A DNA stretch of 59,505 bases, counting the filler, from Basidiobolus ranarum (taxonomy: Eukaryota): the NCBI GenBank assembly GCA_040143965.1. It is 5 parts of 5 records of this genome, joined end to end, with 100 filler letters (N's around TTAATTAATTAA, not from the genome) between each part and the next. Parts side by side here need not be neighbours in the genome. Positions count along the whole stretch, not along the records: positions 47,695 to 59,505 come from JASJQH010000587.1; 4 more parts are not named here. The stretch is one strand, 5' to 3'. Every line of letters begins with the position of its first letter. Position 1 is the stretch's first letter. Position numbers and translations under genes: made by a program. The notes under the pieces were generated by a model. The model saw only the letters and a program-made list of their open reading frames with translations, had not been told where the DNA came from and searched no databases. Of this stretch, positions 1 through 59,505 are shown piece after piece.

Positions 1-662
1 AGTAGTGCTGTTGTGGTGTTGTAATGCGTTGTCGCTCCTCGTTACATTGATCATCAAATAAAGTGAGAAATGTTGGTCATTTTGGGTATCTAAAAAGGGT
101 TTGAGTTGGAAAAAGAACAATTTAGGCAATGAAAGGAAATCACCGATTACAACTTTTCGGGTTACAATGTTTGAGCAACGCTCTTTCTTGGATCGCCTAT
201 ATTGATTACACTCAACTTTTTCAAATACAGTCGAACTTACCTCATAAGCTCAACGGTAGCCAATTAAAACACAATTAAATAAAACCTATATTTTCATGAC
301 ACAACTTGGGCATTAGCTCATCAATTTCCCAGCGGTTAGTAAGCTTACTTATGTTTGTTAAGAGTCTTGGGGTTAGGATATTTTGAATTTCAGCCATTTG
401 TTTTCAATAGATTACAACTTAAATCATCCATTTTATAAAAATACTGGTTTTAATTATCACTATTTATTTTGGTTTTGCCCCTTTGACCCTTATTTTAATT
501 TAATATCCTTAATTATTCTGAACCCCCCACCTCCAGCTTTAATTATTCAAAAGCTTAGTTCACGGAACAGTCCATCTTATAACCTCTCTCTACTCTCCAG
601 CTTCTGCAACATCCTCATACTATAGAACATCCTTACCCTAATCACATTGAGATAATCATATA

Positions 663-1609
663 ATGGCTGACGGAGAAGTTGCTGCTACTTTAAAATTACT
701 CTTAATTGGTAACTCAAGCGTTGGTAAATCTTCGATTTTATTACGCTTCACCGATGATACATTTTTACCTCAAGATGAGGTTAGCGCTACCATAGGTAAG
801 TTTTATTTCAAATTCCCGTTTGTTTCTTCGATTTTGCGCAAGTACTTATCTCGAATATAGGAGTTGATTTCAAAGTTAAAGTGTTGGAAGTTGATGAAAA
901 GAAGTATAAACTAACTATCTGGGTAAATCTATTTTCTTAAACAAGTATCTATGTCCGAGCATGTTTTATTCATTATTTTTGCTGTTAGGATACCGCTGGG
1001 CAAGAGCGTTTCCGTACTTTGACCTCTTCCTATTATCGTGGAGCACAAGGTGTTATATTAGGTACTTACTAAAATATACTGTTCTGAATTCGAAAGATTT
1101 GCAGTAATCCATTCTAATGTTTCTCTACTTTATCATTTAGTTTATGACGTTTCATCTCGAGAAACTTTTGAACAACTGGATCAATGGTTTACTGAATTAA
1201 ACACATACTGTTCTAGTAAAGATGTGGTCAAGATGATTGTAGGAAACAAAGTGGACAAGGTAGCTTTACATCGTTATCAGTGACTCACGTTCTATTGTCA
1301 CTCACTATAAATACGATATAGGAATCTTCTCGGGTTGTTAGCCGCAAAGAAGGAGCAGAGTATGCCAAAAAGATGCAAACTCTGTTTATCGAGTGCTCAG
1401 CTAAGACTAAAGTCGGTGTTCACCAAGCTGTAGAGGAGCTTGTACGCAAGGTAAACTCTCTACCTTGGGTTGTATTAACTCTTCTGAATTAACAGTATTC
1501 TATTTAGATCATTGATACACCCTCACTATGGCAGAAGCAGGCCCAGTCTACTGGGGTTAAGCTTAATGAAGGAAATAATGAAGATGACGCTGGCTATTGT
1601 GCTTGCTAA
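663..1609 (+). CDS. RAB18: Rab18-family small GTPase, 6 exons (663-795, 861-922, 989-1061, 1141-1259, 1322-1450, 1508-1609)
   Basis: Spliced by hand through five GT-AG introns. Motifs: GNSSVGKS P-loop, SATIGVDFKVK switch I, WDTAGQERFRTLTSSYYRGAQG, NKVD, ECSAK, C-terminal CAC prenylation motif. LLRFTDDTF and RTLTSSYYRGAQG are Rab18-type. Confidence 0.93.
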
Positions 1610-2150
1610 ACTTTCACTATGTACGCATTTTTATATTTGCCTCACGATTTCCAAGGTTTAGAATTACAGAACATTAATGGATACTATATCTCACCTCCAG
1701 AATAGTTATCTTAGTTTATCACGAGTTTTTATTTTACGAAAACCAATATTGTATACTAATACTAGCAATCGCCAAGTTCCCCTCGTTGTCCATTCACTAT
1801 GTTGGTGTAGTTGTTTCTTCACATACCATGGTTAATTTTCTTTACCTTTGTTTCGACTCATCAGTTCATCTTTGAAATTTTTATCAGCCATAAATCTTCA
1901 TATCAGTTCAAAGGCAAAGTACTTCAAACAATTCCCCGAGTTTATATTCAAAGTCAATGAGAGCAATCGTATCTTCGCATAATAAGTTCCCTTTTTCAAC
2001 TCTTATTCGGTAAGATACTGATTCATTCAACTTTGGTGTAACTAGATAGAGTAAGTATTGTATAGAGAACGAGAAAGGAGGTCATTGTCTAATCATATAG
2101 GGTATCTGGCCAGTCAAGATTTCGAAAAGGTGCTCAATAACCTACTATGA

Positions 2151-2200
2151 CTCCTCGTGCGAGCTGAGGAGGTTCTGAGTTCAATTCCCAGTGGAGTGCA
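2151..2200 (+). pseudogene. Degenerate tRNA-like 3' half (tRNA relic or tRNA-derived repeat)
   Basis: CCTCG-7nt-TGAGG stem, short variable loop AGGTT, T-arm CTGAG-TTCAATT-CCCAG (one mismatch), then TGGAGTGCA. No matching 5' acceptor strand or D-arm found upstream. Confidence 0.3.
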
Positions 2201-3028
2201 TGATTTTATTCGATATGACTATGTGGTAATAAATCAACCAAACCCATAGTTATTATTGAATGAGAATTGACTATTGCTATCATTACACTTGGATGAATTA
2301 CTCAGATGTAAACACGGAGTACATATCGAAAGGTTTCAAGGCCAAAGAGTGTCTCAACATGAAAGAGCCTATTCAAAGGTTTGAACATTGGATAGAGATA
2401 AAGACTTGCAGATGAAAGCACGTATTGCTATGTTTAGTAGTTAGCTCCGTAATTTAATGTACATTTGACCCAACTGATACTCTGACAATGAAACCAGTTT
2501 ACATGAATCAAGAGTCTGCTAGAATAGTAAATCAAGTCTACTTGTTGTAAGGAAATCATCATTTTGCAAGAACAATCAATACAAACAACGAGCCGACATT
2601 CTATTCTGACTAATTTATCTAAAGTCGATGAAGATAGGGAGAAAAGGTTACGCGAGAACCTCTTGTGTAGCTCAGGTGAATTTAGCCTTTCCCCATACAT
2701 CTCTACATCACCATAAATCGCGTGGATTTTGAAAATTGGAATTTTTTGTCAAAACATCCTTATTGTAAGTAAACGATTCAAACCATTTTAGAAATTAATA
2801 TTTTCAACCAAACTTTAGAGAAAGGTACTTTTCTTTTCTCCAATATTCGACTACGTGGTTTCCTAGCTGTTTCGTATTTCAGATATATAGTACAAGGTAT
2901 AAGTACGTGTCATCTCAGTCGGTTACTTTTTCTCATCTTGGTGGATTTCTCCTTTATAATACTAACATATTGCCTCGTTGACGTTCAATAGGTTCAACTT
3001 CACATCCTTTAAATTTACTTTTCAACAC

Positions 3029-3859
3029 ATGATCCCAATAAAACGCGTAACAAGATCGGCATCTGCTGCTGCTGCCATCGCTGGCACTACTGCTCCTATT
3101 GAGTCAGCACCTAAGAAAGCTAAAACCGAAACCAAAAAACAAGCGGAAACTAAGACAGTTAAGAATAGCAAAACCACTTCAACAAAGGCCAAAAATGATA
3201 CTCAAACACGTAAAACTCGTACCGCAAAGGTTGAGCCCAAAGTAGAAAAATCATCTGTTGATAAAGGTTTAACTGAAAGTTCAACACTTGATAGTTCCGT
3301 TATCGCCAAAACCCCTGAGAGCCAACCTAATAAAACTCGGGCTGCTCGTTCCGCTGGTGAAGTCAAGAAAACTGAAGAATCAAGTGAACCTAGTAAACCA
3401 GAGATTATCGCTGAAGGATCTTATTTACCAGATGATTTGGATTCAGTATTAACTGACGCTGGAGAAGAGGTGAAACTTCAAGAACTCGTCAAGTCCAATG
3501 GACTGGTTATTTTCTTTTATCCCCGAGCCAATACACCTGGATGTACAGTCCAAGCATGTGGATTTAGAGATCGTTTGCCAGAGGCTACATCTGAGGGATA
3601 TGAAGTATATGGGATGTCCGCAGATTCACCCAAAGCCCAAACTACCTGGAAAAACAAACATAAACTAGGATATACGTTATTATGCGATCCGGAATATAAA
3701 GTACTGAAGCGCCTGGGGGTTATGAAGCAACCAAAAGGGATCAAGAGAAGTCACATAGTAATTGAGAAAGGAGGTAAAATCAAGAGTTTGAAAATACAAA
3801 TAAGTCCAAAGCCAAGTGTTGAACAAGCTCTTGCTACGGTAACCGAAAATTCAGAATAA
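3029..3859 (+). CDS. DOT5: Peroxiredoxin Q/BCP family (Dot5-like) with basic low-complexity N-terminal extension
   Basis: FFYPRANTPGCTVQACGFRD (PxxxTxxCxxxxC), GMSADS, LLCDP, RSHIVI. Lys/Thr-rich N-terminus with NLS-like PKKAK. First ATG is at 3029; the ORF track starts at an upstream TTG. Confidence 0.9.
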   Translation: MIPIKRVTRSASAAAAIAGTTAPIESAPKKAKTETKKQAETKTVKNSKTTSTKAKNDTQTRKTRTAKVEPKVEKSSVDKGLTESSTLDSSVIAKTPESQPNKTRAARSAGEVKKTEESSEPSKPEIIAEGSYLPDDLDSVLTDAGEEVKLQELVKSNGLVIFFYPRANTPGCTVQACGFRDRLPEATSEGYEVYGMSADSPKAQTTWKNKHKLGYTLLCDPEYKVLKRLGVMKQPKGIKRSHIVIEKGGKIKSLKIQISPKPSVEQALATVTENSE

Positions 3860-4381
3860 TTCACTTTCTCCGCGAACAAGATCAATTTGCTTTTTAAATA
3901 TGTTTATGAATATTTGTACGACATGGCATCCCATGCCTTTCCAATTTAGATAACTATGTTTCTTTTGCTTCTTTTAAGCTAGTACAAAGTGTTATTCTTG
4001 AAGCTTAATTAACAAATGTAAAGTCGTTCTTTTTCATGTATGAAATGATATTAAAAGATATATATACACCCCCTTCTCCTTCAAACATTCTTTAAAGGTA
4101 CTTTTAGTAACTTCCATAGAGCGTAGATTTGGAAATTAAAGTCTGTTCTTTGACCTATATATATATATTCATATCAATAACAGTATAGATCAAATGAAAT
4201 ATTGGTTGAGAAGAAAGATGAAAAGGAATTGAATAGTAAGGAGTTTTGTTTAGTCAGGATATATTTCAGCTTGATTCATACGAAAGAGTTGTGAAGTATC
4301 ATTAGGGAAAATATGATTCATTTTAACAATCTTTCGAACATGAAACAAAAATTATATGACCGAAATATTGTATATATGCAC

Positions 4382-4732
4382 TTACTGAACAACTCGGCCA
4401 ACAGTGTTATATCTTTTGGAGAAAAAGTCGTACCACTTATCTAGTGTTTGGATTTCCTCTTCAGAAAGTCCTTCTATATTGGCAACGCAATCTTCTGGCT
4501 TGAGAGAAGAAGTGGCAAGTGCACGAGAAGCATCTTTACCAGTGAAAATATGGTAACCTGTGCCTGGTCCGTACATCTCTTTTCTAGAAGTTACATCAAA
4601 AACTACACCTTTAACGGCTAAATAAATTGGAGCTTCAGGTTCACTACCATCATATTTCTTCAACTCTTCTAGAGTATAGGGAGTATCCAAAGGAGGGGCC
4701 AATTGAGGTAATTCTTTGTTGTTTCCAAACAT
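4382..4732 (-). CDS. Cytochrome b5-like heme/steroid-binding protein (MAPR/Dap1/neudesin family), no N-terminal membrane anchor
   Basis: YTLEELKKYDG, IYLAVKGVVFDVT, YGPGTGY, FTGKDASRAL, W..FF..RY.VG motifs. Confidence 0.9.
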   Translation of the reverse strand: MFGNNKELPQLAPPLDTPYTLEELKKYDGSEPEAPIYLAVKGVVFDVTSRKEMYGPGTGYHIFTGKDASRALATSSLKPEDCVANIEGLSEEEIQTLDKWYDFFSKRYNTVGRVVQ

Positions 4733-5045
4733 TGTCTTCAGAGAATAAAGAAGTATTCGGAAATATTTGTGGCTTATTTAATTTTAGGATTCATGATGAT
4801 GGCCAAAGTGTTGGGGCAATAATTCATTGGTCTACTGATCTAATGGTTGTTCAGTTTCCTATATCGAATATGGATTTATATAACAACAATAGTTATTACG
4901 TAAGCTTAAATTAGATGTTCAATGAGTGCAAACTTGGATAAAAGAAAATGCTAGTTTATATAGTGAAGCGTATGAGTTTTATGATAGTGGGGTGTATATA
5001 CATGCTGGCTCAAAAGAATCAATGTAAATGCCAGGTCTACTGGCA

Positions 5046-8000
5046 TCAATGGCCATCCATTTCATCATAAACGCTTGGATGGTGGGCGCTAATATAATCT
5101 AACATTAATTTGACATCTTCATGTCGCCCTCTAGACCGAAGCTGACTGATTAAAGTCATGGATAGTTTATAATTTGGAACTATCTTCAACTCCTCAAGTT
5201 CATGTGTAAATAAATGTTTGGCATCATAAATAGCATCATGTCGACACAACCCTTCAATGAATGAAGCACAGTTGTTGGCGCTAAGAGGAAACTTGCTGGC
5301 TTTCAGCGAGTTCCAAGTGGCTTTAAGCGCAGAAACATCCATGTTGATTCCACACGAGTCCAGAAGTACTGAGACGTGACTATCCAATAGGCTAGAATCA
5401 TATCGTTCCTTTGCTTGCTCCCAGAGTTCCATGACTTTATCGTTGCACTTGAGAAAGCTGTAGCAGTTCATAATAATAGCATACGTATAGTGATTAGGCT
5501 CAACTAAGAGCTGTTGCATCTGTTGATAATACTCGAGAGCTTGCGATATTTGGTAGCTTTTAAGATGGCCGTCAATCAAAGAGTTGAACGTTTCAACAGT
5601 TGGTTGGATATTCTCATCAATCATTTGCTTGTAAAACTCTAAGGCCTTGGTCATTCCAGAATGCTTGATGTAAGTATCAATCAGAGTATTATAAGTAAAA
5701 ACATTTGCTTTCAAATCGTAGTTCTTCAGAGAGTCATATATCTGATGAGCTTTCGGCAAATCCCCGTTTTTACCGTAGATATTGAGTAGCGTATTGAAAG
5801 TGACTACATCAGGCGCTAAGTGTGAATCGGCCAGACTATGATAGAGCGTCTCCATACGAGTAATGTTACCTGACTTCCCATACATGTTGATAAGAATATT
5901 ATATATGTTGATGTTGGGTGAAATATTATAGTCAGCCATTTGATCAAATACTTGAGAAGCTGTTTCAACTTGATCACAGCTGGCCAGAGTATTGATAAGA
6001 GACGTAAACAAGGCAATGTCTGGCTTTACTTTCCGCTTATGCATATCTTCGTATAGAGCTAAAGCTTGATCTACTGACCTATTTCTGAAGCAGCCTTCGA
6101 TGAGAGATGTATATGTCACAACATCTGGATGGATATTCTGGCATACCATATCATCAAAGATGCGTTTTGCCTCTGTCGATTTTGACTTCTTGGAGTATGC
6201 ACTAATCAACGTATTGCAAGTGATAATGTCAGCTGAAATGTTACAAGCGAGCATTTCGCGATACAACTCCACTGCCTTGGAAAGCCCATTGTTTTTGCAA
6301 TACACATCAATCAAGGTGTTATATGTGACCGCGTCAGGTTTGAGGTTGCTTGTCTTCATATCTTGCAACACCGTGACAGCACTGTCCATAGCCGAATTCT
6401 TTGCATATGCGTGGATCAATATGTTGAAGGAAACAGCATCTGGAGTTATTCCTTTTCCAAGCATCTCCGAATATATGTTCTTGACTTGATCTATATCGGA
6501 GGCCTTAGAGTATCCATTTAACAGTGTGTTGAATGTAATCAAGTTTGGTTCAATTTCTCTTTGAACCATATGAACATACATCTTATGCGCAAGATCTGGC
6601 TTCGATTCTTTTACGTAAGCATTCATGAGAGTGTTGTAAGTGATTGCATCAGGATCTATATTGTGTTCAAGCATCTCATTGAACAACAATTCAACCTTTT
6701 TCAGGTCAGAGTTCTTGGCATAGCAGTCCAACAGCTGAGTATATGTGTACACTTTGGATGCTATATTCTCACCTGTTACGTTGTGATGGACGTAGGAAAT
6801 CAAGTCCATATCTTTATGGATCTTAGCGATTGAAAGCAATATGTTGAGCGATGAAACATCTAAACTCAAGCCGCACTCTCGAGCCCATCTATAAAGAGTT
6901 AAGGCTTCACTAGAATTCCTTTTTCCTACACTTGATAACATCTCATTAATGCTAGGGAGGAATTTTTTAGATCCATCTCTCCATGCTTTTCTTGTTAATT
7001 CTTGTATTTGATCTAAGGATTTGTGCTGAATACCGAAAGCTAGAATCCCTCTCAATTGTTGGTTTGTTCGAATTGGCGCCTTCTTCTCCTTCAAATGAGT
7101 GAGCACCTCCATTCCTTGTTCATAATTGACCTCTACATGATCTTCGCTTAGTCCGTAAAGATATTCACATGATTCGTCGGTAAGGTAGCTAGATTCAGAT
7201 AGGGATCTTTTCAGTATGGTCCATACTTGATGAGCTTTCTGAGCCCCACATTCTTGTAGCGCTACATTCAAGATGGGTAATTTCCATTTATGAAAAGAGT
7301 AAGCTATTGACTCGGTGACTAGCCTTCCAGAAACCATGTTACGGCAGACGTCTATAGTTTTCCCTCTATCTCCAGCTGTACAATACAAATCAAGAAGAAT
7401 TTTGTACGTAAAGGTATTAGGTTCAAGCCCTCTGTGAACTATCTTGGTGTATACTCTCCAGGCCGAGTTGTAATCTTTGCTTTTAGCGTGGATTTGAAGT
7501 AGTGCATTGTAAGTAATGACATCGGGAGTTATGTTTCGGCTAAGCATTCCATCAAATAGTTTTTGTACTGTTTTGAGATCTCCTTCTTTGGCATACGCAT
7601 TAAGTAATATATTATACGTTATGGTATCTGGTGAATTGTTTCCCGATAGCATGGTTCTAAATAGCGAGAGGCCTTCTTGATGTTGAGAATTCCTACAATA
7701 CATGTTAATTAGGATATTAAACGTAGTTGCATTGGGATTGATCTTATGTGTCGGCATCTCCTCAAAGAGTTTAATTGCTTGGTCCTTATTCGAGCTTTTG
7801 ACTAATCCGTCGAGGAGTGTATTGAAAGTAATAACATTAGGGGATATACCATGTTGACTTAGGGTATTATACATTGCAAACGCTTTAGATATCTCCATGC
7901 GCTTTACATACGCATTGAGAAGAATATTAAACGTAATTATGTCAGGCGAAAGTTTTCGAGCACCCATCTCTTGATACAGTGCAAAAGCCTGATCTAGTTG

Positions 8001-8549
8001 TTGGTTCTTAGCATAAGCATCGATGAGAGCACTGTACATCACCGTATTGGGCTCATCGATTTCCCGGGACATTTCTTCATGTAACTTTTTAAGTATAGGA
8101 ACGTTTTTATGGTTTTTACAAGCCTTGAAAAGGGTACTATAAGTAGCTAGGTCAGGCTTCAAACCTTCCTCCATTAGAATTTGATATGTATCATACGCTT
8201 TCCGTAAGTTATTCTTTGCAATCTCATCCAACAATCTGTTTGTCGGTTTCCATATAATATCTGACTGAAATTGCTTCAACTCGCGAATATGTATCCGAAT
8301 TTGATTTGAATTTCCTAGCTTAACTTGAAGATATAGGTTTCGAAGGTGGTTTTCTAATGCTTTTTCGGTGGTATCTAGACTACTGATGGGAGGTTGAGCT
8401 ATAGTAGGTGTGGTGAAAGTTTGAAAAAAGCGGAATTCATTCGTCCTATTAGGAGTTAAAAGTATATGCTTCCCGGCATTCCGACCACTCGCACTATTTG
8501 ACAAGAAATAGTTCTTTTGTATTGTAAATTTTCCAAATGCTACAAACAT
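5046..8549 (-). CDS. Large P-class pentatricopeptide repeat (PPR) protein, probably mitochondrial RNA-binding
   Basis: Single 1167-aa ORF with about 21 35-aa repeats (e.g. PDVITYNALLQIHAK, PDAVTYNTLIDVYCK) in two arrays separated by a degenerate helical region. N-terminus is basic and acid-poor, like a presequence. Confidence 0.93.
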   Translation of the reverse strand: MFVAFGKFTIQKNYFLSNSASGRNAGKHILLTPNRTNEFRFFQTFTTPTIAQPPISSLDTTEKALENHLRNLYLQVKLGNSNQIRIHIRELKQFQSDIIWKPTNRLLDEIAKNNLRKAYDTYQILMEEGLKPDLATYSTLFKACKNHKNVPILKKLHEEMSREIDEPNTVMYSALIDAYAKNQQLDQAFALYQEMGARKLSPDIITFNILLNAYVKRMEISKAFAMYNTLSQHGISPNVITFNTLLDGLVKSSNKDQAIKLFEEMPTHKINPNATTFNILINMYCRNSQHQEGLSLFRTMLSGNNSPDTITYNILLNAYAKEGDLKTVQKLFDGMLSRNITPDVITYNALLQIHAKSKDYNSAWRVYTKIVHRGLEPNTFTYKILLDLYCTAGDRGKTIDVCRNMVSGRLVTESIAYSFHKWKLPILNVALQECGAQKAHQVWTILKRSLSESSYLTDESCEYLYGLSEDHVEVNYEQGMEVLTHLKEKKAPIRTNQQLRGILAFGIQHKSLDQIQELTRKAWRDGSKKFLPSINEMLSSVGKRNSSEALTLYRWARECGLSLDVSSLNILLSIAKIHKDMDLISYVHHNVTGENIASKVYTYTQLLDCYAKNSDLKKVELLFNEMLEHNIDPDAITYNTLMNAYVKESKPDLAHKMYVHMVQREIEPNLITFNTLLNGYSKASDIDQVKNIYSEMLGKGITPDAVSFNILIHAYAKNSAMDSAVTVLQDMKTSNLKPDAVTYNTLIDVYCKNNGLSKAVELYREMLACNISADIITCNTLISAYSKKSKSTEAKRIFDDMVCQNIHPDVVTYTSLIEGCFRNRSVDQALALYEDMHKRKVKPDIALFTSLINTLASCDQVETASQVFDQMADYNISPNINIYNILINMYGKSGNITRMETLYHSLADSHLAPDVVTFNTLLNIYGKNGDLPKAHQIYDSLKNYDLKANVFTYNTLIDTYIKHSGMTKALEFYKQMIDENIQPTVETFNSLIDGHLKSYQISQALEYYQQMQQLLVEPNHYTYAIIMNCYSFLKCNDKVMELWEQAKERYDSSLLDSHVSVLLDSCGINMDVSALKATWNSLKASKFPLSANNCASFIEGLCRHDAIYDAKHLFTHELEELKIVPNYKLSMTLISQLRSRGRHEDVKLMLDYISAHHPSVYDEMDGH

Positions 8550-9649
8550 GCCTAGAAACCAATGCTGTCAAGTAATCCATAGAATGGTTATATAAATATG
8601 ATGGGGCATAAGATACATAGCAGTCACTAATATTCCACTTCGAACTAAAACAAAAATTTTCTTTGATCAAACTAGGTGCAATATGAATATAGGCTTAGCA
8701 TTTCTCTAACATCGCAATCAAAATCAATGTGCTTACTATTAGTAAATCATACTATTTGAGATTATACACATTTTCAGTTGAAAAGTGAAATGTAAGTGCT
8801 GATTTATCTCAGTGTATTGAACTTGAAAATAGAATCTTAAAAGTGATCGAAAATAAAATAATTCAAGTCATTTCTGTCTAAGCGCAGTGTGATTATACTC
8901 AGTAGACTTTATAGAGCCAGTAGACAGAGTATTGCTGCAAGTTAAATTACCACTCTTCTCTCGGCAAAGTCATACTTCCAAATGTTAACGCGGGAGGTAT
9001 TTACCATGCATATTAAATTTATGTAAAATATTCAAGCCAAGTTCTAGTTCATGTTTCGCATAAATTAGGAAACTCTGCTCTTAACCCGGTCACGCTTATA
9101 ATTCAATAGGATAGCGCAGTTGTTGCTGGAGTAAGATATAGATACTCAATAATTTTTTTGGCTCATGTCTTAGCCAAGTGTGTATGGGAGACTCTTAGGG
9201 TTGAAAATCTCGCAGTATAATCTTAGAATGCTGCTGAAAAAATCATTTGATGATACTAAGATTTAGAGTGTGTGAAGAAAAACAGTTGATTATTAATTGA
9301 AGATCTATTTTTATTTGGGAAAATTTACCTAAACAATAACATTCTGGTCGCCTTGAAATTATCACTGATAATTGTTATTTTGCATAGTTTTTTCCAGTAA
9401 CTCCGGCATCTTCTAGTCAAAATTCAATATACTGGACCCGTGTCAAAAGTATCACTATGCGGGATCAAAATATCGCAGAATCATCTCATCGAAATACTAT
9501 TTTAATCCTCGAAGTTGGCAACAAGGAAACTTTGCTTCTTGCCTCGCGATTTTACACCACGCGTTTCTAGACATCTTTGATCTATTCAAATTAGTGTCTT
9601 GCCGAAAATATCAGTTACCGAATAAACACTTATACTAAGCCTCACATTA

Positions 9650-11846
9650 ATGGACGAAGAATTCTTTACAGGTAGAGCAATCAAACAAGTTTTCACTTTT
9701 AACCTGAGAATTGGTTTGTTAATTTCCATTTACATAGAATATGGAGAGGAGGGCGAGGAAGAAGAATTGGAAGAGATCACCCAGGAAGATTGCTGGGCTG
9801 TTATCACTTCTTTTTTCGAAGATAAGGGTTTAGTTCGCCAACAACTGGATTCATTCGATGAATTCATCCAAAACACCATTCAGGAAATTGTAGATGAAAG
9901 TTCCAATATGGTTTTACAAACTACCACACAACATAGTGCTCATGGTGGTGAAGTTGCGGTGAGTTTAAATATATCAAAGCTTATTTTTTTCTTTTACTGA
10001 GCTCAGATTGTCTTACTTTAAATAGAAACGTTTCCATATTCATTTCGGTCAAATCTATCTATCCAAACCCACAATGACAGAATCTGATGGTAGTACTCAA
10101 TCAATGTACCCACAGGAAGCACGTCTACGTAATTTGACGTACGTTGAATTCAAATGCTTCGAAGGACTTTGTATTTGTCTTCTAACCGACCTTAAACAGG
10201 TATGCTGCTCCGCTGTATGTTGATATGCGAAAGCAAGTGCTCATTGGGGATCCCAATGATCCTAGAAATCGCGACAACACCAACTTTAATGACTGGCATA
10301 TGGTGGAGGATCGTACAGATCGTGACAGTGGAAACTTTACGAAAGTCTTTATTGGAAAAGTAAGCTAGATATGAGTAAACTATTTAATGGTTAATATGAC
10401 TTACAACCTAGTATTATGTTTAGGTGCCCATTATGTTAAGATCAACGTTCTGTATCTTATCTGGTCTTGAGGATAAAGATTTACATGAACTCAATGAGTG
10501 CCCTTATGATCAAGTTAGTTTTCGCTATTTTAATGCGTTTACTTTCACGCAATTCATGGTGTTTTTTCTAATCAATACTACAATTTTTTTGTTTCTAGGG
10601 TGGTTACTTTGTCATCAATGGTTCCGAGAAGGTACTTATTGCACAGGAGAGAATGGCCTCTAATACTGTATATGTGTTCTCAAAAACACCACCATCCCCA
10701 TACTCCTTCACAGCAGAAATTCGAAGTGTTGCTGAAAAGGGATCAAAGAATGCCAGTCCTTTATTTTTGAAAATGTTGGCTAGAGGAGGAGACAAAGGGG
10801 TAACAACCAGATTTTTTTCCTGTTTGATTTTATTGAATCAATTACTAATACACGCTCTCAATAGAACTCTGGCCAGTATATCAGAGCAACTTTACCTTAT
10901 ATTCGTCAAGACGTTCCTATCGTTGTGGTCTTCCGTGCTCTGGGTCTTGTAGCAGATCGTGATATTTTGGAGCATATCTGCTATGATCAGCAAGATTATG
11001 CTATGCTAGAACTTCTTAAGCCATGTATTGAAGAAGCATTTGTTATTCAAGAGCAACATGTAAATATAGTTATGCTGAAGAGCTATTAAGCTGGTGTCTA
11101 ATATTTGTATTCTCTTTAGGTCGCTTTGGATTACATTGGCAAACGTGGTACTACAGTTGGTATCAACAAAGACAAGCGTATCAAGTATACTTCTTCCATA
11201 GATATTTTTACTGGTACAATTATACTTACAGTATTCTATTGCTAGATACGCTACGGAGATTCTTCAAAAGGAATTTCTTCCACATGTTGCCACAGAAGCG
11301 CACACTGAAACCAAGAAAGCTTACTTCTTTGGTTACATGGTTCACAGACTTCTTCTCGCTGCTCTTGAAAGACGTGATTTGGATGATCGTGATCACTACG
11401 GAAAGAAGAGAATGGATCTTGCCGGTCCTCTCCTTGCCATGTTGTTCCGAATGCTTTTCAGAAAACTCACTAAAGACGTTGGAAGATATCTTCAAAAATG
11501 CATCGACTCTAATCGTGAGTTTAATCTTACTCTTGCTGTTAAATCCAACACTATTACCAATGGATTGAAGTATTCGCTTGCTACCGGTAATTGGGGTGAT
11601 CAGAAGAAAGCTATGCAGGCTAGAGCTGGTGTTTCACAGGTGTTAAATAGATATACATTTGCATCTACTCTTTCTCATTTGAGAAGATGTAACACTCCTA
11701 TTGGACGTGATGGTAAAATCGCCAAACCTCGTCAGTTACATAATACCCATTGGGGTATGGTATGTCCAGCAGAAACTCCTGAAGGTGAAGCTTGTGGTCT
11801 TGTAAAGACTCTTGCTCTCATGTCATACATTTCGGTAGTAGCCCCA
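9650..11846 (+). CDS. RPB2: RNA polymerase II second-largest subunit, 5' portion, multi-exon, truncated at contig end
   Basis: [112 protein letters not shown]. Confidence 0.97.
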
Positions 11847-11946
11847 NNNNNNNNNNNNNNNNNNNNNNNNNNNNNNNNNNNNNNNNNNNNTTAATTAATT
11901 AANNNNNNNNNNNNNNNNNNNNNNNNNNNNNNNNNNNNNNNNNNNN
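11847..11946. other. Artificial contig spacer (N44-TTAATTAATTAA-N44)
   Basis: 100-nt linker with stops in all six frames, identical at all four junctions. Confidence 0.98.
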
Positions 11947-12688
11947 ATTAATGATCCAGATAAACTTGAAGGATAATTAGCAATTATTGGATGGTACAAC
12001 ACTAATTAGATAATTCCTTAAACGGAAGATTTTATAGGCATTTTGAATTAAAGAAATACTGCAATCGGCTCAGTCCAAGGACCAGCGATTTGAAATGGGT
12101 ACAATTATACTACACCAGATTGCTAGGATCTGAACCACAAACGCCCATGCATACAATTACAAAGTACATCTCTCCTGGACTATGGCTGTCCTCATTGGTT
12201 GACTGGACTTGGAACCAACCCTGCGCCCATTCACTAGTCAACAAGTCACTCAACCCTGAAATTTATCACGATATCTGGATGCACACATGTCAGTCATAAT
12301 TTATTGAAACTCAGCAAGAATCTCCGAGAAAGGCCAAATTTGTGGGTATTTACGCTCATGTTACTGCTTAAAATTATCCGAAAATTGCTCCAATCAATCT
12401 GATGGAATTGGGGGAGAGCACTCGAAAAATTATGGACTGAAAATTCTAATGAATGAAGCTCAGATCATGTGATTATTGGAGAACACTTACCCTCTTCACT
12501 TGAAGTTTGACAACCAAACTTATGTATAGCTATTAATGGAGTTAGAAACATCTTTAAACATTCTATCATATGCGACAAAAAAAGATTACGATGCATTGAA
12601 CGAAAACCCTTTAGGCCTCGAAGATCGTATGATTAGCCCATTATCTGACGAGACCAATAGTTATGTTGCTGATAGTAGTCAAACGTTG

Positions 12689-16170
<3,482 letters not shown>

Positions 16171-17234
16171 ATAGGACTATGCATTTCTTCCGAAAAGCTA
16201 AATGGCGCAAGCATCGTGATTTCACTTGACGTTTTCGTTTGCTCATTGTCTTCTTTCAAATTTCATTTCTATGATCTTATCTTCATTGCCGCTGCGTAAT
16301 TTAGATTGTATTTGTATCAAAGCTGACGACCCTCATTCACCACTAATCGTACCTAGTTATTTTTGGACCTTGTTCTGTATTCCCAATACCCTCACCACCT
16401 ACTTTCACACAACAGTGGCCCCAGACAAACGAGAACTTGTTCTGATGTGGATTTTCACAGTTGTCTTACTCTAGTCATGTTGCTCTTGGTAGGGATTGTA
16501 CTTCTTAATCTTCACCAAGTCCGCTTCATCCGCCACTAACCCATCTCTACCATGTTGACGTTCAAAGGATGCACGTAGTAAAAGTGTATGTGTTTCCTAC
16601 AGTTTGATATTCGAAATAAATATTCAATGTTGATAATCGAATTCAGGAGGAAGGGGAGTCTATGTAAGCGTGTATTTTCCACGCATGATGTCATTCAGAA
16701 ATGGTAAATTGGGACCATTTCAAATCTCAGTCTGGTCGATCGGATCGGCCAATCTTGTTTTTTAATGAACCATCTGAAGTTGAATATCTTGTTGAATTTG
16801 TAATGGAATGGAACTGCATCAAAGAAGCAATTGTAATTTATAGGATGTGCAGGAAATAGTGAATTTAACCCTTACATCAAAATACACCGGGGGATTTGAC
16901 AACCAGGAAACACCAATCAACGCGTCACTCAAAGGCATATTGATAAATACACTTCAGCAAGTTGATGTCTATTAGCATTTATTCAGATCGTGTATCTTCG
17001 ATAGATCATGCGTCTAATGATCATCTCCTTCCTCCCCCCTTTACTTCGCAGTCATTAAAGAGCTCTTTTCTTGATCGCTGGCCCTCATCTTTCTTACCTT
17101 TGGTTCGACTCTTTGCGAGTATTTTGGGAGCGATTGCTTCGTACGATAATCAATATAACTGCTTGGAATGAATATCATTTTCTACTGCTTTCTATCCAAT
17201 AACTCGCTTATAGTCAACATTTACTATTTATTCC

Positions 17235-20200
17235 ATGTCACTACCCAACAGTGAGCCCAAACGTTTTCACAATAATCTGGGTGATCCTTGCACTGATAGC
17301 AATTCAACAGACAGTTTTGAGGCTGGCTTAGCTCACTCAATTTCCCTAGAGTCTACCACTACTGTAAAAAATGGTACATCGGATAATTCGGACATTCTGC
17401 AGAACTCAAGTACGAAGCCATTCTTGGTAAATTGAATTCAAACCGAATCGTATAAACTAACACTTATATTCCGCTCGTCTTAGAGCAAATGGTTCCTAGA
17501 TTCTCTTCTGTATATATTGAAACACTCTCAGACGAAGGTAACCTAGACAAAAACTCTGAATCACTCTCAAGTAAATCACTTTTAAATTTGTTTGGATCAA
17601 GTATCTTTCACTTATTGTTATTCATCTTTGTAACAGATAATGAAGTTATCAAAGAGCATTCATCTGATTTAGAAACATATGAATATTATCTTCAACGATT
17701 CAATGATGAGGTATTATCAAATCTTGATTCTATAATGGAATCACCAGAAAACCATACCGAACCTCACTCTTTGGTGAAGCGAGATCGGCATCCAACCGAC
17801 CGTAGATATCCTAAACGTATTCATGCTATACCAAATAACTTGACCAACTCAATACGAAGTCAAAGACGAACCGATAGTGATGATGTTGCCGGGAATTTGA
17901 AAAATGATAACTATAGAATTGATTCATATTATTCCGAGATATTCACTCGTCTACCATCCATGTGGATATTATTGACCCACTGCGCAACCTTTTACGCTCC
18001 TACTTTGATGTTGTCTTGTTGTGGTATGAGTGATATATCAATTGATTTTAAATCTCTCTTATTTATCTTTTGTGTACTAAATGATGTCTCGTTGGCTACT
18101 ATAGGCATGAAAACTTCAGAAATTCGTCAAGCTTGGAGAGAGAAGATGGCATTATGTACCATCATTTTTATACTTTGTTTAGCAGTAGGCTTTCTTACTT
18201 TTGGTTTCCAACAAGTTTTCTGTGGCTTCTCCGGCAGCGTGGGCCGTGTCAAGCAAGGAACTATAACCAATGAGGACATAATAATTCACGGTAAAGTGTA
18301 CCAACTAAATGGATTCGTACACCCAGGAATCGTAAATGGACTTCCTACAAGTGTAGATCCATTTAGTTCCGCTGGAGGACAGGATCTTTCATTTTTGTTC
18401 CAGAGTCTTACTGGAAATTGTCAAGATATACTACAAGCAGACTCTAGGATGACGAATTCTAGTGGAAATATAGAGAATTATTACCCTTGTATAACACGAA
18501 ATGCAAGCACACCGGTGGATCCTCAACGTAATCCTGAGAAAGTTGGATGTCACCCAACTCTTATGGCTCTGAAGCGATCGAACAATGGACGGACAATCAT
18601 AACCAAGTGCCTATTCCGACCACAAGGTAAAGGAGAATAATTAAATTTCTTAATTTCACTAACTAATAATATTTGTTAATTTTAAGGAATGCTTCAATTC
18701 CAAAACTAACCTCAGGATTCTTACCGCAAATCAGTCGATATTCTACTCCTCCGCCTATCTACGATTTAGTATCAAAGCGTTCTAGCTCTCATTTCTCTCA
18801 AAACAATAGTGAATATCGGGTTTATCGTGCAAAAGGCTCTGATCATTGTTCTACGAGTGAGGAATCCGTTCATTCCCCGGAATCCTCAGCCCGATCCCAC
18901 TCTCGTACCTCTACAATGGGACCATATTTACATGTACCGCCTCATCCTCCACCCTATAGTTTCCAGCCATTTAATTTCCCATTAGCGTATACGATTCTGT
19001 TAGTGACTTGCTATTCTGAAGGAGAAGAAGGTATACGAGCTACACTGGATTCACTGGCACAAACTGACTATCCAACTTCACATAAGCTGATTGTTGTGAT
19101 TGCTGATGGGGTGATAGTGGGAGCGGGGAACGAGATGTCAACACCGGATATATGTCTAACCATGATGAAGGATTTTGTAATTCCTCCAAACAAGGTTCAG
19201 CCATATTCCTACATCGCTATAGCTGATGGGACTAGACGACATAATATGGCCAAGATTTATGCAGGCTATTATAAATTTAATGAGCAAGTCGAGTCGGTGG
19301 AAAAGGCACCAAAAGTACCAATGATCCTGATTTCCAAATGTGGTACTCCAGAAGAACAGTCCCAACCGAAATCGGGAAATCGTGGAAAGAGAGATGGTCA
19401 AATCATATTGATGTCTTTTCTACAACATGTAATGTTTGATGATCGAATGACTGAAATGGAATACGAATTATTTAACGCGATGTGGAGTGTAACCGGAATT
19501 AGTCCGGATCATTTTGAGATTTTGTTGATGGTAGATGCCGATACGAAAGTGTACCCGGATTCCCTCACTCGAATGGTCTCTTGTATGGTCAGAGATCCAC
19601 AGATTATGGGATTGTGCGGTGAAACAAAAATCGCAAACAAACGAGACTCTTGGGTAACTATGATTCAGGTATTTGAATATTACATCTCGCATCATCTGAG
19701 CAAAGCCTTTGAATCGATCTTTGGTGGCGTAACCTGCCTACCCGGATGCTTTTGCATGTATCGTATCAAAGCTCCCAAAGGGCCGACGGATTTTTGGGTT
19801 CCAGTATTAGCAAGTCCAAATATCGTTGAAGAATACAGCGAAAATGTGATCGACACACTTCATAAGAAAAATCTACTTCTGCTAGGAGAAGACCGGTATC
19901 TTACCACACTGATGCTTCGTACGTTTCCCAAGCGTAAGATGATATTTGTTCCACAAGCGGTTTGCAAAACGGTTGTCCCTGACACATTCAAGATATTACT
20001 ATCCCAGCGACGTCGTTGGATTAACTCTACGATTCATAATCTATTAGAGTTGGTCATGGTTGGGGATTTATGCGGCACATTTTGCTTTTCAATGCAATTT
20101 GTGGTGTTTATGGAGTTGGTTGGTACGGTAGTATTACCAGCGGCCATTTGCTTTACTCTTTACTTGGTCATCATCTCATTATTTACCTTTCCGGTTCCGA

Positions 20201-20640
20201 TTATACCTTTGATATTACTGGCAATGATTCTCGGTTTACCAGCGATTCTTATATTGATGACAACGCGTAAAGTGGTATACGTCGGCTGGATGTTGATCTA
20301 CCTATCTTCATTATTTATATGGAACTTCATCTTACCCGTCTATGCATTTTGGCATTTTGATGATTTCAGCTGGGGTCAAACTCGACAAGTAGCTGGTGAA
20401 AAAAAGACGACGAATCCTGAGGATAAGGATGGTGAATTTGATAGTTCGCAAATCGTTATGAAACGATGGTCCGAATTTGAGAAAGAGAAACGTCAACGAA
20501 TGGATCTATGGCTAAATCATGTCAGATGCAGTACAACTTCTATCGCAAAAGGATACGAATGGTCCAACTTAGGATATAATATACCCAGTCAATTAGCCAA
20601 AATGAACTTATCTTTAGTAGAGTCCGAGGCTAATTGTTAG
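17235..20640 (+). CDS. Class IV (Chs3-like) chitin synthase with apparent internal deletion and frameshift near 18551-18571; catalytic exon intact
   Basis: [11 protein letters not shown], cyt-b5-like [93 protein letters not shown]. The upstream frame does not splice in frame to the catalytic exon (see findings). Confidence 0.9.
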
Positions 20641-21066
20641 CACTGTAATAAAAGGAACTCAAGGAAAACTCTAAGAGGATGATTCTTTCCATGTAGAATA
20701 TTTAAAATTCATCCAACTCACAATATTGAATTGATAGAGTCTGACAATATGGTATATTTCGTATATTTTCAAAGCATTCATGGCATTGTATCTGTTTCTC
20801 TTCTCCTCTTCTCCTCTTCTCCCAATCCTTTATAAATCGATAAGAAATGCAAATATCATCCAACACAACACTTACTGTGTAGATTTGATCCATGGGTTGA
20901 CAAGAACGGCCTAGCTTTAATAGTATTTTATCACTTTATCTGAATTGATATTGACTTTGTATGGTTAACGATTCGAAGTTATTGTTGAAAAATATTAGAT
21001 TATATATTGAATCATCAAACAGGAGTGGAGTGGTAAAGTGATGGAGATCTACTATTGAAGAATTAT

Positions 21067-22796
21067 CTAATTCCACCAATCACCAGATTGTTGAGAATTA
21101 GGTTGTTGTTGAGTATTCTGGTTCATTTGATAGTGGTTATTAAAGACTGGTTGCTGTCCAGAGCTAGGAATAGTGATTAGTATATGTCACTTAAGGGGAT
21201 GAAGCATCGAGGTGATGGAAACTTACTTCATAAAATGATGTTGAGGAGTTACTGAGGTGAGTGAATTTCAAAGTAGTTAGGATCCGTGGGTGATTTCAAG
21301 TATAAAAAATAAAGTAGTTGTCTCTTACCATTAGGATTTACTTGCTGTGGACCAGGAGTGAATTGTTGAAATGTGTTCATATTTGATTCTTGGTTGTGGG
21401 TTGGTCCAGAACCAGGACTATACAAAGACATAATGTAATCTTTGTTGATTTGATGCTTGAATTCTAAATTTGAAAAGGATTAGTTAAGAAAATTAGAGAA
21501 ATGGAAAGAGACAAAGTGATTACGATCAGGTTGTGGTTGTGGTTGTGGTTGCATATTATTTGTGTACATTGGTTGGTTCGAATAGAAGCCACCTGGTGCA
21601 CTAAATGATCGGTTAGGTGGATTCTGGCCTTGTATCAACTGTGAATTCTGGCCTTGTATCAACTGTGAATTCTGCCCTTGAAATTGTGGATTCCCATTGT
21701 AATTCGTTAGACTTGGTCCCATGGCAGCATTCGTAAACTGGTTTGGATTGGGATTTGAATATTGCATAGTATTAAACGACTGTGGTGGGATGGAATTCGC
21801 ACTTGTAGTTTGACCAGAGAGTGGAGATGCCTTCCTATCGAACATGTTGGGATCAAGAGTATCCGGAATGGGTTGTGTAGCGGTATTTCTTCTCAACGGT
21901 ACAGGACGTTGATATGAAGGAGTTTGTTTAATAGTTCCCTCACTATAAGTCATAGCACGAGATAATGTCGATTGAGGGTGAGATACAGCGGGTGTAGAGG
22001 ACAATAAATGGATAGCCATCTCAATATTATTATTCGCTTTAGCCAAAGCTTGTTCATTTCGAGAATTATCGCTAAATCCAAGTTCACGAAGTTTAATCAA
22101 CAAATCATTCGACTGAGAAGGAATTTTGGGACTATCTATTGTGGTCTAGGAATAAAAAGTTAGTATTATCTGGAACACGGAGAATGAACTACATTCTACT
22201 TACTTTTCTCACGATACTTTCTTTATTCATGAATAATTTTCTCTCGTACTTATCTCGAATATACTTTTCCATCTCTCTGGATAATAAATCAATTTAATAA
22301 GTCCTTCCTTTATCACAGTCAATAATAAATTCTTTCACGTACTTTTCTCCATGAGGAATAGGATGCCTTTCGGGTTGGGGATTGAAGTAGAAGTTGACAT
22401 GTTTGTTTCCAAGTTTCTTCAAATTCTAAAATATCACTTAGTATCTTTGCTCGAGAAATAAAAGGGTTGAAAAAGCGTACCTCAATTTGCTCTGTTGTCC
22501 AAGAGTCAAGTGTTAAAGATTTAACTTTGGTAATGTGAGTACCTATTTTACGATGCACACCTGCGCACCGCATGCATAGGAAGATACCGAGATTGAAGGA
22601 AGCCCAACAAGGACCTGTTTGATGCAATGAGAATAAATCAAGATATACTACCCAAGATGGATATAGATTCTTCCAACTAACCAGGTGAACGACAATCAGC
22701 ACAAATAGCATTGTTGGGATCTCGTAAAAGTTCAGCAAATATCCGTTGGTTTCGTTCACTGGCCACCTTTCCTTGTAATGTTAGTCGCGTAGTCAT
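21067..22796 (-). CDS. ArfGAP-domain protein with UBA domain and Q/N/P-rich tail (Gts1/Ucp3/SMAP-like), multi-exon
   Basis: Spliced: [55 protein letters not shown] (CxxC-x16-CxxC-x4-R). [37 protein letters not shown]-like KDYIMSLY motif. Last exon ends ..GDWWN* at 21067. Confidence 0.88.
21621..21680. repeat. 24-bp coding tandem repeat, 2.5 copies (GQNSQLIQ on minus strand)
   Basis: ATTCTGGCCTTGTATCAACTGTGA twice plus a partial third copy. Confidence 0.9.
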
Positions 22797-23172
22797 CTTG
22801 TATCAGAAAGTAAGGAGAGTTCTCTAGAATTCGAATGATTGTGCACTACTTTCATCAGAAAATTCAACCATCCATATATTAATTAGAGTTGCTTTTTCTA
22901 TCATGAGTAACCTATCATGATTAATGCTTAGAATATATGCGAGCTGGTGTGTAACGATTCATTATCAAAAGAGTATAGTATGTATAGTATATTTAAAATT
23001 TAATTGGAGTGAGGTTTTACCAAAAGAAGAGAAATCTACTAAATTTAGATAGTGGTTTAGATGGTATTTATAGGCACTTTGTTAAAAATAACTAAAAGTA
23101 CAATTAATTTACTGGCGAGTTAGTGCGAGTGCAGTGAGTAGCTGAGAGTACAGAAAAGCAGAGACGTTAAAA

Positions 23173-23765
23173 TTACAAAATAACGGGATTTTTAGATAAT
23201 AGAGGATCTTCATTGTGTTTGAGTTCAACAACATCTCCTCTAATACTGATCAGCCCATATCCTTGGTTCTTAATGCTTTCTTCAAACGTGGTTTGATCCA
23301 TTCTTAAAGCTACAATAGCATTACCACCCAGAGCTGCAACGTGAGCTCGCGCTACTGCTTGAACCTCCATCATAAACGTATGGACAAATGCTGCTTTGCC
23401 TCCGGTCACAGTATCGTATACAACATGTGCTTCTTTAACAAAATGAAGTGAGATTTTCCCCAAATAGCGTTCAATGGTTGTGTTTGGTATATAGCTTAGG
23501 GGGGTCATCTCGATCCTTGGTGGAGGTAGAGGTAGCTCATTACTCACAAATCTTGTTAGATAAGGAGTGCGGCTAGCACCGGGATCAGACTCGGAGGGTT
23601 TTGTAGAAGACGCAGAGTTTAATGAAACTTTGGATTCGTTAGCTTTGTCCGTAGCATTGACTGGTTGTAACCGATTGGATTCATCATCCATGTTGAACAT
23701 CAGTTGTGGCTCACAGTGGCTTTCGCTGGTGGTGGGTGGAGATACAGTGGTGGTTTGAGTGGAGG
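23173..23765 (-). CDS. C-terminal part of a C2CD5-like protein (C-terminal YbjQ-like domain); 5' part lost at contig end
   Basis: MTPLSYIP...IERYLGKISLHFVKE...FVHTFMMEVQAVARAHVAALGGNAIV...NQGYGLISIRGDVV matches the C2CD5 C-terminal pattern as I recall it. The frame is open to the contig edge. Confidence 0.78.
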
Positions 23766-23865
23766 NNNNNNNNNNNNNNNNNNNNNNNNNNNNNNNNNNN
23801 NNNNNNNNNTTAATTAATTAANNNNNNNNNNNNNNNNNNNNNNNNNNNNNNNNNNNNNNNNNNNN
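23766..23865. other. Artificial contig spacer
   Basis: N44-TTAATTAATTAA-N44. Confidence 0.98.
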
Positions 23866-26800
23866 AGCCATTGCCACTGAAGCACCAATAGCAAGTGGGG
23901 CATATATCTCGAACACCGAAGCGTCAAAAGTGTAGTTGGCGAATTGCAGGACTGAATCCTTGGCCGTAAGCTGATATTTTTGGTGGATTGCCTGAATAAA
24001 GGTAACCACTGCCGAATGCTCCACCATTACTCCCTTCGGTGTTCCGGTAGAACCTGACGTATATAATACGTAGCACAAATTAGTATTAGCAATTCCTTTG
24101 ACATTTGGATTAGTAGCTGAGTATTCGCCATATCCACTCATAGCATGGTCAATTAAAATTAAAGTGAGTTCTTCAAACACAACCTTATGTGAGCAAGTTG
24201 TTATCACGATGGAGGCACCCGTTTCTTTTTGTACGAATTTGGAACGCTCAACTGGGCTATTTGGATCTATGGGTACGTAAGCGCCACCAGCTTTAAGAAC
24301 AGCCAACATGGCTACAATCATCTCAACCGACTTTTCAAGGTATAATAGCACCATTGACTCTGGTCTTACTCCTTGGGTCATCAAATAATGGGCTAACTGG
24401 TTTGATTGCTTGTTTAGGTCGTCGTAGGTTAGATGGTAGTTACTTTCATATTGAATAGCAATGTTGTTAGGCGTGTCAGCTGCCTGTTTTTCAAATAAGT
24501 GGTGTAAACATTCAACTGTGATATCAACCTGGTTGCTACTTGTTGAGAACGATCTGATTATACTGCTTTCAACATTGGAGATGTGTGGAATATGAGCAAT
24601 TGGTGATGCATCATCAACACCGACGATACTGGCAATTGTGGTATCCAAGCGATCCAAAAGGCTACCCGCTAGTTCGTCTGTCAGTGTAGCATTGTAAAAA
24701 TCTAGTCGAAAAGCAAATTCATCATCTTCAATCCAAGCATTAAGGCACAATCTGTACTCAGTGGGCTCTACTATTCTATCCAGCTGGAAAGTTACCATTT
24801 GTTTTGCGTCTTCTTTCTCAGACAATTGAAAGTTGAGAATTGCATCAAAATTGACTTGGCCATCATTATGTCTACACCATTGTCTGATCTGTCTTAAACC
24901 ACAATTTTCGTATGGTATCCGAGTTACCATACTTTGATGCAGAGATTGCAGCCAACCCATTACTGTTGTGTCCGCATCATACTGAATCCTTAATGGAGTC
25001 GTATTAATGCATGGACCAACAACCTGATTGATGTATTTCATTGATATATTGCGACCATTGGTGAGGACTCCATATACAAAGTCATCTTTTCCATAATAAG
25101 GTTGTAGTATTAATCCCCAAGATGCTTGCAAAATAGTGAGCAAAGTTACACCTGTCTTTTTTGAAAACTCTTTTACCATCTGCGTAGAGATTCGGGATCT
25201 GCTAAATATTTGATGGTGTTCTATCTTTGCATTCATGTCTCCGAGTTTTGGAAAAACACAGGAGTCCACACCAGCTAGGTACGTTGACCAATACTCTTCT
25301 CCTGCTGTGTTGTTGAAAGATTCGCTCTCTTTAATGCAGTATGATATGTAATCTTTGTATGGGACGACAGCTGGTCTTGGCGTATTGTTGTAGACAGCTT
25401 CTAAATAAGCTATAGTTATTTTATCAGACCAACCATCGTTGATTGCATGATGTCGGCTGATTATCATCTTATCCTTTTCGCCATGCAGCAAGCATAATCG
25501 TATGTTGGGCTTGCCTAGTGGAAATCCTTGAGCCACATCTTCTTCTAAGTATTGGTTTAGTACAATATCAACGTCTTTGGTCTCCGTAAATATATGGTTG
25601 AAATCTATATGAAAATGTCGTAGTACCACTTGAAGATATGTTCCTGATGTTGATGAGAGCAAGTCGTTGATAAATACTGTTCGCAATATTGAAAGATCAT
25701 TAATTGTGGCTCTCCAGGCAGATATCAACTGCTCAGAGTCCACTCCATCTGGAAGAGTATATACATCTTGTACATGATAGGAAGAAGCAGAGCGGGCATT
25801 ACCGGCGATCAAGCCTTCCTGCATCACGGAACAAGGATATATGTCTTCTATGTTTAGAACAAACTCGTCACCATATTTTGCTCCAATTTCTTCCATGAAT
25901 TCGTTCAACTGATGGGCATTTAGGTTGAGCAATGGGATATCAGAGACAGTCATCGCTCTTTTCTCCTTGTTGGCACTATTATGGATGGCCTCCATTAAAT
26001 CTCTCTTCCAGGACTGTAGCCACTTATTGATCTGGCCCTCACGATGAAGTTCACTGCTGTAGGATATCGAGGCACACAGATTGTCACGCTGCATAGTAAC
26101 TTCAACTTCTATGGCATTCATTCTTCTCCATTTAGGACCAATCATATTCAAGTCAAAAGCATACCGATCGTCAATTTGTTGAAACAGAGAACCGCCCTTC
26201 TCCAAATGCTGGAATCGTCCGAAATAGTTGAAACCCACCTGAAAGCTGTCATTACCAAATCGTGATGATAACTCTTCATTAAGGTAACGGAGGAGTCCAT
26301 AATCCAAACCACGGTTAGGAATGGTTCGACGAGTGTCTTTTGTCTGCTTCAATATATCCATGATGGAATCACCTTGATTACTTACAATGGTAACTGGATA
26401 GATGGAAGTGAACCAGCCTATTGTTCGGGAAATATCAATGGAATCATCCCACGGTTCACGTCCGTGGCCTTCGGTCGCAAAGGTAATGGAATGCGCATTG
26501 AATGTGTCACAATAGGAGGTGGCGAGGGTTGAAAGCATAAAGTCCACCGCCTCTGTTCCATACGCGTCATTGCTTCGGCCGAACAAGAGAGTTGTATATT
26601 CACTATTCAAAGTAAAAGACAGAGTGTTCACCGTTTCCATAGTATTTAAGGGCAGCTTGAATACATCAATATCTAATGGTTCAATCGGTGCCTGTTGTGG
26701 CCAGCTTTTGACAGTCAAGGACTCAGCGTGCTTCTGTAAAAGCCTGCTCCACTTTCTGAATGACAATGTTTTGTCGGATAATGTTTGGCCATTAAGTAAT

Positions 26801-29800
26801 TTCTCAAGATCTTCCCAAATAATACGCCATGAAACTAGATCGATTATGTAGTGATGGATAGTCATGAATAACAACTGTTCACCAGATGGTAGATCATAGA
26901 TTATAAATGAAGACACTGGCCCTGTTTCGATGTTGAGACTTCGCTGCACTTGCAATATGCTTGACTGTAACTGCTCAATACCTGATACCTGGTAATGCTG
27001 AACCTCAAAATTAACTTCCTCATTGGAAGCTAGCCATTGTCTCCAGCGACCTTGTTCATATGTGAATCGAGTCCTCAACATATCATGATGACTTGTAAGC
27101 TCACTTAGTGCTCTCTCCAGTGCGGCAATCTCTATGGGATGCTTGACACTTACTAACCACGACAAATGGAAATGGTGGACATCGGACTGTGTAACTCCAA
27201 AAAACTGATGTTGAATTGGAGTAAATGGAATATCAGCCCCTTCGTCCTGACCTTCTTCTATGCTCTGCTTTTCTAGTGCAAGTGTTGTAAACTGAGCGTA
27301 GTTTACAAGTTGACGAATGGTTGGGTGTTGCAATATGCTCTGTACAGATATTTCTATTCCTTTGTGACGACACTGGGCCGATATTTGAATAGCAGAAATA
27401 GAATCACCACCCAAATGATAGAAAGAATCCCCAGTACCTATGGAAGACTTTTCAACGTTGAGCACATCTCCCCATACCTCTTGCAGTAACTTTTCCATTG
27501 GAGAGATTGGTGTGTCTTTGGTCTCTTTCGCATCTTGAATAAAGTCATTATTCATATACAACAGCTTCAGTGTCTTCAAGTCTGTTTTACCGCTTGTATT
27601 GATGGGCATTCGTGTCAGAGGTATCCATACTGTGGGCACCATATATGGTGGAAGTTGCTTTCGAACGGACTCTTGTATACGGTTTATCTCAGATCTGTTA
27701 CCCATTTCAAGAACTGAAACTGGCTCTTTCTCGGAAGTTTTATTTTTGATGGTTAAGAAAGCCACAAGGACCTTACTTCTCTTCGATGTCTTCGACTTTC
27801 GATTCAATAACTTGACTGATACACGATTGACTTCTGGAGATAGACTTAGTATATGTTCTATTTCTTCAATTTCGATTCTTAAACCGTTCAACTTGACTTG
27901 GTTATCTTTGCGGCCAAGAATGGTGATGGAGCCGTCAGGATTAAATCTTCCTAAATCCCCTGATCTGTATAAACGTTCGCCATGAGTATAAAGGGAACTG
28001 ACAAAGCTTTTTTCAGTCAAATCAGGTCTATTTAAATATCCTCGAGCAAGTTGAGGCCCGCCAATACAAAGTTCCCCCACTGCTCCCAATGGCACCAGCT
28101 CCAGTCTATCATTCAGGATTAAAACTTTACTACGGCCAATCGGCCACCCAATATTGGTACAAGATGTTGATTGCTGCACTGATTCTTTTATGATGGTGTA
28201 CACTGCAGTTTCAGTTGGACCGTAACCATTATGCAACTTGACTTTGGAAGCCCAAGCGTCACGTACGAATTTAGTGAGCATCTCACCTCCTTGCTGAAGC
28301 AGTTTGAGTGTTGGTACTGAGTTTGGGTCCAGTAAGGAAGCAACAGTGGTGGTTAACTGTGCCGCAGTAACCTCCATAAGGCACATCATTCCAGCTAAAT
28401 TCGTGAGCAAATTATTCTTGGAAGCTAAACATATGCATGATCCGGTTATCAGATTCACGAATAGATCAAGTATGGATGCGTCGAAAGTATAGTTGGCAAA
28501 CTGGAGAAACCGATCATTCTGGGCTAAATTGAGAATCTTTTTGTGAGCAGTGACGTAATTAACAACAGAACGATGTTCTAGCATAACTCCTTTGGGTTTT
28601 CCCGTCGAACCTGAGGTGAAGATCAGGTAGCAGAGATTTGAGGATTTCAAGCCTGAAATGACAGGGTTTGATTCGGAACAGCAGTAATCAGAGCCATCCA
28701 CAATCAGCAATTGAATAGTTTGCCACTCGGCAAACATACCCTTTAAACTGCTGGTGGTGATACAAACTCTAGCTTTCGTATCTCCTAAGATGAAATCAAT
28801 TCGTTCTTTTGGGTATTCTGGATCGAGGGGCACATAAGCGGCTCCTGCTTTGAGAACAGCCAGGATAGCGACCACCATATTAGTTGATTTCTCGATGCAC
28901 AATGGTACCAAATCGTCTGGTTGTACACCCAGTTGAATAAGAGAATGAGCAAGTATATTAGCCCGTTTGTTCATCTCTGCATATGTGACCGATTCCTTAT
29001 CCTCAAATTGAAGCGCAATATTGTCTGGTGTACTTTTTACTTGCTCCTCAATAAAATGATGAATACAACTATCATCAAGTTCTTGGACATATTCTAGCTT
29101 TCCTTGCTGCCATTCAGTCAAGAATAAAGATTTTTCATTTTCTGGAGTCCAATTTAGGCTATCCAATGGAGCATCAAGGTTACTAAGTAATGTTTTAGCT
29201 ACATAAATGAACTGCTCAGTAAATAGAACTCCTCGGTTTTGTGAAAGGTGGCTGTTTGCGAAGGTCATCCGAACATCAATACCATCTTCACTTATGTACC
29301 CTTGTAGGCAAATCGCAAACTATAGTGGAATGAATAAGTATTCATAATTGATAACTCATACATTTAGAATATATTACCTTGAGTTGGTGGAGATCTATTG
29401 ATCTTTCTTGATCCGAGAATATGACGCAGGTATTGAAACCACTTGCATCTTGAACACTTGATTCAGCAGTGTCCTGATGATTAACTTTTTGATTAAAGGC
29501 TAGATTCTTTAGCCAACTGCTAACATGGAGTTTCTCGATTTCGTGATCATAAGTTGACTGGAAGATCTGCAAGTCCTTTAACATCAATTTTGAATGTTGT
29601 TGGGTAGGAAGGCCTATACCAAATGTAATATCTGGACTTCCAGTATATAGATTCAGCATAATCACCCAGGCCGCGTATAGCAGAGATCTCTCGATACCAG
29701 CAACCCCTTTCAAAGCAGCATGATGGTAAACATGGCTCAAATCAAGTATCTTCAGTTTACTGGTATGGAAGTCAATTGTATTAGTGTTTTCTTCGAATTC

Positions 29801-29851
29801 ACCAGTCAACAAATGTGGAAATTGGCAAATGCCAGTATTGGGTGAAATCAT
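23866..29851 (-). CDS. Non-ribosomal peptide synthetase, 5' portion: vestigial C half - A1 - T - E - C - A2 (partial); exon 29851-29378, intron 29377-29320, truncated at contig end
   Basis: A1: LKAGAAYVPLD, YLIFTSGSTGKPKG, NGYGPTE, GELCIGGPQLARGY, LYRSGDL, QVKLNGLRIE, NTSGK. T: FYHLGGDSI. E: HHYIIDLVSW, EGHGRE, SRTIGWFTSIYP, DYGLLRY, FNYFGRF. C: IEDIYPCSVMQEGL, HHAINDG. A2: YTSGSTGTPKG. A 58-nt GT-AG intron joins the 169-aa ORF in frame. Confidence 0.96.
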
Positions 29852-32800
29852 TATTGAGACTTGTTGTGGATAGTGCCCAAGAGAATTGTTCAGATGGCTT
29901 ATATATGTGAGTATGATCTCCCTAACTGATGAATCTCAAGTTCACTAAAAACCAGCTTAACTTATTGGTTCAACATATGTAGAGGATCCACATCGATTGC
30001 ACCACTCAATGTGTATATTTCTCGTAGTGCAAAATGTTTTCGGCACAAGTATTTAGGCGATACTTGTAGTTGGTTTCCTAAGTACCTGCGTGACTTGTTA
30101 GCTCAGTTAATAAGTATTATTAATGAATAATTAAATGTAACTATATTTGTGAAATTGATATCGGCTATTGGGACTCTTCAATTATCATATAGTGCATATT
30201 ATCGCAAGTGAAATATTCTCAAATGTAATGCCATTGATGTTCCTCACACATTACTACTGCCATATGTGAATACAAACCTTGCGAAAATTATCATTGCACA
30301 GCCTCAGCATTGCAGAGGTACCGTCACACCGATATTCCTCTTACTATGGGAATATATACACAGTTCTCACATTCCTATGTGCTTTATACTTGACGAATAG
30401 CCATAAGTATGTCAGGTAAAAATCGGCCAACTCTCGCTATCTAACAAATAACGTTAAACTTCAACCAAGAATCTTGTTTTGAACACTGGTACTTAACGAG
30501 ACGTTATGATTGGAGCCTACGAATTACAACCAACACTTTAATAGTTCAATGCCTATCACGCAAAGTAGTGGGCACGTGGTGCAATAATGGACATGATTTG
30601 TCCGATGAATGGTCTTAAATTCTAGTTGGAGTTAAAATTTATATATAGAAGTATTCCAGACTCTTGGTAGATTTTGAGACACTCACTGCATTACCGTAAA
30701 AGGATGAAGTAAAACCACTTTGGTGGGAAAACAATCTGTAGAGATAACCATGGTAAGTCACTGTGAGAGCGTGGAAACTAATATTTCGTCATTCTCCCAC
30801 GTTGCTAATGCATTTTCTAACGTACATAAATTTTACAATGGATATCAAACTCACACCAATGTGGGACACCATTTACTATTCAGTGTGAAACTAAGTAATA
30901 GAGGATTAAATCTGAGAATAGGACTTTATCGCTGGAGAAGTTTTGATAACTATGTTGTGAAACCCATTTCATAATACTGTCATTTGAGAGATGTCAAAGG
31001 CACTAAGTATCAATTCTCGATCCATTGTCATGAAAGTTAGTGATTTTTCCTTTTACAAGGTGGAGAGTTAAGAAAGTAGTAATATTGATGATTTTCTGGT
31101 ACCATCATAGGTAAGCAATGTTCCTCATTTTCTCGGTAAGTAGATCATTAGTGCTCCCAAAGAACAGGTAATTGAGCATAAATCCCCAATCGTAGTGACT
31201 ATCAACATGAGGATTTCTGGTTTGTGGAACGGTCCCAGCTTAGCTCCATTTCAATGATACTATTTATGTCTCATAACGAATAACAAGATTCGTACTTTTC
31301 CAATACGTCATAGGATTGATTCCATCAACACGTTTTATCGATGCTATTGAATGGTCAAACAATTATTACTATTCTAGTAAAATATGCAGTGTCTAAGTTT
31401 CAGACACAAATGTTCATTTTTTAGTATTGTGGAGTATGTGACAACTGGTACTTTATATTGCCCATTTCAATTTCTTTTAAACTATGTTATAGTGTGTGCT
31501 GTTTATATCTGCTCTTTCTACATATAGTAAACGTCTCTGATAAATATATCATGACCTATTCTGTAATTGGTAAGTATTACAAAACTGTCACCGCATATTT
31601 CATCTGGTTGGATATTTCATCTGTTTGGAGCATTATGAACTTCACCACCATCACACCAATACAACTTCACTCCCTCCTACTTACATTCTCATGCCTGCGC
31701 AAAAACTAAAATATCTTTTCTTGCATAGTTACTGCCACATCTCATTATAGGTACAAATAAATATATCACCAACGTAAATAAAATACCATAACACGCATAT
31801 GAGTGGAATGTAGATATTATAGGCTAAATTTGGTGACAAAACATATTATGGTATATCCACTGGTACAATGTCCTGTTGAGGTATATGTATATTCCTTAGA
31901 GCAGTGCTCCTATGGCGTATCAGAATAGGCCTTTAAAATACTGGGAAGTATAAAAGTAAGAAAGGGAATTTGGTTGGGATACACACAAACCCAATGCATT
32001 TTCATTTGTTTAAATGAAGTTCAGTCAGCTAATAAGACATTTGTGTGTTTAGTATTTAAAAAACTCTGGCAGATCGACTTGTCAAGTATTTTCTAATCCA
32101 ATGTGCTTGACAAACTTCAGGAACTTGTGTGGGTAGGATGCTTTTGACTAACTCTAACCCAAACTCTTTTGCCAACTACATTTTAGTATTAGTCGTTCCA
32201 ATTAGGTTGAAATCCCAGTCCTTTTTAATCATGTCTCTTTTGACATTATTGTATCTTCTCTTCTTTCCACATGAACTTTAGAGCACAAACTTTTGCAAAT
32301 CTAAAATATGGGGATGATACGCCTGCCCTATCCTATATTGCTACGCTTATTCTTTGAAGTATCTAGCCAAGGTTTGCCATTTCGTCTCTCTTCAACTTTA
32401 GAATGGCCCCTGAGCCTTCAAGCTACCTGTCTTTGTACTATTCAGAAGAAATGGCCTTGCTCCATCTTATTGAGCCCTGTGGTTCTGTATATATGGCTTT
32501 AGATCCAGTATTCAAAAATCCAAGAATATATAGTTAGCCATTGTGCTCTCCAAGTTAACCAACCAACTCTCCCTATGAGCAATAGCTTATTTAGTACAAG
32601 TCGATTAACAGCAGAAATTACAAGGTGAGGATCAGAACATCACACCTTCTGAAATGAAATCATTAATTTACCACTGGAATACCAGCAGAACATTGACACA
32701 ATACCAGCTAAAAGTGTAGGAAAATAGAAGGGATTACAACTTGTTACCATATTTCATAAGGTCTTGGTGAGGGTGTCCACAATTCATATGATTATGTGTA

Positions 32801-33072
32801 CTTTGAATACCTGATCTTCGATCAAGCGTACTGCCAGAGTGAGAATACCTTGGACTTCATATGTATATCACAATCAAAGTCACTAGGGATTTCAAATAGC
32901 AATATGACGCTACTATTGGAAGTGGGTCATCTCCCTTCCAACTCTCAGTCTTATTTAAAGATCAATTGGTGGAAGACTATGCTAGGGTTTGCATTTGTAT
33001 AACTCTCACCTTATCTATATACAGCAAAGACATACCATTCAAATTACGAAAATAAATTCGACTGCGCTACTG

Positions 33073-33515
33073 ACCCTAACCCTAATATCATGCAATTAAT
33101 TTTCTTCTTAATGTAATATACTAATACCTTTACTCGTTGGCTTAGTTTGAAGTGCTAAAGTCACATCAATAATTGAATGTACAGTGCGGAGATTGACTAG
33201 CTGACAACTGCATAGTTTTGCTATTTCTTGAATGTAAATTACAATCTAGTATTATCTTCAGTTGAGCACCACAAACATATTAACCACGAAGCGTTTGCAA
33301 GGAATCACAATTACATACTAACGAATATAGAAAGCAACATTCCCGTCTCAGGAAATTAATACACATGTGTTTAGCAATACTAAGGAAACGACTATAGTGG
33401 TTACTGGGAAGCAAAATGGGAGCTAAATGGGAGCTAAATGGGATGTAGAATTACTAATACAAAGCACTATGCACTGCAAATCTTCTCCGCTTATCTAATC
33501 AGATAGGGTTAGGGT
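33073..33515. repeat. 12-bp inverted repeat pair of telomeric hexamers flanking about 420 bp that contain an 11-bp tandem repeat
   Basis: ACCCTAACCCTA (33073-33084) and TAGGGTTAGGGT (33504-33515). AAATGGGAGCT about 2.6 copies near 33414-33443. Confidence 0.45.
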
Positions 33516-33720
33516 AGCTCACTAAACGTGTTAACAAACAAAGAGTTAACGGAAACGATCTTGCAGTACATATGCACTCATGTCAACACAGGTCAACAAA
33601 CACAACAAAACCAGATCATTAACTGTCATGGTTTGGTGACTGATATTTCCGAATGATTATTGTTTGAGTTGTGGTTAAATACTAGGTCAGGCATTTGTAA
33701 ACCTCAGTTACATTTTGGTG

Positions 33721-35199
33721 ATGAAGTCTACTTGTAATTCATGTGATGTGATTTCGTTTTTGTCTATCGCATTCTGTTCCATAGCATATGTATTTTTCCA
33801 TTTGAGCTTACCACCGTTACCCCTTGATACTATTGTATCTAATAGCACGCAGAATCTCGTTTTTACTCGCTGCTTAAAGAAAATTAATGCTGAGATTATT
33901 TTCCCTGATGATTCGCTACGCTACGATATGGCTAGATTAGGGAAAAGGACTCGAGTGGTTAATGCCCCAATTGCCATTGCCTATGCTCGGTCAGATAACG
34001 ATGTACAGGAACTTGTCAAGTGCTCAGTCGCGGCAGGGATTGCAGTGACACCCCGCAGTGGAGGCCACAGCTTTGAATCGTTTTCAACTACTACGGGAAC
34101 GTTCGTTGTGGATATATCTAACATGAATAAGTTTGTTGCCGCTAGTGGAAATACGGCCATTGTTCAAGCGGGTATCGCCTTGAAAGATTTGTATTTAGCA
34201 ATCCACGCAAGTAATCGGGAATTAACGTTTCCATCGGGAACCTGTCCTACAGTTGGTTTGGGAGGAATAGTGAGTTCTGGAGGATATGGAACAGTGGCAA
34301 GAAATTTTGGTATTTCTGCAGATTATATCCAATCCGCAACTGTCGTTAACTATAAAGCTGAAATTATCCAAGCAAGTGAGGATCAGAATCCAGATCTATT
34401 CTGGGCGTTACGAGGCGGAGGTGGAGGAACATTCGGCTTAGTTCTTTCATATACTTTAAAACTGGTGAAGACTCCTTTAAACAGCATGTTTCATATCACC
34501 TGGACCCCACTAAATGCGATCAAGGTGTTAAAACAATGGCAACACTGGGCACCTAAGGCAACAGAGAAACTTACCATGTACTTCCAATATCTTCCTTTCT
34601 ATATTCGCATCTATGGTCACTTTTTGGGAACCATGGAGGAACTAGACGAAGTATTGAAGGAAAGTGGACTATTAGATATTGGCGTCCCTTTCTTACACAA
34701 AGCCTCCTGCTCAGCTCTCGGAGCTAAAACCTTTTTCAACTTCGATGATTCTTGTCAAGATCATACTTCTATTTCTACGTGGGCTTATAAAGCAGTAACT
34801 GCCCATGAAAAATCGTATGCTAGAAGCTTGTTTTTCACACAAGAATTACCCGACCATGTATTGGATGTCAACCTTGAAGCGTTTGGGGGAATCTTTGCTG
34901 AGCAATCTACGTCAATGACGCCATTTCCGCATAGACAAGGAATTTTGTTTCAACTAGAGTTTGCCATTTATGTCACTGGTGCACCGTTGGTTGACGAACT
35001 TGCTCATAACTGGAGCAATGACATGTTTAGGATTCTCTCGCCATATTCTAATGGAGGGTCATATCATGGTTATGTATCTCTAGATCTACAAGATCCCTTA
35101 AAGGCTTATTTTGGTAACAATGTTGATCGTCTTATCGACATCAAGCGAAAATATGACCCATTGAATGTTTTCCGGAATCCGCAGAGCATCCAACCTTAG
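33721..35199 (+). CDS. Berberine-bridge-enzyme-like FAD-linked oxidase with N-terminal signal/anchor
   Basis: RSGGHSFE (covalent-FAD His), GTCPTVGLGG (second covalent Cys), GGYG, DLFWALRGGGGGTFG, PFPHR, YFGNNVDRLIDIKRKYDPLNVFRNPQSI (BBE domain). Intronless. Confidence 0.92.
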   Translation: MKSTCNSCDVISFLSIAFCSIAYVFFHLSLPPLPLDTIVSNSTQNLVFTRCLKKINAEIIFPDDSLRYDMARLGKRTRVVNAPIAIAYARSDNDVQELVKCSVAAGIAVTPRSGGHSFESFSTTTGTFVVDISNMNKFVAASGNTAIVQAGIALKDLYLAIHASNRELTFPSGTCPTVGLGGIVSSGGYGTVARNFGISADYIQSATVVNYKAEIIQASEDQNPDLFWALRGGGGGTFGLVLSYTLKLVKTPLNSMFHITWTPLNAIKVLKQWQHWAPKATEKLTMYFQYLPFYIRIYGHFLGTMEELDEVLKESGLLDIGVPFLHKASCSALGAKTFFNFDDSCQDHTSISTWAYKAVTAHEKSYARSLFFTQELPDHVLDVNLEAFGGIFAEQSTSMTPFPHRQGILFQLEFAIYVTGAPLVDELAHNWSNDMFRILSPYSNGGSYHGYVSLDLQDPLKAYFGNNVDRLIDIKRKYDPLNVFRNPQSIQP

Positions 35200-35680
35200 G
35201 CTTGAGTACGATAACGATTTCTTGGGAGTTTATTACCATGAATGCAAAAAAATTGGTCATAATTATTTATCGAACTGAGTTGACATACTTTGTATATTGG
35301 TGTGACTGCTAAAAACATTTCAATCGCATTATCAAAAATCCTTAATTTTAAATATCTCATTTCACAGGTAAAGATCGTGAATGAGCAAGTAAAAATGGAT
35401 AATTCCGAATAATTAGGTAAAATAATAGGAATAATAAAATTGCAAATTAGGATCCAATCAAAAGAATGAACAAAATGCTTTAATAGGCTATGGGAAACCT
35501 TCCTATAAAGGTCAAAAGAACTTTAAGAAGAAAAGTAACACATTCTGCGATTACTTGAGCTAGATGAGTAAAACCAGTGGAATTTCAAAGATATGAGTTA
35601 GGGAATTCTCAACCTTTGGAGCACTAGGTATACTATAACTATGAATATGCTATAAAGTAGATATTCATAATTCAACCAGA

Positions 35681-35780
35681 NNNNNNNNNNNNNNNNNNNN
35701 NNNNNNNNNNNNNNNNNNNNNNNNTTAATTAATTAANNNNNNNNNNNNNNNNNNNNNNNNNNNNNNNNNNNNNNNNNNNN
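35681..35780. other. Artificial contig spacer
   Basis: N44-TTAATTAATTAA-N44. Confidence 0.98.
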
Positions 35781-35876
35781 TGAGAATAATGGGTAATATC
35801 TTAGTGAAACATAAGATAACTAAGTACTAAGCTATATATGACTATATAGGTGTTTAGGCAATGCTAATTTCAACAG
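35781..35876 (+). repeat. Dispersed repeat family, copy 1 (cut by contig start)
   Basis: Reverse complement of 44770-44865 with about 7 mismatches in 96 nt (aligned by eye). Confidence 0.85.
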
Positions 35877-38862
35877 CAAGAAGATGTTGGTTAATGTAAA
35901 TATGCTATGTTGAATGTATGTTTGTTTAATGATAGAGATTGTAAATTAAATCAAGATTGCAAACCTCAGCCTGACATAGGACAGGGATTGCAAGTAGCAG
36001 AGCTTATAGCATCGGTCAAACAAAGGTCAATGCTGATGATGGATTTATGGAGAGGGTTTGAGGTTGGTTGTGGAGTCATAAGATATGGATTTAATAAAGC
36101 TTTGCCGGTGTGTATCTGCTGACCAAATAAACAACATTTATAATATACACCAACAATGAGTTTGCATTTAGAGAACCAGTGTGAGTAAACTGAGCCACCT
36201 TGGGGTTAATTTGTACATATTGAAGTTTCAACTTCAGTTTCCCCAATTGTTGAATGAATCACATGAACATGTTCCAAATAAGAACTAACCAATGTTTAAG
36301 TAAAGAGTGCTAGTTATCACAGATGTGATATCTGAAATAATTTGTCACATAACCATAGAAAGAGCAATTCTGATTGAAATGCCTTTCTTTCACTAAAATT
36401 GTACAAGCAAAGATATTCACGTACGCAATCCTCAAGTCGGCATCTTATACATGGCTACTAATGGCTAAACTCTTACGAGATATCATATAACCAATGCTTG
36501 TAGGTGAAAGTTAAGAGACAAAACGTCAGGATTTACTAAATGCTGGCTCATTTGTGAGCATCAGCATATTATAAGTAGTCAATGTCTTGAATATGGTTCT
36601 ATTTCTAAGAGTTCAGCAAGAGTGCTCAAATACGGTGTCAATGATTCAATGATGCAAATATTGCATAGGTTTTCTCTAGTAGATTTTGAAGGTTTAATCA
36701 ATTGAACTATACATATGTGCACGCTTAATCACCATTACAGATTTATTTCTTAAGATATAGGATCATTTGTAAGCAGTTTTGCTTAACTGAAACATACCTG
36801 CTCCATCGAGTGAACTAATACATAGACTATTAGTATACAAGAATATATCTGGAAGGGGGCGACCATTGTGAGGATGATGTAATACTGCGCCTATTAGAGA
36901 TTTTATCATGCTATGCGCCTGTAGCAATCACAAACACAATGTCAAGACTTTACCCGATGATATCTAAAGATTCGTTAGCCCACGAATACTTATTGTAACT
37001 CCATATCAGAATTTACTATCATCCTTGTGATGATCATTGGCACACCAATTTCTCCAGTTTCCTACATTTTACGCTTATATACATCCAAGCTGCATTGGAG
37101 TAATTGCTACTTCAGCAGTTATTTTAATTCCCTTTGATTCAACCGCTGAGTAGGTTTTAAAAGTGAGAATTGTTGTAAGTATTTGGGATCAATTGGAAGT
37201 GGCAAACAACTGCTTATATTTTGCAACCAATAAGCAAATTATGTCTCATGGCCCTGATCACCGCATTCAATGATCTATAGCATGTCCACATATGTAAAAC
37301 CTCCAAATACCCTCCGAGTGGAATACAGCTGGCCAAAAGTGGTGAAAACATGGGGAGTCATTTGTATTTGGTCGTAATAGGGAATTTATGTCACCTACGA
37401 AATAATTTCTCTGATTTAAGCTGTTCGCACATATCCATTGTATGGATCTTCAAAACAAAGACAACATCGAGGCTACTTGGTGGTGTACGGGGTCGGTAAC
37501 AACTCTTCTAAATGATGCCCTCACTACCCCCAATGCTAACTTAACCAAGTCAGCTATTTAATCGCAGTACGCTTTGCCCAGTAAGCATATGGGAAAGTCA
37601 AATTCAGGTTTTGAATGTCTTAAGTGGCCCAATTTTAGAGATGATTCCGAAAGTAGATGAGATAAAGAGTATCCCCAAGGTTTACGCCTAGGAAACTCGT
37701 TTCTTCCAAGAGACGTAACTTGGTGCCACTACTAGTAATAGTGTTTGGACATATGTTCATCATTTGAGGTGATTCACACAAGATTGGCACATAAACCTGT
37801 TAGCAAAATGCTGTCAACTATTATTAATCGAATAAAATAACTGGGTTCCAATCAAACCTTAAGCTAACCTAATGAGCTAATGGTTGGCGTTGCGGTGGTT
37901 GTACAATTGCATTTATCTTCACGATGATTGGCTAAAATATCTTGGCATTAATCACGTCCCATTGACTACATTAGTACGTAGACATCAGCCCAAAACTCTA
38001 CATTTATCTTTAAACATGCTAGCCTCTAATTTGATCCACAACACTAACACATGATTTTCTCCTAGAAAATGCAGCCAATTGAAGTTGTACCCGGACCTGG
38101 AATACCTGCACACATAGCAATGGTTACAATAAAGGGTATATAGATTCGTGCATGAACTTACGATAAGGCATTTCTTCCAAACCGTGGACAATAAATCATG
38201 TCCGAACCTGTTGTTATCTGGTTACTGTTTCAACTTTTCCATATGCTTATTTCATTAGTTAACTCATTCCTAGAAAATGCATCGTAAACCATCTCTTGGC
38301 TCAACCAAACAAATGTCTCAGTTCTTGCTCGGCATTTGAAGATCGATACACTAAGACGGGTACATCACAGGTACACTGACCACTAACGATGATGGAAATA
38401 GAGCAGCGTGTTACACCGGGCAAATTCTCTTCGACAGAAGTATCCACGCTGATAAGGTAATGGGGATATCTAATCGATTCTTTTGTTCGGTAATACACCA
38501 TCTAAGGTGTAAATGAAATGCATGCCTCATGGAAGGGGTTAGACTATATATCTTTTATCAAGTAAATTGACACCAATGACGAAAGATTTGTCAACAACTT
38601 GGAATCTTAAACTAGGGCTTCATACTTGTTTTTTGGTTGATTCTGGTTACACTTAAGAGATACTCAGCAACTTCTAATTGGAATAGAGAAATGTGACCGC
38701 TATTCCTGTATAGCCTATGCTAAACTAATTCCGTTCCATCCTCTTTAAAAGCTCACTAGTCTTGACTCCAAACACTCATACCTACTTTATCCAGTTTTTT
38801 TTTCTGACTTGAACAATTTTGGAATAAGCAACCTTGCACCTAACAAAAATCATCTGAATAAA

Positions 38863-40728
38863 ATGTCGCCCGAACATGATCTTTGGTTGGGAATGCCAGT
38901 TCCTAGAAAGCTCGCCTCCTTGCAAGATGCTATGCAGGTTTTCATATTTTCAGTTTTTGGACCAACTGTAGTGTGGATAAAGGCCGCTCACATCAATACC
39001 AATACACTATGGCAAACCCCAGTAGTAACTGGAAGTGTTTTTGGTGTGATAGGATTGTTATTAGCCTCTATACTTCTAGTGTGGATTCCATTAAAAATGA
39101 TCGGTGTTCCTGGTCATGTAAAGGTGTCACAAGGAGGAGTGAAATTATACTTACCTGGCCCTCCTGAGCTTGTGCGTGCTAGTTGGCTAGCGTTGAGCTA
39201 TTTGTCTTTAAGTCTTGCATGTATGCTTGTTTTGGCTGGTTCGTGGGCTGCAGCAATTATTTCTACTATAAGTGCAGTGATAGCAGGATGGTCTATCCTA
39301 CATACAATCCCCGGCACTCTGGATGCTGCGAAAAACAATTACATAATTAAGCCACCCGCTTATCTACTCAACGCACGTACCGGGAAAATCGAATCAGCAA
39401 AGAGTAAAAGAACCTGCTGGGCGAAGTGCGACTGGGAGCCTGAGTATGTTGCAGTTACTCGCGCATTGAACCTTCAATCCGAGTGCACACCTTGTCCTTG
39501 TGCATCTATGGGAAAAACATGTGTATGGAAGAGTTACGGAAGTTTACTTTGCCATATAGCTGCGGAAACACGGCATCTAGGTGCCACTCATATATGGATT
39601 GACAGCTTAAGAGAGCATGGAGAACGCAAGCCACTAGAAGCTAGCACACCAACCTTACTCGACTCAACTCCATATAGAATTTTCCAAGGGGCTAAAGCAG
39701 TGATTGTGCCTACCACTCAATGCCAATGTTTATACCAGTATCATCCTGAAACGCTTACCCAAACCTTTAAACGACACTACAAAAAATCCTTTGGCGCGGC
39801 TATTTCGAGTTTATTTGGTCGTACGTCAGTAAAAGTCGCAAAATCAGAAAATTTATCAGATGGTTTACTATGCCAAAGATCTATTGTAGAGCATCATATT
39901 TCGCCATGGCTAAGTTCCCCGTCTGCACTACAGGAAAGCGCCTTTGTTAAAAATCTCAGGCTACTACCAGTTCTAATTAGAGATCCTTATGGAACCGACC
40001 TTAATGATATACAGACTAATGATTTGGTGTACGAGAAACTGGAGAATGTATTTTCAGAAGCTAAAAAATGGTCCAAAGCATGCGCTGGTTCATTAGTCAA
40101 GGAATTTATTCGACGTGGCAGTCACCAAAGCCTTTTCGAGATATTAAATGAGGTTCGAGATATTATTTCTACCCGTTGCGGCTGGGTTGTTACGCATGGT
40201 GACTCTGAACTTATGGCTAAGAATATGATGCGAGCTCTAGCCACTATTGGTGACGTATCATTTTTAACAGTTTGGCAGCCTTACTGGACCGATGGAAGCT
40301 ATTTTTTCCCTAATATAGCCCTCACCGTGGAGAAGCAAACGGAGGCAGCGTTTGAAGGTGCAATAATGGCAGAATGTGTTACCATTGTTAAGCAAACGTT
40401 TCCAGAGAGTTTAGTGGCTTTTACACAACTTCTGCTTCCTATTCAATATTGTAAAGGCCAACCTTCTGTTACTATAGTAACAGTCGGAAAAATTACAGGA
40501 AGCTTATTTGTGCTCTCTTCAGATTTAGTTACAGATTCTGGTAGCTGGTATGTTAGTGCTACCACACTCAAACGTGATGGTAAATTCTTTGGTTACTTTG
40601 CTTATGCCATATCTCCTACAAGCTGTGCGGAGGCTGATGGTCACCTATGCGCTTTTGGAATATACACCTGTCCTGCGCAATTATCTGGTGCATCAATACA
40701 TGGGTGGCGCTTAGGTGCTACTTTTTAA
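38863..40728 (+). CDS. Uncharacterised protein: about 4 N-terminal TM helices followed by a degenerate HET (PF06985)-like domain
   Basis: Long intronless ORF, first ATG at 38863. Hydrophobic segments in the first ~150 aa, then PAYLLNART, EYVAVTR, LGATHIWIDSL, RIFQGAKAVIV, PWLSSPSALQE in the order of the HET motifs. Confidence 0.65.
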   Translation: MSPEHDLWLGMPVPRKLASLQDAMQVFIFSVFGPTVVWIKAAHINTNTLWQTPVVTGSVFGVIGLLLASILLVWIPLKMIGVPGHVKVSQGGVKLYLPGPPELVRASWLALSYLSLSLACMLVLAGSWAAAIISTISAVIAGWSILHTIPGTLDAAKNNYIIKPPAYLLNARTGKIESAKSKRTCWAKCDWEPEYVAVTRALNLQSECTPCPCASMGKTCVWKSYGSLLCHIAAETRHLGATHIWIDSLREHGERKPLEASTPTLLDSTPYRIFQGAKAVIVPTTQCQCLYQYHPETLTQTFKRHYKKSFGAAISSLFGRTSVKVAKSENLSDGLLCQRSIVEHHISPWLSSPSALQESAFVKNLRLLPVLIRDPYGTDLNDIQTNDLVYEKLENVFSEAKKWSKACAGSLVKEFIRRGSHQSLFEILNEVRDIISTRCGWVVTHGDSELMAKNMMRALATIGDVSFLTVWQPYWTDGSYFFPNIALTVEKQTEAAFEGAIMAECVTIVKQTFPESLVAFTQLLLPIQYCKGQPSVTIVTVGKITGSLFVLSSDLVTDSGSWYVSATTLKRDGKFFGYFAYAISPTSCAEADGHLCAFGIYTCPAQLSGASIHGWRLGATF

Positions 40729-41229
40729 GCATTCGCAACTGTCAAAGTAGTTAACATGTTTGTCGGAAGTAAATAATTGTATTGTTAAATTTAATCCACA
40801 TGCTATTACATAATACTGATGTCATAATTCATACCCTGATATTATCTAAAACAAACTTCAATAAAGTCACGTTAAAATATATTGTTCCAATATTGTGCCT
40901 GATATATCAATATATGCATTGGGTATAGTAGTTCAAAATTCAAGCAACTCAATTTGGCACCCTCATGCATGAGTAGTCTTAATTTACAACACTGTATTAT
41001 AGTATACTAGTAGCTGCTAGTTCTTGGTCAATAGGAACAGGTCATAGGAGTACATATAACTTATATAATATGTATTAGCAAGATACACAGCTTTTGACTT
41101 GATGATCAGGTTCAAATAAAAAAATGTATACATCCATTTTCACTTTTATTTATGCTCATTTGTAACTAAATATGTAAGGCCCAAAATTCTATGATATTTC
41201 TGTTGAAGTATTTTGAAAGTTATTGGAAG

Positions 41230-41490
41230 TGATTTGGAGAACTAGAAGTATTGGTGATGTTCACCTAATGACTTATTGGGTGCAATTTCACCTTTATGCT
41301 TTTGCCAAGGAGTAGATAAATCAATGTGCAGAGTACAAAGTTTGAGAAAATCATATAATCCAAGAACTTCCAAGTTAGGTAAATTTCAAGCATAAATTCC
41401 TCACACTGATATTGAATACTAACATGGTAAAACTTAGGCAGTGAACTATATGACCATAGAGATGTGTAAGCTATGTCATTTTTAACAATT
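41230..41490 (+). repeat. Dispersed repeat family, diverged copy 2
   Basis: Colinear with the reverse complement of 44770-45068 (TTTGGAGAA..ATTGGTG..TTCAC..TTATTG; AGAACTTCCAAGT; CTATGTCATTTTTAACA). Confidence 0.65.
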
Positions 41491-43126
41491 TCAATTCTAC
41501 AGCAATCCCAGAGATGTAACTATATACAGTATGTCTCTTAATCCATGAATCAAATAATAGCAAATTTGCCTAAACAGGCAGAACTATGTCCCAATTTGAG
41601 TACTAATTGGCAGAGCTTATGCTAAATATTTATCCATAATTGGTTGAGGAAGAATATCAGAGGCTATTGTTCTTATTATGTTTGCCACCCTGCCATGCCC
41701 TGGTCTCATATCTGTATCACAATATGAGTCCAGAATTAATAAAGTAGGATGCATGTCAATTTGCGGGGCAAACTGTTGCTATAAATGACACCTACACTTT
41801 CTATTCTTGAGCACAACTAATACAAATTTAAAATGTTACTCTATTACTTATTTACTACAATACAAGCAGAGGACACTCTGAGTATTTAGGCACGTTTCCT
41901 TCAAATCCTCAACCACAATAGCATGTCAATCCAAACAGCCTTAGAATATTTATTTATGATCGAGGTAAATTTATTGATTCAACTTTTGTCAGACCACTTG
42001 CTTACATTGTCACTGATATAAAAATACAAATATATGAGTACTGGTAGCAAGAATTAGCAGAGCATACTAGATATTTCCCAATCATCCACACCAACCCTGG
42101 GATAGTAGGTTCTATTCCCACAGATCTCATTTATATACATATGATGTTTTGAGATACTCAAAGTAGCACAAGATTAAAGCCATGATTTAATTGTCCTTCA
42201 TGGGCTTGGTATTTTGCCAAAAATGCTCAATACTATCTTATCCAGATGGAGTGATACTCATTCATTGATGCAACTTATATCATTATTAGTTGTACTTATA
42301 GTACGAGATGTTTTTCAAACCAGACTTGCTATATGGGTACATACCCTTGATGCCAGGCTTGTATTACAGATTCTTGAACCAAGATTTCTGATTGCCACTT
42401 TTTAGCTTAGTTGTACATTTCAAACAATCCACCATTCTACAATAAAGAAATACATGTACGACATGCAGTTATTTTTTAGGATGACAGTTAGCGCCCAATA
42501 AAAGAGGGCCCTGGCTTCAAAGACATGATACTCCGAGTCCATGGAACAGTTGCAGTGAGTCAATCAATAGAAATTGCTAATGCTTGTCTCTTAATAGCCA
42601 AATTCGCTACTTCAGCAAGCATACCAGCAACAATACTAATATCAATCTGATTACCGCTTCCTAGCATCAACTCAAATGCCGGTATTCCTTGCTTTATACG
42701 ACCTTACTTTTCATCCCTCGGAAAGCTCAGCTCTGATTCATTTCACTAGTGTATTGTCGCTTACATAATATAATCTGGCAATAAGTTTACCGGGGGAGGC
42801 AGGATTCGAGCAAATATTCTAAATTTGATAGAGCAAATTTACAACTGGTTGCATGTGTATCACAACACCATGGAGGAATAACCAGTGCTACGGTATTTAT
42901 TGATCACATAGCATAAATGTAACATTAGATCCTAATTAATTCAATCCTAAAGTCTATACTTGGCAAACCTCTATCGATTGCATTTTGGCGTTCCACTTCT
43001 TCGGAGAATGAGTAGAATTTTTCAGGTAAACAGAAATTTCTTTTTATAGTTGTATATTTGAAACCAACCACTTCTTGTTGTAGGGTCCAGAGTAGTACTG
43101 GGATACAGAATTAGGATTTCAGGTCA

Positions 43127-43134
43127 TATATAAA
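43127..43134 (+). promoter_or_regulatory. TATA box of the Cys-rich peptide gene
   Basis: TATATAAA starting 44 nt upstream of the ATG at 43171. Confidence 0.5.
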
Positions 43135-43170
43135 CCGGCGATGTTTTCCTAATCATGTCATCCGACAATC

Positions 43171-43362
43171 ATGAAGTTTTCTCCTCTCCGCTTGATATTG
43201 GCTGTCATTACCGTGGCAATTGCTGTTGAGGCGCAGAATCCTTGTAAGGACGCATGCTCTAAAGCTACAAACGCGTGCCTATCCAAATGCCAAAAGGGCC
43301 AATACACCTGTAACTTGGCCTGCATCAGCCATGGAAACGGTTGCCGTGATAAATGCGCTTAG
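43171..43362 (+). CDS. Small secreted cysteine-rich peptide (63 aa, 8 Cys)
   Basis: Signal peptide MKFSPLRLILAVITVAIAVEA, then a 42-aa mature peptide with C-x3-C-x6-C-x3-C-x6-C-x3-C-x6-C-x3-C. Upstream TATA; AATAAA shortly after the stop. Confidence 0.85.
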   Translation: MKFSPLRLILAVITVAIAVEAQNPCKDACSKATNACLSKCQKGQYTCNLACISHGNGCRDKCA

Positions 43363-44399
43363 AGTCATGTTGCTACGTGGTCCAAAATAAATTTCGCCAA
43401 AGAATTGCATACCAAACAAATACTACAAATGTTATATCAGAAGCTGATCGTTTTTCGGTGTTGACTCCTTAGGGTAAAATATGTGCACCAGGATTATCCA
43501 CCGTAAATTAAGGTTCATATACAATTATATAAATTTCATATTAAATGGTGCAATCATAGTCATTTATTAAGTTTCTAGTTGTAATGTAGCATAGTGGGTA
43601 TTTATGAGTAGTCTTGCATTGATGAAGTAGTGTAAATAAAAACAGGAGTTCCACGAGATAGTGAGCTAGAAAACGAAAAGTCAGCACATATTACTCCAAA
43701 TTAATGAGCATATCAATCGTACCATTCCAAGTAGCCTGATACGTTCAGATGCAGAGAAACAACTGAGAATCTCTACGTGAAGCTGTACTATTCCTTTGAG
43801 TACTCTTTGTTGTGCATACTTTTGACATCACCAGATATACTGAGTCTAACCAAATAATACAAAAGTATGATAGTGTTACATCGAACAATACCATGAGATT
43901 GAGCAAAAAAAACACTAATTGTCATAATAGGTCCAGGGAAAAGTACCAGGAAGACTAAGTAGGTTCTCATCTATACTTAAAAGTGATGGAATGCTTTGAC
44001 AACTAGGAAGTTGCATATGATAGGCACCAACAGGATGGGCATCATAAGTAGGAATTCATTCTGAGGTAAATAAATCAAATTTGACCGTATATGAGGATCA
44101 AAGCATGTCTTTTGCCATAGTATAGTTCATCTATTATGGGTACTTCTGGGAAAGATTTCAAATTCCTCTCCTAGTTCAAGTTCCATCTAGCAGTGATACT
44201 TTTCTTTGCACTTGGATTTACTGGACCAGTGATCATGAGTGCTATGTAGACTGGGGAAATATCCATATGACTGAATCCTATACTAATGGTAGCATGACTT
44301 AATCTAATTCTTTGTAGTAAAACTTCAAGGTCACAAGAATTCTCCATAATTCACTAGTCTTTGCATGGATAGAGAGTATTTCCTAGAGTTTTGGCCAAT

Positions 44400-44542
44400 T
44401 ATTTGTTGAAAATGACATAGCTTAAGCAACTATGTAGTAATATAGCTAGCTACTTAAAATTCAATATGTTGTTACTCAACATCTTTACTTGGAAGTTCTC
44501 AGATTATACAGTTTTCTCAAACTTGTCAAAAAGACCCCAAAC
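44400..44542 (-). repeat. Dispersed repeat family, copy 3 (inverted)
   Basis: Reverse complement contains AAGTTTGAGAAAA..TATAATCTGAGAACTTCCAAGTAAA and TAAGCTATGTCATTTTCAACAA, shared with 41338-41490. Confidence 0.65.
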
Positions 44543-44769
44543 TTAGTTTTCCTGTTTCTAAGCTTCCAAAGTGAAGACTAGGGAGAAATTATTGCATTTG
44601 TTGAGAGACACCATGAGGTGAGTGCAAAAGTTTTTCTTGCTGAGACACTCATTAAACCAAGAAAACTCAGTTAGATAAAAGCATTCAGCAAGTGAATGAC
44701 TTTTTCTATCAAAGGTCAATTAGAGAATCATAGTACAAGTGATAATTTGCAATAATCATGCTATTGGAT

Positions 44770-45068
44770 CTGTTGAAATTAGCATGGCCTAAACACCTGT
44801 ATAGCCATATATAGCTTAGTACTTAGTTATCTTATACTTCACTAAGAAATCACCCATTATTCTCAATTGGAATTTACTTAGAAGTTCTCAGATATATAGA
44901 TTTTTTAGACTTGTACTAGAAGCCCCAAGCCTTGCACACATGTTCCTGAGACCTTCCTTAGTACATTCTATGCATTAGTTTTGTTACATCTAGATAAAAG
45001 TATGAATGTTAACTTTGTACTCAATAAATCAGTAAGTGAATACCACCAATTTCTTTAATTCTCCAAAC
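44770..45068 (-). repeat. Dispersed repeat family, copy 4 (inverted, longest visible copy)
   Basis: Matches 35781-35876 closely and 41230-41490 more distantly. Confidence 0.8.
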
Positions 45069-47594
45069 CGCTGTTGATAGCCTCAACATTGCTGATTCTT
45101 TGATATGTACAAAATATGTCCATATTTAACCAAGTAATAACTGACTACAAGATGTTTACTAACTGAGTTGAAATATACTAATAACTAGGCAGCCTTGACA
45201 CAACTTTCGATTCAATAAAACATGCACAAAACATATGCCTTCTAATTGCCCTAAACACTTTCAATTTACCCTAGATACTTCAACCATAGAATGATACAAT
45301 ATTACATTGACATTCGCTATTGGTGGTTAATCCTGGAAACGACTTGCTCATTTGTGGCGAAGAAAGATGGATAGCCTGAGAACTTTAAAAAAACATGAAG
45401 TACAAAAGAGATTTCAACCGCCATTTATAGTATTTGCAGAGGTTTCCGTATATATGTATAGTAGTAAACGATATGAATGATTTGACTCGCTATCGCTCTG
45501 GCTGGGCAGAGAGTTAGTTACAAACTAAGAATTCATTGCTTAGTTGATTAGAATTGTAGGTCGATCTCATGATTTGCAGCAAACGATGATCATCATAAGT
45601 TGATACCAATAAACCAATTGATCTGTTTAAGAATGATCAAATCACTAGTAAGTCGTTTTCGAGTAACCGAACTGAATATATAGAATTGATGCATTTCAAC
45701 CAGCTCGCACAGGTTCTTGGTTTAATATAACCTACTTCTGTGACTTGTTGCGTTGTATCATATTGAATCGTACATATTGGTATGAAAGAGCCTAACCATG
45801 AGAATTATCTCGACTTTACTATTCTTAGTAGTCTTAGAAGCAGGTGTTTGATCTCAACTAGAAAAGCCTTTGTGAACAGTACCGGGAAGTATTTGTTACA
45901 CCTTCCAAATGAAAGTCAGGATTGCCATACATTTTGCTTGATAAGGCTATGACTAATATAGCAGGAGAGAAGCCAATACAAAACTTTACACTAGTTTAGA
46001 ATTTCAATTTTTGGAGTATTTTCAAGATTCCTGGGTTCATTTTTGATCTTTGTATTTTGGCTTTTAATCCTGTAAAAACGTATGGTTCAATCGCGTATTG
46101 ACAATAAAAATCCACCAAAGATTGAATACGGCCCTATATATTCTGTGATTTATTGTTATCCAACAAACCACTCGATTGAGCTCAGAACCATGATGATGCA
46201 AAAAATACAACGGAGCTAGCTGAAAACATCGGAAGAGTGAATTATGATATTTATGTAAACATGATAGTAGAAAATTAAATTGATACTATCTATTTCCAAT
46301 CTCGTTGCGACCACACACATGTTAATATATTGATATCCTTACCCAAAATTACCAATATTTCAAGTCATGGCAAATTAATTGTTGTATAGCAATTGAAGAT
46401 CAGTACCAATTAACTACAAAGAAAATGATGAACCGCAAGAAATATTTTGGATGATTGCTACAATCTACGAGTGGCTCATTAACTGCTCAAGATTTAGTTA
46501 AGTTGTTTGGAATTAATTATAACACAGAGTTTTCAAAGCAAACATCACTCTGTTTCATGTAAGTATATGGACTATTGCAAGTTTACTGACATGATAGCAG
46601 ACTTCTTCTTTAGAAGTTCTGCAGAACTTCAAACAGTATGAATGTAAAGCATTGCTAAGACTAATGGTTAAATATGTGAGATGAATGTTCAAGTTATAAG
46701 AGATCATCTAGCTTATACATGACTGTTGGATTGAGAATAGGAGTATTCATATATATAAATACTTCCCCTTGTACTGTTGCTTCAATAACTACATAATGGA
46801 GAAATTAGTACAGCGTTTTCATGCCATTTGCCAATATATATAGCCCTTTGGTGCATTTTTTGGGAGCTCATGTGTAGCATTGAATTTTAAACTTCCACAT
46901 TGCATTTCTGCACCAACCTTCAATCTTCCCTAACAAAAATAAAATTGATTTGATCTGGATTGGATCCACCCTTCTAAATTGCAAACCCATCAGACAACCA
47001 TCACAATAATGGTGGCTTGCATTCTGCCAAGGATTTTGATGGTGTGATGGCGGTTTCTTGATGGTACTACAACAGTATGAATACATGTTAAAATATTGAT
47101 CCAAATATTTGGCATGCATTATTAATTTCTGGCAATTTTTGCAAATTATAATTTTCAAATGGCAAATTACTGGGTTTACTGCTGTAGGAATTCAAATTAA
47201 TATGCATGCCTTTATTTAGTTATTTTAGGCTTTGTATTCCAGCCATAATGAGAATCAAAAAATACAAGAATCTTGTTGCATATAGTCTCTACATATACAC
47301 ATACTTGACTGATCAGACATAACTCAACAACATCAATATGCTTTACCAGCAAACTAATGGTGGAAAAATTGCTAAACATCTGAAATTTCAAATAGCACTG
47401 ACACTTGGCAAATAGCTGACTCTTGTTACCATTCACAATGAGAATAAGCTCTTGAATTTTGGCAAATTTCCATAAAGAATTCTGCCAATATATCCCCAAC
47501 TTGCAGTCAACAAATGTCCTGCCACAAGTAGATGTGTCATTGCTTGAATAGATTACCCCATGGCTAAAACAATAATACTGCATATCTCCATCTA

Positions 47595-47694
47595 NNNNNN
47601 NNNNNNNNNNNNNNNNNNNNNNNNNNNNNNNNNNNNNNTTAATTAATTAANNNNNNNNNNNNNNNNNNNNNNNNNNNNNNNNNNNNNNNNNNNN
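47595..47694. other. Artificial contig spacer
   Basis: N44-TTAATTAATTAA-N44. Confidence 0.98.
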
Positions 47695-48152
47695 CGGAGA
47701 GTGAGAGCAGGTTTCAATGGTTGGTTTGGCGGGGTGTCATGCTGCCAGAGGGAATGGTTTGATCATTGGAATGGTCCATTCAATAACCGTCGTTTGCTGT
47801 TGAGCGTCCCATTCAATAAATGTTACCTTTACCAATCTACCCATACTACCAGACTAATGATTTGTGGAGAGAAGTAATTCAATTTTTCAATTTTTAATAT
47901 GTATCAACGGGGTTTCATACATTGATTGGTTAACAACAGAGCGAAGGAAAGCAGTAATGGGTGATGTATCCAAAGGTTGAGTCAACAAATCATATCCACC
48001 CACTCTGTTTAGACGCCGATCATTGGCTTGGTAATTAAAGGAACGAAGATCAGCTTAACTCAAACATTTGATAGTTTAAATACGAGCCCAGGATTTCAGC
48101 AATCCCGTTGAAATAATCTCCCACCTTCTCATCTTTCATTTACTTCGTTAAT

Positions 48153-50196
48153 ATGTCTGTGAATGTAGGAACAGTGGGCTCATTAGTGCGTATATTTTAT
48201 TCCAACGTCTCGGTGATTTTTCTAACTTCTCCATTTTACTGAGTTTAGGAGGCGTCCATGGCAGAGACCTTACTATCCATGGGGAAGGTTCAGCCTCCCA
48301 TGTCCGACCAACAGAATCTGTCGCAATCTTTGGCTGTTGATGTCGATGAAGATTCTATAGCTCAGTTGATCGGATCAGGAGTGACTTACGATTTAAATAA
48401 GCCAGAGGTGAGCATTGGCCGTCAGAGTATGGATATTGAAGACAACTCCAAGCAAGACTGCATACTGATCGGAGACAAGAGGGTATCACGAAAGCACGCT
48501 CGTATCGTTTACGATCCCAAGTCGAAGAATTGGAACCTTTGGGTGCATGGCAGAAAAGGGGTTACTGTAAACGGAAAGCTTTATCTTCCCGACAGTCGAC
48601 AGCCAATCCCTCTAAAGCCTGAGTAAATATTACTATGGACTTTTCTGATGTGCCTCTTCCATATAATAACTTTGATTTCAATTAGCTCAAGTATATCAAT
48701 CGTGTGTTACAATTTTCAATTTAAAGCCTCTACTCTCAGAAATACCAAGATCAAAGAATTGAAGGGCCCAACTACACCATTAAAACCATTAGAAATCAGG
48801 AAAGATGTGTATTCAACACTAAGCACCCCGGTTACACCAATTTCCCCTACTAATCCGGCGATGCAGAATAATAGCAAAGAAAAGACACTGTATCGTCCTA
48901 TAGCCATGCGAGATATTATGACTCCAGAGCCATCACAACGTAGGGGCTCTCTCAAGGCCCGACCGGCCATCTACTCGCCTATCACACCACAGTCTCCATT
49001 TAATTCTCAATTATATAATAGGAAGTCAGACAATATATACACCAGCGGGAATAGAAGAATGTCTTGGAGTCCAGTGACGAATGCGAGAGCAACGATTAAC
49101 GGATCCACCGTAAATATCACGCCAACCAGAAACACTTCAATTTTGCCTAAACCTAAAGATTCCACGATCGAAAAGGGCTCTGTTGCAGGCTTTGAACCAA
49201 CCGGGAGATCAAACAACTCTCAAGAAGACGGAAAACCTCCATACTCCTACGCTCACTTAATAGCAGAAGCTATAACCTCTTCAACTAATAAGAGAATGAC
49301 TTTGGCCGGAATTTACGACTACATCTCTTCTCATTATGATTACTTTAGAAACAGCTCAATTGGCTGGCAGGTTAGTCGAAATATAACCAACTGAATCAAA
49401 TTAGTACTAATCGACAAATATGATTTCTTTTCTTTTGATTCAACTCGCATAGAACTCCATTCGACACAATTTGTCGCTAAATAAGGCATTCATGAAAGTG
49501 CCCAAGGGGCCAAATGAGACCGGAAAAGGTATGTTTTGGCAAATCGCATCTGGGTACGAAGAGGCAGTAGATAGTTCTCTTAAGTCGAATTACCGTGGGT
49601 TGAAATCACCAAAAGCCAAAATCAAGCATTGTGGAGGGCAGTCACGAAAATCTAAAATCGATTTAGTCGATTCGCCTACCAAGATAACTCCACTGAAGCC
49701 ACTAGCACCAACAACTCAGACGACACAAAACGATGGAGTAAGCATGTTTGATAAAAAAGCCACTTCCGTGTATAATGGATCTAGACGAGTCTCAATTGGA
49801 TTCCCAGTAGAATCACATTTTTACCTCAAGGATGGGGATCCATTCTGCTCAAGACCTAGAAGCAATAGTACGCCAGATCGCATGAAACGTCTCATACCCA
49901 GATATACGACAACCAATCCTTTAGGACTATTGGATCCTCAAAAGATTATGCAGACAATGCCAGTGCAATATTACGGCCTAAAAATGATGTTCTCTCCACC
50001 CAACATTCCCTACGATCGCATTGTCCACAGAGAGCCAGAAGGTTACAAAAATGAAACTGACATGTATACTTGGCCGAAGCTCGTTCCCGCGAAGAAAATC
50101 AAAAACTCGCATGGCATGGATCCATTGAACACAGGCTCGACGTATTCAACCTCTAATCATGAAGGCTCCAGAAAAGCACGAAATGAGCGTTCTTGA
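48153..50196 (+). CDS. FHA + forkhead transcription factor (Fkh1/Fkh2/FOXK-like); exons 48153-48164, 48249-48622, 48686-49370, 49453-50196
   Basis: [21 protein letters not shown]. Forkhead: [50 protein letters not shown]. Many S/T-P sites. All three introns keep frame. The first micro-exon is tentative. Confidence 0.92.
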
Positions 50197-51290
50197 TTGT
50201 AGCTATCCGTCATCATATAATCGGAAATTTTGTGGCTGCACAACCTTTTTGATTTTGTTAAATAATTTTGTTATTATCCACCTTTATGCCAGAAGAACCC
50301 TGAAGGTTGTTGAATGGGAGACCGCCAAAGTAGTAGTCTCTTGTACAGGAATCAAATCGTAGAAAACTTAAGGAATTGAATCTTCATACCTTTTAATACA
50401 ATCCATATCTGAGGTACTTATCAACAATCTTCCCATGGTCAACAACCTCTATTTGCTAGTACCCGTGTACAAATGCTGTAAATTTCTCCCGAAATATAAC
50501 TATGGTTTATCCACGATAGAACTCCATTATGGCGCTAACGTTTAGAACCGTATTGTGAGACCAAGAATAAGTCCTCCACTCATCGACACAATCCAGCAAA
50601 AATGGTTTCCTGAAATTACCTCATATCCATGAAATCACTTTCTAGTGGCAGTATGGTTATTCGTTGGACTGAAGCTTGGTAGTAGGGTAAAGCTGGCGAC
50701 TATGATACCACAATAGAACGAGGCCAACCTAACCATAGTTATAATCCATCTTTTGTTCCTCCAATGGATGATGATTAAGTTACACTTTGAATAATAAAAT
50801 TATAACTGTGATATTTGGCTATTTTGAATTTGATTCAATGTGTACTAACCCCACAAACCAAGCTGCCTCTACATTCAATTGCTCGCACGTGATCCGTGAA
50901 GATCAGCCCGTTCACAATCAAGATATAGCCAGATAGAAAATAGACTAGGTTGGCGGAATAGCTGGGCTGTGAGATGGGTGAAAAAATCACAAACTAGATA
51001 TTTATTCAGCATAATGATTGTGGATCATTTCAGCATTCTACATTCCTATAGCAAAAGCAGTGAAAAGAAGGTCAAGTACAAGATAAGACAAAACACGATA
51101 TAGTAAACTGTATGTCTAAATTGATGATGGATAGAATTATATTATCAAAGGGGATAACTATACATATATATTAAGACAGATATATGGTATGTATGGTACA
51201 TAGGTTCAAAATAGACAAAAAGTAGAGTGAAGAGAGCCTGGGTTAAAGAGTGAAAGTCAGTTAGAGTTATGGAAGTTGGTGGGTTAAGAT

Positions 51291-51554
51291 TTAAGTCGCA
51301 ATTCTTTCGAATCTCTCTTCATCTTCATAATGATGAGGGAAAGAGATATAATCTGAGGCAAACAGATCTCCGTAAGATTTACGGCGAATCGGGGGACTTC
51401 GTAGTATGTCTGCGACAGAAAACGGATTCCAAGACTCTTTTGGTACCAAAGTAGCCTGAACATTCACCGTTGTGGTATGGTTGGTAGAATGATGAGATTT
51501 TAATGGCATTTTCTTTTGTACTTTCTGTTGTGGTTCAATTTGATAATAGGCCAT
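51291..51554 (-). CDS. Putative 87-aa disordered microprotein with eh1-like FSVADIL motif
   Basis: ATG at 51554 (the ORF-track start at 51557 is a TTG), TATAAAAA about 110 nt upstream (51664-51671, minus strand). No recognisable domain. Confidence 0.45.
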   Translation of the reverse strand: MAYYQIEPQQKVQKKMPLKSHHSTNHTTTVNVQATLVPKESWNPFSVADILRSPPIRRKSYGDLFASDYISFPHHYEDEERFERIAT

Positions 51555-52374
51555 CAACTGCAGTTGAATTTATTGTTCTTTAAGGAAGGGAGGGTTACAA
51601 AGTTAAGGTTAAGTTGGGTAATTGAGTGTATATTTAATGAGAGTCTATCGAATCCATCTGGCCTTTTTATACTTGGAATGTACCCATAATATTTCTCCAC
51701 GAATACCACATTCATGCGAAGTCTAATGCAATGTCATCTTTTCATCCACGTGGTGATTTCTCCATCATTAGCAGACATTTAGATGTGCCATTGTTAAATA
51801 ATGAATCCTTAAATCTCTCAAGCATAAGAGTTGCTGACCTTGAACAGGATGTGAGATCGCTAAAAATAGTGCTTTGTAATACGCTACACTGTTTGTCTGC
51901 AATTCATTCAACGATTATAGGATGTAGTTGCTTGCTATCCCCTCCAATTTCATTGTTCATTTATTTTATAGCACGGCTTATCCTTAATTAGCGGCATCCT
52001 GCAAACCAGGGAACTTCGCAGACGCTTCCTCATCAAGCTTATCTGCTTATCTGATCATTAGTTCTGATTTTACCATGTAGTTTGGCTGCCTTGCAATTGT
52101 ATTTATTCCAAACTCTGGTCGACTCTAGCAATGTCACAAGTACTTACAGTACGGAGGTGGTTTCACACTGCAATCACGTAGAACATACGTTTTCAAGGAT
52201 ACACTTTCGAATCATGTGGCCAATGTATTGGTCAAAACTGTGATGGCCAAATCAATGATCAGATGCATCAACCTGGGTCTATTCAATATTGTTCTGTATT
52301 GGTATTTATATCATTAAAAATCACTGCTCGAATCTAAGAAATATGCAATGTACAAAAGAAGATGGGGTTGTATA

Positions 52375-54606
52375 CTACGCATAGTTTTCTTGGCGTAACA
52401 CTCTTCGGAAAAATTCATTTGTGAACGTGGTATCTGACACTTCATTGGAGTCGCACGCTTGAAGATTCCACCACTTCAAGTCAGAGCGTTTGCCATGGCT
52501 ATTGGGCTTCGGCAAATCTCCAGTTTGCGCAAGCCACGGCTCAGCTTTTACTTGCGAGTATAGGATTGCCTCTACAGGAGGCAGAATACGGGTCGGTATT
52601 TTATCTATATCCAAGCGTTTTCGCTTTTGCTTAGGAACGAACACATCTTTGTGATCTTGATACAAGGATGTAGACATGGCAAGTGCATATTGGAGGTCCT
52701 CATCGGATTCTGGTTTGATTTTACGAGCCTTACGAATAGTAATATTTGGCAAGGGTTGAATCACGACATCCTCCGTGAAATCTTCATCGGCCTCCAGAAA
52801 AGCAACCTGAAACTCCCGAGATCTGCGTTGCTTCAGGTCTTCCTGGACATGCTCAAACGATTCTTCAGGGCTCTCCGCGACCCAACTTTGTTCCATACCA
52901 AGTTGATTCATTTGGATAATTAGCTGACTATACGTTAGTTTTCGTAATTTAGCACAACATTTTAGATGAAAAACTCTGGCTTCTATAGTGGTCCACTTTG
53001 CAAGCCAAGGATTTTGACAACTTGGGCAATTCGGAATATTCAAAAGGCAATGGATACCCTTATTATCCGGCTGACTCGTTGTTACAATTGCACCTTGTTG
53101 TCTTATAACGTTCGGTTCTGTTTTGATAGGCTTTTCTTGCTGTTTACCATCCAGGCAAGTATTAATATGTTGACTTTTTCGATATTCAGTCATGTAGGAT
53201 ATGTTTTCTTGACAAATCATACACTTTTCCACATAGTTGCACTTGGAAGTTATACTTGCCTGGCTTTCGCCCAAGGTGAGCATCGATGGGGAACTCTGAG
53301 TGGCAACATCAAGGCACCTATTCACATGATTTTCCTTGGCTTGAACACTTTGGAATTCCAATAACGAGCGTTGACAAATAGGACAGACATCAGTATTTTG
53401 CTCTTGGATTTCCCGGTCATCAATAGAGCGTAGTTCGCCGGTTATCCGGTCCATTTCTGCGTCATTGTTGCTCACAATGGGTGCTGGAGAAATTGAATTT
53501 AGTATTTCCTTGTCTCTCTGATGAGATCCAGAACTCTCTTCGTCTGTTAGATTTAGTTCACTTGAGTCATTTTTTGTATCAATTTGGGGTGATCTATTCA
53601 GAGGGAGAAGCAGAGAGGATTCATCTAGGCTTTCATAAGCTTCTTTTTGAATCAAACCAGAATAAGGCTGAGAGGTCTCTTCTAGGTCATGATGAATACA
53701 CGTCGAGACCTTCACTTCAGAAAGAGGTGTAGGCAACGTAGCCGTAGGTTCGTTACTCAATATTTCAACTGTATGGGAAATTAGCTCTTGCGATATTTGC
53801 TCGTCAGAGTTGATTAGTTCATCATCAAGTGGATGTTGCATTGGAGTAGGAATCACGGATTCCAAATTGCATTCATCATTTACTTGAATAGGGCTAACAC
53901 CTGGTGGTATCAATGCAGATTCAACTTCGCTTTCCTGACTAATCGAGGGATCGTCTGAAAAATAGCTGAATTTGGATAGTTGAGAGGTTGGAGTTTGTGG
54001 TATTACTTCATGCTCGTCGGCCAGTAGCCTAGATGCAGAAATAAACCCATGGGTTACTGTGGCTTCATCTTGACTCAAAAATCGTTCCCATTTAGACTCT
54101 TTGCTTACAACCTCGCATCGCTCCCCTGTATCTTCTTGTTTGGGGCTAAGTGAAACCTTAGGAAGCATGGGATTACGGTTATTGGTACTATCAGTATGTA
54201 AAGATTTAAGTTTTAACCGTCGAGATTTTAAGGAAGTGGTTGTGGAACCAAAGTACTTCGATACCAGAGAAGCACTTGTATCAACAGTCATTTCTGGTGG
54301 TATCTCTACCTTCTCGTTTACTGTCACTTTTTTCCGTTGAATTTGCCTTGAGTTTGGATAAGTATCACTCCGGTCAAGGGTACCAACTATTGAAAACAAA
54401 GGTTTGTTTACTTCCTCTTTTTCCACTGAAGTCGCTTTCGTAACCTTCCTTCTCCTAGTTCCTAAGCATTTTTTGTTAGACTTAATCTCTCTTCTTGGCT
54501 TGACCTCAGAATTCTCTTTGTTTTCAAGGAGTTTTTGCTTCGTTTTCTGATATTTCGATTTGGTTGTGATTTTTAATTCGCGAAAGTCATCTTGGTCGTC
54601 GTCCAT
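52375..54606 (-). CDS. DNA-repair scaffold resembling the N-terminal half of SLX4 (three UBZ4-like zinc fingers + MLR-like region)
   Basis: CPICQ..ENHVNRCLD, CMICQ..SQHINTCLD, CPSCQ..RVFHLKCCAK, then DEDLQYALAMSTSL, KRKR..PTRILPP, WWNLQA. The long N-terminal region is low-complexity. Confidence 0.68.
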   Translation of the reverse strand: MDDDQDDFRELKITTKSKYQKTKQKLLENKENSEVKPRREIKSNKKCLGTRRRKVTKATSVEKEEVNKPLFSIVGTLDRSDTYPNSRQIQRKKVTVNEKVEIPPEMTVDTSASLVSKYFGSTTTSLKSRRLKLKSLHTDSTNNRNPMLPKVSLSPKQEDTGERCEVVSKESKWERFLSQDEATVTHGFISASRLLADEHEVIPQTPTSQLSKFSYFSDDPSISQESEVESALIPPGVSPIQVNDECNLESVIPTPMQHPLDDELINSDEQISQELISHTVEILSNEPTATLPTPLSEVKVSTCIHHDLEETSQPYSGLIQKEAYESLDESSLLLPLNRSPQIDTKNDSSELNLTDEESSGSHQRDKEILNSISPAPIVSNNDAEMDRITGELRSIDDREIQEQNTDVCPICQRSLLEFQSVQAKENHVNRCLDVATQSSPSMLTLGESQASITSKCNYVEKCMICQENISYMTEYRKSQHINTCLDGKQQEKPIKTEPNVIRQQGAIVTTSQPDNKGIHCLLNIPNCPSCQNPWLAKWTTIEARVFHLKCCAKLRKLTYSQLIIQMNQLGMEQSWVAESPEESFEHVQEDLKQRRSREFQVAFLEADEDFTEDVVIQPLPNITIRKARKIKPESDEDLQYALAMSTSLYQDHKDVFVPKQKRKRLDIDKIPTRILPPVEAILYSQVKAEPWLAQTGDLPKPNSHGKRSDLKWWNLQACDSNEVSDTTFTNEFFRRVLRQENYA

Positions 54607-55073
54607 GACAAGACATCTCTAGAACACCTAAAGGTTAGTAAAAGTCTTAACTAAACCCCTTTGTTTTCTTACAAATGATATTCGATGAGCCGAATCAGGT
54701 GATCCATCCAAAATGAAAATTTCATTGGATAAACAATTGTTTTCCTAAGGTGAAGAGTGAATTTCCTTTTTAGTGAGAGCGCTTAGGACTGCGCAATAAT
54801 GAATGATGAGTTTGTTTACTTTTGGTGATAGAATCACATTGAAAAATATTCGGTTCATTGGATGAATTTTAATCCATATTTTGAGTATCTTGGTCTCTGT
54901 TACGTTTGACCTGTTCCCATTCAGTTTATACGAAAAGAAGGAGAGGGAAGAATCCAGTATGCAATTGACATTTATTCCTCAAATCGTAATCAAAAAACCA
55001 ATAAACGATATTCAACGGATCAATTGGATCCACAACACTAGGTGATACCAGAGCACCGAAGGAATAAAGCTAT

Positions 55074-55529
55074 TCAATCATGGTAAATAAACTGAGCTCC
55101 ATTGATATTGAAGTCGGCGAAGGTTTTAACATGAGGTCCTTTGTTGAAGTTGAAATTACTGGTGTACACTGTTCCGTCACCGTTGATCTTCTCAACTATA
55201 GCAACATGTCCTTGAGATCCGGTCCCTTGGGTGTAGCTGGGTAAGACAATAATCGATGGAACTCTTGGCTCATTGGAGATTTCCCACCCAGGATATCTAC
55301 GTGCATTGTTCGCCCACGCCTCGGCGTTGCCTGCCCATTCAGTATGATATCCAGTTAGTTGGTAATATCTAGCATCCGCCCAATCGGTGCATTGTCCGTT
55401 TCCAAAGCGAAATTCTAGTGAATATTCTCGCGCTTCTAAATGGGACTTGAAACCAAAAGGTAAAGGGTTTACGAAACTTGCTAAAAGAGAAAGAACGAAT
55501 ATTAGGAGTTGGATATTAAGCAAAGCCAT
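55074..55529 (-). CDS. Secreted CHAP-domain (Cys/His-dependent amidohydrolase/peptidase) protein, putative peptidoglycan hydrolase
   Basis: Signal peptide, short propeptide ending LEAR, then GQCTDWA, GNAEAW, EPRVPSIIV, GHVAIVE, VYTSNFN and C-terminal FIY. Intronless. TATATAA upstream on the minus strand (55649-55655). Confidence 0.9.
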   Translation of the reverse strand: MALLNIQLLIFVLSLLASFVNPLPFGFKSHLEAREYSLEFRFGNGQCTDWADARYYQLTGYHTEWAGNAEAWANNARRYPGWEISNEPRVPSIIVLPSYTQGTGSQGHVAIVEKINGDGTVYTSNFNFNKGPHVKTFADFNINGAQFIYHD

Positions 55530-57389
55530 TATAACAGTAAAAAGCTCGATTGAAAAATGAAAATGTAGCAGTCGAATTGAATTCGCAAAAGTGACTGAGA
55601 AATATATGTTTTTGAAAATGTTGATGTGTGGTTGACATTTCTCATCGCTTATATACTTTGTTTCCTACTTGGCGATTTAATCTAGAGGCAAAAAAGGGGC
55701 TCTCTGATACGAGAATAAAAAAGACACATCCATCAAAATATTTCAACCATAGTACTAATAAAAACCAAAAATGCTCATATTTCATGTGCTGTAATAGAAC
55801 ACAAGGGATTTTAGGCAAAGCCGACTTTTCAATGCGTTCTCCTCCTCCCCCTGGTTGGGATACTATCCTGATTTAGAGTAAGAGGATACTTTTCCATAAT
55901 AAAGTCCTAAACTGGGTGAAGTTACTCAGATGCAATGGCCTATGCAAAAAAGCAATTTGTGTCGTGAGCTACAGGTCATTTTAATTTTTTGTAACGCCAA
56001 AGATGAACCTTGAAGCTTCAACTGGCCAACTCTGCAAACCAAATACAACGATAACAAGAATCTTGACTTAGGGCATCAGTAAAGCAAATGCTCAAAGTAT
56101 TTGTTATGTGTGCCCGCATTTAATAGCATTATCTTACAACTCTAGCAAAGAGTAAGTTTGCTAGATATGAAAGGTATTCGGGGCATAATGCAACATGTAT
56201 TTTCATGGTGCATGGGTTGGATGAACAATAACTTGACATTCTGTTGCGCCTCGACTCAATACAAGGGAGTATTTGAAGATACTAATACTATATGTAGACA
56301 GAGAAACACTGAAATGAACATCCCTACCTCGGAATAGGTAAGCAACATCCCTTCTGATAATTAATGAACTGAGTTGATTAAATTTTTATTGTAATATAAT
56401 ATAATGCCACTCTGTAGCACAGGACTCGTCCATTGATCAGGTCATATATATGGAAGAATTGTACCAATCAGATAATTGGCAAATAGAGGGAGAATTGTAT
56501 TCTTTATTAACAATTGTCTCATTCAATGGAGTAAAATGCATGAGGGGAGAAATTTGGTAGCCAGCCACTATCCTTAGGGCCAAATAATGCACCTTCTCAC
56601 CGCGAAAGTCACAATGATCCCGACAAAAACTCATTGAAAGGTAGCTACTGATATGCGCACTACACTGATTATAGCAAACAGTAAGCGAAATTGCCTATGT
56701 TTTGATGAAATGTTGGAAATCAAGCGGGTCATCTTTGCTCTTTGCTAACAGTATCTGGATTCCTCTGCTGCCTTTATTGTAATCAGTTGGCTATTCATTT
56801 GATGTAGAGGTGTTATACTTGTTCGTATCAGCAAATCTGATACCGTATGAAAAGATTTTCTACCTTGCGGTAGGGCTCATGCTGCACCTAAATCGGTCAC
56901 TTCAACTCTGCATCACACAATGTAGTAGAGAATATTATCTCCATACTTCTGCATTGATTGCTACATATTGGTCATGTTGAAATTCGTTGGAAGCTGCATA
57001 TCGGAGTCGATCAGATTCAATGGTATTACATAGATTTATTCATATTCCTAACCCTAAGATCATATTCGCAATCACATAATATGTGCGGCTCTAGGGTATA
57101 CCTTTAGCCTGTAATTTGGGAATCAATGTTCGGGTTCAAGCAAATTTGACTGGGTTCAAGGAGTCGAGTATTATCAAAGAGAGTTAATTCCCTTGTGTCT
57201 AATGACCAACTAGGATGTACATTTACCAATCGTGGCTGGTAGTAAGTCATCACAGCTGTAAATTATTAAATTACGAAACACGGATCAAATCTATTCAAGA
57301 GGTTCGAATGAAAAGTTCCTAGTTCTCTATGTCATTAACTATGTATGAAATTAGAAGAAAAGGAATATCAACCAATTGAACAGTACTTA

Positions 57390-58058
57390 TCATATTTGCA
57401 TTTCACAACCGGATTGTTCCGTTGATTTCTTCCACGTAGCTGCTTCACGCTTCAAGAGTTTCCACCTTTTCTGACAGGATTCGCCAGATTTTCCTTTAAC
57501 TAATTTCGATATTTCGGCCCAATTATCAAACCCAACATTTTGTATTGCTTTAACAAGTAGCTCATCTAAAGCGAGATTCCACACATCTGAAGTAACGCTC
57601 GGCCCTAATCCCTGGAAATATCTGTACCTTAGCTGTCCACCAGTATGAGTTGGGAAACCCGCTTGTTGAATGAGGCTCCAAGAAAATCCATACTTCTTTA
57701 CCAGTTTTAGGAGCCGTTCGTCTTCCTTAGGGGTCCACTTGTGAAAAGCAGAAGAGGTTTTGTTGTTATCCTCTATTGCTACCGATTTGATATCCGGATT
57801 ACTTAAAGAAGGTTTTAATTTGACCGTGTAATGATAGCGTAGGGTTTGAAGCTTACGATGGGGAAACTCTTTGGCAACTGATGCCCACTTTTCCCCAAGC
57901 TTAGCCACGCTTTGTATTAATCGTTCGTTTTCTTCTGGTGTCCAATTTAAAATTCGTACTACAGGAGAGGAGGAGAAAAATCTACTACCAGTTCTAGTTA
58001 GATTTACAGCCGAGTGAGGATGAATCTTCGACAGGAAATTTGACCGGGACACCAACAT
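57390..58058 (-). CDS. Three-repeat Myb/SANT-like protein with mitochondrial-type presequence
   Basis: WTPEENERL..KWASVA..LRYHY; WTPKEDERL..SWSLI..LRYRY; WNLALDELL..NWAEIS..CQKRW. First 35 aa are R/S/L-rich with no acidic residues and contain RFFSSS. Confidence 0.88.
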   Translation of the reverse strand: MLVSRSNFLSKIHPHSAVNLTRTGSRFFSSSPVVRILNWTPEENERLIQSVAKLGEKWASVAKEFPHRKLQTLRYHYTVKLKPSLSNPDIKSVAIEDNNKTSSAFHKWTPKEDERLLKLVKKYGFSWSLIQQAGFPTHTGGQLRYRYFQGLGPSVTSDVWNLALDELLVKAIQNVGFDNWAEISKLVKGKSGESCQKRWKLLKREAATWKKSTEQSGCEMQI

Positions 58059-59351
58059 TATGAAGTTGGTACTTGGGCTAAAAGCAGAGTGACTAATGTA
58101 GAGACAGTTGTAAAAGAAGAAAAAAGATTTTGCTACACATAATCGAGGTTCTCATCAGGTTACTGCTAAAAAATTCTGAAACCATCAGATTGTTGGATTC
58201 TTCAGACTTGATAAGATCAAAATTTGTTGTTTGTACCTTAAGATTTATGTGGAAACGGTATTTTATCAGCGGTACTTATCTACGACACCAAGTTAGCAAG
58301 GCTCTTTTAAGACACATTCCAGAAATATCTTGTATGGTCCTAGCTATTCAATAACAATCTTCTTATATGTGGCACCCTAGAAGAAATCCGCAACAGGATA
58401 CTATGAACATTAACAACATTGATGATTTCATCGTTGAAGAATATTTCTGATCATGTAAAGACACATCGGGATTGATTTGATACCAGCTTATACCACGTGA
58501 TTCAGAATTAGCTCCCCACACCACCTCCAATTCCATTAGGATTTGTCGTGAGACCTAGAAAACAGTAGAGTCGTCCACTACAATCTAGAATAGAACTTCA
58601 TGTGAATGATTTTAAAATTACCAATATGTTCCGTATTAAGGTCAATATAGCTAGCCTGGATAACTCGCGTCCCGTTCCGAAGCCGAGGGTCCATTTTCTC
58701 AGAAGTTAACCAAGAGCTCTGACTTTGATTCTTTACTATCGTAATGCAAACTCTTGTAAACTCAGCGTAAATAATCCACTGAACACCTACCATGGCTCCG
58801 GCCATCGCCCAAAACACCATCTTGGAGCATTTCTCTGTTTACTATTCTTATCTCACCACTGTCTCCCCATTCATAGCGCAAGTGTGCTAGTAGAATACAA
58901 CCCCATGCCTAACAATACCAAATCATTCGTAATAATAAATTTCTTCGATCAACTCCCCCCACGTATCATGTGACAGATCTAAATTAAGAAAATCAACCAA
59001 AAATCATGGAACACAGGATCGGATTAAAGCCTCAAAAAAGCCCTGGATTGGATTCAGCATAGTGTGGCTCGAAATTGAATCTCATCACAGAAATGGGTTC
59101 CCTGAATCTCATTTGTCCCTAATGTTCTCTGAATTCTGAGTGGAGGTAACTTCGCTAGAATATTCATTGGGATGGGTTTAGATGATCGGGACCTTCATTG
59201 ACCATGCGGCAAATAAGGAACTGAATCAGACAACTCAATAAAACTTGGTCTCAATATGGAGGTTAGGCCCCAGAGGGTTGTTAGAAAGAATAAGTGAATT
59301 GATTAGAATGAGATTCTAATCCAGTCAAGAATACTACAATGTATTACTAGA

Positions 59352-59489
59352 TTAGTTGGTCTTAAACTTCCTTGAAAATTTAGCAAACACAAATGAATCT
59401 TCAGAACGAGGGTCTACAGCTGCAGAGTAATATTCCTGTCCTTGTAGATGATTTGGTGATGGATACACGGTGACAAGCGAGAGGAAACG
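59352..59489 (-). CDS. Possible terminal exon of a gene extending beyond the window
   Basis: After a TAG acceptor, an open frame RFLSLVTVYPSPNHLQGQEYYSAAVDPRSEDSFVFAKFSRKFKTN*. No family recognised. Confidence 0.25.
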   Translation of the reverse strand, partial: RFLSLVTVYPSPNHLQGQEYYSAAVDPRSEDSFVFAKFSRKFKTN

Positions 59490-59505
59490 CTACACCAAAG
59501 ACGAC

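Follow-up and report, generated by a model that had tools for sequence, protein, structure and literature searches.

Many characterised lysins are basic and modular, and the catalytic relay of one staphylococcal CHAP enzyme, that of Staphylococcus saprophyticus (PDB entry 2K3A), goes by the name 'Cys-His-Glu-Asn'. The staphylococcal CHAP enzymes and phage lysins (2K3A, SAOUHSC_02979 or 5T1Q, LysK and LysGH15) belong to the same Pfam family as the fungal protein described here, adopt the same fold and, at 27-28% identity, have their Cys and His in register with it; they carry Glu, however, where the fungal protein has Asn125, and unlike them the fungal protein lacks an SH3b, LysM or amidase partner domain. 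Far closer, and of one subfamily with it, are the CHAP proteins of Ktedonobacteria, such as the 313-aa Dictyobacter vulcani protein WP_151755742.1 (53% identity over residues 36-150, E 4.9e-28). These proteins, annotated as 'CHAP domain-containing protein' or 'surface antigen', have in common with the fungal protein the motifs GQCT.WA..RY, PSIIVL, GHVA.VE.IN.DG and TSN.N, carry either Asn or Asp as their third relay residue, as the fungal subfamily does, and, like the fungal family, are multi-copy and tandem (11, 14 and 4 matches in three genomes); presumably they remodel the cell wall of the bacterium itself. They are about twice as long as the fungal protein, with an N-terminal region of about 100 residues, an internal hydrophobic anchor and a C-terminal domain, whereas the fungal protein consists of a signal-like N-terminal leader, a 17-residue linker and the domain, and no more.

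Gain of such enzymes by eukaryotes has precedents. Dae2 of ticks and mites is reported to be a papain-like amidase cleaving bacterial peptidoglycan that was gained by a eukaryote and acts as a secreted antibacterial factor (bioRxiv 10.1101/2020.04.10.036376). Its donor was the type VI toxin Tae2, its recipient an arthropod, its copies single or few and its function experimentally proven; the likeness to the fungal protein is one of story. In the oomycete Saprolegnia parasitica, which is not a fungus, seven secreted CHAP genes are attributed by the authors to transfer from bacteria, and no donor is named (PMC3681718); the likeness here is that of a multi-copy secreted CHAP family, and none of the named matches that we looked up was a Saprolegnia protein. 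In Basidiobolus meristosporus CBS 931.73, 806 candidates for bacterial transfer have already been published (PMC7466969).

In this work, we analyzed a window of 59,505 nucleotides from Basidiobolus ranarum (assembly GCA_040143965.1), in which an initial annotation had proposed a secreted, horizontally acquired CHAP peptidoglycan hydrolase. Taking all the evidence as a whole, we regard it as probable that the gene encodes a secreted single-domain CHAP cysteine amidase or peptidase, of a family that would have arisen by one transfer from a Ktedonobacteria-like donor, exchanged its leader, expanded and taken on a bacteriolytic role.

Results

The intronless 151-aa ORF first described was recovered from the ORF list and its translation as an intact single exon running from ATG to TGA, the sole ORF of comparable size in its interval (Table 1), and this structure agrees with that of the annotated orthologues. 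Direct reading shows a good ATG context (A at -3, G at +4) which, like the promoter-like and polyadenylation-signal-like elements, is a consensus match only.

Table 1 Features of the CHAP gene and its neighbours, in window coordinates
Feature	Position	Strand	Basis
Complete single-exon CDS of the secreted-type CHAP protein	55074..55529	-	151 codons + TGA; alignment with the orthologues (150 and 148 aa) begins at Met1
Signal-peptide-like hydrophobic leader, residues 1-20, MALLNIQLLIFVLSLLASFV	55470..55529	-	Kyte-Doolittle; modelled helix 3-18
Linker with LEAR (31-34), residues 21-37	55419..55469	-	Precedes the CHAP profile envelope (from residue 38)
CHAP catalytic domain (PF05257 / peptidase C51), residues 38-151	55077..55418	-	Pfam, PDB sequence matches, AlphaFold2, Foldseek
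Cys47 codon (TGC), predicted nucleophile, sole Cys of 151 residues	55389..55391	-	Aligns with GQCT Cys of 2k3a and 5t1q
His108 codon (CAT), predicted general base	55206..55208	-	Aligns with GHVA of 2k3a and 5t1q
Asn125-Phe126-Asn127 codons, predicted third and fourth catalytic relay positions	55149..55157	-	Under E-M-N of 2k3a
TATATAA, TATA-box-like, 126 nt upstream of ATG	55649..55655	-	Script pattern search and direct reading; a consensus match, which does not show that the element is used
AATAAA, polyadenylation-signal-like hexamer, 98 nt downstream of stop	54971..54976	-	Script and direct reading; consensus match only
Flanking ORF of 743 aa	52375..54606	-	UIM, below its cut-off, the only Pfam match at E <= 0.01
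Flanking gene for a 222-aa protein with three Myb repeats	57390..58058	-	Pfam

The single CHAP domain claimed initially was recognized by the Pfam profile PF05257 (60.5 bits, cut-off 26, E 2.2e-16; residues 43-125, profile positions 7-79 of 81), a match far above chance, and the protein matched the PDB sequences 2k3a (E 4.9e-8) and 5t1q (E 6.7e-8). The AlphaFold2 model, built from 104 aligned sequences (mean pLDDT 93.0, pTM 0.77), predicts with high confidence a papain-like alpha+beta CHAP fold, which Foldseek superposed on 5t1q_B with a TM score by query of 0.65 (E 3.4e-7, rmsd 1.6 Å over 111 columns). Nineteen PDB matches were obtained at E <= 0.001; those listed are CHAP cell-wall hydrolases of staphylococci, streptococci and phages (among them 5t1q, 9euf and 9eum of phi812, 2k3a, LysGH15 4olk, LysK 4ct3 and 4csh, and PcsB 4cgk), with the exception of 2lrj, whose title is that of a staphyloxanthin biosynthesis protein.

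The two catalytic residues that had been called intact, in the GQCT and GHVA motifs, are indeed in register with those of 2k3a and 5t1q, Cys47 at the start of a modelled helix (47-59) and His108 on a modelled strand (107-115). Together with Asn127 they are near-invariant across 289 CHAP domains: the Cys47 column reads C in 283 of the 289 rows (42/43 fungal, 241/246 other), the His108 column H in 287 (42/43 and 245/246), and position 127 N in all 43 fungal rows and in 239 of the 246 others. Position 125 is N in 39/43 fungal and 185/246 other rows. Since S124-N125-F126-N127 sits under SEMN of S. saprophyticus 2k3a, with Asn125 at the place of Glu and Asn127 at that of Asn, the earlier claim that SNFN replaces the usual SExN is correct; judging from the aligned sequences, however, Asn is also the usual third relay residue of the bacterial relatives and no fungal peculiarity. 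The predicted relay is Cys47-His108-Asn125/Asn127, and the fungal proteins share the subfamily-specific residues E113, S124 and N127 with their bacterial relatives.

As for the claimed signal peptide, hydropathy predicts a signal-like leader where the bacterial relatives carry a membrane anchor. The hydrophobic N-terminus spans residues 6-20, with an 11-aa Kyte-Doolittle maximum of 2.79 at residue 6; its n-region contains no basic residue, and there is no clear small-residue cleavage site. A hydrophobic segment at the extreme N-terminus is found in 34 of 45 fungal family members, while among 121 full-length bacterial-type relatives (median 313 aa) a hydrophobic 19-aa segment lies ahead of the CHAP domain in 89, with a median start at 119, and the domain is at the C-terminal end in 94. 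The leader would be the route by which the CHAP protein is secreted. Residues 21-30 of the linker are modelled with a lower confidence (mean pLDDT 69), and its LEAR position reads LKAR and RQAR in two orthologues; this linker may be a putative propeptide. The Pfam search found no LysM or SH3b wall-binding module in the protein, the mature part of which is acidic (pI 5.5-5.9).

The lack of such a module and the acidic pI, like the long branch (0.41) that leads to the fungal clan, could also be read as signs of a transferred and intact gene that acts on something other than peptidoglycan, be it another compound with a gamma-glutamyl or amide linkage, proteins of a host or an insect, or those of the fungal wall itself, in which case the expansion of the family would not be antibacterial. 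We consider this unlikely. CHAP enzymes do include glutathionylspermidine and trypanothione amidases, and 3a2z, 2io7 and 2vob appear among the weaker Foldseek matches, but the glutathionylspermidine amidase matches are far weaker (E 1e-2, 12-13% identity), extracellular cell-wall hydrolases make up all of the best matches by sequence and by fold, and an amidase of thiol conjugates would be ill-suited to a secreted location. Other targets are conceivable for Entomophthorales, which are insect pathogens; the retention of the catalytic residues and of E113, S124 and N127 speaks against a change of substrate. Bacterial peptidoglycan is the substrate that we prefer for the family.

In the database search, the closest proteins were from B. 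meristosporus (85% identity) and B. ranarum (69%). These orthologues (K493DRAFT_297132 and K7432_005503; 150 and 148 aa) have the same length and layout as the window protein and lie on contigs of 204 kb and 21 kb in two other Basidiobolus assemblies; in the IQ-TREE analysis the window protein, P0001 and P0002 form its orthologue clade (100/99). Besides the orthologues, about 35 Basidiobolus paralogues annotated as 'Peptidase C51 domain-containing' belong to the same family, most of them longer than the 151 aa of the window protein (170-320 aa) and with low-complexity linkers between leader and domain. They form at least 20 paralogue clusters in B. meristosporus and at least 17 in B. ranarum, counted in these two related public genomes and not in the window's own, and 31 of 33 near-length matches are from Basidiobolus (18 from B. 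meristosporus, 13 from B. ranarum). Consecutive locus tags and shared contigs reveal tandem arrays. In both relatives the contig of the orthologue holds a second CHAP gene, whose locus tag in B. ranarum is the neighbouring one, whereas the window has a single copy: tblastn searches with six paralogues and the window protein itself, covering 55 kb on one side of the ORF and 4 kb on the other, found neither another copy nor the remnant of a pseudogene (other matches E >= 0.75). The paralogue count suggested initially was thus obtained in the two relatives; the window gene is one member of a large fungal family, not a lone or private acquisition.

The relatives outside this genus were sought in several ways. 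The HMMER whole-library search gave 840 matches at E <= 1e-3, the best 150 of which were listed. The 12 matches at E <= 1e-30 are all from Basidiobolus, the next named ones among those listed are Dictyobacter vulcani, Dictyobacter sp. and Ktedonobacteraceae, and the best named bacterial protein is WP_151755742.1 of D. vulcani; identity to any bacterium is only about 50%. A scan of 185,579 species genomes, using motif patterns derived from the window protein's own subfamily, detected 375 relatives, the best 79 loci belonging to named Ktedonobacteria taxa in 62 cases and to Chloroflexia/Chloroflexota MAGs in 17, and by structure the closest ESM Atlas cluster is that of Chloroflexota. The resemblance to Ktedonobacteria given in the initial annotation is borne out by these searches. 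Named eukaryotic matches, among the best 150 of 840, are only from Basidiobolus, Conidiobolus, Entomophthora and Massospora; a profile search headed by a Conidiobolus protein was saturated (7999 candidates scored, 33 matches), so that it says little on absence elsewhere.

In the careful IQ-TREE analysis (95 rows, 116 columns of the CHAP domain only), 26 fungal rows form one clan (100/97), made up of 19 Basidiobolus rows and seven that belong to Conidiobolus, Entomophthora and Massospora or group with them. When rooted on distant paralogues, this clan falls together with 13 Dictyobacter-type rows in one clade (85/98), itself within a 70-row clade holding 44 Ktedonobacteria rows, with seven Ktedonobacteria paralogues further out; its groupings with Ktedonobacteria rows, at 85/98 and 88/79, depend on a root set by these distant paralogues. 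Most metagenomic rows bear no taxon label, and the ten outer rows are all metagenomic, the named outer ones being the added Ktedonobacteria paralogues. In the quick tree, fungi are the sister of the 44 Ktedonobacteria rows, on a long branch (0.41), and the AU test did not reject this sister placement against the nested one (delta lnL 3.71, p 0.392). By these trees the nearest non-fungal relatives of the fungal clan are Ktedonobacteria, and the clan appears nested in, or sister to, their closest group, nesting not being firm. The affinity that the proposed ML tree was to show is thus present, while nested and sister positions were not separated by it; acquisition from bacteria stands, but not as a recent private gain of this locus. 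Since the family occurs in two Basidiobolus genomes and in one clan with Conidiobolus, Entomophthora and Massospora, the transfer appears to be old and to have been followed by vertical descent within these zygomycete lineages, and the most likely origin suggested by the sequences is an old transfer out of Ktedonobacteria.

Whether this happened once deserves comment, as Basidiobolus and Entomophthorales are placed in separate phyla in the NCBI taxonomy and their sister relationship is therefore not guaranteed. Separate gains from close bacteria, or passage from fungus to fungus, would nevertheless be a rather improbable origin. The single fungal clan (100/97) contains no bacterial row in either the 289-row or the 95-row tree, and Basidiobolus (99/91) and the other seven fungal rows are reciprocally separate, as vertical descent predicts, even though the Entomophthorales-type rows are long branches whose joins were flagged by the tree tool. 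Descent without any transfer, in which eukaryotes or fungi would have had the CHAP gene of old and most other fungi would have lost it, is very hard to credit: two deep zygomycete lineages do have the family, and its apparent absence from other fungi is taken from the matches listed and the saturated search, but the fungal proteins are about 50% identical to those of Ktedonobacteria and are placed within or beside the radiation of their paralogues, the named eukaryotic matches among those listed are confined to the four genera above, and fungi are established to lack the substrate class. The window gene is also intronless, as are 61% of the Basidiobolus HGT candidates as compared with 36% of the other genes (PMC7466969). 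A single old transfer is thus the origin that we retain.

The genomic context had been described as eukaryotic, with SLX4-like and Myb genes on either side. The Myb gene was confirmed, whereas the 'SLX4-like' name of the 743-aa ORF was not, Pfam giving the sub-cut-off UIM only. Chitin synthase, PPR, Forkhead and Myb genes share the gap-free stretch of the window in which the CHAP ORF lies; the Ns of the window are only eight 44-base masks, and the run nearest to the ORF ends at 47694. The composition of the ORF (GC 0.432, GC3 0.395) is like that of the 743-aa neighbour (0.416 and 0.372) and of the Myb neighbour (0.419 and 0.377), as stated initially. The joining of a contaminant bacterial read or contig into a fungal scaffold, which the bacterial type of the domain might suggest, was rejected as extremely improbable, given the unbroken sequence between eukaryotic genes, the matching GC and GC3, the identity of about 50% to bacteria against 85% and 69% to Basidiobolus orthologues on large contigs of two other assemblies, and the eukaryote-type leader and promoter-like elements. 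The CHAP ORF is a real and intact nuclear gene of a Basidiobolus-like fungus, fungal and integrated.

Discussion

Altogether, these results point towards a CHAP gene that would have passed once, long ago, from Ktedonobacteria-like Chloroflexota to the lineage of Basidiobolus and Entomophthorales. A eukaryotic signal leader would then have taken the place of the N-terminal part of the bacterial protein, membrane anchor included, and in Basidiobolus the family would later have expanded, partly in tandem. The secreted protein is predicted to act on bacterial peptidoglycan, cutting amide or peptide bonds of its stem peptide or of its cross-bridge, and this cleavage might kill or digest bacteria that share the gut, dung and soil habitats of the fungus. 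To our knowledge, fungi have no peptidoglycan, and a conserved and multiplied family of secreted hydrolases of the peptidoglycan type therefore points to warfare on bacteria or to feeding on them. Attack on bacteria or their digestion is, judging from the sequences, probably the role of the enzyme; its expression, secretion, substrate and biological role are what we infer for the window gene.

Part of this picture is already on record. The Basidiobolus family proteins already carry the public automatic annotation 'Peptidase C51 domain-containing', and tables S4 and S5 of HGT candidates in PMC7466969 may well include CHAP genes, although the main texts of PMC7466969, PMC11291939 and PMC11105155 mention neither CHAP nor peptidoglycan. 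The literature search returned no paper naming both Basidiobolus and CHAP and none naming both 'peptidase C51' and 'fungi', and among the matches listed 'CHAP domain' was absent from papers on Entomophthoromycotina. What is new here is the family-level picture, the donor and the common ancestry with Entomophthorales, the principle being already known.

It is tempting to speculate further. A single ancient transfer from mycelial soil Ktedonobacteria to the common ancestor of Basidiobolus and Entomophthorales might have supplied a wall-cutting enzyme that was re-tooled for secretion and that the gut-dwelling Basidiobolus multiplied into dozens of bacteriolytic forms, an arsenal whose specificities have diverged and which shapes the surrounding bacteria; we put this forward tentatively, as a proposal that could about as easily fail as hold and somewhat more easily fail. 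If true, the family would be to these fungi what the Dae system is to ticks, and new lysins could be drawn from it; the 151-aa form of the window would be its minimal, module-free version. Interactions between Basidiobolus and bacteria in herptile guts have reportedly been observed, and the CHAP family would offer a concrete and testable molecular link for them, tying gut- and insect-associated fungi to direct enzymatic attack on bacteria. A transfer from Ktedonobacteria to zygomycetes that is common to two deep fungal lineages would moreover be datable and may serve as a relative time marker. Finally, very small CHAP enzymes with a single domain and a single cysteine are candidates for lysin engineering.

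An intact CHAP frame in a fungal setting

The candidate gene reads from ATG to TGA through 151 codons with no interruption. It was found intact where the initial annotation had placed it, and the hydrophobic N-terminus and the LEAR, GQCT, GHVA and SNFN motifs listed there can all be read in its translation (see the table). CHAP (PF05257) is the single Pfam-A family in the frame, with a score of 60.5 bits where the cut-off is 26 (E 2.2e-16, residues 43-125), and no further Pfam domain was found in the protein. A PDB sequence search retrieved 2k3a, a CHAP protein of S. saprophyticus (E 4.9e-8), and 5t1q from S. aureus (E 6.7e-8). Cys47, the sole cysteine of the window protein, and His108 line up with their counterparts in both alignments, and SN125FN, read earlier as standing in for SExN at the third catalytic position, aligns under SEMN of 2k3a. 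With a pI of 5.5-5.9, the mature protein is acidic. The initial observation is confirmed in full.

The CHAP gene belongs to the fungal chromosome. Its composition (GC 0.432, GC3 0.395) is, as had been claimed, similar to that of the flanking genes (0.416/0.372 and 0.419/0.377), and its start codon is preceded by A at -3 and followed by G at +4, a consensus match that is not proof of use. The window also encodes a chitin synthase, a PPR protein, a Forkhead domain, a peroxiredoxin, a BBE-type oxidase and an NRPS fragment. Eukaryotic genes had been proposed as flanks: the Myb protein stands, but the 'SLX4-like' label of the 743-aa neighbour is not confirmed, as Pfam gave no Slx4 match in it at E <= 0.01 and only a sub-threshold UIM. 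The same neighbour carries several CxxC...H..C motifs.

The Ns of the window are confined to eight runs of exactly 44 bases, forming four pairs about 11.9 kb apart (11847-11946, 23766-23865, 35681-35780 and 47595-47694), the nearest to the CHAP frame ending at 47694; a spacing so regular suggests that they were masked on purpose and are not assembly gaps. The NRPS frame begins directly after the run at 23766-23865 and may extend further; PMC7466969 reports Basidiobolus NRPS genes as frequent bacterial transfers.

Features of the window and of the CHAP protein (fungal and other rows are aligned CHAP domains)
Feature	Location	Strand	Remarks
Chitin synthase	18670-20637		PF03142, E 1.7e-277
NRPS module ORF	23821..29319	(-)	1833 aa; AMP-binding, PP-binding, Condensation domains
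BBE-type FAD oxidase	33679..35196	(+)	close to NRPS frame
743-aa neighbour ORF	52375..54606	(-)	UIM below cut-off, residues 635-645
CHAP ORF	55074..55529	(-)	uninterrupted frame
Three-repeat Myb protein	57390..58058	(-)	flanks CHAP ORF
TATATAA	126 nt upstream of CHAP ATG		consensus match, not proof of use
AATAAA	98 nt past CHAP stop		consensus match, not proof of use
CHAP protein layout	leader 1-20; 17-residue linker; domain 38-151
LEAR	residues 31-34		read from translation
Motifs	GQC47T, GH108VA, S124-N125-F126-N127		read from translation
Cys	position 47		fungal 42/43, other 241/246
His	position 108		fungal 42/43, other 245/246
Asn	position 125		fungal 39/43, other 185/246 (Asp in 29)
Asn	position 127		fungal 43/43, other 239/246

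Fold and catalytic positions

The AlphaFold2 model, built on a 104-sequence alignment (mean pLDDT 93.0, pTM 0.77), has a leader helix at residues 3-18, Cys47 opening a helix and His108 on a strand. Foldseek returned 19 PDB matches at E <= 0.001, the best being 5t1q_B (E 3.4e-7, rmsd 1.6 A over 111 columns); the matches listed are CHAP cell-wall hydrolases except 2lrj, titled a staphyloxanthin biosynthesis protein, and Gsp and trypanothione amidases rank far lower. Conservation was counted over 289 CHAP domains (43 fungal and 246 other rows). Since Asn occupies position 125 in most rows of both groups, its presence where Glu is usual is a subfamily trait acquired by inheritance and not a sign of decay. 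The papain relay is Cys-His-Asn. Glu113 (GHVAIVE, codon 55191-55193), five residues past His108, equals the catalytic residues in conservation (42/43 fungal and 238/246 other rows), and the usual Cys-His-Glu/Asn description gives it no role.

The Basidiobolus family

A word-indexed search with the window protein yielded 33 proteins, 31 of them Basidiobolus 'Peptidase C51 domain-containing' entries: B. meristosporus CBS 931.73 contributes 18 and B. ranarum 13. The closest, at 85% identity, is a 150-aa protein encoded on a 204-kb contig, followed by one of 148 aa at 69%. These matches accordingly place the window in a Basidiobolus-like fungus. Counted as distinct 90%-identity clusters, the paralogues number at least 20 in B. 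meristosporus and at least 17 in B. ranarum. Consecutive locus tags (K7432_005993-005995, 012408-012409 and 005503-005504) and shared contigs indicate tandem arrays. Four Basidiobolus paralogues (P0048, P0103, P0030 and P0036) are annotated without the GQCT or GHVA motif, P0048 having an unrelated stretch in place of the Cys helix; they may be mis-modelled genes or copies decaying within the expansion.

The orthologue of the window gene shares its contig with another, longer CHAP paralogue in each of the two related genomes: adjacent tags K7432_005503/005504 (P0002, P0191) in B. ranarum, and P0001 and P0015 on the same 204-kb contig in B. meristosporus. The window holds one copy only, no second copy or remnant being found within it, which suggests loss in its lineage or gain in the related genomes.

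Bacterial relatives and putative origin

An exhaustive HMMER search over 1.84 billion representatives gave 840 matches at E <= 1e-3, of which 245 reach 1e-10 and 12 reach 1e-30. The 12 best are all Basidiobolus; among the matches listed, the next named one is Dictyobacter vulcani (E 4.9e-28, 53% identity), and further named ones are Dictyobacter sp. and Ktedonobacteraceae/Chloroflexota MAGs. A scan of 185,579 prokaryote species, one genome each, found 375 relatives, with patterns derived from this CHAP subfamily and hence biased to close relatives. The best 79 of these 375 loci comprise 62 Ktedonobacteria-named records (Dictyobacter, Thermogemmatispora, Ktedonobacter, Ktedonospora, Ktedonosporobacter, Thermosporothrix, Tengunoibacter and family- or order-level MAGs) and 17 'Chloroflexia' or 'Chloroflexota' MAGs. 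Two Chloroflexota clusters also head the ESM Atlas structural neighbours, and the likeness to Ktedonobacteria proposed in the initial annotation is thus borne out.

In a FastTree of the 289 domains, all 36 Basidiobolus rows and P0048, which proved to be from B. meristosporus, form one clade (98). Its neighbour (90) consists of six long-branch rows: P0111, which shares a cluster with a protein of Conidiobolus coronatus; P0116 and P0157 from Entomophthora muscae; P0052 from Massospora cicadina; and the unnamed metagenomic proteins P0121 and P0112. We then consider the IQ-TREE analysis (LG+C20+F+G4 PMSF, 95 rows, 116 columns), which combined 19 Basidiobolus and 7 Entomophthorales-type rows with Ktedonobacteria loci, every CHAP paralogue from three genomes of that group, and distant CHAP rows. 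It recovered a fungal clan of 26 rows (100/97), Basidiobolus (99/91) and the window protein with its orthologues P0001 and P0002 (100/99). When the most distant paralogues serve as the root, the fungal clan and 13 Dictyobacter-type rows make a 39-row clade (85/98) within a 70-row clade holding 44 Ktedonobacteria rows (88/79), and seven more Ktedonobacteria paralogues fall in the next outer group. The quick tree differs in placing the fungi as sister to the 44 Ktedonobacteria rows, a placement that the AU test did not reject (delta lnL 3.71, p 0.392). Grouping with Ktedonobacteria was recovered; nesting within them and a sister position were not separated. These trees argue for a single origin of the fungal copies and for a donor that probably belonged to the Ktedonobacteria radiation or stood beside it. 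The transfer would be older than the Basidiobolus/Entomophthorales split if those lineages, separate phyla in the current NCBI ranking, are sisters.

Tandem arrays of at least three CHAP genes occur in Ktedonobacteria (L051/L082/L097/L103 at G001:C1:1391937-1394805, and L019, L003, L035), and whole-genome matches number 11 in Dictyobacter vulcani, 14 in Ktedonobacter racemifer and 4 in Thermogemmatispora carboxidivorans; the family has therefore expanded in the donor group too. Just outside the Ktedonobacteria/fungal clade branch the metagenomic proteins P0216 (386 aa) and P0049 (396 aa), whose precomputed Pfam lists combine CHAP with SLT (PF01464), that of P0216 adding the C-type lysozyme family (PF00062); they would be multi-lytic-domain proteins.

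A hydrophobic 19-residue segment precedes CHAP (median start residue 119) in 89 of the 121 full-length bacterial-type relatives, whose median length is 313 aa, and in 94 of these relatives the domain stops within 15 residues of the C-terminus, a layout predicted to anchor the protein in the membrane with CHAP outside the cell. In fungi the segment lies at the very N-terminus, resembling a eukaryotic signal peptide, in 34 of 45 sequences; most of the remaining 11 appear to be gene models that are incomplete or begin at a wrong start. With leader, linker and domain alone, the window protein represents the fungal family in its minimal form.

Possible function

Taken together, identity, integrity, fungal residence and bacterial ancestry of the gene can be held with high confidence. 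It is somewhat less certain, although still the favoured reading, that the protein is secreted and cleaves bacterial peptidoglycan at an amide or peptide bond, serving defence, competition or nutrition in bacteria-rich habitats. This reading follows from the family and fold, the kept active site and the secretion-type leader, and from long retention and expansion in fungi, which themselves lack the substrate; against it stand the absence of a binding module and the acidic pI. With corrections, the initial interpretation is supported.

According to PMC7466969, B. meristosporus CBS 931.73 has 806 bacterial-transfer candidates, the majority intronless; in composition these candidates cannot be told from fungal genes, and 'GNS bacteria' are among the best-hit sources given. 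Its main text mentions neither CHAP nor peptidoglycan, and among the texts searched no paper was found that ties CHAP to Basidiobolus or Entomophthoromycotina. In those texts the donor, the ancestry shared with Entomophthorales and the extent of the expansion in Basidiobolus appear to be undescribed. Comparable cases are the oomycete Saprolegnia parasitica, with a secreted seven-gene CHAP family of proposed bacterial origin (PMC3681718), and ticks, whose horizontally acquired peptidoglycan amidase Dae2 acts on skin bacteria (bioRxiv 10.1101/2020.04.10.036376).
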